64,000 nucleotides of DNA, taken from positions 1,343-65,342 of the forward strand of contig JAQUCE010000009.1 of the NCBI GenBank assembly GCA_028686345.1, written 5' to 3'. Position numbers and translations under genes: made by a program. Of this stretch, positions 1 to 64,000 are shown one piece after another (position 1 is the stretch's first letter; the number at the start of each line of letters is the position of its first letter). Source of the stretch: Kiritimatiellia bacterium (GTDB lineage: Bacteria; Verrucomicrobiota; Kiritimatiellia; RFP12; UBA1067). The notes under the pieces are model-generated. The model did not search any database. It was given only the letters and a program-made list of their open reading frames with translations, and was not told the DNA's origin.

Positions 1-1883
1 ACCGGCAAGCCGGGGGTGATCCTCTTGTGTCGTCTATTCTCGGTACCCGCGAGGTGATGATGCCGGTTACTTTCAGTGCTTTGACGAATATTGTCACTTT
101 TTTGCCGATGCTGTTTCTCCCTGGTTTTATCGGTAAAATATGGTTTGTAATTCCGATAGTTGTTAACCTGGTCTTCCTTATTTCGCTGATCGAGTGTGTC
201 TTTGTGCTGCCTTCGCAACTCGGCGGTCTCAAACTGGAAACTAATTTTGCGATAGCACGGGCGTATCGAAAGTTTCAGAGTGGGTTTAACCGGTTGTTTT
301 TCGGATTTGTAAATCGTATTTATCAGCCGTTGCTGAGAATTGCGGTTGACTGGCGCTATCTGGTTCTGGCGTCAGGGCTGCTGCTTTTGATCGGAACCGT
401 GGCCTACGTCAAAAGCGGACGCATCGGAATTGTGCCTATGATGAGTGTGGATGCCGACTACTCGGCCGCCACCGCTGTTCTGCCCTATGGCGCCCCGGTT
501 GAAAGCACCTTTAAAGTGCGCGACCGCCTGATTAAATCCGCTGAAAAGATTGTGGCGGAAAACGGCGGAACCAACCTCTCTTTCGGGGTTTATGCTGATG
601 TCGGACGCTCGTTTAACGGAGTTTCCGGCAGCCATGTGGTCATGGTTGAGACATATTTAACCGACCCGGATGTGCGTCCTATCTCCACCCCTGAATTCAC
701 TGAACTCTGGAAAAAAGAGTTTGGTGCGGTTGCAGGCATCGAAACTCTGCTGTTTGAGCACAATCGTGGCGGACCAGGCGGGGGGTCATCTTTGAGTATA
801 GGTCTCTCGCATCATGATATTGATATGTTGGAGGCAGCGGCCTCTGAGTTGGCAGGCAAATTGGCGGAGTTTCCCATTGTATCTGATATTGATGATGGCT
901 ACGCTGATGGAAAACCGCAGTTTAATTTCAAGATGCTGCCTGAAGGGCTGGCCCTTGGATTGACAGCCGCGGATGTGGCGCGTCAGGTGCGCTACTCTTT
1001 CTACGGGGCCGAGGCCTTCCGCCAGCAGCGGGGGCGTAATGAGATCAAGGTTATGGTGCGCCTGCCGGAGTCCGAGCGTCGTTCAGAGTATGACCTGCAG
1101 AACCTTTTAATACGCACCCCCGCCGGTACGGATGTGCCGCTGCGCGATGTAGCCTCAGCCACACGCGGTCGCGCCTATACCTCTATCAACCGGCTGGATG
1201 GACGCCGTCTGCTGACAGTTACCGCCAATGTTAATCCGCGCAGTGAGTCGGAGCATATTCTGGGCCTGATGCTCAAGGATGTCTTGCCTGAATTGAAACA
1301 GAAATACCCTGGTTTGTCACAGGTCTTCCGCGGAAGCCAGAAAGATATGCGTGAGGGGCTCGCATCTTTGTTGAAAGGGTTTATTGCCGCGCTGTTGGTG
1401 GTTTACGCCCTGCTGGCCATCCCTTTCCGAAGTTACACCCAGCCCTTGATCATTATGGCTTGTATTCCCTTTGGCATTGTGGGCGCCGTCTTGGCGCATG
1501 TGATGTTAGGCTACCCTCTCAGTATGATCAGCCTAATGGGAATTGTGGCGCTTGGGGGAGTTGTTGTGAACGACTCTCTGGTGTTGGTTGATTATGCCAA
1601 CAATGAGGTTAAGCGCGGAGTTGGAATGCGGGAGTCAATTCTCAATGCCGGTGTGCGCCGGTTCCGCCCTGTGCTGCTGACCACCCTGACCACCTTTCTG
1701 GGGCTGGCGCCGATGATCTTTGAAACCTCACGCCAGGCGCGGTTCATGATTCCTATGGCCATCTCGCTGGGCTTCGGCATTTTATTCGCTACCTTTATCA
1801 CCCTTTTTCTCGTTCCCGCTCTCTATGTGATGGTTGAAGATCTGCACAAAGCATGGGGTAAGATTTATGGTAGCAAAGGTTAA
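1..1883 (+). CDS. RND efflux transporter permease subunit (AcrB/HAE1-like), 5'-truncated by the window edge
   Basis: 618-aa ORF fragment with the typical C-terminal half of an RND pump: periplasmic porter domain followed by TM7-12 (…PFRSYTQPLIIMACIPFGIVGAVLAHVMLG…VVNDSLVLVDYAN…). The reading frame is open to position 1. Confidence 0.85.
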   Translation, partial: RQAGGDPLVSSILGTREVMMPVTFSALTNIVTFLPMLFLPGFIGKIWFVIPIVVNLVFLISLIECVFVLPSQLGGLKLETNFAIARAYRKFQSGFNRLFFGFVNRIYQPLLRIAVDWRYLVLASGLLLLIGTVAYVKSGRIGIVPMMSVDADYSAATAVLPYGAPVESTFKVRDRLIKSAEKIVAENGGTNLSFGVYADVGRSFNGVSGSHVVMVETYLTDPDVRPISTPEFTELWKKEFGAVAGIETLLFEHNRGGPGGGSSLSIGLSHHDIDMLEAAASELAGKLAEFPIVSDIDDGYADGKPQFNFKMLPEGLALGLTAADVARQVRYSFYGAEAFRQQRGRNEIKVMVRLPESERRSEYDLQNLLIRTPAGTDVPLRDVASATRGRAYTSINRLDGRRLLTVTANVNPRSESEHILGLMLKDVLPELKQKYPGLSQVFRGSQKDMREGLASLLKGFIAALLVVYALLAIPFRSYTQPLIIMACIPFGIVGAVLAHVMLGYPLSMISLMGIVALGGVVVNDSLVLVDYANNEVKRGVGMRESILNAGVRRFRPVLLTTLTTFLGLAPMIFETSRQARFMIPMAISLGFGILFATFITLFLVPALYVMVEDLHKAWGKIYGSKG

Positions 1884-2194
1884 TGGTTATGAATATTGAG
1901 AATATGACATTTGATGAGTTGCGAGTTCTAAATAAACTTGTTGTTGCACGAATGAAGGTGCTTCAGCAGATTAAAACTCAGTCGGATATGATTAAATTCA
2001 ATCTAGGGGACAGGGTGCAGTTCTATACACATGAGGGAGAGCTTGTTGTAGGCACCCTGATTAAATACAACCGAAAGACAGTTTCAGTGGCTGCGGATGG
2101 AGGCGTTCAATGGAATGTCACTCCGAGCTTGTTGAGCAATAATATCGTCAATCAGCAACACGCGGTTATCGGTAGATGCGCCTGTCAGGGTTAA
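1883..2194 (+). CDS. small hypothetical protein; start overlaps the RND stop (TAATG), suggesting translational coupling
   Basis: 103-aa ORF with no family recognised. Its start codon overlaps the stop of the preceding gene. Confidence 0.35.
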   Translation: MVMNIENMTFDELRVLNKLVVARMKVLQQIKTQSDMIKFNLGDRVQFYTHEGELVVGTLIKYNRKTVSVAADGGVQWNVTPSLLSNNIVNQQHAVIGRCACQG

Positions 2195-2541
2195 AGTCAG
2201 CGGAACACCTGCCGTGGCACTGAAAGCAGATGAAAGCTGCTTCTCATATGTTTGAGAGGTGGTTGAAAGAGTCCCGACATTGGAGCCATTAACAATTACA
2301 CCTACAGACTGACTTTGTGCCGTCACCATATTCCTTCTGCGCACCAAATTCAAAGGAGTGACTCGGAATATGGCCGACTGTGTTATTATGAACGCCGCCG
2401 AAATAAACACTGGAAGGACAAATTAAAACTATTCAACTATTAAACTGTCAACTATTATTTCGCTTGAGACTGATTGAAAAAGACGCTACCTTGTATTGGA
2501 GTTGTAAAGGGTTTTGTAATACCCCGAAAGGAGTCTAAAAA

Positions 2542-3483
2542 ATGTTGAAACAAGGTGTGATGCTTCTCGGATTCAGCATGATTGTAACGCTCGGGAGGGC
2601 CGAAATTACAGTCCTTGAGACAGACGGAGTTGTACGCGTGGAGATCAATGGTGCCCGGTTTGCAGATTATAACTACAGGGATGTTGCGCGACCGTACTTG
2701 TATCCAATCTTCGGACCAACAGGCGTGCCGATGACGCGCGACTGGCCGATGGCGGAGAACTCGAATGACTCTCAAGACCACGTACATCACAAAGGCCTGT
2801 GGTATGCACACGGAGACATTAACAACATAAACTTCTGGTCTGAACAGCAGGCTTTCGGCAAGACTCGACACACGAAGTTTATCACGCTCAAGTCGGGCAG
2901 AGACGAGGGTGTGATCAGCTCGCTCAACGACTGGGTGTCGCCCGGCGGCACCGTGATCTGCACTGATGAGCGCCTGCTTCGTTTCCGCACCGACGGTGCT
3001 GTGCGCAGCATCGACTATGAGATCACGCTGAATGCGTCACATGGCGATCTTGTCATTGGCGACACAAAGGAGGGCTGCATGTCGATTCGCGTGCCATCGA
3101 CAATGGCCGCGGGCGGCGCAAATGGAAAAGGACATATCGTCAACAGCGAAGGTTTACGAGATGGAGCGGCGTGGGGTCAGGCAGCAGCATGGGTCGATTA
3201 CTGGGGAGCGGTGCAGGATCAAATGGTCGGTATAGCGATTTTCGATCATCCTTCCAATCCGCGTCATCCAACACGTTGGCACGTGCGCACATACGGTCTT
3301 TTCGCCGCAAACCCCTTCGGATTACATCATTTTGCCAAGCAAGCTGCCGGCTCCGGCGACCTAAAAATTTCCTCTGGCAGCCACATCACCTTCCGTTATC
3401 GCTTCGTGTTTCATTCCGGTGATAATCAGCAGGCCGGAATCGCCACTCTATATAAGGAGTATTGTGACGCTACCGTAAAATAG
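2542..3483 (+). CDS. DUF6807 (PmoA-like) family secreted protein
   Basis: N-terminal signal-like segment. Motifs HHKGLWYAHGDIN…NFW and a C-terminal HPxxW…FR…F pattern typical of DUF6807 proteins, which are common in Planctomycetes/Verrucomicrobia. Confidence 0.6.
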   Translation: MLKQGVMLLGFSMIVTLGRAEITVLETDGVVRVEINGARFADYNYRDVARPYLYPIFGPTGVPMTRDWPMAENSNDSQDHVHHKGLWYAHGDINNINFWSEQQAFGKTRHTKFITLKSGRDEGVISSLNDWVSPGGTVICTDERLLRFRTDGAVRSIDYEITLNASHGDLVIGDTKEGCMSIRVPSTMAAGGANGKGHIVNSEGLRDGAAWGQAAAWVDYWGAVQDQMVGIAIFDHPSNPRHPTRWHVRTYGLFAANPFGLHHFAKQAAGSGDLKISSGSHITFRYRFVFHSGDNQQAGIATLYKEYCDATVK

Positions 3484-3603
3484 CAACTAAGAACACCGAG
3501 CTCTGGCGCGGCTCTTTGTACTACTATCATTCATATTCGTGTTTTTTGTGCACGTTTTTTATCTCTTACAAAGGCAGCACAGAGTAGAGTTCTCAGATTT
3601 TTT

Positions 3604-3808
3604 ACCCGCGAATCTCCGCGAAAGGATAAGGGTATTTCATCCCTGCTACGCAGGGTCGCTAATCGCTTGAAATACCCTTATCATAAGATCACTTTTAAAA
3701 ACATGACTTGTAATTTTAACATGGGACTCTGCGCTTTAAATTTTTATCCATTAACGACTCTCCGCAGTAGAGAAAAAATTTAAAGCGCAATATTCGCGGA
3801 GATTCGCG
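3604..3808. repeat. composite palindromic element with perfect 18-nt terminal inverted repeats (cccgcgaatctccgcgaa / ttcgcggagattcgcggg) and nested inner inverted repeats
   Basis: Read directly. Outer inverted repeats sit at ~3604-3621 and ~3791-3808. Inner inverted pairs are aaggataagggtatttca/tgaaatacccttatca and ctgcgctttaaattttt/aaaaatttaaagcgcaa. The motif cgcggagattcgcggg recurs at ~50497. Confidence 0.6.
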
Positions 3809-3823
3809 GGAGCAACGTAGATC

Positions 3824-3945
3824 TGATTTCCAATCGGAGATGTCCGGTTGGAAACCGGAGCTGCTGAGGTCGGCTGCGCCTTTGGTGGACGATTTCACGC
3901 ATGATCCCAATCGTCGGTCAACATCGTCGCACAGCATCGTCAACC
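3824..3945. repeat. dispersed repeat family R1 (tttccaatcggagatgtccggttggaaa … gatcccaatcgtcg … catcgtcgcacagcatcgtca)
   Basis: Near-identical modules recur at ~13559-13775 and ~44872-45040. Each contains a hairpin (tttccaa…ttggaaa). Confidence 0.6.
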
Positions 3946-4097
3946 AATGTCGCCCGTAGAGCGGCATTTTGCAGCAGGTTCGTGAAAGGTGCATCCCGGG
4001 GTGTAGGGTTGCTTCTACTGTGTCCGCCGTAGCCTTGGCGCAGGAGGATGAAGCAATCAGCGGCAGCCAGGTGGTTGTCCGCCAAAGGCGCGCCAAA

Positions 4098-4240
4098 GGG
4101 TTTCATTATCTTTGTTTGGCTCATCCGTCTTCAGGCTTCGCAGGAGCTACGCCCGACAAGTCGTCCCGCAACCCGGCTTCGACCGCAAGCGGGGCTACGC
4201 CGGACAAGTTCCGCCAACACTACACATTTCAACTTTAATA
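4098..4240. repeat. dispersed repeat family R3 (tttcattatctttgtttggctcatccgtcttcaggcttcgca..agctacgcccggacaagt…)
   Basis: A second copy lies at ~55860-56020 and a partial copy at ~44330-44400. Confidence 0.6.
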
Positions 4241-4339
4241 AAACCTGCAAGTCGCGCGACATGCGCAAGTGCGCTACAGGCGACGATAGACAACGTTTTG
4301 GAAAGAACAATTAATTGTTTTTCCCAGTCGCCTAAGCGA

Positions 4340-4903
4340 CTAATAAATAGAGCCGTCAGCGGCTGCATACGCTTGCAGGGTTGCAATGGCCTCAGGACGC
4401 ATTAAATCGCGGATCACGGTAATGCCGCGCGCCCTGAGGGCTGCCTGCCAGTCAGGGAGTTTGGCTCCCTCGTCAAAGCCGATCGCACGCGCGTCAGCAT
4501 CGCGCGCGCCGCAGAGCAGACGGTTGACACCAGACCAGGGAATGGCGCCAAAGCACATGGCGCACGGCTCGGTGCTGGCTGCCAGGTCATAGCTGAGCTT
4601 TCCGTTATCGCTAAGGTCAAAACGGCCGAGCACCTTCTGCGCCAGCGCCAGCGCCATCATCTCAGCGTGCAGGATGGAGCAGTTGGCTGCAGTGACAAGG
4701 TTGACCCCCGGCGCGATCAGCTGGCCTTGAGCACTGAAGACCGCCGCACCAAAGGGGCCGCCGGTTTTTTCGGCGACATTGCGGGCGGCCAGTTCAATGA
4801 CCAGGGCCATACGCGCTTCAAGGGATGGAAAAAATGTGCCCTTGGCTGCAATCAAAGGTTGCACCCAGGCAGGGAGTTCAATCGTAACAGGAGGGTAGTT
4901 CAT
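4340..4903 (-). CDS. nucleoside (cytidine/deoxycytidylate/tRNA-adenosine type) deaminase
   Basis: Zinc-binding HAE…PCAMC motifs (CSILHAEMMALALAQ…PCAMCFGAIPWSG). The start is placed at the internal Met (MNYPPVTIEL), which avoids overlap with the upstream gene. Confidence 0.75.
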   Translation of the reverse strand: MNYPPVTIELPAWVQPLIAAKGTFFPSLEARMALVIELAARNVAEKTGGPFGAAVFSAQGQLIAPGVNLVTAANCSILHAEMMALALAQKVLGRFDLSDNGKLSYDLAASTEPCAMCFGAIPWSGVNRLLCGARDADARAIGFDEGAKLPDWQAALRARGITVIRDLMRPEAIATLQAYAAADGSIY

Positions 4904-4929
4904 AGTGAGCGGTGCGCCGAGTGCGGAGG

Positions 4930-6102
4930 TTAACTGGGGTTTAGCTTCATGTAGGGACGCAGAAGTTCGTTGTTGTCGGGTATGAACCCCTTGGAGCGCC
5001 AAAGCTCTTTAAATTTGGCAGCGGTCATCACCTCAACCCCGGGAAAGGGCAGAGCGGAGTTCCTGAAAACATACTCCGCGCTCTCTTTTGAGTAACCAGT
5101 CAGCAGGATGGAGTGCGCGCTGGGGGATTGCGCGGTTGCCAGCACGTCAATCACAACCGGGCGGCCAGCATCGAGTTCGGCGGTGATTTCGCTGACACCC
5201 TTGACAAAGCCCTCATCGGTGTAGGGATGCGAGTGGATGGAGAGCGGTCGCCCGTGTTTTAAGGCGCACTCTGCCATTTCTGTCCAGCGCGAACCGTGAG
5301 TCCATTGGTGGTTTTCCCGTGAGCGGGCGAGATCAAAGTGGGAGATCTTTAAGCCGCTGGCTTTGAGCAGCATGGTGGTTGAGGCAATGGCGCAGAAATT
5401 GTGCGCCTGCTGTTCAAAGGCGGTTGGGATATAGGCGGTTAGTTGATTGGCTTGCCGCAGTTCAACTGCCCGCTGCAGGTTTTTGGCGGCGGAACACCCT
5501 TTTTTTACGAGTTGTTCTAACGCCGGCAGATCAATTTTGCTCAGCTCTTCATTAGCTTGCGCGTAGATCAGTGCCACAGCTGAGGACGTAGCTCCATTTT
5601 GCGCGGCTTGGCGCCACAGCTTGAGTGCCCTTTCCTGATCACGCTCCACCTCAATACCGCAATAGAGGATGGTTGCCAGCGAGAACGCTGCCCGCGGGGC
5701 ACCCCGGTCAGCTGCCAACTGCCACCAGTGAATCGCTTGGGTGACGGAGGGTTCGGCAGCGCGTCCATCATAGAAAATATTGCCGAGATTGCGGCAGGCC
5801 TGTGCGCTGCCGCCGGCAGCCGCCTCACGGAAGTAGCCCTCTGCGATCAGTGTGCTCTGGCGCAGGCCCAGTCCCTCCAGATAGAGCCAACCCATGTAAT
5901 CCATGCTCGCCGGGTCGCCAGCATTGACGCCTTCCAGAAACTTTCGCGCCGCGGCTGCATAATCCTTGCTTTTGACCTTCTCGTTGCCATCAGCGAAATA
6001 ATTGAGCTGGCGGTTGGCGGTTTTGTCTGCGATCAGCAAAAACGGCGTTGCGAGAATAATGGTGGCGAGAATGACAGCTGATTTCATGTTGAGTCCTTGC
6101 AT
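4930..6102 (-). CDS. secreted Sel1-repeat protein with a C-terminal papain-like (C39-like) peptidase domain
   Basis: Signal peptide. Multiple Sel1/TPR-like repeats (…MGWLYLEGLGLRQS…, …NLGNIFYDGRAAEPS…). C-terminal NFCAIASTTMLLKASG…H… arrangement resembling C39/C39-like Cys peptidases. Confidence 0.55.
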   Translation of the reverse strand: MQGLNMKSAVILATIILATPFLLIADKTANRQLNYFADGNEKVKSKDYAAAARKFLEGVNAGDPASMDYMGWLYLEGLGLRQSTLIAEGYFREAAAGGSAQACRNLGNIFYDGRAAEPSVTQAIHWWQLAADRGAPRAAFSLATILYCGIEVERDQERALKLWRQAAQNGATSSAVALIYAQANEELSKIDLPALEQLVKKGCSAAKNLQRAVELRQANQLTAYIPTAFEQQAHNFCAIASTTMLLKASGLKISHFDLARSRENHQWTHGSRWTEMAECALKHGRPLSIHSHPYTDEGFVKGVSEITAELDAGRPVVIDVLATAQSPSAHSILLTGYSKESAEYVFRNSALPFPGVEVMTAAKFKELWRSKGFIPDNNELLRPYMKLNPS

Positions 6103-6712
6103 GTTTATGGTTCCTAACTTTTCAATATGTTAATCGGTTGCAGGCTGCTTGTAAACGAGAAAATTTTAGCCTGTCCAAGAAATTCTTAGGGACAGGCACT
6201 GATTTAGTTCAAAACAATAAAGTTCCTTCTTTTGCGCTTTCTGTGCTTTTTTGCGGCTAGTACTTCTCTTTTTTACTGCGCTATATTTAGCCGCAAAAAA
6301 CGCAAAAGGCGCAAAATCTTCTCCACCTTTTTTTTAACTACGAAACACACTAAAAGCACGAAAATGAATGATAGTAGTACATAGCTCACAAAGATTGCTG
6401 CGTTGTTTTTTAGGTAAAAAACAGAGGGGTAGAAAGATCTGTTACAACCTCGTAAATTTAAGGTAAGAAAATGGGTTTCTAAACTTCTTGTTTTGCACAA
6501 CAGGAGTTGAAAGAAGAGCAACTAACGCACTCGCGCACCTCTCCACTCTGCGGCGAGCGAGGATTTAGGTTCAGTCGATAGTCTGCTTTCGTTTGAAAGC
6601 AGGCACCCAGGTGGTGTGGAGGGTCGGAATGGCGAAAAACAGCTCATTTTGTTGAATAATCGTCAAAAAAGGTGATTTAATGAAAAAAAATAAAAAAAAA
6701 TGGGTGCGTCCT

Positions 6713-6747
6713 ATTGACACCACATGGTGCATATAGTAATATGCACT
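6713..6747 (+). promoter_or_regulatory. candidate sigma70-type promoter (TTGACA-N17-TAATAT)
   Basis: ttgacaccacatggtgcatatagtaatatgca read directly. It sits in an AT-rich intergenic region with no annotated plus-strand gene downstream. Confidence 0.4.
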
Positions 6748-6865
6748 CATCAAACAGCCTTCCCCAGGTTGTTGATAAATGTGACAGCTGGCACTTCACT
6801 TCCCCCGTGCAGGTGCCACATGATTAAAAATGATCATGTATGTCACAATAATTAATATATGTCCT

Positions 6866-6912
6866 CCCTGGCGGCGGGTAAAAGATTTAAAACTTTTACC
6901 CGCCGTTTTTTT
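6866..6912 (+). terminator. strong intrinsic terminator on the plus strand (ggcgggtaaaag-loop-cttttacccgcc followed by T8)
   Basis: Perfect 12-bp stem followed by gtttttttt. The complementary strand lacks a U-tract after the hairpin, so it is plus-strand specific. Confidence 0.6.
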
Positions 6913-6915
6913 TGG

Positions 6916-7812
6916 TTAACGCCAGCGCCTATGCGCCCACAGGTATTGTTCAGGGTGGTCGCGGATAATATCACCGAGTTGTTGGTTGATGGTGGTCAGA
7001 AGCACTTTGATATCATGCTCTTTATCATCCGTTGTTTGAAAGTTGATGGGCTCGCCGCTGATGAATTTATATTGAAAAGGGGCTTCGCGGACAACGGCAC
7101 CGACAATGGCGGGTATTGCGGTACGCAGGTGGAGTCTGGCTGGTGAGGTGTGGGTGCTGGCTGGTCGGCCCAGAAAATCGACCATGATACCGGTTTTTCT
7201 TCCGGCGTGCTGATCCATCACCAGGGTCATGGCGGCGGCGGTCTCTTGCCACTCTCGAATGATAGCAGAGGTGAAGCCTTTGTTTTTGTCGACAATCTTG
7301 ATCGCGCCGCGGAAGTGGCGGTCTTTTAGGTAACGTTCAGCAAAGGGGTTATTCATCTTACGGGCGAGCGCGATCATAGGCCGGGTAAAGGAGATGATTG
7401 AGAGCGCCGCCTCCCAGACCCCCAGGTGGCCGGTCAGGATAATCAAGGGTTGATCCAATTCATCAAAGATCAAGCGCCGGCTGTTTTCAGGGATTGCGAG
7501 GGTGACATGCTCGCGCCAATTGTCCTGCTTGATTACCTGGTTGACCTTCAGTGCCTCGCAGATGTGGCCTGCCAGGTGACCGAACGCGCAGCGTGCGATT
7601 CGATCCGCTTCAGCAGGCTCAGCGGTGATGCCGGCCTGGAGGATATTGTCGACCGCCACCTTGCGGCGATTTTTAAAGATGGGGTAAAGTCCGCGCGCGA
7701 GCGACGCTCCCAGGTTGTAGGCTTTAGCTGCCGGAACAAGGTCAAAGAGCATGCCTGCGAATCGAATCAGCAGATATTGTATGTAAACGAAAAAGCGGAG
7801 GATGTATTTCAT
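6916..7812 (-). CDS. lysophospholipid/lipid A (LpxL/HtrB-like) acyltransferase family protein
   Basis: 298-aa protein with an N-terminal membrane anchor and the LpxL-family core (…NILQAGITAE…HLGVWEAA… block). Confidence 0.65.
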   Translation of the reverse strand: MKYILRFFVYIQYLLIRFAGMLFDLVPAAKAYNLGASLARGLYPIFKNRRKVAVDNILQAGITAEPAEADRIARCAFGHLAGHICEALKVNQVIKQDNWREHVTLAIPENSRRLIFDELDQPLIILTGHLGVWEAALSIISFTRPMIALARKMNNPFAERYLKDRHFRGAIKIVDKNKGFTSAIIREWQETAAAMTLVMDQHAGRKTGIMVDFLGRPASTHTSPARLHLRTAIPAIVGAVVREAPFQYKFISGEPINFQTTDDKEHDIKVLLTTINQQLGDIIRDHPEQYLWAHRRWR

Positions 7813-10800
7813 TGGGGCGCGGTTGTGTTTTTGTGCGTCAGCTCCTTTGAGAGCTGTCCTGCAAGGCTCATCAGTTGTCTGACAATCGGGCGGGGGAGGT
7901 AGTCCTCTCGCTCGAGCATGGCTGAGACAGTCATGGCTGCCTCTTCCAGGCGGCCCTGCTTGATCAGCAGGCGGATCATTGTCAGCCTGACATCATTGTC
8001 ATCCATCTTCGCTGCGTAGATGGCGCTAAAAATTTCAGAGGCTTGGTCAATTTTATCCAATGCCAGCAGAATATGTGTTTTAACATGTAAGACCTCAAGG
8101 GAGGTTGGTTCGAGAGCCAGCGCTTGTTGGATATAGCCCTCAGCGCGCGTTGCGTCGCCTTGGCGCAGTGCTGTTTCCGCCAGGCCGGTCAGTGCCGCGG
8201 CGGTTGGCTTAGCTGCAAGGCTCCTGACAAAGAAATCCTCAGCCAGATCAAGTTGATTTCTACTCAGCCTGACTCTGCCCATCAAACAGTTGGCCTGCGG
8301 GTGCTCAGGGTGGTCGATCAACACCTTGGACGCATCCTCCTCAAGAAAGGCGGGAATGCCCAGCACGGCGTCCAGATCAAGCAGCTGACTCGTGATCTCC
8401 GGCAGGTTGCTGTTGATCTCGAGTGCTTTGAGAAACGCGGCTCGGGCAGCGACATACTCCTCTTCACCCCTGTGTTTGAGAATATAACCGCGGACAACGT
8501 AAAACATATAGTGTTCCTGGTTACTGCTAGCTGAGTTCAGTGCTGGATAGACGCGGCTTTGAAGTTCAGCGAACTCGCCTTTGGAAATCAGTATCTCTGC
8601 CAGGAGCGCCCACAGGTCACTGTTGGAGGCGTGGTCAGGAATAACTTCGTTCAGCTGCTCCCGGGCCTCGTCGAGCTTGCCTTCCAGCATCAGCAGTGCC
8701 ACCTCATGCCAGATCAGCTTGGCGGGAGGAACAGCGTTCTCCTTCGCGAGATCCATCCAGAGGCCTGCCTCGGGAATATTTTTCTGCATGATGGCGACCT
8801 TGGCTTTATTGATCAGGGCAAAGTGATCTTTGTCGTCGAAGTCCAGCAGAATATTCAACTGGCTATCGGCCTCGGTTAACTCATTGGCCGCAATTTCCTT
8901 GGCCACGGCGCTATAGAGTTCCCGTTTTTTGCTGCGGATCTCGAGGATGGGGTCCAAGGCGATATCACTCTGGCTGATGGAGAGATTTTTGAACAGATTG
9001 GCTTTTGTCCAGAAGCGTTTTTTGGCGAACTCCAGCGTGGCGACATCGGCCAATGTTCCACTTCGAACTTGCAGCTCTGCGGTGGAGGTATTGAGCAGCG
9101 AGCTGCCAGTAGGGATCTCCGCCAGCTTGAGCTCGATATATTTTATTGCATCCCGGTCAATGCCAAGGTCTTTGGCAAGGTGATAACTGTTAAGAGTAAC
9201 GCTCAGGTTGCCGGGGGCGAGCAGGGCGCATTGCTTCAGGATGTCAGCTGCCTGCTGGTATTGCTTGCGCTCAATCAGTAGAATCGCGAGTTCATTGCCG
9301 GTCATGGCCAGTTGCTGGCGATAAGCGACCCTGTGATTAGCCAGCAAATTGATCTCACCTCTGACCTCAGTGAACATGTAGGGATACATGGCAGCTGAAA
9401 AATCAGTGAACTCTGTGATCAGTTTGTTGGTGTCCAGTTCGCTTCCGACAGGTAGAAGTTCCATAAAAAAGCCATGCGGCACAGCGATATATCCAAAATC
9501 AAGCAACCGTCTAGGATTGCTGAATATCGCAATCTGAGAGCAGGCCTGCGGATCAATGGTCAGCCACTCGCGCATAAATGAGAAGGGCGATATCTCAGCC
9601 GCGTTGATCAGACGGGGAAGAAAACGTCCTAGAGTAGGATCAGCTTTGATCTGCTCAATGCTCATTTGGGTGAGTTTGCCGCTGTCATTGGCGCTGGTTG
9701 AATAGAGGTTGAGCATCTGGTTGTGCTGATGCGCTGCAATCAGTATCTCGTGTTTGAGAAAGGGGATATCTAAGACCAGTTTTTTGCCTTGAAGCTGCTC
9801 GAAGAGTCGCTCCCCAACCTCATTGGTAAAGAGACCTTCGCTGGGGTCAATGTCGGTGTAACTGCGGAAGGGCACAAAGAGCGCCAGCAGCAGGAGCGGC
9901 CAACAGAGGAGAGATCCGGCCCGGCAGACAAAGGGGTTGTCGCGGTACTCATAAAAATCCAGCTCATCATCCAGCTTTTCGATGTACATCTCGCGCATCA
10001 AATGCCATACGGCAAACAACAGGCCGGCGATAAAGGCAATGATCACGTAGGAATACACGGGCACTTTCGAGATCTGGCGCGCAATTCCCCAGGGCGCGAA
10101 AGGCATATTGAGCAGAGAGGGGATCAGCATTGCAGCCAGTAGCAATTGAAGCGCAAAAAACAGAGGTTTGCGGATGGTGAAAGAGTGGCCGAAGACAAAG
10201 AAGGCGAGAATGGAGGGCAGCAGCAGCAAAACAAAGATCCGGCTCCAGCCGTAGCGCGGTATCCAGCTTGACACCTCAGAGATCATGGTGGCCTGAAACA
10301 CATTCAGGAGCGGGCGCAATGCCGGTTTCTCGATGTTGATGCACCAACTCGCCGCATTCCAAAGGATCACCATCGCCAGCGCACTTCCAGCCAGGCCGAC
10401 AATGATGCACAGCAAAACATTGCCGGTTGTGAACTGCTCGCTGAGCTTCATGGAACGGTAGAGAAACAGTACGCCGACAGGTGCCAGTATCAGAAATATG
10501 GCGGACTCAACTGAGCAGGTTGCCAGCAGGAAAATTGCAGCCAACAGGGCCAGGGATCGCCCTTTCTGGTCGTAGGAGATCACCAGATTGATCACAAGAA
10601 AAAAGAGCATCAGGTCAAAGGTGTATGGGTAGAGCCTGGTGGCTGCGAACCAGAACGGACCACTGAATGCCAGCACCGCGGCGGCGCCGAGCGCGCCCAG
10701 GATGGCAGTGTAGGAGGCCCGTTGGTTGTGCATGAGCACCTCTTCCGGAACCGATTCAACCGCGTTTTGAGAGAGCGCTCTGGCAGCCGCGCCAACTCCG

Positions 10801-11249
10801 CGGTAGGCATCGCTTTCATAATTATCCCCTAGCCCCTCAGGCGGAAGGGCTTTCATAGAGCCGCCCGAGTCTTCGCAGGCAAGCATGAAAATAATACGCG
10901 CCACTAGACGGTAGAAGAGTGCCACCGCCGTTGCCGCGCAGATGGCGGCGAAGAGGTTGAGACGCACGGGCAGTGTCCCATACGGGATCTGAGCCACCAG
11001 TTGGCTGACATAGGTGAAGAGCGGGTTGGAGAGATAGGCGGTTTGCGTGATTTTGGCGGCTACCGCGGTTAGGGCAGCGGTCTCTCCAGGATAAATGCTC
11101 CTGTAAAGCGTGAGCCAATAGAGCACCAGCGGCACAATAAAAGTGAGCGGCGCGAAGATACGCGCTGCCAGCCAAGGGGAGAATTTTAACCGCAGTTTTT
11201 CTAAACTCATTGCCACTCCTTCTATTGGAACAGGTTCTTGAATGACCAC
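7809..11249 (-). CDS. large polytopic membrane protein (DUF2723/TMEM260-like, putative glycosyltransferase) fused to C-terminal TPR repeats
   Basis: About 500 aa with >10 predicted TM helices, followed by ~600 aa of TPR-like repeats. There is a 4-nt overlap with the downstream acyltransferase gene. Confidence 0.5.
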   Translation of the reverse strand: MVIQEPVPIEGVAMSLEKLRLKFSPWLAARIFAPLTFIVPLVLYWLTLYRSIYPGETAALTAVAAKITQTAYLSNPLFTYVSQLVAQIPYGTLPVRLNLFAAICAATAVALFYRLVARIIFMLACEDSGGSMKALPPEGLGDNYESDAYRGVGAAARALSQNAVESVPEEVLMHNQRASYTAILGALGAAAVLAFSGPFWFAATRLYPYTFDLMLFFLVINLVISYDQKGRSLALLAAIFLLATCSVESAIFLILAPVGVLFLYRSMKLSEQFTTGNVLLCIIVGLAGSALAMVILWNAASWCINIEKPALRPLLNVFQATMISEVSSWIPRYGWSRIFVLLLLPSILAFFVFGHSFTIRKPLFFALQLLLAAMLIPSLLNMPFAPWGIARQISKVPVYSYVIIAFIAGLLFAVWHLMREMYIEKLDDELDFYEYRDNPFVCRAGSLLCWPLLLLALFVPFRSYTDIDPSEGLFTNEVGERLFEQLQGKKLVLDIPFLKHEILIAAHQHNQMLNLYSTSANDSGKLTQMSIEQIKADPTLGRFLPRLINAAEISPFSFMREWLTIDPQACSQIAIFSNPRRLLDFGYIAVPHGFFMELLPVGSELDTNKLITEFTDFSAAMYPYMFTEVRGEINLLANHRVAYRQQLAMTGNELAILLIERKQYQQAADILKQCALLAPGNLSVTLNSYHLAKDLGIDRDAIKYIELKLAEIPTGSSLLNTSTAELQVRSGTLADVATLEFAKKRFWTKANLFKNLSISQSDIALDPILEIRSKKRELYSAVAKEIAANELTEADSQLNILLDFDDKDHFALINKAKVAIMQKNIPEAGLWMDLAKENAVPPAKLIWHEVALLMLEGKLDEAREQLNEVIPDHASNSDLWALLAEILISKGEFAELQSRVYPALNSASSNQEHYMFYVVRGYILKHRGEEEYVAARAAFLKALEINSNLPEITSQLLDLDAVLGIPAFLEEDASKVLIDHPEHPQANCLMGRVRLSRNQLDLAEDFFVRSLAAKPTAAALTGLAETALRQGDATRAEGYIQQALALEPTSLEVLHVKTHILLALDKIDQASEIFSAIYAAKMDDNDVRLTMIRLLIKQGRLEEAAMTVSAMLEREDYLPRPIVRQLMSLAGQLSKELTHKNTTAPQ

Positions 11250-13372
11250 TTGCGCGGCTTTTTATAATTTCCTGCTTTGTTGTAATCAAATTCGACAAAG
11301 CCAATCTTGAACGCCGGTGACCCGGATTGCAGCTTAAAAGAGCTTGTTGCCGCATCTTCAAAGAGCGGGTCACCCTCGAATCCGCCCTGATCGCCCCCAC
11401 CACTCCTCTGCCACTCACCAAAGGATTTGCCCTCAAAATCAATCGGCCCTGAGCGCATATGCCAGACGTTGTTGCTCCACACCACCCTCTTTTCAGTAGT
11501 GCGCGGCTTGAAGGCAGGCCCTTGATCCCAGCAGACGATGTTGCGCTCAAAAACAAAGGAGCAGTGATCCTCCTTGCGTGTTGCGGCCACCTGGTACTCG
11601 CGGCTGTTGCAGAGAATGTTATTGCGGATGATGTTGTCGCGCCCGTAGTGCTGATGAAAGGAGCCGTCTTTGGTGTTGTAAACCAGGTTGTTCTCCATCA
11701 GAATGCCCTCGGAACCTTCGTCCGTGTAAAGGCCCCAGCCACCGTAGGTGTAGGAGTCAATATCATAAATCACATTGTTGCAGACCTTGGTGCCGAACGA
11801 GGTGCCCAGCGTGTACACGCCGCCCATATCGCCCAGGGTTTTTTGTCCAATATTATAGATCCGATTCCAGCAGATGCTGTTTCGTTGGGCAAAACTACCG
11901 CTGTAACCCCATACCCAACCAACCGAGACACCGGTGTAGTAAAAATCGCTGATCTCATTGTGAGTGATCTGGTTGTCGGAGCTGCTGCCAATCCAAACAG
12001 CGACTCCGCTGGCATGGAACCTTCCGCCGCTTTTTATGATACAGTTGTCAACCACGTTAAACGAACTGCACCAGGGGGATGTGTTGGTGGAAACCGCGGC
12101 TGGCGGCGGACGTCCTCCCTCTGAGCCAGGGGCGCCAATCCGGATGCCGCCAGAGCCTAAATCACTGATAATGCAGCTCTGAATCCGATTGCTAACACAA
12201 CCTGACCTGAACCAGATGCCATACTCACCAAGGTGCGAGAGGGTACACTCCTCAAAGGTGATGTTGTGCGCGCCATCTGCTAATATGGCCGGCTCCGTGC
12301 GTGAGGCCGCCTGCTGCGGCTCAAACTGGGTGGGCCCTGGCTGCTCCAGATCGCCAATAAACTCCGGTGAAAAATTGGCTTTGATCAATTGATCTTTGCG
12401 GCGTACAGAGTCGGTGTAGGAGAGTGTCAGATTATCAAAGTGGATGTGTTCAACAAAGTTTGTGGCACTGATATCGCCTTTAAAATGGAGCAATGCAATC
12501 AGGCCCGGACGCGGAATGATGAACTCGGAGCGGCTCAGCCGCTCGCCTGCCAGTGGCAGGTATCTGATTTGTTTATTAACGCCGTCATAAAACCACTCGC
12601 CCGGCTGATTCAATGCGCCGCGCAGGTTTTCAACATAGTACATGCTGTCTGGCTGCCACTTGTTCCACGACTTCCAAATGCCGCCCTGGGTGATAATGCT
12701 TTCACGCTCTTGATCAAAGTCAACGATAATCCGGCGGGTGGTGTCCCATTTGTGATGGACAATCAGCTGCGCGTATTTCAGTTCAGCCTTGTCGACTCCT
12801 TTGAGCAGGGCCAGCTCTCCGGCTTTAGCCGAAACCATTGCCTGAGCATGAACCGCCTTGGTGGTGCTGTTGGTGATTACGCTTTGTTGGACACTCGCAG
12901 GTCGCAGAAAACCGGTGTCTGGATACCGCGCCCGAACCGCGCGCCGTCCGTTGACATAAAGCGCCTCAAAATAGAGGGGGACGCCACTCTCATCAGATGG
13001 GATGTCACTCACCCAGCAACCGTCATCTGCTTCCTGCCAATCTGTCAGCCGCAGGCCGCCGGAGAGGATGGTTGAGTTGCCGTCCCCTTTATAGAGCACC
13101 GGAGCATCTGCGGTGCCTGAGTCGCATGGCTCAAAAACAACCGTCTCTTCAATCAAATACGTTCCTTTTTCCAGGTGGACCTGCCACGCTTCGCGGCTGC
13201 CTGCTGCTTTAGCCGCTCGAATTGTATCCCGGGCCTGCACCAAGGAGGTGAATGGATGCTTACGTGAACCATCCGCTCTCCCCTTGCCTGCGCTCTCCTC
13301 TGGTACAAGATAGAGATTGCCTGCCTGGGCCATGGCTGTGAAGAAAATCAGGTAACAACATAATCTGTTCAT
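11222..13372 (-). CDS. secreted right-handed parallel beta-helix (pectate-lyase fold) protein, probable glycan-active enzyme
   Basis: Signal peptide and repeated NxIxxN…G…IGxxxSxxNxI beta-helix turns (NNVIYDI…, ENNLVYNT…, RNNILCNS…). Confidence 0.6.
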   Translation of the reverse strand: MNRLCCYLIFFTAMAQAGNLYLVPEESAGKGRADGSRKHPFTSLVQARDTIRAAKAAGSREAWQVHLEKGTYLIEETVVFEPCDSGTADAPVLYKGDGNSTILSGGLRLTDWQEADDGCWVSDIPSDESGVPLYFEALYVNGRRAVRARYPDTGFLRPASVQQSVITNSTTKAVHAQAMVSAKAGELALLKGVDKAELKYAQLIVHHKWDTTRRIIVDFDQERESIITQGGIWKSWNKWQPDSMYYVENLRGALNQPGEWFYDGVNKQIRYLPLAGERLSRSEFIIPRPGLIALLHFKGDISATNFVEHIHFDNLTLSYTDSVRRKDQLIKANFSPEFIGDLEQPGPTQFEPQQAASRTEPAILADGAHNITFEECTLSHLGEYGIWFRSGCVSNRIQSCIISDLGSGGIRIGAPGSEGGRPPPAAVSTNTSPWCSSFNVVDNCIIKSGGRFHASGVAVWIGSSSDNQITHNEISDFYYTGVSVGWVWGYSGSFAQRNSICWNRIYNIGQKTLGDMGGVYTLGTSFGTKVCNNVIYDIDSYTYGGWGLYTDEGSEGILMENNLVYNTKDGSFHQHYGRDNIIRNNILCNSREYQVAATRKEDHCSFVFERNIVCWDQGPAFKPRTTEKRVVWSNNVWHMRSGPIDFEGKSFGEWQRSGGGDQGGFEGDPLFEDAATSSFKLQSGSPAFKIGFVEFDYNKAGNYKKPRKWSFKNLFQ

Positions 13373-13558
13373 AAATTAATCTTAAATTTCAGGTTGCAAA
13401 AATCTAACTATACCAATTAGCCGAAAAAAATGAAAGCAGTTTGAATATTGTTTTTCTAGTCGCCTAAGCGACTAGATCCGCGCCGGGCGCGGAGTGTTAA
13501 AGTGCGCGAGTGCGCGAGTAAAAAGGTCGTGCCTTTTGTGCGTGAGCAACGCAGCTCC

Positions 13559-13775
13559 GATTTCCAATCGGAGATCTCCGGTTGGAAACCAAGGCGCGAA
13601 GCAAGGAGGTCGTTCGCTATGCGGGCGACTGCGAGTGGCACGCGAAGGAACAGAGCACGCACTCTGGGCGGTTGCGCCTTCGGTTTACGATAGCGGCGAC
13701 GATGCTGGTGGACGATTTTACAAATGATCCCAATCGTCCACCAGCATCGTCGCACAGCATCGTCAGTGAGCCACG
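13559..13775. repeat. dispersed repeat family R1 copy (composite, includes the aggaggtcgttcgctatgcgggcgac module)
   Basis: Shares the ccaatcggagat.tccggttggaaac and gatcccaatcgtc…catcgtcgcacagcatcgtcag modules with ~3824 and ~44872. Confidence 0.55.
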
Positions 13776-14391
13776 AGGGTGCACATATCTAGCGGGGTGA
13801 AAGTCCCTGTCATGGCGGGTTAAGCTCCTCGTCATGTATCGAGTGTTGGAGCTCCTGCGGAGTACCGCAGTATGGTGCGAACAATGGAGGTTAAGCGTAC
13901 ACAGAGCATACCATAGGCCGTAAGGGGAACCGTATTCCCCTAAAGCAATTCAGCTTCGTGAAATGGTCAAGATGCGGTGGGCGACGGTTTTGACGTTCCG
14001 GAAGCCCTCATCGTCCATACCGGAAAAGAACGGTTACTTTGGCAGAGACATCTGCCGGGGTTGGAATAAACACCGGAGCGCCCGGATTTTCTTAGGGACA
14101 GGCACTGATTTTTCTTCCGAACGACAACTCTTACATTCCGCAGTGCAACGCACAGGCAGGCAGCCAGTTTTTAGCTCTCACAGATGCACAGAGCTCTCTG
14201 GGGAATATGCCGAGGTGAAAGAAAACACCTGCGATTAGGTACAGCGAAGATGGTGTTCCTCCATAATGCAAATCACACACGCGTGCGTTAAATTTACTCT
14301 TAAATCAAGTTTGCGCTTGGCTAAACCTCATTTTACCGCTACTATGATACACACGTTAATTTACAAAAGACGATAGGTCAGGAATAAAAAT

Positions 14392-16554
14392 ATGATAGTG
14401 GTAATACTTATTGCGGCTCTTGCCGCTGTTAGCCTTGCGGCTTTTAATCATTATGGGTTAAAAAAGATTGATGCCGGAACTCCGCTGATGAAGGAGATTG
14501 CAGCGGCCATTCAGGAGGGAGCCGATGCCTTTATCAGGCTTGAATATCGGATTATCTTCTGGGTTTCGCTGGGGGTGATAGCTCTATTGCTCATTTTTGT
14601 CTCCTGGTCTGCGGCGGTGGCCTATGCCCTGGGGGCTTTTTTGAGTGCCAGCGCGGGGTGGGTGGGGATGAAAACCGCCGTGATTGCCAACGTGCGTGTC
14701 TCTAATACCGCACGTTTAACTAAAGACATTGGTAAAACACTGAAGGTTGCCTTTCAAGGGGGCAGTGTAATGGGCCTCTGCGTTGGCGGCTTTGCTCTGT
14801 TGGGGCTTGGTATCATCTATCTTGTTTTTGGTAAACTGCTCGGCCAGCTAGACCCGGTGAATCTGGTGTTTCACAAAAACTGGCTTGGGATCAGCGATAT
14901 ACCTTTTACAATGACTGTTTCGAGCTATGCGCTCGGTTGTTCCATTATCGCGATGTTCAACCGTGTGGGTGGTGGCATCTATACCAAGGCGGCCGACATG
15001 GGGGCTGATCTTGTGGGGAAAACCGAGGCGGGCATTCCCGAGGATGATCCGCGTAACCCGGCAACAATTGCGGATAATGTCGGCGATAATGTGGGTGATG
15101 TGGCTGGACTGGGCTCTGACCTGCTGGAGAGCTTTGTCGGCGCCCTGATCTCCGCCATTGTACTGGCCATCTATACCGCCTACTCCTCGCATGGAAGGGC
15201 TGATGAGATTGGCAACAGCTTGGTGCAGAAGCTGGTCGCCTTTCCGCTGGCTTTTGCCGCGGTTGGACTGTTTTCGTCAATTCTGGCGATCCTGTGGATG
15301 ATGCTGCGTAAGTCATCGGATAACCCACACAGGGAGCTTAACATGACAACCTTTGCCGGCGCCAGTTTGACTCTGGTGTTGGCTGGTGTTGTCTCATGGT
15401 TTATGTTCAGCGGCGAGAGCGTCGCAAATATCGACTTTCGTTTCGGGGTGTTCTCGCCTTGGCTGAGTGCTGTTTTCGGAATTATCGGCGGCATCTTGAT
15501 CGGCTATATCGCAGAGTTTTTTACCAGTTATGATTACAAGCCCACCCAGGATATCGCGGCAGCGTCACTCGAAGGCGCTGCCCTGACCATTACGCAGGGG
15601 CTCTCCGCAGGCATGCTCTCCGTGTTTCTGCCGGTTGCACTGCTGGGAACCTGCATAATCGCGGCACATTTTACGGCTGGCCTCTACGGCGTGGCCATGG
15701 CTGCGATCGGGATGCTCTCTTTTGTGACAGTCACAGTCTCGGTTGACACCTATGGACCGATTGCCGACAATGCCGGCGGCATCAGCGAGATGGCCAAACT
15801 CGATCCAGCCGTGCGCGATATCACTGACCAACTCGATGCTGTTGGTAACACCACCGCTGCCATTGGCAAAGGCTTTGCCATTGGTTCCGCGGCGCTGGCA
15901 ACGCTCTCGCTCTTTGTCTCGTTCCTCTACGCTCAGGCGGGTGCCGCCTCTGAGGGGGGCTTGGTTCTGATGCTCAATATGGTGGACCCTTTGACACTGG
16001 TCGGCGCTTTTGTCGGCGGTTCGCTGCCCTATCTCTTCTCCGGCATACTGATTCAAGCGGTTGCCAATGCAGCCCGCAAGATGGTGCAGGAGGTGCGGCG
16101 TCAATTCAAAGCGGATCCCGGCATTATGGCGGGCACCAGCAAGCCGGATTATCACACCTGTGTCACAATCTCCTCAGCCGGCGCTTTGAAGGAGATGAAA
16201 ATCCCCGCTATGATCGCTGTGCTCTCGCCCCTGGCGGCGGGCTTTATCTTCGGCCCTAACTTTGTCGGCGGACTGCTGATCGGTGCCACAATATCCTCTA
16301 TCATGCTGGCGCTCTTCACTGCAAACTCAGGCGGAGCTTGGGATAATGCGAAAAAATACGTTGAGAGCGGTCACTATGGTGGACGCGGCTCAGATGCCCA
16401 TAAAGCCGCCGTGGTGGGCGACACTGTCGGCGATCCGCTGAAAGATACGGTCGGCCCCTCGCTGGATATCCTGATCAAAATTATGGCGGTTGTCTCGCTG
16501 ATCGCGGTCTCTGTCTTCAGCAAACACAATCTTTTCTCATATTTTTTTAATTGA
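14392..16554 (+). CDS. hppA: membrane-bound proton/sodium-translocating pyrophosphatase (H+-PPase)
   Basis: 720 aa. Diagnostic motifs GGIYTKAADMGADLVGK and DNVGDNVGDVAG, with about 16 TM segments. Confidence 0.9.
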   Translation: MIVVILIAALAAVSLAAFNHYGLKKIDAGTPLMKEIAAAIQEGADAFIRLEYRIIFWVSLGVIALLLIFVSWSAAVAYALGAFLSASAGWVGMKTAVIANVRVSNTARLTKDIGKTLKVAFQGGSVMGLCVGGFALLGLGIIYLVFGKLLGQLDPVNLVFHKNWLGISDIPFTMTVSSYALGCSIIAMFNRVGGGIYTKAADMGADLVGKTEAGIPEDDPRNPATIADNVGDNVGDVAGLGSDLLESFVGALISAIVLAIYTAYSSHGRADEIGNSLVQKLVAFPLAFAAVGLFSSILAILWMMLRKSSDNPHRELNMTTFAGASLTLVLAGVVSWFMFSGESVANIDFRFGVFSPWLSAVFGIIGGILIGYIAEFFTSYDYKPTQDIAAASLEGAALTITQGLSAGMLSVFLPVALLGTCIIAAHFTAGLYGVAMAAIGMLSFVTVTVSVDTYGPIADNAGGISEMAKLDPAVRDITDQLDAVGNTTAAIGKGFAIGSAALATLSLFVSFLYAQAGAASEGGLVLMLNMVDPLTLVGAFVGGSLPYLFSGILIQAVANAARKMVQEVRRQFKADPGIMAGTSKPDYHTCVTISSAGALKEMKIPAMIAVLSPLAAGFIFGPNFVGGLLIGATISSIMLALFTANSGGAWDNAKKYVESGHYGGRGSDAHKAAVVGDTVGDPLKDTVGPSLDILIKIMAVVSLIAVSVFSKHNLFSYFFN

Positions 16555-16572
16555 TCAAACAAGGAGGTTCAC

Positions 16573-17340
16573 ATGATTCACTACTACCTGACAGTTTTCC
16601 CGGTTGAGGCTCTTATCGCCTCGCAGCTCACCCCTGAGCAGTTTGGCAGTTATATGGCTGTCGGCTCTCATAAGGGCTCCGCGGAGCAGCTGATCTTCTG
16701 CGAGGTGGAAGAGGGCTTCGGTGATGTCTTTGACTGGGCGTTTGCCAAGGAAAAATGTGTTGCCCACCCCAACGGAGATCCCAAGTCTACGACCTATTTG
16801 TCGATCTACCGCGTGCTTGAGCATGTTCCGTTACAATATATGAAATCCCTGTTTCTCACCACCCAGGATGGTCGTACCCTGGAACTGCCGAAAACGGAGT
16901 ATGCCCCTGCGGCAGATTGGAAGGGGTGCGCGCTTTACAAAGAACTTTGTCCTGTTTCGCCTCTTGTGGCAAGCCGCCTCTCTCCCGGCGAGTTTGCAAA
17001 GTATATGGTGAAGGACACCCACAAGGTTCAGCTGCCAGCCATTGTTTTCGCGGATATCAGGATTCTGGAACAGAACAACCTGCGCGACAGCGGTAATGTG
17101 GGAACTGTTTCCAAGCTGGAGCTTGACCATATTCACGACTGCATCGGGCAGGTGGCCCTCAGCGGAGCGAAGCCAACCAAGACCGTTGACCGCTCTTTCT
17201 TCAAAAAATTCACCTATCAGACAATCGCGACAGGTATTTATGCGGCTGACTCCTCTGGCATTATCTTCTATCCCATGCCGGATGCCGAAACTCTCAAACG
17301 CGTCAACTACGACTGGGGCCGCTCAGCGTACATACTCTAA
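16573..17340 (+). CDS. hypothetical protein with internal two-fold sequence repeat, probably co-transcribed with hppA
   Basis: There are 18 nt between the hppA stop and this start, with an AAGGAGG RBS. The two halves share the pattern VxPxxALIASxLxPExFxxYM. Confidence 0.45.
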   Translation: MIHYYLTVFPVEALIASQLTPEQFGSYMAVGSHKGSAEQLIFCEVEEGFGDVFDWAFAKEKCVAHPNGDPKSTTYLSIYRVLEHVPLQYMKSLFLTTQDGRTLELPKTEYAPAADWKGCALYKELCPVSPLVASRLSPGEFAKYMVKDTHKVQLPAIVFADIRILEQNNLRDSGNVGTVSKLELDHIHDCIGQVALSGAKPTKTVDRSFFKKFTYQTIATGIYAADSSGIIFYPMPDAETLKRVNYDWGRSAYIL

Positions 17341-17420
17341 AGCACTAAAGCAGCTGGTCGCGGCAACCAAAAGAGGTTGTGTGATGTGCGGAAGTTTTTC
17401 GCCCTCACTGAAAAGTTGCG
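17338..17420. repeat. gene-3' repeat family R2 (TAAAGCAGCTGGTCGC…CAACCAAAAGAGGTTGTGTGATGTGCGGAAGTTTTTCGCCCTCAC…)
   Basis: The same element immediately follows stop codons at ~35463, ~44168 and ~50310. Confidence 0.6.
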
Positions 17421-17516
17421 GATGAAATTTCATTTATACTTGAGTGAATAAAAAAATTGCGAGTTCGATAAATGAATAATTGATATGTCAACGTAATTAA
17501 TTTACTATAGCAACAA

Positions 17517-18036
17517 ATGAATATTCTCCCAAATAGGTTAGGGCTTGTCTGCGTGTTGTCAATTAGCTGTGTGCTGAACAACATTGCGGCTTTCAATATT
17601 ACAATCAATAATGGGATATCCGCCTCAGCCTCCGCCACAAATGGCGCGGTTGTGCGCATTTATGCTAATGTTCCGGATCAAAATAAAGTGTTCAATAGCT
17701 GGGCAGGTAATATTACCGGAGTTGACGACCGTTACTCGCCCACGACTAGTGTCACTGTCGCGGAAGCTGATGTTACTCTGACGGCCACCTATGTCAATGC
17801 TCCTGAACAAAGTGACTGTCGCGGACAGCACGGTCAATATCGGCGCAAATGATTATGCGCCCGGCACGAAAGTCTCAATCAGCGCAGTTGAAAAAGCCTC
17901 GCTTGAATTCTCAGGTTGGTCGGTTACGCCGACCGGAACGGATCTCGGCTCTCTCTTTATTGGAACATCTGCTGAGACAGTGATTGAGGTGCCCAATGCA
18001 CTCGGGCATATAACAGTCAGCGCGGTGTATCAGTGA
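17517..18036 (+). pseudogene. small secreted protein with two InlB-B-repeat/Big-like domains, split by an apparent +1 frameshift near 17800-17850
   Basis: ORFs 17517..17852 (frame 0, signal peptide) and 17791..18036 (frame +1) each encode one domain of the same type (…ITINNG…FNSWAGNITG…VTLTATYV / …VTVADSTVNIG…FSGWSV…). Confidence 0.35.
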
Positions 18037-18047
18037 ATAATATTGAA

Positions 18048-21000
18048 ATGAGCAATAAATCCTATAGAGGTAAAAAGAACAACGATACGGGATCGGTCTT
18101 CAGGTCAATGCCGCTGCTGTGCCTGTCGGCCATTGCCGCCTTCTCGCTTTGCGCGGTGGCTGTTGCGGCGCTTACAGGTAAACCTGTCGCTGAACCCGAT
18201 GGCAGCGCGTTTGCCACCGCGTTGTTCAATCACTTGCGTTCCGATCCAGCCTTCAGCGTTGACGACCTTGTGGAGCGCTATATTTATGACCAGAATATTT
18301 TCACATACATAGCCCCTCCCGCCGCTGGTTACACCCTCTTTCAACCGGGAGCCACACTCTATCTTCCAGACAAAAACGAATTTTCGCGCGATTTTCTTGA
18401 TAACCTCGTCAGCTCTGAGGAGAGCGGCGATCACTGCGCATTCATCTGGATCTACGAAGATGCCCTCAGCCCCGGTCGCGAACTTGTGATCAGAAACGAC
18501 TATGATGTTGAGCTGGCCCGTATCGCCCGCGAACCGGGATACACCCCTGACTGGGTTGTGAATAGAATCTATCCGAATCTGGCACTCTATCCTCTAGCTT
18601 ACCAGAAGTATCTCGCCGAAATATTCGACCCCGCCCGCATCTGTATGCGCTATACCCTGATCGCGGGCGACTCCGCTCTTGTGGATTACGTTGATCTGAA
18701 AACAGAAAAATTTCTTTTGAGCCGCTCGCTTGCCTCGATGCAGCCAGCTACGATGGGTAGGGGTATCCCCGCATCGCACTCACTGACCAACCTGATGTTC
18801 ACCGCCGTTGAGCCACAGACAAACAACACCGTCAACCTGACCATCGGCTGGCCCGACAGCGGCCTGCCCACCAACCGGCTTGAGATATTCACCTGCGACA
18901 ACCTCTCCACCGGACTCTGGAACTCCGCCACAGTTGTAACAATCAATCTCGCCACCAACCGCTATCTCTGGACAGACTCCACCACAGCCCCGCGCCGCTT
19001 CTACCACTGCTTCGCCCTGCAGGACTCCGATGGAGATGGCATCACCACCGGACACGAAAAGCTCTTCTACGGTACTGACCCAGCTCTCTACGATACCGAC
19101 GTAGATGGTCTCTCGGACAGCTTCGAGCTCTTTGAAAACAGCTACACCAACACCATCCTCGGCGGTCCGGCCACACTCTGGACCGATCCTCTGGTCAAAG
19201 ACTCCGACGGCGATGGGCTGGATGACGGCGAGGAACGTCTGCTGGGAACCGATCCCTGGCGGATCGACTCCGATGGCGACCTCCTCTCCGATTACGAGGA
19301 GGTCAACGGCAACCCCGCCACCGACCCGCTTGATCCAGACAGCGATGATGACGGCCTTACCGATTACGAGGAGCAGGTGCTCGGCACCAATCCGCTCAAG
19401 GCCGATACCGATGGCGATGGCCTCACCGACTACGAAGAGGTTAACGGTGATCCAGCCACCAACCCTCTTCTCTGGAGCAGCGACTCCGACAACCTCAGCG
19501 ATGCGCAGGAGATTCTGCTCGGTACCGATCCCTTCAGCGCCGATACTGATGGTGATGGTCTGCCGGATGATGCCGAAGCGGTCCAGGTCGCCTCGCGTCC
19601 ATTCAGCTGGGAGTGGCACACCCTCACCAACGCTGTGAATATTTTCACGCATATGCCGGATGGCACAACCGGTGGTTTCGTATCAGAGCTGGCCCTGCCC
19701 TTCCCCGTCACAGTCGGCGGGGCCGTCCACACAAACATCGCCCTCTCTCTTGACGGTTATCTATTTCTGCTGAAATCAGGAGAGGCTCTTCCCTCCGAAC
19801 TGACGGTTGCCCCGTCCAATCTTTCGACAACCGCGCTGAACTCCCCGCATGAATTCATCGCACCCTACTGGAGCGACCTTCGTGCGTTTCCTTCATATGC
19901 CGGATCATCCATAAAAATGGCCGAGATAGCACCCACCAACGGCAACCGCCGCTGCGTCATCGAATACAAAAACCTCTGCGCCACCGGCATTGGAACTTAT
20001 GCCGACCACATCTCTTTCCAGATTGTGCTCACCGACAACCCGACCAACAACCTCATCACCGTCAACTACAACGATATCGCGCCGGTTTTGAACGGAGCCA
20101 ACGCTTGCATTGGAATACAGCGATCCGGTGCTCAGCAGTATGTTCGGGCATCCTACTCCTACAATCAGCCGGGAAGCATCTATAGCGGGCTCTCTCTCGC
20201 CTTCGCCCTCAATCCCGGCACCAATCCGCTGGAAAAAGATAGCGACCACGATGGACTCACCGACTACGAGGAGGTCAACGGCATTCCTGCCACCGATCCT
20301 CGTCAGCCCGACACCGACGGAGATGGACTTACGGATAAGTGGGAACGCGACAACAACATGAATCCCGCAGTCAATAATGATACCGATGGAATACCCAACA
20401 ACGGCGCGAATGAGGATTTTGATGGTGACGGCCTGACCAACGCTCAGGAGAACGACCTCGGCACCTCGGGTACAAGCGGTGACTCCGACGGCGATTTGAT
20501 CGGGGATGCCGCCGAATTAGCCAACGGCTCCGATCCGAATAATTCTGAAAGTTCCTCGTCCGGCGACCTTGTCCGAGCAGAGTTCTACTTCGGTGACCAC
20601 AGCGGCAGCAGCTCTGAGAAATACTGCCTGCGGCTCTCTCCCATGAACGGCATAGATCCGCGTGGAACCATCAGCATGGTCAACCTCAACTATGGTCAGT
20701 GTGAAACCAAGACCAACCTCCTCTATCGCGGTGAAGAGTACACCCTGACCCTTGAACATGCCGGCACCACAGAATCGGGATCGCCCGACTATGATTACAT
20801 CCTGAGGGTGACCGTCCCGCAGCCGCGCGTGATTGATGACCCCGACACTATCATCTGTGAGAACGAAGACAGCACCTCCTTCTACGCTCAGGGCAAGCAG
20901 GCCTACATCCGCATCGGCGGGCTTGACCTCGATATCGACCTAGACTATGATGGAACCGTGAACAACGACGGTTCAGAGGAACAGACTGAGGCCGGTCTCG

Positions 21001-22061
21001 GTGCTTTCACCGCTGTGAGCAACCGCGTGGCGATTGCTCTGCGGTCAACCGACTTTGTGACATGGACGGGCACGGCGGAGCTGGTAGTGCCATCGGGAAT
21101 TGAGGTGTATAGCGCACAGATTGGGGGAACTCCGCTGAGCACTCTCACATTCTCAAGTTCATCCCTGCCGCAAACGCTTTATGTCACCAGCTCGGAACCG
21201 GGCGAGTACACGCTGAAACTAGTTCCGCAGGGATTAAACTCCGGAGATGCTGTGAAGTTGACCGTTGTGAAGGTGGATATGAAAGTTTCTCATCCTCAAA
21301 ATCCCGGGCCAACCGGATCGGCAGCGAAATATATTAATAGTCCGAATATTGGTTCTGCTAATAATTTATTTTCCACTTGGCAAAATGAGTTGTTTCAAGC
21401 AAGTGTGAATATTGAACCCGTAGAACTAGTTGACAATCTTCCGGCAGGATTCATTAAATGGATAGTGGCGGGGTTCACTATTTCAGATAACACTACTGAG
21501 TATATTTTTGCTTGGTCCTCATCCGGTATCAAAGAAATCGTGATCGAGTTATCTTCATGCGGGATAACCAAAAAAGTTTGTGTGGATATTCCAAATGTTG
21601 GAGTTCTTGGTCAAACTGCTGCAGCAATGTTGGTTGGACCTACAGCTGCAACGCTTATTGCAAGTTATGCGCAAGATTCTATAGATTATTCAAATAACAA
21701 CTTTCCCATAGGCCCACACAGAGATGCTTATCGTCATGCTTATTGGAACTCACTCTCAGCCTCGCACATTCTTGTTACAAAGCAACAAGCATTACTTGTA
21801 ACGACAGGACACGAGCATGACAATCGCGATGACGATCATCAACAAGCCTTTAACTCTACAATGGATTTGCATAATAACTCTGTCGGAATCGCCATTAATC
21901 ACACAACCTTTCTCGGGACACCGGATGAAGCGGTTATCCAGAATGACATTTCTTTGCAATATTCGAATGGTGGTCTTTGGATATGGGATGGCGGGGGATC
22001 ACAAGAGAATAGTGAAGGCATTCTTGTACAATCAAATGGTTTAAAAATCTATTCCAAATAG
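18048..22061 (+). CDS. large secreted multidomain protein: signal peptide, thrombospondin-type-3-like Ca-binding repeats, conserved 'pre-toxin-like' constant domain, variable C-terminal domain CT1 (candidate polymorphic toxin)
   Basis: Signal peptide MSNKSYRGKK…LCLSAIAAFSLCAVAVAA. Many DxDxDGLxDxxE repeats. The constant block (…GDLVRAEFYFGDHSGS…TVVKV) recurs in two downstream orphan ORFs. The AT-rich, His-rich C-terminal ~260 aa (…GPHRDAYRHAYWN…TGHEHDN…DLHNNSVG…) is unique to this gene. Confidence 0.7.
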   Translation: MSNKSYRGKKNNDTGSVFRSMPLLCLSAIAAFSLCAVAVAALTGKPVAEPDGSAFATALFNHLRSDPAFSVDDLVERYIYDQNIFTYIAPPAAGYTLFQPGATLYLPDKNEFSRDFLDNLVSSEESGDHCAFIWIYEDALSPGRELVIRNDYDVELARIAREPGYTPDWVVNRIYPNLALYPLAYQKYLAEIFDPARICMRYTLIAGDSALVDYVDLKTEKFLLSRSLASMQPATMGRGIPASHSLTNLMFTAVEPQTNNTVNLTIGWPDSGLPTNRLEIFTCDNLSTGLWNSATVVTINLATNRYLWTDSTTAPRRFYHCFALQDSDGDGITTGHEKLFYGTDPALYDTDVDGLSDSFELFENSYTNTILGGPATLWTDPLVKDSDGDGLDDGEERLLGTDPWRIDSDGDLLSDYEEVNGNPATDPLDPDSDDDGLTDYEEQVLGTNPLKADTDGDGLTDYEEVNGDPATNPLLWSSDSDNLSDAQEILLGTDPFSADTDGDGLPDDAEAVQVASRPFSWEWHTLTNAVNIFTHMPDGTTGGFVSELALPFPVTVGGAVHTNIALSLDGYLFLLKSGEALPSELTVAPSNLSTTALNSPHEFIAPYWSDLRAFPSYAGSSIKMAEIAPTNGNRRCVIEYKNLCATGIGTYADHISFQIVLTDNPTNNLITVNYNDIAPVLNGANACIGIQRSGAQQYVRASYSYNQPGSIYSGLSLAFALNPGTNPLEKDSDHDGLTDYEEVNGIPATDPRQPDTDGDGLTDKWERDNNMNPAVNNDTDGIPNNGANEDFDGDGLTNAQENDLGTSGTSGDSDGDLIGDAAELANGSDPNNSESSSSGDLVRAEFYFGDHSGSSSEKYCLRLSPMNGIDPRGTISMVNLNYGQCETKTNLLYRGEEYTLTLEHAGTTESGSPDYDYILRVTVPQPRVIDDPDTIICENEDSTSFYAQGKQAYIRIGGLDLDIDLDYDGTVNNDGSEEQTEAGLGAFTAVSNRVAIALRSTDFVTWTGTAELVVPSGIEVYSAQIGGTPLSTLTFSSSSLPQTLYVTSSEPGEYTLKLVPQGLNSGDAVKLTVVKVDMKVSHPQNPGPTGSAAKYINSPNIGSANNLFSTWQNELFQASVNIEPVELVDNLPAGFIKWIVAGFTISDNTTEYIFAWSSSGIKEIVIELSSCGITKKVCVDIPNVGVLGQTAAAMLVGPTAATLIASYAQDSIDYSNNNFPIGPHRDAYRHAYWNSLSASHILVTKQQALLVTTGHEHDNRDDDHQQAFNSTMDLHNNSVGIAINHTTFLGTPDEAVIQNDISLQYSNGGLWIWDGGGSQENSEGILVQSNGLKIYSK

Positions 22062-22072
22062 TGAGGTAATTA

Positions 22073-22708
22073 ATGATGAAGTTTTTTTTAATTATAATGT
22101 TCTGTGTCTGTAGTAATGCTGTAATTAACGCAGTTGAGTTAGGCGAAAAATATACAACTTTAATTTTTCCCGAAAACGTAAATCTTGGTATGACTTGCAA
22201 CATGATTCAGACTCAAAGACCTGACGCTAAAAAAATTAAAGGTGTAATTCGTTCTCAAAATACGAATGTTGTCGTTCTGGCTGAACTGAAAGTTGATGCT
22301 GTTCCTTTAGTCTGTTATCAATACCATTTTATTGATAATCATTTAAGAGCTATAACTAAAAGCATTGGGCATGGAGCAAATCGAGACGAGCAAATGGTCA
22401 AACGTCTTCATGAAGCTATTTCAAAGGATTTAAAAAAACAGGCGGATGAAAAAATATTGCGCTTGAACACTGAACTTGAGCAGATACCGGTCGAGCTTTG
22501 GAAGGATGAAAAAAATGGCAAATGTGTCTATTTTGTGGACACTTCAAATGACACATCGGTTATAGTATTTGATCCGAAATACTTTGTGAAAAAAGACTTT
22601 TTTATTACTGCTGATGAAATGCAGCAAGTTATCCCAGCGGTAGAGAGTGTACATAAAGCTATCGAATCATCAAAGAAGCAAAAAAACAAAAAAGCAAATC
22701 AAGAGTAA
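22073..22708 (+). CDS. candidate cognate immunity protein 1 (small exported protein, AT-rich)
   Basis: Starts 11 nt after the stop of the large gene. N-terminal hydrophobic signal. Composition is markedly lower GC than the flanks. Confidence 0.45.
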   Translation: MMKFFLIIMFCVCSNAVINAVELGEKYTTLIFPENVNLGMTCNMIQTQRPDAKKIKGVIRSQNTNVVVLAELKVDAVPLVCYQYHFIDNHLRAITKSIGHGANRDEQMVKRLHEAISKDLKKQADEKILRLNTELEQIPVELWKDEKNGKCVYFVDTSNDTSVIVFDPKYFVKKDFFITADEMQQVIPAVESVHKAIESSKKQKNKKANQE

Positions 22709-22713
22709 ATACT

Positions 22714-24663
22714 ATGAAAGAAGTCTTGTTAATATTGAAAAAAACTGGATTGCTTAAAGGTTGGATTATAAACAATTCGAATAACGCTCAAAGCAGTATT
22801 GCTGGCGATCTGGTCCGAGCTGAGTTTTACTTCGGTGACCACAGCCCCGGCCACTCCGAAAAATACTGCCTGCGGCTCACTCCCATGAACGACATAGATC
22901 CGCGCGGAACCATCAGCATGGTCAACCTCAACTACGGCGTATGTGAAACCAAGACCAACCTCCTCTATCGCGGTGAAGAGTACACCCTGACCCTTGAACA
23001 TGCTGGAACCACAGAATCCGGATCGCCTGACTATGACTATACCCTTGAAGTCACCGTCCCGCAGCCGCGCGTGATTGATGACCCCGACACTATCATCTGT
23101 GAGAACGAAGACAGCAATCCATTCTACGCTCAGGGCAAGCAGGCCTACATCCGCATCGGCGGTCTTGACCTTGATGTTGATCTCAATGGCGACGGAATAG
23201 TGAACAACATTGATTCAGAGGAACTCACTGAGGCTGATCTCGGCGCGTTTACAGCAGTCAGCAATCGCGTGGCCATCGCCCTGCGTTCAACCGACTTTGT
23301 GGCTTGGACGGGCTCGGCGGAGCTGGTTGTGCCGTCGGGTATTGAGGTGTATAATGTTCAAAGTGGGGGAGCTCCGCTGAGTTCGTTGACGTTTTCATCC
23401 CTGCCGCAAACGCTTTATGTCACCAGCTCGGAACCGGACGAGTACACGCTGAAACTAGTTCCGCAGGGATTAAACTCCGGAGATGCTGTGAAAGTTACGG
23501 TTGTTAAGGTGGAGTTGGATATTAGGGAGACTGCTCAACCTCAAAACAGGGTTGGACGAGATGATCCGCGTGTTTTGGACCGCGTAAAGAATCGCATTCT
23601 GGTATGGGCGAACAGTGGGGCTAACACCATTACTTTTGATCTAATCAAACCCCCCAATATCATGGGGCCTGTATGGATTCAGATAGAAGATCTGAAAGGG
23701 TTGAATTCTGGCATGCCCCATTTCGAACGGTTGGATGTGGCATCAACTGCATTCACGTATACCGTCGCCGATGACAATGATGACCCCGATCTACTTGTCC
23801 GATATGGGGCCGATCTCGATTCCGATGGCACATTGTCAGGATTCAATGAAACAAAGGGAACGTATGAGGTTTACGGTGTCACGGCAGAGGACTATGCCGA
23901 GTCTAGGAATAATTATAATTGGTACTATCTTCCCGGTTCTCTTTACGATTTGGCAGACCAGTTGCATAAACGATTCGCTAATGGCACCTTTGGCGCTGGC
24001 GATTTTATTCCGACGAGCGTTTCGGGCAGTGCGACACTCAACACCACTCGGCTGACCCACTATTTTGGAGCCAGTCTCACAGATGCAGGCTTTATCTCGC
24101 TTGGAGGACGCCAGTACTATGCGGCAACTGTGACATTTCCGATCTATCATTACATCGACAATTCCGATGCCTCGGAGTTGATCAGGGAAAGTGCTCACAC
24201 GAAAGACGGTCTTGATGCATTAGTTGCAAGTCTCTCATATGCGACAGTTGCAGCCGAGTATACCGCTGCTTCTGGCGGCGTAACACGTTCAGTAAAATTA
24301 TCCTTGGATGGGAGAACCTTCCAGTTCGGTCCGGCCGGAAGCATCGGGCTAGGAGGTGTTAGCGTAAACTCAGCAGCCCCTTATTCAAGTGCAGGAAGTA
24401 TAACCCTGCAAGTTACGCTCAGCGGAGTAACCTATAATATCGGCACAGATGCTATCATTGATCTGACGATTCATGATGTCTTTGATTTTGATTACTTTAC
24501 GACGGGGTGGCTGGCTGGGTTCAGCGATTCATCGCAGTCCGCAGCCATAATCCAAAACGGTTTCAGCAAGACCGGCAGCACCACCAATGCTGGTCAAATA
24601 GGTCTTGTTGAAGTGGAAATTGATGGTTCCGTCATAATTACCGGAAGGACTGTTACACCATGA
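22714..24663 (+). CDS. orphan module 2: 5'-truncated copy of the constant domain fused to a different C-terminal domain (CT2)
   Basis: Residues ~30-265 are ~85-90% identical to residues ~830-1085 of the 18048..22061 protein. The sequence diverges completely after …TVVKVE. Confidence 0.6.
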   Translation: MKEVLLILKKTGLLKGWIINNSNNAQSSIAGDLVRAEFYFGDHSPGHSEKYCLRLTPMNDIDPRGTISMVNLNYGVCETKTNLLYRGEEYTLTLEHAGTTESGSPDYDYTLEVTVPQPRVIDDPDTIICENEDSNPFYAQGKQAYIRIGGLDLDVDLNGDGIVNNIDSEELTEADLGAFTAVSNRVAIALRSTDFVAWTGSAELVVPSGIEVYNVQSGGAPLSSLTFSSLPQTLYVTSSEPDEYTLKLVPQGLNSGDAVKVTVVKVELDIRETAQPQNRVGRDDPRVLDRVKNRILVWANSGANTITFDLIKPPNIMGPVWIQIEDLKGLNSGMPHFERLDVASTAFTYTVADDNDDPDLLVRYGADLDSDGTLSGFNETKGTYEVYGVTAEDYAESRNNYNWYYLPGSLYDLADQLHKRFANGTFGAGDFIPTSVSGSATLNTTRLTHYFGASLTDAGFISLGGRQYYAATVTFPIYHYIDNSDASELIRESAHTKDGLDALVASLSYATVAAEYTAASGGVTRSVKLSLDGRTFQFGPAGSIGLGGVSVNSAAPYSSAGSITLQVTLSGVTYNIGTDAIIDLTIHDVFDFDYFTTGWLAGFSDSSQSAAIIQNGFSKTGSTTNAGQIGLVEVEIDGSVIITGRTVTP

Positions 24664-25637
24664 ACATATTTCAATGCTTTTTATGCGCATTTACTTTCCT
24701 GATGACGCTTGCGATTATAAACCCGCCCGTCGCACGTGGGTCACAACAACCAGACGATGAAACGAGTTTGAACATTATAGCGACGAATGCCTTTCAGATT
24801 CTAAGAGATGTTCCCTCTATTGGACTGGAACAGAGCCTGTCGGGAATTGAACAAATAATAAAGACTCATCATCGACTGTTACGGGAAACAGACTTATCGA
24901 AAAAGCACTTTTCTTTAGTTCTTGCTGATGCCGTGGCATATGCCCTTATTACAGAAATTCATCGCGCTGACATTACCCGTCTTGGCACAGACCCAGATAT
25001 GACACCCAAGAGTAAATCGTTCAATAAGACGACGGCTGTTCGGTTATGGAAGGCGAACATGCCTGACTTTCCGGCTTCGATCCGGCAAATTCTACGGAAG
25101 GATGGTGCTATCACGGGCTATATTTCAAGGCGATCTTGTGAAGAGGACGTTTTCAGTGGGGAGATGATCGATAAAGCCCCACTTGATACGATCCGGCCTC
25201 GTATTCGAGAACTTCATGAGAAGGCATTGCGCCCTATAGCTTTGGGCAAGAATCCTTCCGTTGATGAACAATTTCTCAGCGTACTTGTACAATGCCAGTC
25301 ATTCCGCGATATCGATATGATCATTAATTTGTATGAAAATGGCGATCTGCCGAGTGACTCGATTTCGCTTAGAGCTGCCATTGATGAAGTGATGAAGCCG
25401 TCTGTCGGAAAACGCGTTGACGATGGAATGAAGGCATCCGCATTCAAAGTATGGTTGACATTTAGACGCTATTATCCAGGAGGAACGAGCCATGATCCTG
25501 TTGGACCGATTGAGGAGTACTATTTAAAGCAAGCCCTTACGCTTGCTCCATTCATGACCGATTCGAGTTCGCTTCCTGAATCTGCTAAGAAAGTATTGGT
25601 CAAGATGGGAATGGTTCAGGGTCAAACTGAAAAATAA
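24660..25637 (+). CDS. candidate immunity protein 2 (signal-peptide protein; start overlaps the CT2 stop, ATGA)
   Basis: 4-nt overlap with the upstream ORF. N-terminal signal MNIFQCFLCAFTFLMTLAIINPPVA. No recognisable family. Confidence 0.45.
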   Translation: MNIFQCFLCAFTFLMTLAIINPPVARGSQQPDDETSLNIIATNAFQILRDVPSIGLEQSLSGIEQIIKTHHRLLRETDLSKKHFSLVLADAVAYALITEIHRADITRLGTDPDMTPKSKSFNKTTAVRLWKANMPDFPASIRQILRKDGAITGYISRRSCEEDVFSGEMIDKAPLDTIRPRIRELHEKALRPIALGKNPSVDEQFLSVLVQCQSFRDIDMIINLYENGDLPSDSISLRAAIDEVMKPSVGKRVDDGMKASAFKVWLTFRRYYPGGTSHDPVGPIEEYYLKQALTLAPFMTDSSSLPESAKKVLVKMGMVQGQTEK

Positions 25638-25656
25638 AAATAAAAATGAGCCATTA

Positions 25657-28575
25657 ATGTCGTCTACTTGCTGGACAGTCAACTACAACGATATCACGCC
25701 GGTTTTGAACGGCGCGAACGCCGCCGTCGGCCTTCAGCGCCCCGGTGCTCAGCAGTATGTTCGGACATCCTACTCCTTCAATCAGCCCGGCACTTTTTAC
25801 ACTGGACTCTCCCTGGCCTTCGCTCTCAATCCCGGCAGTAATCCGCTGGAAAAAGATAGCGACCACGATGGACTCACCGACTACGAGGAGGTCAACGGCA
25901 TTCCTGCCACCGATCCTCGTCAGCCCGACACTGATGGCGATGGGCTCACGGACGGGTGGGAGCGTGACAACAACATGAATCCCGCAGTCAATAATGATAC
26001 CGATGGAATACCTAACAACGGCGCGAATGAGGATTTTGACGGCGACGGCCTGACCAACGCGCAGGAGAACGACCTCGGCACCTCGGGTACAAGCGGTGAC
26101 TCCGACGGAGATTTGGTCGGCGACGCCGCCGAATTCGCAAACGGCTCCGATCCGAATAATTCTGAAAGTTCCTCGTCCGGCGACCTTGTCCGAGCAGAGT
26201 TCTACTTCGGTGACCACAGCGGCAGCCACTCCGAAAAATACTGCCTGCGGCTCTCACCCATGAACGGCATAGATCCGCGCGGGCCCATCAATATGGTTAA
26301 TCTCAACTACGGACAATGTGAGACAAAGGAAAATCTCTTATACCGAGGCGAAGAGTACACCCTGACCCTTGAACATGCAGGCACATCAAGATCCGGATCG
26401 CCCGACTATGACTATACCCTTGAAGTCACCGTCCCTCAGCCCAACGTGATCGATGACCCTGATGCCATTATCTGTGTGAACAACGACAGCACCTCATTCT
26501 ACGCTCAGGGCAAGCAGGCCTGCATCCGCATCGGCGGGCTTGACCTCGATATCGACCTAGACTATGATGGAACCGTGAACAACGATAAATCAGAGGAACA
26601 GACCGAGGCCGATCCCGGCGCTTTCACCGCAGTCAGCAACCGTGTGGCGATAGCCCTGCGCACAATGGATTCTGTCACATGGACAGGAACTGCCGAGCTG
26701 GTTGTGCCGACGGGGATCGAAGTTTACGCAGCCCCAACCGGCGGCACACCGCTGAGCAGCTTCACGTTTAACAGCAGCTCATTGCCCCAGACGCTCTACG
26801 TCATGAGCTCGGAGCCGGGCGTGTATACGCTGCGGCTTGTTCCGGCGGGGCTGAATTCCGGGGATGCGGTGGAGTTGACGGTTGTGAAGGTTGAGTTCGT
26901 CTATGCTCAAGGCGAAAATGAGGGAGAGCCGATAGAAGGCGATCTGGGCCTTTTCACTCCATCTTCTGGAGTGAATGCGGGAATACCGATATATGATACT
27001 CCTGATGTCGACTTGGCTTTCGAAATTGGAGGACTTTACTCTAACACGCTTGATTCTGTTAATTTGACATATTTTGATGCCCGCGTGACCTTAACCGAGA
27101 CTGGCAATGATACCCTTGTCTTCACAAACGCTGGATTCGCTCTAACTTTTATTGCTCCTCTTTTAGCTGACAGCAATGTTCTGGAGTCTGTTCGCGTTTC
27201 GGTCACGGCCTCTTCATATGGCATTACCAACGCCCAATACGAGTGCTGGGAAACAACTTCGTCCTCACTGTCATTCGTAAATGAGACGACTGCGATAATC
27301 ACATCGCTTAGCGGTCTGAGCAGCAATGTTGTAGATATAATGTTACTTCAGCTAAGTGATATGGAAGGCGAATTCAGCTTCAACTTGATGGAGACATCGA
27401 CTGATTCATGCTGTTTTCAGAGTACCGAAATCTCAGCGACTTTAGTTAATATTTCAACCTTAACTGTTAACGCCGATACACTACACATATCCTTGAACAA
27501 CTTTGGTTTATACTCAAACACCGTGTTTTCAGTGAATGAAACGGGAGGAGAGGTCAAAGTTTTTAGAAACTTTGATGAACCGCTGTCGACAACTATTCCC
27601 GATATAGCAGTTCCCGATTTCCTGCCGTGGAAAGTTAAAATACATGGAATTATTGACCCGGAGAGAGTCTCACCTCTGTTAATCTCAACCACTGTGTACG
27701 AGTGCAGATCGACGACTTTCTCGGCTATATCCAATTCATTAATCTCAGACCAGAAATTTATTATTGTTCCTGATGACATCACTTCTCAGGATGTACCTTC
27801 CGGCTATGAGGTAATCAACATTAATGCTGTTGAACTGGACTGGACAGATGCGACATCGGAAGATCTAACGCTTGCCTTTGAGCAGTATGCTATGCTGAAT
27901 GTTGCGGGGTGCTCCAAAAACAAGAAGGTCCAGCCGGACGCTGTTGTGCTCCAGTCACTTCCTTGGCAGCACCGGGTTGGGCTGGGACTCGACCCTGAGA
28001 ACAGAATAAGAAAACCCTACATTGAAATGGGATATTCCGCTATTCGTGACTATCACGCCTCGGTCAGCGACACATTGAACAAATATATTAAAGGCAAGCA
28101 ATTATGGTACTCCATGAGCCATGGCGCTTTGACGGACGGCACCCCTTATTCCGTGTTTCAGGGGTTGAAGTTCAAAGACGGCGGTATAACAAAAAACCAA
28201 TTGGATAACCTTAATCTTAATTATCGACTTGTTGTAGCTGACGGATGTTGCTCCGCCCATGCATCTCTAGATTCCGTCGAAGCAGCCAGAACATCCAGCA
28301 CGCTGACTAAGGCTGCGCAGGCATTTGCCGACAGTTTTGGTCCAGATGTAGCTTACATGGGATGGGGTTGGACCATGACGCCGAATGCGGCGCAGCTCTG
28401 GTCATCGGAGTTCATTAACAACCTGAAGTATATGTCGGGTATCAAGAGGGGCAGGACTGTGGATGAGGCGCATGCAGAATTTATGGGTGACCATACCCAA
28501 GCAGCTGATGCAAAATTAATGAAGGTTTACGGAAATATTGATGCTGTAATTGAAAAAAGAGGAGGTGATGAATAA
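25657..28575 (+). CDS. orphan module 3: longer 5'-truncated copy of the constant region (includes TSP3 repeats) fused to a third unrelated C-terminal domain (CT3, possible clan-CD-like Cys peptidase)
   Basis: Homology to the full-length gene begins abruptly at ~25682 (aligned with ~20062) and ends at …TVVKVE (~26893). CT3 ends with …YSMSHGALTDG…(45 aa)…RLVVADGCCSAH, reminiscent of a caspase/gingipain-type His-Gly/Cys dyad. Confidence 0.6.
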   Translation: MSSTCWTVNYNDITPVLNGANAAVGLQRPGAQQYVRTSYSFNQPGTFYTGLSLAFALNPGSNPLEKDSDHDGLTDYEEVNGIPATDPRQPDTDGDGLTDGWERDNNMNPAVNNDTDGIPNNGANEDFDGDGLTNAQENDLGTSGTSGDSDGDLVGDAAEFANGSDPNNSESSSSGDLVRAEFYFGDHSGSHSEKYCLRLSPMNGIDPRGPINMVNLNYGQCETKENLLYRGEEYTLTLEHAGTSRSGSPDYDYTLEVTVPQPNVIDDPDAIICVNNDSTSFYAQGKQACIRIGGLDLDIDLDYDGTVNNDKSEEQTEADPGAFTAVSNRVAIALRTMDSVTWTGTAELVVPTGIEVYAAPTGGTPLSSFTFNSSSLPQTLYVMSSEPGVYTLRLVPAGLNSGDAVELTVVKVEFVYAQGENEGEPIEGDLGLFTPSSGVNAGIPIYDTPDVDLAFEIGGLYSNTLDSVNLTYFDARVTLTETGNDTLVFTNAGFALTFIAPLLADSNVLESVRVSVTASSYGITNAQYECWETTSSSLSFVNETTAIITSLSGLSSNVVDIMLLQLSDMEGEFSFNLMETSTDSCCFQSTEISATLVNISTLTVNADTLHISLNNFGLYSNTVFSVNETGGEVKVFRNFDEPLSTTIPDIAVPDFLPWKVKIHGIIDPERVSPLLISTTVYECRSTTFSAISNSLISDQKFIIVPDDITSQDVPSGYEVININAVELDWTDATSEDLTLAFEQYAMLNVAGCSKNKKVQPDAVVLQSLPWQHRVGLGLDPENRIRKPYIEMGYSAIRDYHASVSDTLNKYIKGKQLWYSMSHGALTDGTPYSVFQGLKFKDGGITKNQLDNLNLNYRLVVADGCCSAHASLDSVEAARTSSTLTKAAQAFADSFGPDVAYMGWGWTMTPNAAQLWSSEFINNLKYMSGIKRGRTVDEAHAEFMGDHTQAADAKLMKVYGNIDAVIEKRGGDE

Positions 28576-29519
28576 TGTTAAAATTTATCATAACTGTTCT
28601 TATCATTTGTGTTGCTCGACAGATTTCATATTGTCAAAACTTGTCAGAAATTGATTATGATTATGCGTGTGATTACTGTAAACGGATTATCAAGCGTATA
28701 GGTTTGAATGAAACAATCTTCAATGGTATTCTGCAAGAATTATCACCCCAAACGGTATATATTGAAAAAAAATTCAACTTACGAGCTGAAACACTTAAAA
28801 TTCACACATCACGGCTTTTTATGAGAATTAATCATAAGACAAAAAGCTTGCAGGTAGTGAATTGCAAATTGGATGATTTTGTTAAAAAGGACCCTATGAA
28901 GATACCCGGGTTGTCAATCACCGAAGCGATAGACAAAGCCATGTTCTATATAAATAAACTAGACGTGGATCTGCCGAAGGAGATGTCACTGAAGAAGGTA
29001 CAGTTCGACAAAGACTATCCTCACTGCTGGGAAGTCCGCTGGGGACCGAGTTACGGAGGGTACGATTATGACGATTTCGTTGCCCCATACGAACAAAGTA
29101 TCATGGTCGTATTTCATGAAACAATTGGTTTTTGTATTTATGCTTGCGGGAATGATTTTCCAGCACCTATAAGCACTGTGACTAAAGTATCGAAAGAGGA
29201 TGCGGTCAGACGTGCAGAAAAAGCGGCTCCAATGGTCATGAAAACACCTTATTACAAAATGGCGAGAGTGCCAGGGTTCAAGGTAAGCGGTCTGGACAAA
29301 GCGGAATTGCTCATCGCTGCACCTAACTGGCTGCTTGATCCGTCCCGTGCCCAATGGATACGTCAGGAGGTGCCAGAGGAGTCACGTCTTTGCTGGGTTA
29401 TTACCTTGCTGACTGTTGATACAGTGAAACGAGAAGACGGAATGTTGCCAATTCCTCCAAAGATTGTTGTGTATATCGATGCTGCGACCGGAGAGATCGT
29501 CGGTGCGAATTTCACTTAG
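28575..29519 (+). CDS. candidate immunity protein 3 (signal-peptide protein, AT-rich; start overlaps the CT3 stop)
   Basis: TAATG overlap. N-terminal MLKFIITVLIICVARQISYC. Several Cys pairs. Low GC. Confidence 0.45.
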   Translation: MLKFIITVLIICVARQISYCQNLSEIDYDYACDYCKRIIKRIGLNETIFNGILQELSPQTVYIEKKFNLRAETLKIHTSRLFMRINHKTKSLQVVNCKLDDFVKKDPMKIPGLSITEAIDKAMFYINKLDVDLPKEMSLKKVQFDKDYPHCWEVRWGPSYGGYDYDDFVAPYEQSIMVVFHETIGFCIYACGNDFPAPISTVTKVSKEDAVRRAEKAAPMVMKTPYYKMARVPGFKVSGLDKAELLIAAPNWLLDPSRAQWIRQEVPEESRLCWVITLLTVDTVKREDGMLPIPPKIVVYIDAATGEIVGANFT

Positions 29520-30795
29520 GTTTCCTGATTTTGAACAACGCCTTCTGTCTTTAGAGATTGACACCGATCATGACGGTCTCACGGACAAAGTAGAGGCGGA
29601 AATCGGCACCGATTCACGTCAGCCTGATGCCGATGGCGACGGCTTTGGTGATGGCTGGGAGGTTGCTAACAACATGAACCCTCTGGTTAATAACACAACT
29701 AATGGAGACCCCGACAATGATCCCGGAGCCGACCCTGATAAAGACGGCTTGACTAATTACGACGAATATCTGAATAATACCAATCCCTTCAAAAAAGACA
29801 GTGATGATGACGGCGTAAATGATATAATCGAAATCGCTCAAGGATCAAAGCCGATGGACGGCTCCGATGGCGGACTGCCACCGCCCGCGGATGACATTCT
29901 GGAGCTGCCCTTCAGCGTCGGCGGCGACTGGGCCGCCTGGGAGATGACCGTCTCCGGCATCAGTGGGTCCGACACCCGCATCATGAAACTTAGTACCGAC
30001 GCCCCCGGCGGATCGGAGAACGTGACATTGAAACTGCATAAAGGTAACTCATACAGAGTGACAATGAGTTGGCTGGGCTCCGGCGAGCATGTCGATCCGT
30101 ACTGGTACTGCTGGGAGGCCAAGATCGGCGGCCTGCCCACCAACCGGCTTGAGATATTCACCTGCGACAACCTCTCCACCGGACTCTGGAACTCCGCCGC
30201 AGTTGTAACACTCGATCTCACCACCAACCGCTATCTCTGGACAGACTCCACCACAGCCCCGCGCCGCTTCTACCACTGCTTCGCTCTGCAGGATTCAGAT
30301 GGAGATGGCATCACCACCGGACACGAAAAGCTCTTCTATGGTACTGACCCAGCTCTCTACGACACCGACGGCGATGATCTCTCGGATAGCTTCGAGCTCT
30401 TTGAAAACAGCTACACCAACACCATCCTCGGCTGCCCGACCACACTCTGGAGCGATCCCCTGGTCAAAGACTCCGATGGCGATGGGCTGGATGACGGAGA
30501 GGAACGTCTGCTGGGAACCGACCCCTGGCGGATCGACTCCGACGGCGACCTCCTCTCCGATTACGAGGAGGTCAACGGCAACCCCGCCACCGACCCGCTT
30601 GATCCAGACAGCGATGATGATGGTCTTACCGATTACGATGAGCAGGTGCTCGGCACCAATCCGCTCAAGGCCGATACCGATGGCGATGGCCTCACCGACT
30701 ACGAGGAGGCCAACGGAATTCCTGCCACCGATCTCCGTCAGCCCGACACCGACGGGGACGGACTCACGGATAAGTGGGATGTAATTTCCGTCCAC
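29464..30795 (+). pseudogene. remnant of the toxin N-terminal/TSP3 region lacking signal peptide and C-terminal domains, with an internal repeat-mediated deletion
   Basis: ~30124-30725 matches ~18858-19425 of the full-length gene, then jumps directly to sequence matching ~20277-20343 (…DTDGDGLTDKW). Similarity ends there. The rest of the 562-aa ORF is probably non-coding read-through that overlaps the next gene. Confidence 0.5.
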
Positions 30796-30958
30796 CGCAT
30801 AGCGGCGGACATACTGAAAGCAACGCAGTATATGCCCGCTATGCGGTGGATGACTGATAAACAAGCCGCAACTCGGGGCGGAGTTTTAAATCGTAATCCG
30901 CTATCGCACAAAATACGACGCTTGACACACGAAGTGCAATTCGTGTATTTTATAGCGC

Positions 30959-31354
30959 ATGAACAGCACTGCAGGAAAACAAGAGATAGCTTCAGGAGCC
31001 AAAGAGCCCTTGTCAAGATGGACCTTTCTAACCAATCATGCCCATGTTTTATTGTGTTTGGCCAAATCACCGGATATGCGCATTCGGGATCTGGCAGATG
31101 CGGTGGGAATAACTCAGCGTGCTGTTCAGCGCATTATTGCAGAGCTTGCTGAAGAGAGATATATTGATATCAAGCGCGATGGCCGCTGCAATAAATACAC
31201 GATGAACACAGCGATGCGCTTGAAGCATCCGGTTGAGTCGCATCGGATGGTAGCGGATCTGTTGCGCTTAATAACGGAGTGCTCTCATTCAATTGCGGAG
31301 TGTCAAAAGATGCAGCCGAAATCGTTGGAGGCAGCAGACAGGAGCTCTGAATGA
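30959..31354 (+). CDS. winged-helix transcriptional regulator (ArsR/MarR-like HTH)
   Basis: HTH segment …RIRDLADAVGITQRAVQRIIAELAEERYIDIKRDGR…. 4-nt overlap (ATGA) with the downstream MFS gene. Confidence 0.5.
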   Translation: MNSTAGKQEIASGAKEPLSRWTFLTNHAHVLLCLAKSPDMRIRDLADAVGITQRAVQRIIAELAEERYIDIKRDGRCNKYTMNTAMRLKHPVESHRMVADLLRLITECSHSIAECQKMQPKSLEAADRSSE

Positions 31355-32532
31355 CAAGACGCTGGATTGTTTTGAGCGCCGGGATTCTAATTCAGACCAT
31401 CCTGGGAGGGATCTACGCGTGGAGCACAGTCACCCCGTGGCTGGAAGCGGATTACGCTCTTAGCAAGGGGCAATGCGGCTTTATCTTTGGAATGGCAATT
31501 GCGGTTTTTACGCTGGTCATGGTTGCGGCAGGTCACCTCCTAAATCGAAAAGGACCACGTTTCACAGCGGTGACCGGCGGAGTTCTGTTTATGGGAGGGT
31601 ATCTTCTGGCCTCTTTTTCAAAGGGTTCTTTTCCGTTGCTGGCCTTGAGCTTAGGCGGGATGGTTGGGGCTGGAATTGGCTTCAGTTATGTTTGTCCGCT
31701 ATCAGTGGGCATGAAGTGGTTTCCCGGTAAGAAGGGGCTGGTAACTGGTGCGGCTGTTGCCGGGTTTGGGGGCGGGGCAATTCTGTTTTCGTTTGTGGCA
31801 GGCAAAGTGCATCATTCCGGTATGGATGTTTTGGAGTTCTTCCGTTGGTTTAGTCTGCTCTCTGGCCCCATCTTGATTATAGCATCGTTGTTTTTAACCG
31901 ATCCTGTTGTCGCAAAGAAAACAGCGGTCAATTGCGGTTTGTCAGCAATCTGGACTTTGCCGTTTGGTGTCATGTTGCTTTGCATGTTTGCAGGCACCTT
32001 TGCTGGTCTGCTGATTGTCGGAAATCTGGCGCCCTTGCTCATGGGGGGTGGCATGCTGGCAAATAAAGCCAGGGCCTCTGTCGCGATATTTTCGATTGGC
32101 AACGCAGCTGGACGGATACTCTGGGGGTATGTTTTTGATCATCTTGGTTACAAGACTATTCTGCTCTCTTTGGCTTGCATGACCCTTTTTTGTATGTTTC
32201 TTTTGATGCCGCTCTCAAACTGGTACCTGTTTTTCACGGTTGCTCTGCTGGGTTTTGGTTTTGGATCTAACTTTGTTATTTACGCGGCAACTGTTTCACG
32301 CTTCTACGGTGATGCTTCTTTTCCCACGCTTTACCCGATCTGTTTTCTGGCATATGGACTGGCAGGTATTATAGGGCCGGGGCTGGGTGGCTTTTTGTAT
32401 GACCATACCGCGTCTTACAACGCCGGGCTTTATCTCAGTATCGGGGTGCTCTCTTTCTCGGGTTTAATTGCAACGCTCTGTTTTCGCAGTTCAGATTGGG
32501 TGTACAAAAAAAAGGATGAAAATAATGGATAA
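31351..32532 (+). CDS. MFS transporter (oxalate/formate antiporter-like subfamily)
   Basis: 12 TM segments. Motif …PGKKGLVTGAAVAGFGGGAILF… is typical of the OFA family. Confidence 0.75.
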   Translation: MTRRWIVLSAGILIQTILGGIYAWSTVTPWLEADYALSKGQCGFIFGMAIAVFTLVMVAAGHLLNRKGPRFTAVTGGVLFMGGYLLASFSKGSFPLLALSLGGMVGAGIGFSYVCPLSVGMKWFPGKKGLVTGAAVAGFGGGAILFSFVAGKVHHSGMDVLEFFRWFSLLSGPILIIASLFLTDPVVAKKTAVNCGLSAIWTLPFGVMLLCMFAGTFAGLLIVGNLAPLLMGGGMLANKARASVAIFSIGNAAGRILWGYVFDHLGYKTILLSLACMTLFCMFLLMPLSNWYLFFTVALLGFGFGSNFVIYAATVSRFYGDASFPTLYPICFLAYGLAGIIGPGLGGFLYDHTASYNAGLYLSIGVLSFSGLIATLCFRSSDWVYKKKDENNG

Positions 32533-33043
32533 AAAACCGTTAGTTGCCATATTGATGGGCAGCTTGTCAGACAAAGAAGTGATGGCGGAAACCGCGAAAG
32601 CTCTGACGGAATTTGGCATACCGTTTGAAGCGCATGTTATGTCGGCCCACCGCACGCCTGAGCGCGTCCATGAATTCGTGAGTGGCGCGTACGAAAAGGG
32701 AATACGGGTGATGGTCGCAGGTGCCGGTAAATCCGCTCATCTGGCGGGGGTGGTTGCATCGCTTACATGTATTCCCGTGATTGGGGTGCCAATGGAGACA
32801 TCGGATTTAGGCGGGCTGGATTCATTACTTTCAACAGTTCAGATGCCGCCGGGAATTCCTGTCGGCACAACCGCAATCGGGAAGTCAGGCGCCCGTAATG
32901 CCGGTTTGCTGGCAGTTTCGATATTGGCAGTACACAATGTCGAATTGTATGAAAAACTGAAGCTCTTTAGGGTATCCATGGCAGCCAAAGTTAATTCGGC
33001 GGACGAGGAACTGCAGAATGAGCCATGGGTTGCTGGCCAGTGA
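32526..33043 (+). CDS. purE: 5-(carboxyamino)imidazole ribonucleotide mutase
   Basis: MDKKPLVAILMGSLSDKEVM…GAGKSAHLAGVVAS…IPVIGVP. The start is taken at the internal Met of the 191-aa ORF. Confidence 0.85.
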
Positions 33044-33084
33044 AAGATAGGCAATTACGATTAAGAGTTGGTTTTTTATGGATT

Positions 33085-33399
33085 TATTAACAACAAAACG
33101 GCAAATGGCTGTGGCCTGGATTCGGCGAGAACTCTCGTGTTCTGAAATGGATGTGCGAGCGTATTGACGGCAAGGTGGGGGCCAGAGAGACTCCGATTGG
33201 TCTGATGCCGCTGGAAGGCGACATCACCCTCGATGGTTTGGACATACCGGCCAAAGACTGGGATGAGTTAATGAAGGTTGATACCCAGCTCTTCAAGTCA
33301 ACCCTTGCTGATGCTGAGGCATACCTTGCTCAGTTTGGGGATAAACTCCCCAAACGCATGACAGAGCAGTTGGATGCGTTAAAACTCCGTCTGGGTTAA
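33085..33399 (+). pseudogene. pckG: 3' remnant (~100 codons) of GTP-dependent phosphoenolpyruvate carboxykinase
   Basis: Translation …NGKWLWPGFGENSRVLKWMCERIDGKVGARETPIGLMP…DWDELMKVD… matches the conserved C-terminus of PEPCK-GTP. An in-frame TAA lies immediately upstream and the preceding ~600 codons are absent (purE occupies that space). Confidence 0.6.
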
Positions 33400-33578
33400 T
33401 TCATCAATCTCCCGATGAGAGATCTTTTGCTGAATCTCTCATCGGGATTATAGGTTATCCTCGCTCCTGGCTCTGCTTTGAGACGCAGGGTTTTTACTAC
33501 TTTACGCGTGACATTTTTTGAAAAATTGTCATAATAAGAAGTTCTTTTGATTACAATAGGATAAATGAGTACAAATTT

Positions 33579-35468
33579 ATGAAAAAGAAAACTACAACGA
33601 AAAATGTCGAGTGCGCCCCGGTTTCGGAAAAACCAAGAGTACGCATCACTGACACAACCCTGCGGGATGCGCATCAATCGCTGTGGGCCACGCGCCTGCG
33701 CACCGACGATATTTTGGCCATTGCCGAGGATATCGATAATGTGGGTTACTACTCATTGGAGTGCTGGGGCGGGGCGACCTTTGATGTCTGCCTGCGCTTT
33801 CTGCGCGAAAACCCCTGGGAACGTCTGCGTTTGGTCAAGGCTGTCTGCAAGCGCACACCGCTGCAGATGCTGCTGCGTGGCCAGAATATTCTTGGCTACA
33901 AACACTATCCGGATGATGTTTTGGAGCGCTTTATCGCCCTGGCCTGTGAGAACGGCATGGATATCTTCCGCATCTTTGACGCCCTGAATGACTCCCGTAA
34001 TCTGGAGCAGGCCATCAAATGCGTCAAGAAATACGGCGGCCATGCCCAGGGAACGATCAGCTACACCTTCAGCCCTGTGCATACCGTGGAAAAATTTGTC
34101 GAGCTTGCCAAAGAGCAGGAGTCCATGGGTGTTGATACCATCTGTATCAAAGATATGGCGGGTATTCTGACATCAGGCGCGGCCGAGACTCTGGTGCGAG
34201 CCCTGACAAAGGCCCTCGCCATCCCGGTTCAGCTTCACTCGCACATGACCAGCGGCATGGCGCCCGCCATGTATCTCTCGGCTGTCAAAGCCGGATGCGG
34301 TACGATTGACACCGCTGTTTCCACCATGGCCGGCTACTCGTCGCAACCACCGTGCGAGACCATGGTCGCTATCCTTGAGAGCGAGGGGTATGACACCGGT
34401 ATTGACCATAAGCGCCTCGCCCTTGTCAACAATTATTTCAAAGATCTCAAGCGCAAGCGCGAGCCGAAAGCAGGGCCGATTGAGCTGATCGACGCCGGTG
34501 TGCTGCAACACCACATTCCCGGCGGAATGATCTCAAACCTGCGCTCACAGCTTCAGCAGCAGGGAGCCTTGGATCGCCTGCCTGAGGTGCTGGAAGAGCT
34601 GCCGCGTACCCGCAAGGATCTGGGGTATCCTCCGCTGGTCACACCTACCAGTCAGATCGTTGGTGTTCAATCAGTGCTGAATGTGCTCTCAGGCAAACGC
34701 TATGAGATGGTCACCCAGGAGACGCGCAACTATGTTCAAGGTCTCTATGGCCGCTCACCAGCTAAGATTGACGCCAAGCTGGTGAAGCAGATTTTAAAGG
34801 GCGAAAAGCCTGTGACCTGCCGCCCCGCTGATCTGTTGAAGCCCGGGTTGGCTGATGCCGCTGCCGCGCTGGATCCCAAGCTGATCCAAAAGGAGGAGGA
34901 TATCCTCTCCTACTGCATCTTCCCTGAGGTGGCGATTGGATATTTCAAATGGCGCAATCAGCCTGAGGGCCAACGCGATTCTATTCCAGCCGACCTTGAG
35001 GAGCAGGAGGCTGAGGCACCGGTTGTGCCGCCCCCAGCCGCGCCTGTTCCAGTGGCCGATGAAGATCAGAAGTATGTTGAGATCGGCAAGCTGGTGGCCT
35101 CGTTGGCAAGCCTCCTGGGGGTTGTCGGCGGCGGCGCGACTGTACCGCTGGCGCTGAGCACTGTCCCCGCACCGATCATTGCCCCTGCTGTTGCCGCGCC
35201 TGCTAAAAAAGAGCCGGCACCAGCCATCAGCGGAGCCACGATCAACGCGCCGCTGAATGGCACCTTCTACCGCTCAGGCTCGCCTGGTGAGCCGGATCTG
35301 GCGAAAGAGGGTGGTAAGGTCAAGGCCGGTGATCCTATTTGCGTGGTTGAGGCAATGAAGCTTTTCAATCAGATCAAAGCTGATAAGCCGCTCACGATTC
35401 TCAGCTTTCTCCTGAAGCACGGCGACCCGGTTTCCAAAGGACAGCCCATGGCAGTGGTAAAATACTAA
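33579..35468 (+). CDS. oxaloacetate decarboxylase alpha subunit / pyruvate carboxylase subunit B family (carboxyltransferase 5S + C-terminal biotinyl domain)
   Basis: HMGL-like TIM-barrel N-domain (…DTTLRDAHQSL…), conserved PYC_OADA region and C-terminal biotin attachment motif VVEAMKL. Confidence 0.8.
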   Translation: MKKKTTTKNVECAPVSEKPRVRITDTTLRDAHQSLWATRLRTDDILAIAEDIDNVGYYSLECWGGATFDVCLRFLRENPWERLRLVKAVCKRTPLQMLLRGQNILGYKHYPDDVLERFIALACENGMDIFRIFDALNDSRNLEQAIKCVKKYGGHAQGTISYTFSPVHTVEKFVELAKEQESMGVDTICIKDMAGILTSGAAETLVRALTKALAIPVQLHSHMTSGMAPAMYLSAVKAGCGTIDTAVSTMAGYSSQPPCETMVAILESEGYDTGIDHKRLALVNNYFKDLKRKREPKAGPIELIDAGVLQHHIPGGMISNLRSQLQQQGALDRLPEVLEELPRTRKDLGYPPLVTPTSQIVGVQSVLNVLSGKRYEMVTQETRNYVQGLYGRSPAKIDAKLVKQILKGEKPVTCRPADLLKPGLADAAAALDPKLIQKEEDILSYCIFPEVAIGYFKWRNQPEGQRDSIPADLEEQEAEAPVVPPPAAPVPVADEDQKYVEIGKLVASLASLLGVVGGGATVPLALSTVPAPIIAPAVAAPAKKEPAPAISGATINAPLNGTFYRSGSPGEPDLAKEGGKVKAGDPICVVEAMKLFNQIKADKPLTILSFLLKHGDPVSKGQPMAVVKY

Positions 35469-35700
35469 AGCAGCCAGTCGCCGCCTGTCTGAGCGCAACG
35501 CACAGGCAGGCAACCAAAAGAGCTTGTGTGATGTGCGGAAGTTTTTCGCCCTCACATAAAAGGTTATGATTATGAGCCCGCTGCTACAGTAACAAACGCT
35601 GCGCGTTTGGAGAAACGAAGGTAACTTCGCAATAGCGGAGCGGAGAACAAAGAGCACGCTTCCGGCTTCAGGCTGCTCAATAGCTACGCCTGCCCTTTAC
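35463..35700. repeat. gene-3' repeat family R2 copy plus the adjoining 'gagcccgctgctacagtaacaaacgc…' module
   Basis: Matches copies at ~44168-44360 and ~50310-50520. Confidence 0.6.
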
Positions 35701-35918
35701 CCTTAATTTAGAACTGGGCAATATCATGTGTCCTCCAGCAACGCAAATCCCATACACATAAACTGAAACTCAGTATATCCCTGCCAGAGCACTTGGTGGC
35801 CGGGAGGCGGGTTGTTTTCTCGATTAAGATATCCCCTCTGTTTTTCTACCCCAAAAACAACCTAGCGCACCCTCTGAGAGATAAAAAGCGTATAACGCAA
35901 TTTTTTAAGGACGATCTC

Positions 35919-37418
35919 TCACCCAGCCATGCGCGCCCAGCCCCGACGCGCAGGAGAGAGGGGCGGCAAGTCGAGGAGCTCACGACCGCGCTTGACATAA
36001 TATATATAGTTCTCGAGCGGCGTACCGTTCGTGATGCGGTGGTCGAGCCCGAACACGATTCCGCCTTTCTGCATCAACGGCTGCATCTTGTATTCGAGCT
36101 CCCGGTCGATGTCTGCCTTACTTTGGCGAAGTACATGCTTGTCGATCCCGCCCAGCAGTGCTAGGCGGTGGCCGTATTTTTTCCGGATTTCAACAATATC
36201 CATGCCCGCCGCCGGCTCACAGGGGTGCATCATGTTGACCCCGCACTCCAGAAAAACATCAATAACCGGCATCATGAAGCCGTCGCTATCCTGGTTGAAC
36301 AGCCGCGTGCCATGGCTCGACACAACATCCCAGCAGGCGCGGTAGTAAGGGGCAATGAACTCCCTGATGGTGTCGGGGCCGATCAATGGTCCGCTTTTGC
36401 CGGCCATGTCCTCATGCACGAAGAGCTGATCAATTGTGATCCTCTCACAGGTACGTTCAAGCACTTTGACGGATGTGTCCCGGATGGTGGCGATAATGTC
36501 GTGCATCAGCTCGGGCTGCAGGTAATAGCCCAGGCAGGCCTCCTCTTCGCCCATTAGCTCCCGCACAATGTCCCAGCCGCCCGGGATCTCGACACTCACA
36601 AGGTGTCCCTGTTCCTGCAGTGACAGCGCCTGCTCATGCAGGGTTGCGGCGGCTGTGATCATAACCGACGCGCTCAGCACAAACATCAGCGTCGCGCTGA
36701 CCGCCGCGTCGCGCCTCTGCATCCTCCAATCCGCCATTGTCCAGCCATGATCTTTCACCTGTCCACTGCGGATCAGGAATGCGAAGACCGAAACAGTCGT
36801 GCCCACCATACCCGCCAGAATCACCATCGAACTGTTGTCGCTGCCCTCGGCTACCGCAGGCATCCTGGGCACGAACCCGCTGAGAACCGTTGCGGCGTTG
36901 GGGAAAAACCTGATGGCGGAGCCTATAAACGCCACCCCCATCAGAGCCACCAGCACGCTCAGCAACGCCTCAAAGCGTGCGGTGTTTCCGATCAGAATCA
37001 GTGCGTACACCAGCGTCGCCAGAGCGATGCCAATCAGCAAACGATCAGCCTCGATGGCCCATGCCTCCTGGAACCAAACCAAGATCACATCGGTCAGCAG
37101 ACCCAGCATCGCCATCAAGGCGGAGAGAATAATTACCGAGAGTGCGCCCCAGAGTATCCAGGCATACGCTGGGTGAATATGCCTGTGATAAGCCTCCATG
37201 GCAGTCATACCGGATGCCATTGTAAAGCGGCTGAAAAAGTTGATCAGATACCAGGTGATCAGACAGCTCAGCAGAACGGCCCACAGCAGGTCGCACCCAA
37301 AGTTAGCCCCGGCCTTGCTCATCGCGGTCAGGCTGCCTGTCCCGATGTTGTACCCGATCAGGAAGATCCCCGGCATCAGAGAACGGAAGATCTGTTTTAT
37401 GCGGTCTGATCGGCTCAT
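35919..37418 (-). CDS. chimeric ORF: N-terminal half of an Nramp (MntH-like) divalent-metal transporter fused to the C-terminal part of a uroporphyrinogen-decarboxylase (URO-D/MtaA-like) domain; likely gene remnant/fusion
   Basis: Residues ~1-270 align with Nramp TM1-TM6/7 (…GIFLIGYNIGTGSLTAMSKAGANFGCDLLWAVLLS…). Residues ~280-499 resemble the C-terminal two-thirds of URO-D family enzymes (…LLGGIDKHVL…). Neither domain is complete. Confidence 0.45.
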   Translation of the reverse strand: MSRSDRIKQIFRSLMPGIFLIGYNIGTGSLTAMSKAGANFGCDLLWAVLLSCLITWYLINFFSRFTMASGMTAMEAYHRHIHPAYAWILWGALSVIILSALMAMLGLLTDVILVWFQEAWAIEADRLLIGIALATLVYALILIGNTARFEALLSVLVALMGVAFIGSAIRFFPNAATVLSGFVPRMPAVAEGSDNSSMVILAGMVGTTVSVFAFLIRSGQVKDHGWTMADWRMQRRDAAVSATLMFVLSASVMITAAATLHEQALSLQEQGHLVSVEIPGGWDIVRELMGEEEACLGYYLQPELMHDIIATIRDTSVKVLERTCERITIDQLFVHEDMAGKSGPLIGPDTIREFIAPYYRACWDVVSSHGTRLFNQDSDGFMMPVIDVFLECGVNMMHPCEPAAGMDIVEIRKKYGHRLALLGGIDKHVLRQSKADIDRELEYKMQPLMQKGGIVFGLDHRITNGTPLENYIYYVKRGRELLDLPPLSPARRGWARMAG

Positions 37419-37421
37419 AGG

Positions 37422-40400
37422 TTAATCCGCCACCCGACGCAGCACCATCCCAGCCACAACTGGTTTTCCCTGGCGGTGTTTCAGGTTCAGGCTCAGCTCA
37501 CCCGGGGTGTCGAGTTGGCCGGTGATCTTAACTTCACCGCCAGCTCCCGCTTTAACTACGAACGGATGAGCATCTGAGGCTGCATCGCTGATTTTAGATT
37601 CAAGTTTACGCCAGTTCTTGCCGTCGTCGGAGGTTTCCAAGCTGTAGTTTGCCTGTCGCCTCTTACCTTGGTACCAGGTAATCTCAAGCGAATCAATTGC
37701 CCTCGCAGGGTTGAGTTTAAACTGGATCCACGCTTTGCCAGTGCTCGCCCACCGGCTATCCGCCACCGTGTCGAGTACCGCTGTGGCGGGATAGCCTGCT
37801 TCCGCATGACTGGCTCTCACCACCTCTGCAGGTGCTCCGTCAGCCAGGCTTTTGATCCCGACCCGGTGAATGCTGTTCCAATTGTTCTCCGAATTACCGT
37901 TGCAAACCACCCGCAGGTAGGCGGCGCGCACTGGTTCAAAAGATACCACCGAAACTCCTGTTTCGTTATCCAGGCTCACCTCTCCCTCCCCCGCGCCTTC
38001 CAGCAACAAGGTCGCCTCATACTGACCTGGACGAAACTGGCCGCCAATAGGAACAATTGCCGACAAGGGAATGGTAACCGGTGCTTCGATCAGCAACCCC
38101 GTGGCCCGCACTGAAGTGTAGATATCATCCTCAAGGGCGGTCGATATTCTTTTAGCACCTCTGCCTTGAACCGACCAATAGTCGCCTCCATCGTCGATGA
38201 AAAACGTTTTTGACCCCTGCGACTGCGCAAGCGGTTCGTGGCTGGTCGGTGCGAAGTTGATCCGCACTGGCTCCAGGCCAGCCTTCTGGCGTGCGGCGAT
38301 ATAATCAGGCAGCCAGCGGGTTCCCAACGAAAGCACCATGGCCTCTTCGCTCCGGTCTTTACCGTCGAGCTGCGACAGCCGCGAGAAACTGCGCATGGTC
38401 TCGAGCGGATCAGCCGACTCCAGCAGACGCTGGGCTTCGGCGAAGTTACCGGCGCTAAGCGCCTGCACAGCGGGCCTAAATGCCAGCTCCTGCACCTTAC
38501 AGAAAGAGATGATCATCGCTTCCAGCTCCTGAAAATAGGCGACTCGGTTGCGCCCCGCAGGTGTCATGGCGGACAAGTCAATGCTGGCAAGCAACTCCAG
38601 CCGCTGCTGGCAGCCCAAAATGGCGGCCTGCGGGTCAGGAATTTTTTCCGAGCCAATAAAAAATTTATCGGTTGTCACCCGTCCAAAATTAGGTGCCTCT
38701 GTCCACCATGCATACAGATACCGAGTCATACGCTCCCGATTAGTCTCTCCGAACCAATCATGCGCCGCCCTTTGGCAGGTTTCCATGCAGCTCTGGTTGC
38801 GCGAGGAGGCCCAAACCTGTTTTTCATGATTGCGGAAATGGAGATCGAGCGGACGCTTCATCCAGTGGATGATCCCATATCCACTGGCATCCAAATTTTC
38901 CAGGGTATCACAGAAATTATCATGGGATTTCATCGGACGTCCAATATATTCCCCATCGTCATGATGCGCCCAGATAATCGGCAAAATGCGACTACGCGCG
39001 CTCTCCAGTTCAGCTCGAGCCGCGGGCACCTCAAAGAAAAATCCTCTGCGGTAGCGCATGCAACTGGAATCAAGCGGCATAATAGTGACCTCATGGGGCA
39101 GGAATGCGGCCAACGAAGTTACGTATGAGGTGTCCCAGCTGCCCATCCCGATACGCACATCCCTCCGCCCCAGCTCGTCAAGGGCACTACGCAAGGCCCC
39201 GACCACCTTGCTCAGCGCATAGCTACAGACCGCCTGTGGCAGCTTGGCAGCCGCTGGATTTTTAACAATTATTTCCTGATACCCCGGATGCCACGCAGCG
39301 GGCAGCTGCTCCAGTTTTTTCAAACGGCCCCACTCCTCGGCATTAACACGCCGCCAAAGGGCGATCATGTCGATCTCTGGATACATCTTCAACAGCGCCA
39401 CAACCTGCGCCCTGTAGAACTCCGCCCCCTCCTTAGAATCCGGTATCGGCAGCCAATTTCTGCCGTTGTGGAAACGGTCAGATTCAGGCAGCGTGAGAAT
39501 CATCTCCTGCAGCAGCACCGAAGTGGTGTCGATGTCGAGTGAAAAACATACATCCACCCCGCGCTGTTCAGCGCAGGTGAAAGCCCGCTGCATCAGGGCT
39601 TGCGCCGCCTCGATGCGCTGGTCATCAGGGACCAGCGCCGCTTCGGAGCCGAATTCGGGCCCATCAAAGATCTCTCCTCCGGGAATCCACCGCACATCAT
39701 TGATGTGCTGCCGGCCCCAGTCGCGCCCTTTGCGGCTCGACCCGTAATACCCCACCGGCTTGGTTATGCCATTGAAGGTGTAGGTGAACATGGGATTGTT
39801 ACCATAGGCATGCACCATGATCGTGTTGAAGCCCATCTTCTGTGACTGCACAATCCATGACTCCCAGTCAGGGTAGTCCCAGCCAGTGCAGCCGCTGAGG
39901 AAGTTGTGCCAGTTAAAGACAAAGCGGTCGCGCACCAGCGGATGATCAGCAAGATCCCACCCCTGCAGCGAGAAAGTTCCAGGCAGAGCTTCAGGCAGGG
40001 AGTCGCTCGTCAAATAGAAGCCGCAACCTAGTTTTTCAAGCAAGCCGTAAACCCCGTAGATCACCCCGCGCGGGTCGGCACCGAGAATAATGCCGCTCTG
40101 CGGCCCGTCGGTGGTCACCACATAACTCTCCGGCTGGGCAACCTTTTCGCGTCCAACGGTAGCGGCAAGCTCGGGCGTTGATGCCGGTGTCCCCAATCGA
40201 ATTGTAAAGGAACTGCCGCCCTTAAGATTCGCTCCGGCTGTAAAACGAGTAGCGGGATACAGCTTCGAGAGGTAGCTCATCAGCTCCTCGGCCGCAATCT
40301 TCTCAGGAGCAGAGGCTGTCGGGGAGAGCAGGATTGTCACCTGCGCCGCACCCGCTGGCTGTTCTTTTTTTGTTACGGCAAATCCATTGCCAGCCGCCAT

Positions 40401-40463
40401 CAGAGCGGCCATGGCCCAGATGATTACTCTCTTTTGAAAACGCTTCCGCTCTGTAGTTTTCAC
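37422..40463 (-). CDS. secreted glycoside-hydrolase-like protein with C-terminal F5/8 type C (discoidin) carbohydrate-binding domain
   Basis: Signal peptide, large TIM-barrel-like central region and a C-terminal discoidin-like segment (…WASTGKAWIQFKL…ITWYQGKRRQANYSLETSDDGKNW…). Confidence 0.5.
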   Translation of the reverse strand: MKTTERKRFQKRVIIWAMAALMAAGNGFAVTKKEQPAGAAQVTILLSPTASAPEKIAAEELMSYLSKLYPATRFTAGANLKGGSSFTIRLGTPASTPELAATVGREKVAQPESYVVTTDGPQSGIILGADPRGVIYGVYGLLEKLGCGFYLTSDSLPEALPGTFSLQGWDLADHPLVRDRFVFNWHNFLSGCTGWDYPDWESWIVQSQKMGFNTIMVHAYGNNPMFTYTFNGITKPVGYYGSSRKGRDWGRQHINDVRWIPGGEIFDGPEFGSEAALVPDDQRIEAAQALMQRAFTCAEQRGVDVCFSLDIDTTSVLLQEMILTLPESDRFHNGRNWLPIPDSKEGAEFYRAQVVALLKMYPEIDMIALWRRVNAEEWGRLKKLEQLPAAWHPGYQEIIVKNPAAAKLPQAVCSYALSKVVGALRSALDELGRRDVRIGMGSWDTSYVTSLAAFLPHEVTIMPLDSSCMRYRRGFFFEVPAARAELESARSRILPIIWAHHDDGEYIGRPMKSHDNFCDTLENLDASGYGIIHWMKRPLDLHFRNHEKQVWASSRNQSCMETCQRAAHDWFGETNRERMTRYLYAWWTEAPNFGRVTTDKFFIGSEKIPDPQAAILGCQQRLELLASIDLSAMTPAGRNRVAYFQELEAMIISFCKVQELAFRPAVQALSAGNFAEAQRLLESADPLETMRSFSRLSQLDGKDRSEEAMVLSLGTRWLPDYIAARQKAGLEPVRINFAPTSHEPLAQSQGSKTFFIDDGGDYWSVQGRGAKRISTALEDDIYTSVRATGLLIEAPVTIPLSAIVPIGGQFRPGQYEATLLLEGAGEGEVSLDNETGVSVVSFEPVRAAYLRVVCNGNSENNWNSIHRVGIKSLADGAPAEVVRASHAEAGYPATAVLDTVADSRWASTGKAWIQFKLNPARAIDSLEITWYQGKRRQANYSLETSDDGKNWRKLESKISDAASDAHPFVVKAGAGGEVKITGQLDTPGELSLNLKHRQGKPVVAGMVLRRVAD

Positions 40464-41049
40464 CCTAATCTCTCCTTTTATTGTCTAGAACTCTCGAACT
40501 CTAGAACTTTAGAACTCTCTTTTATCTCCATCCGTTTCTTATGTCTGCAATATATCATGGCCCCATGCAGTCAGCAATGGACAAAAAAACAATGTTTTGT
40601 ACTGTTGTGATATGCGGATTGACAAGGTTAAGATCAGGCGGCAGGAGCGTGAGCCATCGTATCACGGCTGGAAGCGGGAACAGGCTCGTAAGATTGATGC
40701 GATCTGCCGCGACATCCGAGCTGACCCCGCTGCCGAGAGGCGAGTGGGGCTTCTGGCCGAGCGATTGCATTGTAGCCGCCACCATTTCTCGCGGCTGAAA
40801 CAATAATTAACTTCGGCTCGCGCGGCAGGCGCGAATGCGCGAGTGAAGTACGGCGTGAGAGCAACAAGCGTTTACCAACCGATTGCAATACGAATTGAAG
40901 CTGTAGGGCGCGGGCCATGACGGTGCCGCGCGAACTACCTTGCGACGCAAGCCACAAACTTTGTCACGCGCTTTGTCGTAACCTTGTCTCAAGTTTTTTC
41001 AACTGCGCTTGAAGTTCCGTAATCCGTTGAAACAATGATATTCTATCAA

Positions 41050-41964
41050 CTAATCGCAGCTTACGCAACCGCCACTCTGCCACCAGCGCACTTTGTAAAA
41101 TTGTGATCCAGGGTGGCGGTAGCGCATCTCCGGTGTTTGCGGTCGTACACGTAATACAGTGTCGCTCTGCCAGCTTGCACCGCCTTTTATCGCAGTTGGA
41201 TGCATCGCCCAGATTGTGCCGTCGCTGTGTTGACTGGCACTCTTAATTTCGGTCAGCTCCGAGATGCGCTCGAATGTTTTAGAGGCGATGTCGAATAGGA
41301 ATAGAGCGTCGTTGTTGCTGACTAGCAGCTTGGCCTCTTGGCGCAGGGGAAACAGCTCGTGCCCGGTCGGGCTCAGGGGCAACGCAAATTTCTCTTCAAT
41401 CGTGAGCTTAGCCTCGGTAACGCTCAACCGGTAAAGCGAGTCGCCCACCGCCCAAAGGCACTCGCGTGCTTTGTCCCATACGACACCATGTGCATAGGGC
41501 AGTTTGAGATCAACGAAGTCCTCGGCTGAGCGATGCAGGCGCAGCATGCCGTGGTTGCTGTTGGCTGTGACGATCGCCCCGTTCGGCAGTAGCTCGGCGG
41601 AGTGGCAGCTGCTATAGGCGGGGAGCTCCTTGACGCACTTTTTATCATTGAAGCGCACCAGTTGCACCCGCCCGTGATAGGCTACAAGCACATAGACCAC
41701 ACCATCAATTTTCACGCGCTTGGCATCTGTCGGTCGATATTTGAGCGGTTCCTGCTCTTCGCCCGGGTAACTCCACAGTGTGGGCTTACGATCGCCAGTC
41801 GCGTGTGGGTCAAAGAGCCATATGCGATTGTCAGCTTGGTCGACACACAACAAGGCAGGGGTTTGGGCGGTGATCTCAGCGTTTGAAGTCACCTGTTTTG
41901 CACTCTCAGCGCGGACGCAGAGGGAGAGTAGTGATGCGAACACTAATATTGTAAAATTTCTCAT
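41050..41964 (-). CDS. secreted hypothetical protein (possible beta-propeller fold)
   Basis: Signal peptide. No recognisable catalytic motifs. Confidence 0.45.
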   Translation of the reverse strand: MRNFTILVFASLLSLCVRAESAKQVTSNAEITAQTPALLCVDQADNRIWLFDPHATGDRKPTLWSYPGEEQEPLKYRPTDAKRVKIDGVVYVLVAYHGRVQLVRFNDKKCVKELPAYSSCHSAELLPNGAIVTANSNHGMLRLHRSAEDFVDLKLPYAHGVVWDKARECLWAVGDSLYRLSVTEAKLTIEEKFALPLSPTGHELFPLRQEAKLLVSNNDALFLFDIASKTFERISELTEIKSASQHSDGTIWAMHPTAIKGGASWQSDTVLRVRPQTPEMRYRHPGSQFYKVRWWQSGGCVSCD

Positions 41965-42058
41965 GGCTTGTATTATGCGTGAGGGGCGAAAAATGTCAAT
42001 CCTTGAAATATTTTTTTTGGCAGTGGTTATTTTGGCAAAAACCCGCTAAACTCAACCC

Positions 42059-43894
42059 ATGAAATTACGCAATGTATACTGCGAGTTAAGTGAACGATTG
42101 ATGGCTCGGCGCGACCCTGTGAGCGGGGTATGGACAGGCAGGCTCTCGTCCAGTGCGCTCTCTACAGCGCTGGCAGCCAGCGCGTTGCGGGAAGGGGGCG
42201 GTGATGATCAGGAGCTTGCTAACGCAGGTGTGGATTGGCTGGTCACGACCGTCAATCCGGACGGCGGCTGGGGGGACACGCCGGAGAGTCCGTCGAACCT
42301 CAGTACCTCGCTGATTGCCAGAGCCTGCGTTGCAAGCCATACGGATGATACGCGAAATTCGGCGGCGCTCAGCGCTTCAGCTGCCTGGATCATGACCAAG
42401 ACCGGTGCGCTCTCGCTCCCGGCTGTGGCTGATACCTTGCGCTCTGTGTACGGGGATGATAAGACCTTTGCGGTTCCGATCCTGATGTATCTGGCGCTTT
42501 GCGGCGATGATGAGTCGGCATGGCGCAAGGTGCCGCCGCTCCCGTTTCTAATGGCGTTGCTGCCAGGCTGGTGCTATCGCTTCTTCAAGCTGGAGGTGGT
42601 TAGTTACGCGCTGCCCGCGCTGATCGCAGTGGGGTTGTGTCGCCATCTGCGCGTGGCCGCGTTGCGCAAAAAGACAGCGTGGGCTAAAGTTTTTGCCGCT
42701 CCATTGCTGCGCAAACTGGCTTGTTTGCAGCCCGAACACGGCGGTTTTCTGGATGCCGCCCCTCTGACCGCCTTTGTGGTGCTGGCTTTAAAGGGTTGCG
42801 GCTACGCCGAGCATGCGGTGGTCCAGCGCGGGTGCGAGTTTCTGCGGGCTTCGATTCGGGAAGATGGCAGCTGGCCGATTGACTCGAATTTGAGAACCTG
42901 GCTCAGCTCCCTCTCAGCGCGCGCCCTGGCAGTGCCATTGGTCATGGCCCCGGATCAGGCAAAACAGGTTGCAGATTGGCTGATCAATGTACAGGGGCGT
43001 ACGCGCCATCCGTATACAGGCGCGGCCCCCGGCGGCTGGGCCTGGACTGATCTGCCAGGCGGGGTGCCGGACGCGGATGACACCTCAGCGGCTTTGATTG
43101 CGCTCTTCCACTTAAAGGATTTCTCCGAGGATGCGCGCTTAACTGCGGCGGTGCGGCTTGGGCTGCGCTGGCTGATGGATTTGCAGAACAGTGATGGCGG
43201 CATGCCCACCTTCTGCCGCGGATGGGGGAAGCTGCCCTTTGACAAAAGTTGTTGCGACATCACCGCCCATGCTATCCAGGCCTTTGCGCTCTGGATCGGT
43301 GCTGCCCGGCAGTGTCAGAACAGTGGCCTTGAGGGTGGATTTCTGGTGTGTTTACGCGGTTCCATGTTAAAGATGCTCGCTTTCCTGGAGCGCGCGCAGG
43401 AGAGTGACGGCGCGTGGCTGCCGCTCTGGTTCGGGCACCAGCAGAGCCAAACCAAACTCAACCACATCATCGGGACGGCGCGGGTTGTCAGCGGGCTACG
43501 CCGGTTGCTCGATGCCGCAGTTGAGCCGGATGAAGCGGTGCGATCTCGTGTAGCTAAGATTATCCGGCAGGGGGAGTCGCTGCTTGTTGCTCAGCAGAAA
43601 GCCGATGGGGGGTGGAGTGCTGGGGATACTTCAACAATCGAAGAAACAGCGCTGGCTGTCACGGCCTTGAGCGGCGGAGGCGGTGCAAGCGCCGCTGCCG
43701 CGCTGAAAGGAGCTGAGCTTTTGGCAGATCTGACGCTAAATAAAACCATAAAAGCGACAGCGCTGGGCCTTTATTTCTCGGTTTTGTGGTATGATGAAGA
43801 GCTGTATCCGTTGATTTGGAGTGTGGAGGCGCTGCGCTCTTACGCGGAATACGATGGCGCTTCTGTCGCAGTGGCGCAGAGCGCAGGCGCGTAA
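42059..43894 (+). CDS. class II terpene cyclase of the squalene-hopene cyclase / prenyltransferase-squalene-oxidase repeat family
   Basis: Multiple QW-type repeats (DGGWG, DGSWP, DGGMP, DGGWS) and a DxDDT-like catalytic motif (VPDADDTSAALIAL). Confidence 0.6.
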   Translation: MKLRNVYCELSERLMARRDPVSGVWTGRLSSSALSTALAASALREGGGDDQELANAGVDWLVTTVNPDGGWGDTPESPSNLSTSLIARACVASHTDDTRNSAALSASAAWIMTKTGALSLPAVADTLRSVYGDDKTFAVPILMYLALCGDDESAWRKVPPLPFLMALLPGWCYRFFKLEVVSYALPALIAVGLCRHLRVAALRKKTAWAKVFAAPLLRKLACLQPEHGGFLDAAPLTAFVVLALKGCGYAEHAVVQRGCEFLRASIREDGSWPIDSNLRTWLSSLSARALAVPLVMAPDQAKQVADWLINVQGRTRHPYTGAAPGGWAWTDLPGGVPDADDTSAALIALFHLKDFSEDARLTAAVRLGLRWLMDLQNSDGGMPTFCRGWGKLPFDKSCCDITAHAIQAFALWIGAARQCQNSGLEGGFLVCLRGSMLKMLAFLERAQESDGAWLPLWFGHQQSQTKLNHIIGTARVVSGLRRLLDAAVEPDEAVRSRVAKIIRQGESLLVAQQKADGGWSAGDTSTIEETALAVTALSGGGGASAAAALKGAELLADLTLNKTIKATALGLYFSVLWYDEELYPLIWSVEALRSYAEYDGASVAVAQSAGA

Positions 43895-43925
43895 ACGCGT
43901 CCTTTTTGAGGAGGTTGGATATTGT

Positions 43926-44168
43926 ATGGAAAAGAGTGAACTGGAAAGAAATTTAGGTGAGCAGCCGCTGGTTGCAGTGATGGCTGAACACAACCTAAAG
44001 CCCCATGACCTGCTGGTGGCATCGCGTGTGCCCATGACCCATAAGATGGTTGCCAGAGCGTGCAAAGGGCGGCGTTTAACCAACCGGAGCCGGAAGGTGG
44101 TGCTCGAGGCTTTGCAGAGAGCTACAGGGCATATCTATCGAATGATTGATATCTTTGATTACGAATGA
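43926..44168 (+). CDS. small hypothetical protein (80 aa)
   Basis: ORF begins 32 nt after the terpene cyclase stop (43894). The longer 115-aa version overlaps the cyclase in another frame. Confidence 0.3.
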   Translation: MEKSELERNLGEQPLVAVMAEHNLKPHDLLVASRVPMTHKMVARACKGRRLTNRSRKVVLEALQRATGHIYRMIDIFDYE

Positions 44169-44360
44169 GCTAAAGCAGCTAGCCGCCGCAACCAAGCGAT
44201 ACTGTGTAATGTGCAAAAGATTTTGCCCTCACTGAAACGTTTTGTGGTTAAGAGCCCGCTGCTACAGTAACAAACGCTACGCGTTTTGGGAAACGAAGTT
44301 AACTCCTCAATAACCGGCCAGAGAACAAAGAGCACTCTTCCGGCTTCAGGCTTCGCAATA
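44168..44360. repeat. gene-3' repeat family R2 copy
   Basis: gctaaagcagctagccgccgcaaccaag…gagcccgctgctacagtaacaaacgctacgcg… matches ~50310-50520 and ~35463-35700. Confidence 0.6.
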
Positions 44361-44871
44361 GCTATGCCCGGACAAGTCGAGCTTCGCTTTTACGCCGTGA
44401 CAGGGAAGCGTGAACAACAAACGGCTGCTGTGTAAGGTTTGTTGTCCAGCCTTTCCGTGTCCGGCGTAGCTGCGAAGCGCGAAGACGGAAGGCTGCTCCA
44501 AACTGGGCTGTTGAGACGTGACCCTAAAAGTGATAATGGAGTAGTGCAAGCATCTTGCTTGCAGAAAACATTTTTACTCAAGCCGACTATAGGCATTTAG
44601 GGTTCCTAATCACAATCTTAATCGTAATTCTAATCAAACAACGGCTGTCTGTGGCTGGTCGAAAAAGGCGAGGATTGAGATTAAGATTGAGTTTAAGATT
44701 GGGATTAGGATTGACCCCTGACAACATGTTTTTAATGATCTGGTCAGCCGCATAGCGACTGACTTCCTTCCGCGCTTACTCCCTTGACAAGACGCGGGAG
44801 AAGGAGGTCGTTCGCTATGCGGGCGACGCGAATGACCTTCAAAGTGATCTTATACGTTTGCGTAGATCCGT

Positions 44872-45090
44872 AGCTTCGATTTCCAATCGGAGATGTCCGG
44901 TTGGAAACAGGAGCTACTGGAGCTCGGCTGCGCCGTTGGTTGACGATGGCGGCGACGGTGCTGGGGGACGAGCCCCTGCATGATCCCAATCGTCGGTCAG
45001 CATCGTCGCACAGCATCGTCAGCCGATGCCCAGAGAAAATCAGTGCCTGTCCCTAAGAGAGAAAATCAGTGCCTGTCCCTAAGAAAATCC
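44872..45090. repeat. repeat family R1 copy followed by two tandem inverted copies of motif R4 (atcagtgcctgtccctaaga)
   Basis: R4 also occurs at ~6183-6203 and ~14094-14115 on the opposite strand. Confidence 0.55.
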
Positions 45091-45399
45091 TGACAATCTG
45101 TCTCTCACTCTGGTTTTAGCCGCAAACGCTGCTTCGCCGGTCTGGAAGGTGAGCCACAAGGAAAATCACCTTTATATTGGAGCGCTGCATCTCTCAGGAG
45201 AGCAAGGGGTGCTGGAGCAGTTGCGTAAAGCGGGCTGCGTTGTGGAACAGCTTGATTAGGATCCAGAATAGTTTCGTTTTCTGGTTGACATCGCAGGTTT
45301 ATAAATTATACAGTGCAAATGTGAAGTTGGTTATTCACATAAACCTGACAGGGACGTTTTACAAGCGGCCCAAACATTAACAATAAAAAGGAAAAGATT

Positions 45400-45756
45400 A
45401 TGGAGATGGAAACAGCGCAGAGTGGCATGCCTATGATGGTGACATTGATCTATTTGGCAGTTGTGCTGCTGATGATCATCAGTATGTGGAAAGTTTTTTC
45501 CAAGGCTAACCAGCCGGGGTGGGCTATTCTAATACCAATCTATAATACGATTGTCATGATTCAGATTGCGGGTAAACCGGTTTGGTGGTTTTTGCTGCTC
45601 TTTATCCCGATTGTAAATGTGATCATCGGAATTATCATTCTGCTTGAGATTGCCAAGAAATTCGGTAAAGGCGGCGGATTTGCCGCTGGGTTAATCTTTT
45701 TGCCAATGATATTCTGGCCGATCCTTGGGTTTGGAAGCGCTGAATACGAAGGCTAA
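45400..45756 (+). CDS. small integral membrane protein (3-4 TM), hypothetical
   Basis: 118 aa, strongly hydrophobic, lysine-rich loop KKFGKGGG. Confidence 0.5.
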   Translation: MEMETAQSGMPMMVTLIYLAVVLLMIISMWKVFSKANQPGWAILIPIYNTIVMIQIAGKPVWWFLLLFIPIVNVIIGIIILLEIAKKFGKGGGFAAGLIFLPMIFWPILGFGSAEYEG

Positions 45757-45779
45757 GTGGTGCAACTCTGGTTGCTAAC

Positions 45780-46190
45780 TTTGTCGAAGTTGTAGGGCGC
45801 GGGCCGTGACCGCGCTGGCGGGTGAATGTGTGGTGCTTCGCGAGTCGAAACGCTTAGCGATTGGCCATACAAGCACCCCCCGGCTGTCACGGCCCGCGGC
45901 TACAGTGCTACGCAAGCTGCAAAGGACGCTCCAGCCGAGTGACACGCGAGCTGCAAGGCATGTGCCAACCAAATGACACGCGAGCTGCAAAGCGCGCCAG
46001 CCGGGCGACACGCGAGCCAGCCGAGTGACACGCGAGCTGCAAGGCATGTGCCAACCAAATGACACGCGAGCTGCAAAGCGCGCCAGCCGGGCGACACGCG
46101 AGTCGAAGTTGTAGGGCGCGGGCCGTGAACGCGCCGGCGGGTGAATGTGTGGTGCTTCGCGAGTCGAAACGCTTAGCGAACACCCGGTGT
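45780..46190. repeat. tandem/direct repeat array: two ~85-bp units (…gacacgcgagctgcaaggcatgtgccaaccaaatgacacgcgagctgcaaagcgcgccagccgggc…) flanked by ~80-bp direct repeats (gtcgaagttgtagggcgcgggccgtga.cgcgc.ggcgggtgaatgtgtggtgcttcgcgagtcgaaacgcttagcga)
   Basis: Read directly. A related segment (…gctgtagggcgcgggccatgacggtgccgcgcg…) is at ~40895-40960. Confidence 0.6.
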
Positions 46191-46650
46191 CCGCAATTGC
46201 TTCATCCTCCTTCGCCAAGGCTACGGCGGACATGCTGGAAGCAACCCTACACCCCAGGGCGCACTTTTCACATGCCTGTTGCAGTATGCCGCTCGCAGAG
46301 CGGCTATTACACCGAACGACAACCCTTGCATTCCGCAGTGCAGCGCATGTGTAGCAGTCGCCCGCATAGCGGACGACTTCCTATTCCGCATCTTGCCAAA
46401 CGGAGTTGGCGCGGAAGGAGGTCAGTCGCTATGCGGCTGACTACTCTGCGTGGCTGATTTGCTACCATCAACTTTAACCACGAAAGGCACGAAAAGCACG
46501 AAAGGGGTGCGTAGCTGAGTTTTAACCACAAAGGGCCTAGCGCGCATAGCCGCCTGTCTGCGTGCTACGCACAGGTAGACAACAAATTTTTTCTACCCCT
46601 CTATTTTACAGTAACGTTTCAATAACCCGCTTTGGAGCAGGCAACGCCTG

Positions 46651-47733
46651 TTAACCGTTGCGCTGTTCAAAGTCGCGCATGAAATCCACCAGGCACTGAA
46701 CACCGGCGATTGGGAAGGCGTTGTAGATGGAAGCGCGGATGCCGCCGAACGAGCGGTGTCCCTTGAGTTGCTTCATGCCAGCCTCAGAGGCCTGCTTGAT
46801 AAAGAGGGTCTCCAGCTCCACCGAGGGCAGACGGAAGGTGATGTTCATATCCGAGCGGTAATCACGTTTGGCTGTGCCGCGATAGAACTGCGAGGCATCC
46901 AGCGTGTTGTAAACCAGCGCGGCTTTCTCTCTGTTCTCCGCATACACCTTTTCCAGCCCTTTTTGCTTGAGCAGGCGTGTGGTCAGGCAGAGCATATAGA
47001 TCCCGAAGCAGGGCGGGGTGTTGAGCAGCGAGTTCTCTTCCATATGCGACTGGTAGCGCAGCATGGAGGGCAGCCCGACATTACCGCGAGCGGCAAACTC
47101 TTTTTTTATGGCAACCAGCGCCAGCCCTGAGGGGCCGAGGTTTTTCTGAGCACCGGCGTAGAACATGGCGAACTGCGTGTAGTCGCGCGGACAGGAGAGA
47201 ATGTCAGATGACATGTCGGCGATTAGAGGTGCCTCAACCTTTGGTATCTCCTTCATTTGGGCGCCGGAGATCGTCTCGTTGGTCGTAATGTGCGCGTACA
47301 CAGCACCGTCGGTCCAGTTACACTCGGAGAGCTCAGGCATACGGGTGGGAATATCTTTTTGGCAGTCAGCCGCAACGTTCACATTGCCAATCAGCCCCGC
47401 CTCTTTAATGGCTTTTGCGCCCCAGGAGCCGGCATTGATGTAGTCCGCGCTCTGGCTCTTCCCGAGAAAGTTCATTGGAATCATGGCGAACTGCATGCTG
47501 GCGCCGCCCTGAAGAAAGAGCAGTGCGTAATCATCACCGAGTCCGAGCAGCTCCTTGCAGTTGGCTATGGCCTCATTGTGAATGGCATCATACTCTTTGC
47601 CGCGGTGCGACATCTCCATCACCGACATGCCCGAGCCTTTGTAGTCAACCAGATCGGCTTGTGCTTCCTGTAATGCCTCCAGCGGTAAAACCGCCGGACC
47701 AGCGCAAAAATTGTATATACGAGCCATAATCAC
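46651..47733 (-). CDS. serC: phosphoserine aminotransferase
   Basis: MARIYNFCAGPAVLP…class-V aminotransferase with the SerC signature region. 360 aa. Confidence 0.9.
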   Translation of the reverse strand: MIMARIYNFCAGPAVLPLEALQEAQADLVDYKGSGMSVMEMSHRGKEYDAIHNEAIANCKELLGLGDDYALLFLQGGASMQFAMIPMNFLGKSQSADYINAGSWGAKAIKEAGLIGNVNVAADCQKDIPTRMPELSECNWTDGAVYAHITTNETISGAQMKEIPKVEAPLIADMSSDILSCPRDYTQFAMFYAGAQKNLGPSGLALVAIKKEFAARGNVGLPSMLRYQSHMEENSLLNTPPCFGIYMLCLTTRLLKQKGLEKVYAENREKAALVYNTLDASQFYRGTAKRDYRSDMNITFRLPSVELETLFIKQASEAGMKQLKGHRSFGGIRASIYNAFPIAGVQCLVDFMRDFEQRNG

Positions 47734-47929
47734 TTTCCTTGTTTTAAAAATTGGGTAGTATCAGTTAACAAACTTTCTTTTATTTTGATAAAGAACAAAT
47801 ATAATGACGTTATCTGCGACAGATGTCAACCCGTGAGTCAAAAAAGAGTTATTTTTGAACTCGACTTTACTGCCGCGGCAATATATGCTTCAAAACAATT
47901 CGGGGTCAATTTATAGCAAGGGTGGTGAT

Positions 47930-49387
47930 ATGAATCGTCGGAACTTCTTGAAAACGACCGCTGCTGCGGCCACAACACTTTCTGCCGCATCCTGCCTTAG
48001 GGCGCAGGGCGCGAACGATGCCATCAGGTTAGCCGTTATCGGTATGGGGTCAAAGGTCAAAATCGGCGGCATGGGTCGCAATGATATGAAGGGGTGCCGC
48101 GCCGTGCCCGGAGTCCGCATCGCGGCACTCTGCGATGTTGATTCCGTCAATCTCGGGTATGCTGTTGAGGACTGCGAAAAGCATAACGAGAAGCCGGAAA
48201 CCTTCTCAGACTACCGGAAATTACTTGAACAAAAGGATATTGATGCTGTTTGGGTAACTACGCCGAATCACTGGCACGCTTTAATTTGCATCCACGCCGC
48301 TCAGGCGGGCAAACATGTGTTCGTGCAAAAGCCGGTCTGCCACAACCTGTTCGAAGGCCGGAAAATGCTCCAGGCCGCCCGGAAATACAACCGGATCGTG
48401 TACTCATCGACAATGACTCGGTCAATGGGTGGATTCCGCGAGGCCTCTCAGTTTGCCATTGACGGAAATCTCGGCAAACCTCTGTTTATTCATGCGGTGC
48501 GCTACGGTGCCCGGACAGCCATCGGTAAGGTCACCGCCCCGACACCGATCCCCGCGACGATCGACTATGATCTCTGGTGCGGGCCGGCTCCGCTCAAGCC
48601 GCTCATGCGGCAGAACCTGCACTACGACTGGCATTGGGATTGGGAGTACGGCAACGGGGAACTCGGCAACTGGGGCATTCACCTTCTCGACGGTGCGCGC
48701 CAAATCGCCGGGAAGGAGATGCCGAAGAGCGTGTTGAGCGTCGGCGGTCGTTTCGGTTACATCGACGACGGAGAGACACCGAACACCCAAATCACGTTTT
48801 TTGACTATGAGCCGCTGCCGATCATTTACGAGATGCGGGCACTGCCGAGAGACAGGCAGCTCTGGAAAGACGGCGGTTGGGGACAGCAAGGCATGGATAC
48901 GTTCCGCGGCCAGGCGTTCACGACATCCATCCAATGCCAAGACGGCTACACGGTCGGCAACCAGGCCTTTGATAAGGCCGGCAGGCTGGTTAAGGAGTTT
49001 AAACTGCCGCAGCGATCAGTCCGGAGTGCCTTTTTCGATGCCATCCGGGGCGAGCAGCCCATGCCGTATTACGACATTGCCGAAGCCCATGTTTCGACAG
49101 GTCTGGTGCATCTGGGAAATATCTCGCATCGGCTCGGCAAGGAGGTCGCGCCTGAGCAGATCCGGGAGCGGGTTGCCTTTAACGCTGATTTCCAGCGGGT
49201 TTGGGAGCGAATGCTTACCCATCTTGACGCGAACAACATCGATCTCCGCAAAACACCGCCAACTCTTGGCCCGTTCCTGCAATTTGATCCTGCAACAGAG
49301 CGATTCACCGGCGCGCTAGCCGAGATGGCTAACCAATATCTTGGACGTGAATACCGCAAGGGATTTGAGGTGCCTGACAATGTATAA
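47930..49387 (+). CDS. Gfo/Idh/MocA family oxidoreductase with twin-arginine signal
   Basis: MNRRNFLKTTAAAATTLSAASC Tat motif. Rossmann NAD-binding N-domain (…RLAVIGMGSK…), C-terminal GFO_IDH_MocA_C-like region. Confidence 0.8.
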   Translation: MNRRNFLKTTAAAATTLSAASCLRAQGANDAIRLAVIGMGSKVKIGGMGRNDMKGCRAVPGVRIAALCDVDSVNLGYAVEDCEKHNEKPETFSDYRKLLEQKDIDAVWVTTPNHWHALICIHAAQAGKHVFVQKPVCHNLFEGRKMLQAARKYNRIVYSSTMTRSMGGFREASQFAIDGNLGKPLFIHAVRYGARTAIGKVTAPTPIPATIDYDLWCGPAPLKPLMRQNLHYDWHWDWEYGNGELGNWGIHLLDGARQIAGKEMPKSVLSVGGRFGYIDDGETPNTQITFFDYEPLPIIYEMRALPRDRQLWKDGGWGQQGMDTFRGQAFTTSIQCQDGYTVGNQAFDKAGRLVKEFKLPQRSVRSAFFDAIRGEQPMPYYDIAEAHVSTGLVHLGNISHRLGKEVAPEQIRERVAFNADFQRVWERMLTHLDANNIDLRKTPPTLGPFLQFDPATERFTGALAEMANQYLGREYRKGFEVPDNV

Positions 49388-49417
49388 CCCTCGAAACAGA
49401 TTACTAACCAACGGAGA

Positions 49418-50305
49418 ATGACTATGACACGACGCGATTTCTTGATGCGCAGCACGGCGTTGACGGCCACGCTGGCAGCCCCCTTTTCTTTTGCAGCAGA
49501 GCCGCAGAAGGGGTTGAGATTGGGATTGACCACCTATATGATCGGCAGCAAATGGACGATTCCGGAGCTGATCGAGTTTCTGCCGAAATTCGATATTTTC
49601 GGTGTTGAACTCAGGAGTGACATGAAGTTCGCACACGGCATCGAACTAGCAAGTGGCAAGGATGCGCGGGCCGAGGTCGCTAAACGCTTTAGCGACAGCC
49701 CGGTCAGGCTGGTCGGTATTGCCAGCGGCGAGCGGTATGACTCTCCAGATGCCGCGACACTCGGCAGGTCTGTCGAGCGGACAAAGGAGCTGTTGCAGTT
49801 TTGTGCTGATCTCGGGGCTCAGGGACTCCGCGTTTTCCCAAACGATTTCCACAAAGATGTGCCCAAGGAGAAGACGCTGGAGCAGATTGCCGGAGCACTC
49901 AAGGAGTTGGCTCCCACAGCCGCATCGCTCGGGGTGGAGTTGCGGCTCGAAGCGCACGGCAGCGTCGGCCTGCTGCCGCATATGGGGAGTATCGCCAAGG
50001 CGGTCGGTGATCCGGGTGTCCGGGTGATCCTCAACAGCGATTTCCGGGACACGCAAGGTGAAGGGCTGGCGGCCAATCTTGAAAAGGTCGGCTCCTATCT
50101 CGCGGGAACGCTCCATATTCACTCTCTCACAGCACAGAACTACACTGATGCAAAATTCTATGAGACGCAATTCGCTTTCCTGAAACGCATCGGTTGGAAC
50201 GGGTTTTGCATGTTGGAAATAGGTGATAAACCGGATAACGAGGCGCGGTTCAAGGAGATCGCGCAGCAGAAAAAACGCTGGGATGAACTCACCGCGGAAC
50301 TCTGA
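49418..50305 (+). CDS. sugar phosphate isomerase/epimerase (xylose-isomerase-like TIM barrel) with twin-arginine signal
   Basis: MTMTRRDFLMRSTALTATLAAP Tat motif. AP-endonuclease-2/xylose-isomerase-like barrel. Confidence 0.7.
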   Translation: MTMTRRDFLMRSTALTATLAAPFSFAAEPQKGLRLGLTTYMIGSKWTIPELIEFLPKFDIFGVELRSDMKFAHGIELASGKDARAEVAKRFSDSPVRLVGIASGERYDSPDAATLGRSVERTKELLQFCADLGAQGLRVFPNDFHKDVPKEKTLEQIAGALKELAPTAASLGVELRLEAHGSVGLLPHMGSIAKAVGDPGVRVILNSDFRDTQGEGLAANLEKVGSYLAGTLHIHSLTAQNYTDAKFYETQFAFLKRIGWNGFCMLEIGDKPDNEARFKEIAQQKKRWDELTAEL

Positions 50306-50309
50306 GACC

Positions 50310-50520
50310 GCAGCAGGCTAAAGCAGCTAGTCACCGCCTGTCTGCGTGCTGCGCACAGGCAGGCAACCAAAAGATACTGTGTGATGTGCGGGAGGTCGCC
50401 GTCCTGGCTGAAAAGTTAGTGGGTAAGAGCCCGCTGCTACAGTAACAAACGCCTCGCGTTTGGGGCAAGCAAGGTAACTGCACAATAATCGGCCAGAGCT
50501 CGCGGAGATTCGCGGGCAAA
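50310..50520. repeat. gene-3' repeat family R2 copy (ends with ctcgcggagattcgcggg motif)
   Basis: gctaaagcagctagtcaccgcctgtctgcgtgctgcgcacaggcaggcaaccaaaagatactgtgtgatgtgcggg… including an imperfect hairpin cctgtctgcg…cacaggcagg. Confidence 0.6.
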
Positions 50521-50711
50521 AAATTATCACGCTCCCCATTTTTCTACCCATCTATTTTTCTACCTAAAAAACAACCTAGCGTACCCTCTGTGCCTCTCAG
50601 TGTCTCAGTGGCAAAAAACTGGTTGCCTGCCTGTGCGTTGCACGCATAGCGAGCCAAAAAAAAGGCTCTGGAGTTTCCTCCAGAGCCTTTTATAATTATG
50701 GTTTGACTACC

Positions 50712-53700
50712 TTATGCTTGAGGCGTGGCGGCTGCCATGGCTTTGAGCTCTGCGTAGTTGTCTCTGAACTTCTGCTCAGCGCCTTTGAGCATCTCTTCCG
50801 CAAGGGGGTTGAGCTTCATCAACTGCTTGAAGCGGTTCTCGGTGCCAGCGGTCTCCGCAAATGAGATCGACGGCTCTTTGCTGTCGAGCTGCAGCGGGTT
50901 TTTGCCCTCTGCCGTGAGATCCGGATTGTAGCGGTAGAGCGGGAAGTGGCCGCTGTTGACGGCGATTCGCTGCTGCTCCAGCCCCTTAACCATATTGATG
51001 CCATGGGCAATACAGTGCGAGTAGGCGATGATCACCGCTGGTCCGTCATAGGCTTCAGCTTCGGCAAAAGCCTTAACTGCCGCAGCCGGGTTGGCTCCCA
51101 TGCTGATCTGCGCGACGTAGATGTTCTTGTATGTCATTGAGATGACACCCAGGTTTTTCTTCATCTGCGGTTTGCCGGAAGCGGCAAATTTCGCGACAGC
51201 ACCCATTGGAGTTGACTTTGATGCCTGTCCGCCGGTGTTGGAGTAGACCTCGGTGTCAACAATCAGCACCTTGATGTTGCGTCCAGTTGCCAGCACATGA
51301 TCAAGTCCGCCATATCCGATATCGTAGGCCCAGCCGTCGCCACCAATGATCCAGACGGATTTTTCGATGATGTGGTCAGCGACTGAGAGCAGGTTTTTCA
51401 GGGTTTTTGTACCCTCTTCGCATCTGCCAGTGCTGCAGGCCGGGTTGGTTATGGCTGCTTTAAGCTCTGCCACCAGGCCGCGTGCCTCTTCAATGCCCTC
51501 GGAGGAGCGCTGATCAACCGCCAGAATCTTGGTGGCAATAGATTTCAGAGCTTCCGGGGCCTCTTCGGTGGCGGTGATTGTGGTCAGCATCTCAAAGGCG
51601 TACTCCTTCAGCTTGTCAGCTGTCAGGCGCATGCCCATGCCGAACTCCGCATTATCTTCGAACAGCGAGTTCGACCAAGCCGGTCCACGTCCGTCCGTGC
51701 GAGTGCAATACGGGGTGGTGGGCAGGTTGCCGCCATAGATGGAGGAGCAACCAGTGGCGTTGGCAATCAGCAGACGGTCACCCACGAGCTGCGTGAGCAG
51801 CTTGATGTAGGGTGTCTCCCCGCAACCGGCGCAGGCGCCCGAGAACTCGAACAGGGGCCGCTTGAGCTGGCTGCCCTGAATCGAGTTCGGATTGATCTTG
51901 CTGATGTCGGCCTCAGGCAGATTCAGGAAGAAATCCCAGTTCTGCACCTCAGCGGCGCGCAGCGGGATCTGATCCGTCATGTTGATTGCTTTTCTGGTCG
52001 GGTCGGTTTTATTCTTCGCCGGGCAGCGCTCAACGCACAGGCCGCAACCAGTGCAATCTTCCGGCGCGCACTGGATTGTGTACTTGTAGCCGGGGTAGGC
52101 CTTGGCAATCAAGCCCTTGGTGTCAACGGATTTAAATGTCTCCGGCGCGTTCTCCAGCCGGGCTGGGTCGTAGACCTTGCCGCGGATGGAGGCGTGTGGG
52201 CAGACCAGTGAGCACTGCATGCACTGGATGCAGGTATCCGGATCCCATGCCGGGATGGAGAGCGCGATGTTGCGCTTTTCCCATTGGGTGGTTGCCGTGG
52301 GCCAGGTGCCGTCATCCGGAATGGCTGAGACTGGCAGATCATCGCCGCGCTGGGCCATAATCTCGGCTGTCACGGTCCTGACAAACTCAGGCGCCGCATC
52401 GGAGACTACCGCGGGCTTCTTGGTTTTGCCGGCCGGTGCATCAGGGTAGTCCACTGCGACCACGGCGGCCGCCGCGGCATCAATGGCGTTCCAGTTCATC
52501 TGAACAACGGCTTCGCCTTTGCTGCCGTAGCTCTTCTTGGCCGCGGCTTTCAGTGAGGCAATGGCTTCGTCCTCTGGCAGGATGCCGGAGATCTTGAAAA
52601 AGGCCGCCTGCATCACGGTGTTGATGCGACCGCCCAGCTCCAGTTCCACGTCAAGCTTGTGAGTGTTAACCGCAAAAAGCTTGAGTTTTTTATCAATGAT
52701 CTGCTGCGCAACCTCATCCGGGACATTGTCCCACAGCTGGTCAGCATCGAACGGTGTTGCCAGCAGGAAGGTGCCGCCTGGCTTAATGTTGCTCAGCATA
52801 TCGTATTTCTCAAGGAAAGAGAATTGGTGACAGGCAACAAAATCCGTTTTGGTGCAGAGGTAGGGGCTGCGGATCAGGTTTGGTCCAAAGCGCAGATGCG
52901 AGACCGTGATCGCGCCGGCTTTCTTTGAGTCATAGACAAAGTAGCCCTGAGCGAAGTTATCGGTGTCACTGCCGATGATCTTAATCGAGTTTTTGTTGGC
53001 GCCCACAGTGCCGTCAGAGCCCAGTCCATAGAACATGCACTCTTTGCGCCCCTCGTCCGGCAGGGTGAAGTCGGTTGGCCGCTCCAGATTGAGGTGGGTG
53101 ACATCATCAACGATATTGACGGTGAAGTTGTTCTTCGGCTTCTCTGCTGCTGCATTGTCAAACACGGATTTAACATCCGCTGGGGTGAACTCCTTGGAGC
53201 CCAGCCCGTAACGACCGCCATAGGTCGGAATCCAGCGGCCAAGATCAACGGTCTTCTCCTGCATGACCTCGCCAATTGCGGTGCGGACATCATTGTAAAG
53301 CGGTTCGCCGACTGAGCCAGGCTCTTTTGTGCGGTCCAGCACGGTAATGGTCTTGATGTTCTTGGGCAGTGCTCTGGCAAAGGCCTCTTTGTCAAACGGA
53401 CGATAGAGCCGCACTTTGACAATGCCGAGTTTTTTGCCGCTCTTGGCCAGCTCTTCGGCGGTTTCGTGCGCGGTCTCCGCGCCTGAGCCCATAATCACGA
53501 GCACATGCTCGGCATCCGGGGCGCCCACATAATCAAAGAGTTTGTATTTGCGACCAGTCAGATCAGCGAACTTGTCCATGTACTTCTGAACAATTGCGGG
53601 AGTTGCGTCATAGTATTTATTGACGGTCTCGCGCCCCTGGAAGTAGACATCCGGGTTTTGAGCTGTGCCGCGCAGTGAGGGCTTTTCAGGGCTCAGGCCG

Positions 53701-54314
53701 CGGGCGCGATGCGCTGCAACCAGATCGTCGTCGATCATGGCCTGAATAGTTTTGTCGCTGACATCGTCAATTTTCTGGACTTCGTGGGATGTGCGGAAAC
53801 CATCGAAGAAGTGTATGAAGGGTATACGGCTTTCGAGTGTCGCGGCATGTGCGATTAAGGCCAGGTCCATGACTTCCTGCACGCTGTTGGAGGCCAGCAT
53901 GGCAAAGCCTGTCTGGCGGCAGGCCATCACATCACTGTGGTCGCCAAAGATTGAGAGGCCCTGGCAGGCCAGCGAGCGTGCGCTGACATGGAAAACCGTT
54001 GAGATCAGCTCACCCGCGATCTTATACATGTTGGGTATCATCAACAGCAGCCCCTGCGAGGCCGTGAATGTGGTGGTCAGTGCACCGGTGGTGAGTGCTC
54101 CGTGGGCCGCGCCGGCGGCGCCGCCCTCGGATTGCAGTGCCATCACATGCGGGACAGTGCCCCAGATATTTTTCTTGCCCATGGCGGCCCACTCATCATT
54201 CCACTCACCCATTGTGGAAGAGGGGGTAATCGGATAGATCGCCGCTATTTCACTGCAAGCGTATGCTATTTTTGCCGCGGCCTGGTTGCCGTCAAGCATG
54301 ACTTTATTCGACAT
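50712..54314 (-). CDS. nifJ: pyruvate:ferredoxin (flavodoxin) oxidoreductase, single-polypeptide form
   Basis: About 1200 aa starting MSNKVMLDGNQAAA…. TPP-binding, 4Fe-4S (CIQCMQCSLVCPH, CTGCGLCVERCP) and C-terminal domains all present. Confidence 0.9.
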   Translation of the reverse strand: MSNKVMLDGNQAAAKIAYACSEIAAIYPITPSSTMGEWNDEWAAMGKKNIWGTVPHVMALQSEGGAAGAAHGALTTGALTTTFTASQGLLLMIPNMYKIAGELISTVFHVSARSLACQGLSIFGDHSDVMACRQTGFAMLASNSVQEVMDLALIAHAATLESRIPFIHFFDGFRTSHEVQKIDDVSDKTIQAMIDDDLVAAHRARGLSPEKPSLRGTAQNPDVYFQGRETVNKYYDATPAIVQKYMDKFADLTGRKYKLFDYVGAPDAEHVLVIMGSGAETAHETAEELAKSGKKLGIVKVRLYRPFDKEAFARALPKNIKTITVLDRTKEPGSVGEPLYNDVRTAIGEVMQEKTVDLGRWIPTYGGRYGLGSKEFTPADVKSVFDNAAAEKPKNNFTVNIVDDVTHLNLERPTDFTLPDEGRKECMFYGLGSDGTVGANKNSIKIIGSDTDNFAQGYFVYDSKKAGAITVSHLRFGPNLIRSPYLCTKTDFVACHQFSFLEKYDMLSNIKPGGTFLLATPFDADQLWDNVPDEVAQQIIDKKLKLFAVNTHKLDVELELGGRINTVMQAAFFKISGILPEDEAIASLKAAAKKSYGSKGEAVVQMNWNAIDAAAAAVVAVDYPDAPAGKTKKPAVVSDAAPEFVRTVTAEIMAQRGDDLPVSAIPDDGTWPTATTQWEKRNIALSIPAWDPDTCIQCMQCSLVCPHASIRGKVYDPARLENAPETFKSVDTKGLIAKAYPGYKYTIQCAPEDCTGCGLCVERCPAKNKTDPTRKAINMTDQIPLRAAEVQNWDFFLNLPEADISKINPNSIQGSQLKRPLFEFSGACAGCGETPYIKLLTQLVGDRLLIANATGCSSIYGGNLPTTPYCTRTDGRGPAWSNSLFEDNAEFGMGMRLTADKLKEYAFEMLTTITATEEAPEALKSIATKILAVDQRSSEGIEEARGLVAELKAAITNPACSTGRCEEGTKTLKNLLSVADHIIEKSVWIIGGDGWAYDIGYGGLDHVLATGRNIKVLIVDTEVYSNTGGQASKSTPMGAVAKFAASGKPQMKKNLGVISMTYKNIYVAQISMGANPAAAVKAFAEAEAYDGPAVIIAYSHCIAHGINMVKGLEQQRIAVNSGHFPLYRYNPDLTAEGKNPLQLDSKEPSISFAETAGTENRFKQLMKLNPLAEEMLKGAEQKFRDNYAELKAMAAATPQA

Positions 54315-54404
54315 TTTATTCTCCTTCATAAATACAACAAGGCGCCCGCAGGCGCCATGGAAAGACAGACGCATCTGCTGGCTGGCAGATGCGCTGTGAT
54401 TTTT

Positions 54405-55349
54405 TTACCTCTTTAAAGCCGCGCGTACGTTATCGAGCTGCCCGGCTGATCCCAGCAGGACATTTTTGGCGGCAATGAAATTCGCGTACTCTTCCATAAA
54501 GATCTTGCCTGGACCACGCAGATCAAACTGCTCAGGATGATCACGGAAGTACTCGCGGTGAACGCGGCACCAGACCAGACGTCCGTCGGTGTCGATGTTA
54601 ATCTTGGTTACACCCAGCTTAGAGGCGCCAAGGAACTGGCTGGCATCAACGCCGCTCGCGCCTTTGATTGCGCCGCCCGCCGCGTTGATACGCGCCACCT
54701 CTTCTTTGGGCACTGAGGAAGATCCGTGCATCACCAGCGGGAAGCCGGGGAGCAGCTTCTGGATGTCCTCGAGAATATCAAAACGCAACTTCTGTTCGCC
54801 GGCGAATTTGAAGGCGCCGTGTGATGTTCCAATGGCGCAGGCCAGTGAGTCAACGCCGGTCTTTTTAACAAAGTACTCTGCTTCGGAGGGCTTGGTGTAA
54901 ACATGCTCTGCTGACTCAATGTCCTCTTCAATCCCTTTCAGAAGGCCAAGCTCAGCCTCGACCACCAAGCCTTTGGCGTGGGCTGCGTCGACCACGCGCT
55001 TGGTGATCGCGATGTTCTCCTCCAGATCAAAGTGTGAGGCATCGATCATAACCGAGCTGTAAACACCGGATTCAATGCAGTCCATGCAGGTCTCCTCATC
55101 GCCATGATCCAGATGAACCGCGAAAACCGCTTCGGGGAAGATCTCAGCCGCGGTTTGCATCAGTGTTTCGAGCATTCTCTTATGGGTATAGGAGCGCGCG
55201 CCTTTGGAGAGCTGCACAATAAAAGGAGCTTTGCTCTGCACGTTGCCTTGAAACAGACCCATGGTCTGCTCAAGGTTATTAATGTTGTACGCGCCGATCG
55301 CGTATTTGCCATAGGCCTGCTGGAAAAGTTCTTTTGTGGTGACAATCAT
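54405..55349 (-). CDS. fba: fructose-bisphosphate aldolase, class II
   Basis: MIVTTKELFQQAYGKYAIGAYNINNLEQ…HLDHG…. The start is taken at MIVTT. Upstream in-frame ATGs exist up to 55457. Confidence 0.85.
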   Translation of the reverse strand: MIVTTKELFQQAYGKYAIGAYNINNLEQTMGLFQGNVQSKAPFIVQLSKGARSYTHKRMLETLMQTAAEIFPEAVFAVHLDHGDEETCMDCIESGVYSSVMIDASHFDLEENIAITKRVVDAAHAKGLVVEAELGLLKGIEEDIESAEHVYTKPSEAEYFVKKTGVDSLACAIGTSHGAFKFAGEQKLRFDILEDIQKLLPGFPLVMHGSSSVPKEEVARINAAGGAIKGASGVDASQFLGASKLGVTKINIDTDGRLVWCRVHREYFRDHPEQFDLRGPGKIFMEEYANFIAAKNVLLGSAGQLDNVRAALKR

Positions 55350-55859
55350 GGTAAACTCCATACAATAGTTTAGTATATTCGCAGCAAGATTATAAATAAA
55401 GTTACTGCATGTGAAATTAAAGTCTCTCAGTATAGCGGTTTGAGCGGCGCTCTTCAAGTCGAAACCAGCGCAGGTGGTTTATTTTTCTACCCTCAATTTT
55501 AACCACGCAAGGCGCGAAAAGCACGAAAGGGGTGCGTAGCTGATTTTTAACCACAAAGGGCCCGGTACGTTTTTTCGCCACGAAGGCACCAGTCTTCGCC
55601 TACGGCTACGCCATGGCACAGCAAAGGAGACGAAGATTTCCAATCATTGTTCCTTCTTTTGCGCTTTTTGTGCCTTTCTGCGGCTATGCTGCGCTAGGTT
55701 CCTTGTGGTTTCAAAATTAAAGTGCAACCATTTTGACCCCTATGTCCAGTGATCTGGCATACTGCAACAGCCATGAGAAAAGTACGTCCTAGCGTGTAGT
55801 GTTGCTTCTATAAAGCAATTAGCGGATGCCGGCGATTGTTCGTCAAAGGCGCGCCTTGG

Positions 55860-56020
55860 GATTTCATTATCTTTGTTTGGCTCATCCGTCTTCAGGCTTC
55901 GCAAAAGCTACGCCCGGACAAGTCGTCCAGCAACCCGTCTTCGTCCCGCACAACCGGGCTGGCCGCGGCATGGCAAAGCTACGCCGGACAAGTTCCGCCA
56001 GCCCTGGAGTTTCAACTTGG
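55860..56020. repeat. dispersed repeat family R3 copy
   Basis: Matches ~4098-4240. Confidence 0.6.
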
Positions 56021-56088
56021 GTTAAACCTGTAAGAGGCGCACAAATAAGAGGCCGATAAAAAAAATGATAATAATTGTTCACGACAGT

Positions 56089-56125
56089 TGACAAAGCGTG
56101 TTGAATTTAGGTATTCTATCTGTCG
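56089..56125 (+). promoter_or_regulatory. candidate sigma70 promoter (TTGACA-N18-TATTCT) for the tRNA-Thr/tuf operon
   Basis: ttgacaaagcgtgttgaatttaggtattctatc, ~150 nt upstream of tRNA-Thr. Confidence 0.35.
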
Positions 56126-56276
56126 TTTCTTTTCAGGAAATAGTTTTTTTTTGGAAAGGGATGATTATATCAAAGTAGAACAGCTCCAATACGGTTGGTT
56201 TCATGGTCAATACAGCCCGGAAGGCTGAACCGTTAATGGGTGAGGGTATCTTTACCTGGTTTGGAGATTTGCCAAT

Positions 56277-56352
<76 letters not shown>

Positions 56353-56394
56353 CTTTGGTAAATTTTTTGTCACAACTCACAGGAGAAACTTAAA

Positions 56395-57606
56395 ATGGCG
56401 AAAGAGACATTTGAGAGAAACAAGCCCCACATTAACGTTGGTACAATTGGCCACGTTGACCACGGCAAAACAACGCTGACAGCAGCGATTACCAACGTGC
56501 AATCACTGAAAGGTTATTGCAAACCGATTTCATATGATCAGGTTGCGAAGGCTTCCGAGTCGGCAGGACGCCGCGATTCAACAAAAATTTTGACCATCGC
56601 CACATCTCACGTGGAGTATGCCACAGAGGCGCGTCACTATGCGCACGTTGACTGTCCCGGTCATGCGGACTATGTTAAAAACATGATCACAGGCGCGGCC
56701 CAGATGGATGGCGCGATTTTAGTGGTCAGCGCGGCTGACGGTCCCATGCCGCAGACCCGCGAGCACATTCTGCTGGCGCGTCAGGTGGGTGTTCCGCAGG
56801 TGGTGGTATTTTTGAACAAGGTTGACCTTGTGGATGACGACGAGCTGCTTGAGCTGATTGAGATGGAAGTGCGTGAGCTGCTCTCCAAGTATGATTATCC
56901 TGGCGACGATGTTCCCATTATCCGCGGCTCGGCGCTGCCGGCCAGCCACGCCAAGTCACCCGATGATCCGGCATGCGACTGTATTCAGGAGTTGATGGAT
57001 GCGCTGGATTCCTACATTCCTGAGCCTGAGCGCGTTCTGGACAAGCCCTTCCTGATGCCGATTGAGGACGTGTTCTCAATTGAGGGTCGTGGAACAGTTG
57101 TGACTGGACGTATTGAGCGCGGTGTGATAAAGACTGGTGAAGAGGTAGAGATTATTGGTCTGCGCCCGACTGTCAAGACAACCTGCACAGGTGTTGAGAT
57201 GTTCCGCAAGCTGTTGGGTCAAGGCCAGGCTGGCGACAACATTGGCGCGCTGCTGCGCGGCACCAAGAAAGAGGATGTGGAGCGCGGTCAGGTGCTGGCT
57301 AAGCCCGGTTCGATCACGCCGCACACCGATTTCTCCGGTGAGGTGTATGTGCTGAGCAAGGAAGAGGGTGGACGTCACACTCCGTTCTTTAAAGGATACC
57401 GTCCTCAGTTTTACATCCGTACCACGGATGTGACAGGTGACATCACCCTGCCTGAGGGTGTTGAGATGGTTATGCCTGGCGACAATATTTCGATTGAAGT
57501 CAAGCTGATCTCGCCGGTCGCGTTGGAAGACAAGATGCGTTTCGCTATTCGTGAAGGCGGACGTACCGTGGGTGCCGGAACCGTGGCAACTGTTACGAGA
57601 AAGTAG
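56395..57606 (+). CDS. tuf: translation elongation factor Tu
   Basis: [21 protein letters not shown] motifs. 403 aa. Confidence 0.95.
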
Positions 57607-57677
57607 TTTCCTGTGAGCGATTCCTGCTGGGGCGTATGCTCCGGCAGGGGTCTCAGCTGCATGAAGGGGCGAATAAT

Positions 57678-57830
57678 ATGCCGAGAGATTTAGCAATTAT
57701 GGCTTGCACTGAGTGCAAGCGTCGGAATTACACAACCACGCGCAACAAGCGCACCATTGCCACGCGTTTGGAGCTCACCAAGTTCTGCAAACATGATCGC
57801 AAGCGCACTTTGCACCGCGAGGTTAAGTAA
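57678..57830 (+). CDS. rpmG: 50S ribosomal protein L33
   Basis: [25 protein letters not shown]… 50 aa, starting at the internal Met of the 64-aa ORF. Confidence 0.8.
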
Positions 57831-57838
57831 TTTAATTT

Positions 57839-57914
57839 AGGCCAGTAGCTCAATTGGCAGAGCACCGGTCTCCAAAACCGGTTGTTGGGGGTTCGATTCC
57901 CTCCTGGCCTGCCA
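57839..57914 (+). tRNA. tRNA-Trp (anticodon CCA)
   Basis: Acceptor aggccag/ctggcct, anticodon loop ctCCAaa, T-loop gggggTTCGATTccctc, 3' CCA encoded. Confidence 0.85.
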
Positions 57915-58000
57915 TTTCATAGCGGGTTTCAACTGTTCTGCGCCTAGGGGCGCAGTGACGGTTTTTGTATTTAACCGCAGATGACCGAAGGGTCTAAAAG

Positions 58001-58204
58001 ATGAGTGACTTAAAGAGTGCCGTTCAACGTCTGGGAGGATATCTCGGTGAAGTTGGTGTGGAGTTTAAAAAGGTTTCATGGCCGGATCGGCAGGAGCTGG
58101 TGGACTCCACCTATGTGGTGATCTCGTTCATTGTAATATTGGCCGTGGTGGTCCTTTGTTGCGATAAAGTGATTCAGTTTGTACTTCAACTGATCCATAC
58201 GTAA
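58001..58204 (+). CDS. secE: preprotein translocase subunit SecE
   Basis: 67 aa with a single C-terminal TM segment. Canonical position between tRNA-Trp and nusG. Confidence 0.8.
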   Translation: MSDLKSAVQRLGGYLGEVGVEFKKVSWPDRQELVDSTYVVISFIVILAVVVLCCDKVIQFVLQLIHT

Positions 58205-58229
58205 GAGCTCAAAGCACGGAGATTTCACC

Positions 58230-58793
58230 ATGACAAAACAGTGGTTTGTATTACATACATTGACAGGGCAGGAGCTTAAAGTGCGGCGCTCGATTGAGGC
58301 GCGTGTACGGCTGGAGGAGATGGGGAACTACATTGGGGAGGTTATGATACCGACCGAAAAGGTTTCCGAGGTCAAAAACGGTAAAAAGACCACCATCACC
58401 CGCAAATTTTTCCCTGGGTATGTCTTGATTAATCTCGCTCTTTACCAAGAGAACCGTGAGGTGATTGAACCAACGTGGCGTTTTTTAAAAGAGACGCCGG
58501 GTGTTATAGGCTTTATCGGCGGTGATCGTCCGAGGCCGCTTGCAGACAAAGAGGTTGATGATATTCTCAACCAGACGGCTGAGAAAGAAGAGAAAGTTAA
58601 GCCCAAGGTTATTTATGAGCCGGGCGAATCCGTTAAAATCATTGATGGTCCGTTTATGAGTTTCGCCGGAACCGTTGATGAAGTGGATCCTGATCGGGGT
58701 AAGTTAAAGGTCTCTGTAGCGATCTTTGGACGTTCCGCCCCGGTGGAACTGGAATACTGGCAGGTTGAGCGCGCTGATAACGAAGAGTCGTGA
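58230..58793 (+). CDS. nusG: transcription termination/antitermination factor NusG
   Basis: NGN domain (WFVLHTLTGQELKV…) and C-terminal KOW (ESVKIIDGPFMSFAGTVDEVD). Confidence 0.9.
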   Translation: MTKQWFVLHTLTGQELKVRRSIEARVRLEEMGNYIGEVMIPTEKVSEVKNGKKTTITRKFFPGYVLINLALYQENREVIEPTWRFLKETPGVIGFIGGDRPRPLADKEVDDILNQTAEKEEKVKPKVIYEPGESVKIIDGPFMSFAGTVDEVDPDRGKLKVSVAIFGRSAPVELEYWQVERADNEES

Positions 58794-58907
58794 GCCACTG
58801 CTGGAGTTTGTCCGCTGCTGGTCGGCGGGCTGCCAGTTTTAAAATGTTAACTCGTTTGTACCGGGTGGGATGCCGGGAGAGTGACGCAGAAAAAGTTAGG
58901 TGTAATT

Positions 58908-59333
58908 ATGGCTAAGAAAGTCACAGGCACCATCAAGTTGCAGATTCCCGCAGGCGCGGCGAATCCAGCACCTCCGGTGGGTCCTGCATTAGGTGCCGCA
59001 GGCGTGAACATCATGATGTTCTGTAAGGAGTTCAACGCCAAGACGCAGGAGAAAGCCGGTTTAATCATACCGGTTGTCATCACTGTGTATGCGGATCGCA
59101 GTTTCTCTTTGGTTTTTAAAAGCTCTCCGGCCTCAGCGTTGCTGAAAAAAGCCGCGGGTCTTGCCAAAGGCTCCGGAGTTCCCAACCGTGATAAGGTCGG
59201 CAAAGTGACACGCGAGCAGGTTCGCGAGATCGTTGCTATGAAGATGGCTGATCTGAATGCCACTACCGAGGATGCCGCTGTGCGGATGATCGAGGGCACA
59301 GCGCGCAACATGGGCATTGATATCATAGATTAA
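58908..59333 (+). CDS. rplK: 50S ribosomal protein L11
   Basis: [29 protein letters not shown]…. Confidence 0.9.
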
Positions 59334-59349
59334 GGGAGGGAACTGAAGT

Positions 59350-60033
59350 ATGGCAAAACATGGTAAACGCTATAATGACGCCAAAAAGAAGGCCCCTGTT
59401 GGTCTGGTGTCTCTGGAAGAGGCGGTCACATTTGTTAAAAACAATGCGAACGCTAAATTTGATGAAACCGTTGAGGTTGCATTGCATCTGGGTGTTGATC
59501 CCAAGAAGTCTGACCAGGCCGTGCGCGGCACAGTCACGCTGCCCCACGGTACAGGCAAAAATATTCGCGTCGTGGTTTTCGCGATCGGCGAACACGCTGA
59601 CCAGGCGCGCGAGGCCGGCGCCGATGCAGTGGGCTACGAGGATCTGATCGAAAGGATCAAAGAGGGCTGGACCGATTTTGATGTCGCGATCGCAACCACC
59701 GACGCCATGAAAGAGGTGCGCAAGATTGCGCGCGTTCTGGGCCCGCGCGGTTTGATGCCGAATCCCAAAACAGGCACTGTGACTGATGACACGGCAGCTG
59801 CTGTTCTGGCTGCCAAAGGCGGTAAAGTTGATTTCCGTATGGATCGCACCGGCAATGTGTGCGTGCTCAGCGGCAAGTGCTCATTTGACGAGGAGAAGCT
59901 GGTCGGCAACATCAATACGATTGTTGCGGCTGTCAATGCCGAACGCCCTGCCAGCGCCAAGGGCACATTTGTGCGCTCATTAACGATAAGCTCAACCATG
60001 GGTGTGGGTGTTTCCGTGCTGGTGAAAGACTGA
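59350..60033 (+). CDS. rplA: 50S ribosomal protein L1
   Basis: MAKHGKRYNDAKKK…VEVALHLGVDPKKSDQAVRG…. Confidence 0.9.
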   Translation: MAKHGKRYNDAKKKAPVGLVSLEEAVTFVKNNANAKFDETVEVALHLGVDPKKSDQAVRGTVTLPHGTGKNIRVVVFAIGEHADQAREAGADAVGYEDLIERIKEGWTDFDVAIATTDAMKEVRKIARVLGPRGLMPNPKTGTVTDDTAAAVLAAKGGKVDFRMDRTGNVCVLSGKCSFDEEKLVGNINTIVAAVNAERPASAKGTFVRSLTISSTMGVGVSVLVKD

Positions 60034-60044
60034 GGAGAGTAAGA

Positions 60045-60563
60045 ATGAGAACTGAGAAGATTTCCATACTGGATGAAGTGATTGACCGGGTTAAAGGGTC
60101 GGACTACTGTTTTATACTCAATTACGGCGGCCTGAAAGTTGAACAGCTGAACGCGCTGCGTAAAGAGTTGCAGAGTGTTGATACCCGCTTGATGGTGGTT
60201 AAAAACAGCTATCTCTCCAAAACAGCTGAAATGCTGAAATGGGATGATGTGAGTGCCCTGTTGAGCGGCCAGACAGCGGTTGTGACCGGAAAAGGTGACG
60301 TGGCAGAGGTTGCCAAGTTGCTGGTTGCCTTTGTTAAAGGCAGCTCTGCTGAGGTCAAGGGCGCCAGCCTGGAGCACAAGGTGCTGGATGCCGACGATGT
60401 GGTTGCGCTTTCTAAGCTGCCCTCCAAGGACATTATGCGCGCCATGCTGCTTGGCACAATGCTGGCGCCTGCCACAAGCCTGGTGCGCGTGATGAATGCG
60501 CCGATGTTGAATGTGCTTTATGCGCTGAAAGCGTATGAAGAGAAGAAAGAATCTGCGGCATAA
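60045..60563 (+). CDS. rplJ: 50S ribosomal protein L10
   Basis: 172 aa, L10 family. Canonical position. Confidence 0.85.
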   Translation: MRTEKISILDEVIDRVKGSDYCFILNYGGLKVEQLNALRKELQSVDTRLMVVKNSYLSKTAEMLKWDDVSALLSGQTAVVTGKGDVAEVAKLLVAFVKGSSAEVKGASLEHKVLDADDVVALSKLPSKDIMRAMLLGTMLAPATSLVRVMNAPMLNVLYALKAYEEKKESAA

Positions 60564-60695
60564 AGTGTCGTAAAATCCGCTGAGATCGGTTTTGACGGGT
60601 GTTGAAACCTCTGCCGGCTCAGGCCGGCACCCTCGGCGGAGTCTCCTCGCGTGATATAACACGCGCGGTTGCACCATGAAAAAGGAATAAAAAAA

Positions 60696-61073
60696 ATGAG
60701 TGATATCACTAAAGATCAGGTGGTTGAGTTTTTGAGCGGTTTGACCGTTCTTGAAATTTCAGAGTTGGTTAAGACTCTGGAGGACAAATGGGGCGTATCC
60801 GCCGCTGCGCCAATGGCCGCTATGGCTGCTCCGGCTGCCAGCGAAGCGCCTGTCGAAGAGCAGACTGAGTTCGACGTTGTCCTGGAAAACTTCGGCGCCA
60901 ACAAGATTGCGGTAATTAAAGAGGTCCGCGCGATCACAGGCCTGGGCCTGAAGGATGCGAAAGATCTGGTTGAAGCCGCTCCTAAGGTTGTCAAAGAAGC
61001 CTGCGCCAAGGATGAGGCTGACAAGCTGAAAGAGCAGCTTGAGAAGGCCGGCGCCAAAGTTGAAATTAAGTAA
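60696..61073 (+). CDS. rplL: 50S ribosomal protein L7/L12
   Basis: [34 protein letters not shown]…Ala/Pro-rich hinge…[19 protein letters not shown]…. Confidence 0.9.
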
Positions 61074-61104
61074 ATTTTTCGCTCCAGTCGTAAAGGTGGG
61101 AGCT

Positions 61105-61145
61105 GCCCGAGTGATGACCCGGGCAGCTCTTAACCTCCGTTTAAC
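61105..61145 (+). terminator. rplL-rpoB intergenic hairpin (partial terminator/attenuator)
   Basis: gagctgcccgagtgatgacccgggcagctc stem-loop followed by a weak T-tract, analogous to the known attenuator between rplL and rpoB. Confidence 0.35.
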
Positions 61146-61392
61146 ACGGTTAAAAATCGTTGGTCATTAAATTAGTTTAGTCGCGCAGGAACGATCAGTA
61201 TCGTATCTGAAGGAGCGCTCGATTGTCACCGCCGAAGTGTGAATTGGATTATCATAGTGGCTGCTTACCACACTCACATTCATAACCGGTCTTAAAGCGT
61301 TAATCGAGCAATCTGGATGGGAACAGAGTCAGAACTCTGACGTGTTGTGTCACGCTGCGGCTCCCTTTAAAACATCCAACCTGAGGTAAGCA

Positions 61393-64000
61393 ATGGTTGA
61401 CCGCAAAAATTTCGGCACGCTGAAGGCAGTTATTCAGCCGCCAGATCTGATTGATATTCAGACAAAGTCGTATGAAGATTTTCTGCAGCTGAACACAGCA
61501 CCGGGAAAACGTCAGAAAAAAGGGCTCCAGACAATCTTCCAGGAGGTCTTCCCAATTGACAGTTACGACGGCCGCTATACCTTGGATTTCGTGAAGTATG
61601 ACATGGGGGAGCCTAAGTCCACTGACCTTGAGGCAATGGCTGACGGCAACACCTACGCTGCTCCGCTGCATGCGACATTCCGCCTGAAAGATGGCGATGA
61701 GGTGCGCGAAGAGGATGTGTTCATGGGCGAAATGCCGCTGATGACCAAGGATGGCGCCTTTGTCATCAATGGTGCTGAGCGCGTGATCGTCTCCCAATTG
61801 CACAGATCTCCCGGCATCTGCTCCGAGAAAGCCAACCATCCCAATGGCTCGATTCTCTACTCTGTGCGCATTATCCCTGACCGCGGCTCCTGGATCGAGA
61901 TCCAGTTTGACTCCAGCGATCTGATGTGGATCTATATGGATCGCCGCCGCCGCCGCCGTAAATTTTATGCAACCACCTTTCTGCGCGCGCTCGGGTATGG
62001 TACGGACGAAGAGATCCTGAATCTCTTTTACACCTTCAAACTGCTGCCTGTGAACAGCACCTATGACCCGGAGGTGCTTGAGACCCTGGTCATGAAGGAT
62101 GATCTGGTGGATGTCGAATCCCAGACAGTTCTCGCCCGGCGCTATGACCCCATCACCCCAGCGCTGCTGGAGCAGATCGGGGCGGTTGGCTATGAACGGA
62201 TTGAAGTTGTGGATGTCTCGATTGACGAGGGTACGCTGATCAAGACCCTGCGCGAAGATAATAATGACGGCATTCACTCGGAAGATGACGCTTTGATCAG
62301 TATCTACAAGATCTTGCGCCCCGGTGATCCTGCCACACCCTCCAATGCCAAGGCACTGCTGAAGCGGCTTTTCTTTGATCCGCGCCGCTATGATCTGGGT
62401 AAGGTTGGACGGCACAAGATCAACCAGAAGCTGGGCTTGCAGGGTAAGGTCTCGGATGAGATGCGCGTGCTGCATGAGAGCGCCATTGATGTGATCGAGG
62501 CTATCCGCCTGCTGCTGCGCATCTACGTGGGTGAAGAGACGGTGGACGACATTGACCATCTGGGCAGTCGCCGCATACGGACCTCTGGTGAGCTGCTGGA
62601 GAATCAGTGCCGCGTGGGCCTGGCCCGCACCGAGCGCCTGATCCGTGAGCGTATGACACTGCATGATCCTGCCAATGGAGTGCTCGCCCCCGCACGCCTG
62701 GTCAACAGTAAATCACTTTCAGCGGTGGTTCAGGATTTCTTTGGACGCAGCCAGCTGAGCCAGTTTATGGATCAGACCAACCCGTTGAGCGGCCTGGCCC
62801 ACAAGCGCCGCCTCTCAGCACTCGGACCTGGCGGCTTGAGCCGTGAGCGCGCCGGCTTCGAGGTGCGCGACGTTCACCCCTCCCATTATGGACGCATCTG
62901 CCCGATTGAAACGCCGGAAGGCCCGAACATCGGATTGATCTCGTCGCTAGGCATCTACGCCCGCATCAATGAGTTCGGCTTTATTGAGAGTCCCTACCGG
63001 GTTGTCAAAAACAGCAAAGTCACCGATGAAGTGGTCTATATGTCAGCTGACCAGGAGGAGAAATATGTCATTGCCCAGGCCAACTCAGTGGTGGGCGCGG
63101 ATGGTCGCTTTGTCAATGAGCGTGTTACCTGCCGTTATGAGACAGAGTTTGAGGACATTGACCGCGAGCGGGTTCAGTACATGGATGTCTCACCCATGCA
63201 GGTGATCTCCATTGCCGCCGGGTTGATTCCCTTTCTGGAGCATGATGATGCCAACCGGGCGCTGATGGGTGCTAACATGATGCGCCAGGCAGTGCCGCTG
63301 CTGCGCACTGAGAGCCCGTTGGTGGCAACCGGACTCGAATCTCTGGCAGCACGCGATTCGCGTGTCACCGTGCGCTCAGACGATGATGGTGTGGTCGCTT
63401 ATGTTTCCGCTGATAAGATTATCGTGACGCCCGACGGCGCGGTGCCAACCGGCAAGCCCAAGAAGAATGAAAACCTTAAAGGCATCTGGCGCTATGACCT
63501 GCAGAAATTCCGCCGGTGCAATGCGGGAACCTGCTTCAACCAAAAGCCAATCGTGACGTTCGGCCAGAAGGTGAAAAAAGGTGATGTGCTGGCTGACGGC
63601 CCGGCAACCCAGAACGGAGAGCTGGCACTCGGCAAGAACCTGCTGGTGGCTTTCATGCCGTGGCGCGGTTATAACTTTGAGGACGCGATTCTGGTCAGTG
63701 AGCGTATTGTGCGCGATGATGTCTTCACATCCATCCATATTCAGGACTTTGATGTGGGTGCCCGCGACACCAAGCTTGGACCAGAGGAGATCACGCGCGA
63801 CATTCCTAACGTGGGCGAGGAGGCTCTCAAAAACCTTGGCAGCGATGGTGTGATCCGGATTGGCGCTGAGGTCAGGCCCGGGGATATCCTGGTCGGTAAA
63901 ATTACACCCAAGAGCGAGACCGAACTGGCGCCCGAGGAGCGCTTGCTGCGCGCGATTTTCGGCGAAAAGGCCGCGGATGTGCGCGACACCTCGCTCACAG
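61393..64000 (+). CDS. rpoB: DNA-directed RNA polymerase beta subunit (3' end beyond window)
   Basis: Translation from ATG 61393 (RBS gaggtaagca) gives [32 protein letters not shown]…[32 protein letters not shown]…. The frame remains open to the window end. It is not in the ORF track because no stop lies within the window. Confidence 0.9.

Follow-up and report, generated by a model that had tools for sequence, protein, structure and literature searches.

A probable polymorphic toxin–immunity locus built on a TSP3-repeat scaffold in a Kiritimatiellia bacterium

Introduction

The chromosome of a Kiritimatiellia bacterium probably harbors a polymorphic toxin–immunity locus, in which a stalk protein with TSP3 repeats would carry an exchangeable C-terminal toxin tip. 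The window referred to below is the whole 64-kb stretch of DNA that was analyzed. A preliminary description of this DNA, made from its sequence, had already read the region as a polymorphic toxin–immunity array, and the comparative tests that it named were all favorable to this reading.

Organization of the locus

The features of the locus, all on the forward strand (+), are as follows.

18048..22061, +, gene A, full-length protein, 1337 aa (ORF list, Pfam)
20571..20918, +, D1, conserved beta-sandwich of ~115 aa, first half of the constant block (family search, predicted model)
20919..21275, +, D2, second beta-sandwich of the constant block, ending ...TVVKV at the recombination junction (alignment, predicted model)
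21276..22061, +, CT-A, candidate toxin module, small beta-sandwich, then helical DUF6973 (BteO/Min-Wnt-like) domain
22073..22708, +, immA, 211 aa, N-terminal signal sequence, candidate immunity protein for CT-A (position, homologues)
22714..24663, +, orphan cassette B, 649 aa, without signal sequence (ORF list, alignment)
22780..23511, +, constant block of cassette B
23512..24663, +, CT-B, unique C-terminus, 383 aa
24660..25637, +, immB, 325 aa, signal sequence, candidate immunity protein for CT-B (overlaps the B stop codon)
25657..28575, +, orphan cassette C, 972 aa, without signal sequence, start inside the mid domain (ORF list, alignment)
25657..26151, +, mid-domain tail and TSP3 repeats of cassette C
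26152..26892, +, constant block of cassette C
26893..28575, +, CT-C, unique C-terminus, 560 aa
28575..29519, +, immC, 314 aa, signal sequence, candidate immunity protein for CT-C (overlaps the C stop codon)
about 29520..30790, +, ORF D, chimeric degenerate remnant (nucleotide repeats, protein alignment)

The ORF list gives A, B, and C the same limits as the preliminary description, and the constant region is, as it had claimed, repeated in B and C with different 5′ breakpoints. In pairwise comparisons within the locus, the block common to the three genes shows 78-86% nucleotide identity (A 20058-21277 vs. C 25675-26894, 84.7% over 1223 nt; A 20562-21277 vs. B 22804-23513, 86.2% over 716 nt; B vs. 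C, 78%). The repeats end on the 3′ side at 21277 (A), 23513 (B), and 26894 (C), which is one common boundary, and its sharing by copies having different 5′ breakpoints is far beyond chance. At the protein level, the block is near-identical in the three copies and divergence is total directly after TVVKV (3/3 copies), the exact point that had been proposed. The C-termini that follow have 261 (CT-A), 383 (CT-B), and 560 (CT-C) residues and are mutually unrelated in sequence.

An ORF with an N-terminal signal sequence is tightly coupled to the 3′ side of each C-terminus. immA starts 11 nt past the stop codon of A, with GAGG upstream, while immB and immC overlap the stop codons of B (ATGA) and C (TAATG), respectively. 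The coupling had been correctly described; the size had not, since ORFs of 211, 325, and 314 aa are not very small. The scaffold has a GC content of 56%, against 34-49% for the CT/imm modules, a difference suggestive of horizontal exchange of these modules. Profile searches of the locus proteins (Pfam, NCBIfam) gave no match to RHS, filamentous haemagglutinin (FHA), LXG, or PAAR, again in agreement with the preliminary description.

The span first given to the locus, 17517-31152, has to be modified. The segment 17517..18036 was rejected as a member of the array; it is a small gene of its own for a secreted product, carries two InlB-type B-repeats, and is frameshifted. On the 3′ side, the span holds ORF D, which had not been described. 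The surroundings of the locus are rich in genes for glycan-degrading enzymes.

The scaffold protein and its constant block

The product of gene A is made up, in order, of a signal sequence, an N-domain (aa ~240-340), TSP3 repeats, a NIDO-like mid domain (aa ~540-730), further TSP3 repeats, D1, D2, and CT-A. Pfam searches detect DUF6973 (E 1.1e-12) and TSP3_bac (E 2.4e-35), the latter bearing out the TSP3 repeats noted at the outset. The N-domain and the mid domain both recur across the family of proteins having D1, and the mid domain of one relative gives a weak NIDO match. The putative signal sequence, read by eye, consists of a charged N-terminus and then MPLLCLSAIAAFSLCAVAVAAL; export appears to rely only on this Sec signal sequence.

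D1 carries the motifs FxFGDxSxSxSEKY ... HAGT ... PDYDY and its predicted model has a pLDDT above 90, while the model of D2 is of moderate confidence. According to these models, the constant block is a pair of generic Ig-like beta-sandwiches. Structure comparison gave generic Ig-like matches, including Ig domains of invasin, intimin, and S-layer proteins. Thus, the fold check proposed in the preliminary description points to no specific known adhesin or S-layer domain. Ig-like domains such as those of the constant region also build adhesins, which counts against a toxin reading.

The CT-A module and its partner gene

CT-A (GC 40.6%) is a member of Pfam DUF6973, a name that was not found in the literature searched. 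None of the C-termini had initially been assigned to a family that could be named; this stands for CT-B and CT-C but not for CT-A, and the correction strengthens the polymorphic-toxin interpretation. DUF6973 also contains BteO, which forms with BtiO a T6SS effector–immunity pair of Bacteroides fragilis GA3 (PDB 9UU0; PMC12541434). BteO is an experimentally validated antibacterial effector whose toxicity is confined to the periplasm and which a signal-peptide immunity protein neutralizes, and BtiO mimics an OmpA-C-like domain (PMC12541434). The CT-A family profile retrieves BteO by sequence, with the AFRHxxW, HE, and DLxNNxxG motifs aligned (common form of the first motif, (D)AxRHxxW), and a BteO fragment scores 50 bits against DUF6973. 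CT-A and BteO have only 14-17% identity, and confidence in the predicted model of the DUF6973 domain of CT-A is only moderate (pLDDT 70). In both cases, the product of the partner gene has a signal peptide, which fits an action in the periplasm. In contrast with BtiO, immA (GC 34.3%) has no detectable similarity to an OmpA-C-like domain, so that the BteO mechanism may not carry over to CT-A and immA.

Homologues of CT-A, with 42-70% identity over the full module, are attached to unrelated N-terminal regions, in one case in a spirochaete MAG. They begin at the same junction (...KV/ELKVTHPQ, the slash marking the boundary) and are also preceded by D2-like domains ending in ...hKV before E or D. 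In the 3 of 3 contigs examined, a homologue of immA lies directly 3′ of the CT-A homologue (L008, E 1.8e-13; L007, E 2.7e-5; L019, E 3e-6). According to these sequence comparisons, CT-A is a mobile candidate toxin module that moves with its downstream gene between unrelated N-terminal scaffolds.

CT-A also appears to match the Min-Wnt/SAA clade of Lipocone toxin tips. In Burroughs et al. (eLife 2025; PMC12419801), Min-Wnt and prok-SAA domains are presented as known polymorphic-toxin tips, soluble and helical, with periplasmic or membrane immunity proteins. The DLxNNxxG(R) motif of CT-A resembles the sNxxGR motif given there for helix 4, and one member of the CT-A family has a faint match to Pfam wnt; the Lipocone superfamily was defined by HHpred-type comparison, whereas the likeness proposed here comes from this motif and this faint match.

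A family of TSP3 scaffolds with varied tails

A search with the constant block retrieved at least 228 representative proteins (clusters) at E<=1e-3, 71 of them at E<=1e-10, almost all through its D1 part. TSP3 repeats are present in all 17 members scanned, and TSP3 repeats, NIDO-like domain, and D1 recur together with many different tails. These tails fall into about 24 sequence classes, the largest of which is an alpha/beta-hydrolase (DUF900), and a coupled signal-sequence ORF lies downstream in 6/6 neighborhoods examined. At one related metagenome locus (L004), the same constant block is joined, at ...V(V/M)KV before E, to another two C-termini, which are unrelated. Both have a signal-peptide ORF after them, and then comes a third copy in truncated form; the C-terminal variability sought by a survey of related genomes is hence observed. 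In a Kiritimatiellia MAG (L001), three paralogous ORFs with signal sequences and an orphan fragment of a tail lie downstream of a lipase-tipped member. In another protein (P0132), an RHS cage that bears a lipase tip is preceded by D1 and TSP3 repeats.

The domains of the scaffold may also be viewed differently. The gene A product could be a surface adhesin or stalk varying its antigens or its binding specificity, with the partial copies as silent tip cassettes of the pilE/pilS type and the partner ORFs either as unrelated genes (for periplasmic proteins or lipoproteins) or as chaperones specific to a tip. We consider this improbable, even if TSP3, NIDO-like, and Ig-like domains are typical of adhesins, if the fold matches of the constant block are to Ig domains of invasin, intimin, and S-layer proteins, if NCBIfam similarities are only to the Myxococcus TSP3 proteins CglD and MtsD, and if CT-B and CT-C have no toxin signature. 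Indeed, CT-A shares its family with a validated antibacterial toxin (PMC12541434), and its travel with a partner gene across unrelated scaffolds and phyla is expected for toxin–immunity pairs, not for adhesin tips. Moreover, in the largest tail class of the family, the tail is a lipase and several paralogous partner genes come after it, and a dedicated partner gene for each cassette is not normal in antigenic variation from silent cassettes.

The orphan cassettes and ORF D

CT-B has no match in Pfam, NCBIfam, or PDB sequences and no relative among the tails of the D1 family. Likewise, CT-C matches no family (Pfam, NCBIfam) and no PDB entry, and a metagenome scan gave no relative. As neither has a detectable relative or a recognizable fold, CT-B and CT-C are candidate toxins by position only. 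Concerning the partners, immB has no family match (Pfam, NCBIfam) and the C-terminus of immC has a sub-threshold match to PepSY (23.6 bits vs. a cut-off of 24, E 6.4e-5). Cassette C, immC, and ORF D occur in the same order in seven contigs from other samples, at 96-100% nucleotide identity; no switching event is thus observed among them. ORF D joins a divergent fragment with TSP3 and half of D1 (N-terminal 210 aa, 37% amino acid identity to aa 728-923 of A) to a copy of the N-domain/TSP3 region of A (30128-30729 vs. 18859-19460, 94.7% nucleotide identity), followed by junk.

Such a chimera raises the question of decay. If the gene for a secreted multidomain enzyme had been duplicated in tandem in an ancestor and the copies had then decayed by truncation and divergence, B, C, and D would be functionless pseudogene remnants and the small ORFs ordinary periplasmic proteins. 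In favor of this, ORF D is clearly degenerate, a frameshift affects the B-repeat gene upstream of A, an interruption lies between 3140 and 3165 in one of the L004 cassettes, and B and C have no signal sequences. However, B and C remain open for 649 and 972 codons, through their unique C-termini, and these C-termini are not diverged copies but are unrelated in sequence and length from one exact boundary. The foreign GC content of the CT/imm modules, the conservation of the C–immC module in the seven other samples, and the same layout with different tips in L004 and L001 also argue against decay, which we regard as slightly less probable again than the adhesin reading.

Comparison with known systems

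The locus resembles Rhs/YD-repeat and CdiA (CDI) systems in several ways: a large conserved exported protein with a variable C-terminal tip after a sharp conserved junction, a cognate gene directly downstream of each tip, orphan cassettes that have neither promoter nor signal sequence but keep part of the constant region from differing 5′ breakpoints onward, and tip/immunity modules lower in GC than the scaffold. In contrast, the proteins of the window have no RHS/YD repeats, FHA/TPS domain, VENN or PxxxxDPxGL motif, and the ~30 ORFs scanned across the window include no CdiB, PAAR, or VgrG partner. The body is here made of TSP3 repeats with NIDO-like and Ig-like domains, the final strand of an Ig-like domain (...TVVKV before E or D) forms the junction, and every candidate immunity protein is exported. 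Myxococcus CglD and MtsD are likewise large exported proteins with calcium-binding TSP3 repeats, but the similarity is confined to the repeats (98 bits vs. an NCBIfam cut-off of 400), and CglD and MtsD function in cell cohesion or gliding motility and lack exchangeable cassettes at the C-terminus.

The carrier also differs from that of the closest characterized relative. BteO is a small T6SS-delivered protein with an N-terminal TM helix, whereas CT-A is the tip of a 1337-aa stalk, and no T6SS genes are seen in the window. Among the ~30 ORFs scanned across it, no dedicated machinery for secretion or delivery (T5SS, T6SS, T7SS, or CdiB-like partner) was found. The carriers named in the carrier passages of PMC12419801 are T1SS, T4SS, T6SS, T7SS, T9SS, MuF, cystatin-like, and others, with no TSP3-repeat carrier among those passages, and that paper was not returned by a full-text search combining TSP3 or thrombospondin with "polymorphic toxin." More generally, no link of either TSP3 or Kiritimatiellota to polymorphic toxins came out of the full-text searches, and we could not find in them any description of a TSP3-scaffold carrier of toxin tips, in line with the earlier suggestion of a delivery family without prior description.

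The lack of a contact-dependent delivery apparatus among these ORFs would suit secreted effectors acting on non-bacterial targets, for example hosts or grazers among the eukaryotes, or extracellular polymers, with partner ORFs as export chaperones or as inhibitors protecting the producer during secretion only. Lipocone and lipase domains can act on eukaryotic lipids too (PMC12419801), and glycan-degrading enzymes abound in the genome context. This is nonetheless the least probable of the alternatives, a very unlikely one: BteO kills Bacteroides from the periplasm (PMC12541434), arrays of orphan cassettes whose cognate partners are exported are a typical feature of kin competition among bacteria (Zhang et al., 2012, as cited in PMC12419801), and arrays of immunity paralogues of the L001 type can be explained only by toxin delivery from other bacteria.

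A model for a probable TSP3-stalk toxin locus

In the polymorphic toxin–immunity model, the gene A product would be a Sec-exported calcium-repeat (TSP3) stalk, whose conserved body presents an exchangeable C-terminal toxin module. The tip would cross the outer membrane of the producer and enter a target cell, where CT-A may damage the envelope of the competitor from the periplasmic side; exported immA would neutralize CT-A in the producer's own periplasm. Cassettes B and C, promoter-less and signal-less, would each combine the constant block with a different C-terminus and its own exported partner. By analogy with Rhs and CDI orphan arrays, they could replace the expressed tip by homologous recombination via the constant block. 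ORF D would be a scar left by earlier recombination. Finally, by the same analogy, the immunity genes of the orphan cassettes may protect the bacterium against neighbors that express those tips.

Organization of the Array

Three proteins encoded in the window share an Ig-like constant block made up of two domains, D1 and D2, and end in unrelated C-termini. The full-length secreted protein is called A hereafter and the two downstream orphan cassettes B and C; their C-termini are CT-A, CT-B, and CT-C, and immA, immB, and immC denote the candidate immunity genes 3' of them. The ORF map of the window gives these six elements, with A, B, and C at the coordinates of the preliminary description:

18048..22061, + strand: A; the start codon is ATG, with an in-frame GTG at 18033
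22073..22708, + strand: immA, ORF of 211 aa
22714..24663, + strand: B, 649 aa
24660..25637, + strand: immB, ORF of 325 aa
25657..28575, + strand: C, 972 aa
28575..29519, + strand: immC, ORF of 314 aa

Two further claims of that description, divergence of the three copies at a single point and tight coupling of each C-terminus to the next ORF, agree with the alignments and with the reading frames. Protein alignment of the C-terminal half of A with B and C shows near-identity across the shared block, and all similarity is gone directly after ...TVVKV. At the nucleotide level, A 20058-21277 is 84.7% identical to C 25675-26894 over 1223 nt, A 20562-21277 is 86.2% identical to B 22804-23513 over 716 nt, and the constant blocks of B and C are 78% identical. 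The 3' ends of the three repeats are identical to the base; their 5' breakpoints are not the same. Each C-terminus is followed at once by its ORF, across an 11-nt gap with GAGG for A, an ATGA overlap for B, and a TAATG overlap for C, and all three downstream ORFs start with a signal-like hydrophobic stretch. Neither B nor C has such a stretch, and both lack the N-terminal body; with their partner genes they have the form of orphan tip and candidate immunity cassettes downstream of A.

Base composition follows the same partition. The scaffold and the constant blocks have a GC content of 54-57%, against 40.6% for CT-A and 34.3% for immA, 48.5% for CT-B and 44.9% for immB, and 45.3% for CT-C and 41.6% for immC. 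This low GC is consistent with horizontal exchange of the modules. In the databases, PHO37_02870-02890, annotated as “hypothetical proteins” on a 76-kb contig from a Kiritimatiellia MAG, match the proteins of the window exactly.

A fourth piece follows the last candidate immunity gene:

29520..30790 (listed as 29464..31152), + strand: ORF D, a chimeric remnant

Its N-terminal fragment corresponds to A aa 728-923 (TSP3 linker and half of D1) at 37% identity and derives from a divergent family member. At the fusion point, ...IGG is joined to LPTNRLEIF, where a copy of A 18859-19460 begins at 94.7% identity; a TSP3-to-TSP3 jump comes next, after which the frame decays to junk. L015 and L016, the contigs of other samples that extend this far, have the same arrangement, with identities of up to 100%.

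Upstream of A, a separate small gene (17517..18036) encodes a signal sequence and two InlB-type B-repeat (Flg_new_2) domains. A frameshift near 17800-17850 splits it, and it ends in a stop codon that overlaps the in-frame GTG of A (18033). This gene is unrelated to the A array; it could be a pseudogene, the product of a sequencing error, or a gene for a co-transcribed accessory protein.

The genes that flank the locus are housekeeping or metabolic: an H+/Na+-pyrophosphatase, an MFS transporter, PurE (assigned by eye only), a carboxylase subunit, PFOR, an aldolase, and a GH141-like beta-helix protein. Elsewhere in the window, a single ORF of 499 aa (35919..37418, - strand) matches Nramp at aa 30-262 and a uroporphyrinogen decarboxylase-like (URO-D) domain at aa 287-476, an unusual combination, perhaps due to a fusion or to miscalling of the ORF. 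Another protein (4930..6102, - strand), encoded some 12 kb upstream of the proposed toxin locus, has both Sel1 repeats and a Peptidase_C39-like domain.

The Constant Block Defines a Family of TSP3-Repeat Scaffolds

With the 246 aa of the constant block as query, an exhaustive HMMER search matched 228 representative proteins at E<=1e-3, 71 of them at E<=1e-10. Nearly all of these matches are limited to the first ~115 residues, which correspond to D1 and carry the motifs FxFGDxSxSxSEKY, HAGT, and PDYDY. A word-indexed protein search gave only one close relative when queried with the constant block, and five fragments when queried with a D1 profile; it took the exhaustive search to reveal the family. 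Scanning of a genome collection yielded one real relative, L001, and a metagenome scan with the constant-block alignment gave no matches.

The proteins of the D1 family are 800-3700 aa long and share the body of A, namely an N-domain of ~100 aa, TSP3 repeats, a “mid” domain of ~180 aa, more TSP3 repeats, and D1. TSP3 repeats were found in all 17 members scanned. The mid domain, which has a weak NIDO match, is present in one to six copies per protein. The sequences differ after D1: 119 of the tails reach 150 aa or more, and clustering by similarity sorts these into 24 classes. With 55 tails, the most populous class is an alpha/beta-hydrolase with an AHSLG nucleophile motif, which scores 22.1 bits against DUF900 (cut-off 20.5).

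In an AlphaFold model of A aa 833-1337, D1 is a confident beta-sandwich (pLDDT >90), D2 a beta-sandwich of lower confidence, and CT-A a small beta-sandwich followed by a helical domain. Apart from the CT-A match, fold searches with this model returned only generic Ig-like strings, from invasin, intimin, S-layer proteins, and macroglobulins. An autoprotease or other enzymatic function of D1 or D2 was considered and rejected, given the Ig-like fold and the lack of a catalytic-fold match. Because the fold searches return generic Ig-like matches without a catalytic fold, we read the constant block, as modeled, as an Ig-like spacer or adaptor, neither an enzyme nor a specific known adhesin domain, the latter being the outcome that would have spoken against the preliminary description.

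Neighborhoods of family members resemble the locus described here. In all six that were examined (L001, L005, L006, L009, L010, and L018), a signal-sequence ORF lies 0-43 nt downstream of the putative toxin gene or overlaps it. The relative from the genome collection, L001 (5150..17022 of JAZSQE010000033.1, a Kiritimatiellia MAG), encodes a 2345-aa TSP3/NIDO-like/D1 protein with a DUF900-type lipase tip. An overlapping signal-sequence ORF of 353 aa, an orphan lipase-tail fragment (13981..14421), and two further paralogues follow, so that three paralogous signal-sequence ORFs of ~345 aa are present, at 12184, 14514, and 15997. An apparently inserted DNA methyltransferase-like ORF occupies 13233..14135 of this contig. 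L006 has two paralogues of such signal-sequence ORFs, 51% identical to each other.

One distant D1-containing protein reaches into another type of scaffold. P0132, a 3737-aa protein from a JGI metagenome named “RHS repeat-associated” in its source, contains PKD, cadherin-like, and beta-helix domains and TSP3 repeats, then D1 at aa 1445-1585, followed by RHS repeats and a Lipase_3/Mbeg1-like tip. Scaffolds with D1 are thus not always free of RHS repeats, and by its domain content P0132 ties D1 to a classical polymorphic toxin architecture.

CT-A Belongs to a Known Toxin Family

The preliminary description had held that none of the C-termini could be assigned to a toxin family. This was wrong for CT-A, because CT-A scores 48.0 bits against the Pfam family DUF6973 (PF22322; cut-off 27) and thus belongs to a known toxin family. 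A profile built from CT-A together with its homologues matches by sequence the PDB chain of BteO (9UU0, E 0.057), the aligned BteO fragment itself scores 50.0 bits on DUF6973, and the motifs AFRHxxW, HE, and DLxNNxxG line up between the two. The helical fold modeled for CT-A is BteO-like. BteO is a T6SS effector of Bacteroides fragilis GA3 that is toxic only when directed to the periplasm; OmpA-C-like domains are its reported binding targets, and BtiO, which has a signal peptide, neutralizes it (PMC12541434). By homology with BteO, the CT-A tip would be toxic and its partner protein would neutralize it. immA itself has no Pfam match.

A protein search found 11 proteins with the CT-A module, all annotated PF22322. 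Seven of them cover the module completely, at 42-70% identity; the N-terminal part differs in each of these full-length homologues, one of which comes from a Rectinemataceae (spirochaete) MAG. The homologues start at one boundary, ...[LIV]KV followed by [ED]LKVTHPQNPGP. In the three contigs that could be read, all with other scaffolds, an immA homologue lies directly 3' of the CT-A homologue (L008, E 1.8e-13; L007, E 2.7e-5; L019, E 3e-6), and the immA-family genes of L007 and L019 are 41% identical. As judged from these gene neighborhoods, CT-A travels from scaffold to scaffold with its partner gene, as expected of a toxin-immunity pair.

In L007 (3215..4464) and L019 (2158..3284), the product of the immA-family gene has an additional TM anchor at its C-terminus. 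Next to this gene comes another small ORF that is conserved between the two contigs (L007_4099 vs. L019_3021, E 5e-9). The window lacks it; possibly it encodes a second component of the CT-A module, with an immunity or accessory role.

In its Wnt similarity and its motif DLxNNxxG(R), the CT-A family is compatible with the SAA-Wnt clade of the Lipocone superfamily. The features of this clade (Min-Wnt) are a four-/five-helix core in which H2 has a conserved His, H3 an acidic residue or His, and H4 an Asp, together with sNxxGR. In the Lipocone paper (PMC12419801), its Min-Wnt members are described as tips of polymorphic toxins whose immunity proteins are periplasmic or in the membrane, and Min-Wnt-type domains are predicted to catalyze reactions on lipid head groups. 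An alignment of the CT-A family (A4; CT-A, 21576..22058) shows an invariant polar set in DUF6973, consisting of D50, R53, H54, W57, H79, E80, N83, Q90, N93, D97, N101, and H109, and the motif-bearing parts of the family can be aligned with BteO as well. BteO, however, has been published as a non-enzymatic OmpA binder (PMC12541434). Thus, the family has invariant polar residues, yet its sole studied member is reported to be non-enzymatic, and the two published views conflict.

CT-B and CT-C

It is from their position that CT-B and CT-C are proposed to be toxins. Neither has a match in Pfam or NCBIfam, among PDB sequences, or, by phmmer, profile, and hhalign comparison, among the nine D1-family tail classes that have more than one member; a metagenome scan with CT-C gave no matches. 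A caspase-like Cys protease had been suspected by eye in the last ~230 aa of CT-C (27850..28575; ...SMSHG... and ...VVADGCCS...), and this assignment was rejected, no tool supporting it. immC scores 23.6 bits against PepSY, a peptidase-inhibitor propeptide, below the cut-off of 24. The pairing of a CT-C protease with a PepSY-like inhibitor was dropped because this sub-threshold score was its sole support.

C-Terminal Variability in Relatives

Constancy of the C-termini in related genomes would have argued against a polymorphic toxin. L004, from a JGI metagenome, shows instead the variability that had been anticipated, the same constant block (74-76% identical to that of A) being followed there by two further unrelated C-termini. 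The first element is a cut ORF with the constant block, which runs to ...SVMKV, then E, and continues into a new C-terminus of 340 aa followed by a signal-sequence ORF. The second copy, interrupted between 3140 and 3165, runs to ...TVVKV, then E, and another new C-terminus of 420 aa; a second signal-sequence ORF and an 80-aa D1 fragment come next. Divergence thus occurs directly after ...V(V/M)KV in the three copies of the window and in two or three of L004, and between the two loci one constant block carries five mutually unrelated C-termini. Seven contigs from other samples, including one from the sample of L004, carry the C cassette, immC, and ORF D in unchanged order, with nucleotide identities of 96-100%.

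Comparison With Known Polymorphic Toxin Systems

The criteria of Zhang et al. (2012) can be compared with these observations. A conserved N-terminal body with hypervariable C-termini at a sharp junction is seen here, as are orphan cassettes downstream of the full-length gene (B/immB and C/immC). Inheritance of each tip together with a directly following candidate immunity gene is indicated by adjacency or overlap and by the immA homologues. The same tip on different trafficking scaffolds is seen for CT-A only.

By its sequence layout, the locus appears functionally similar to an Rhs or CDI orphan-cassette locus. It differs from each known system in its carrier. Rhs/YD-repeat toxins have an RHS/YD cage and a PxxxxDPxGL junction, whereas A, B, and C have no RHS_repeat match. 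CdiA/CdiB systems have a TPS domain, FHA repeats, VENN, and an adjacent cdiB; the locus and the flanking genes have no such Pfam or NCBIfam matches. The PAAR, VgrG, LXG, or WXG domains of T6SS/T7SS cargo toxins are found neither in A, B, and C nor in the ~30 window ORFs scanned, which also contain no T5SS, T6SS, or T7SS component, RHS, or CdiB. Nor does the locus qualify as a member of the MafB-like family. The lack of known carrier signatures first noticed by eye thus withstands the Pfam and NCBIfam scans of A, B, and C.

The carrier architecture has no Pfam or NCBIfam entry, and a search of the full-text literature gave no link of TSP3/thrombospondin or Kiritimatiellota to polymorphic toxins or immunity proteins. 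As far as sequence comparison goes, the TSP3/D1 proteins would form a coherent family of toxin carriers, apparently undescribed so far and with several tips of unknown fold, within a well-established class of system.

Proposed Mechanism and Significance

A model can be put forward in which A would be exported by Sec and its calcium-binding TSP3 and Ig-like stalk would present or release the tip. CT-A would then damage the envelope of competitors, acting from the periplasmic side, while the exported partner proteins would neutralize the tips in the periplasm of the producer. The orphan cassettes would give immunity and could recombine into A via the constant block, ORF D being a putative scar of such events. 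More speculatively, the small beta-sandwich at the start of the cassettes may act as an entry module, an idea suggested by CdiA-CT and colicins.

In its general form, the proposal is that the TSP3, NIDO-like, and D1 body is an undescribed Sec-only platform for polymorphic toxins, widespread in Kiritimatiellota and possibly in other PVC bacteria. Such a platform would display periplasm-acting tips (BteO/Min-Wnt-like, DUF900 lipases, and new ones such as CT-B and CT-C) to neighboring diderm cells, or release them to these cells, without T5SS, T6SS, or T7SS, with the beta-sandwich at the cassette start as entry module. We hold this proposal tentatively, as a possibility that falls a little short of evenly balanced.

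Kiritimatiellota are abundant glycan degraders of guts, sediments, and digesters and are almost uncultured; we know of nothing on competition in this phylum. If the proposal is true, Kiritimatiellota would have a toxin system whose carrier architecture is distinct, and a BteO/Min-Wnt-type toxin, so far T6SS-delivered, would also be carried on a Sec-exported stalk, which raises the question of entry into a diderm target. At least four tips without a recognizable family (CT-B, CT-C, and two in L004), each with a partner gene, would be candidates, together with these genes, for new toxin and immunity folds.
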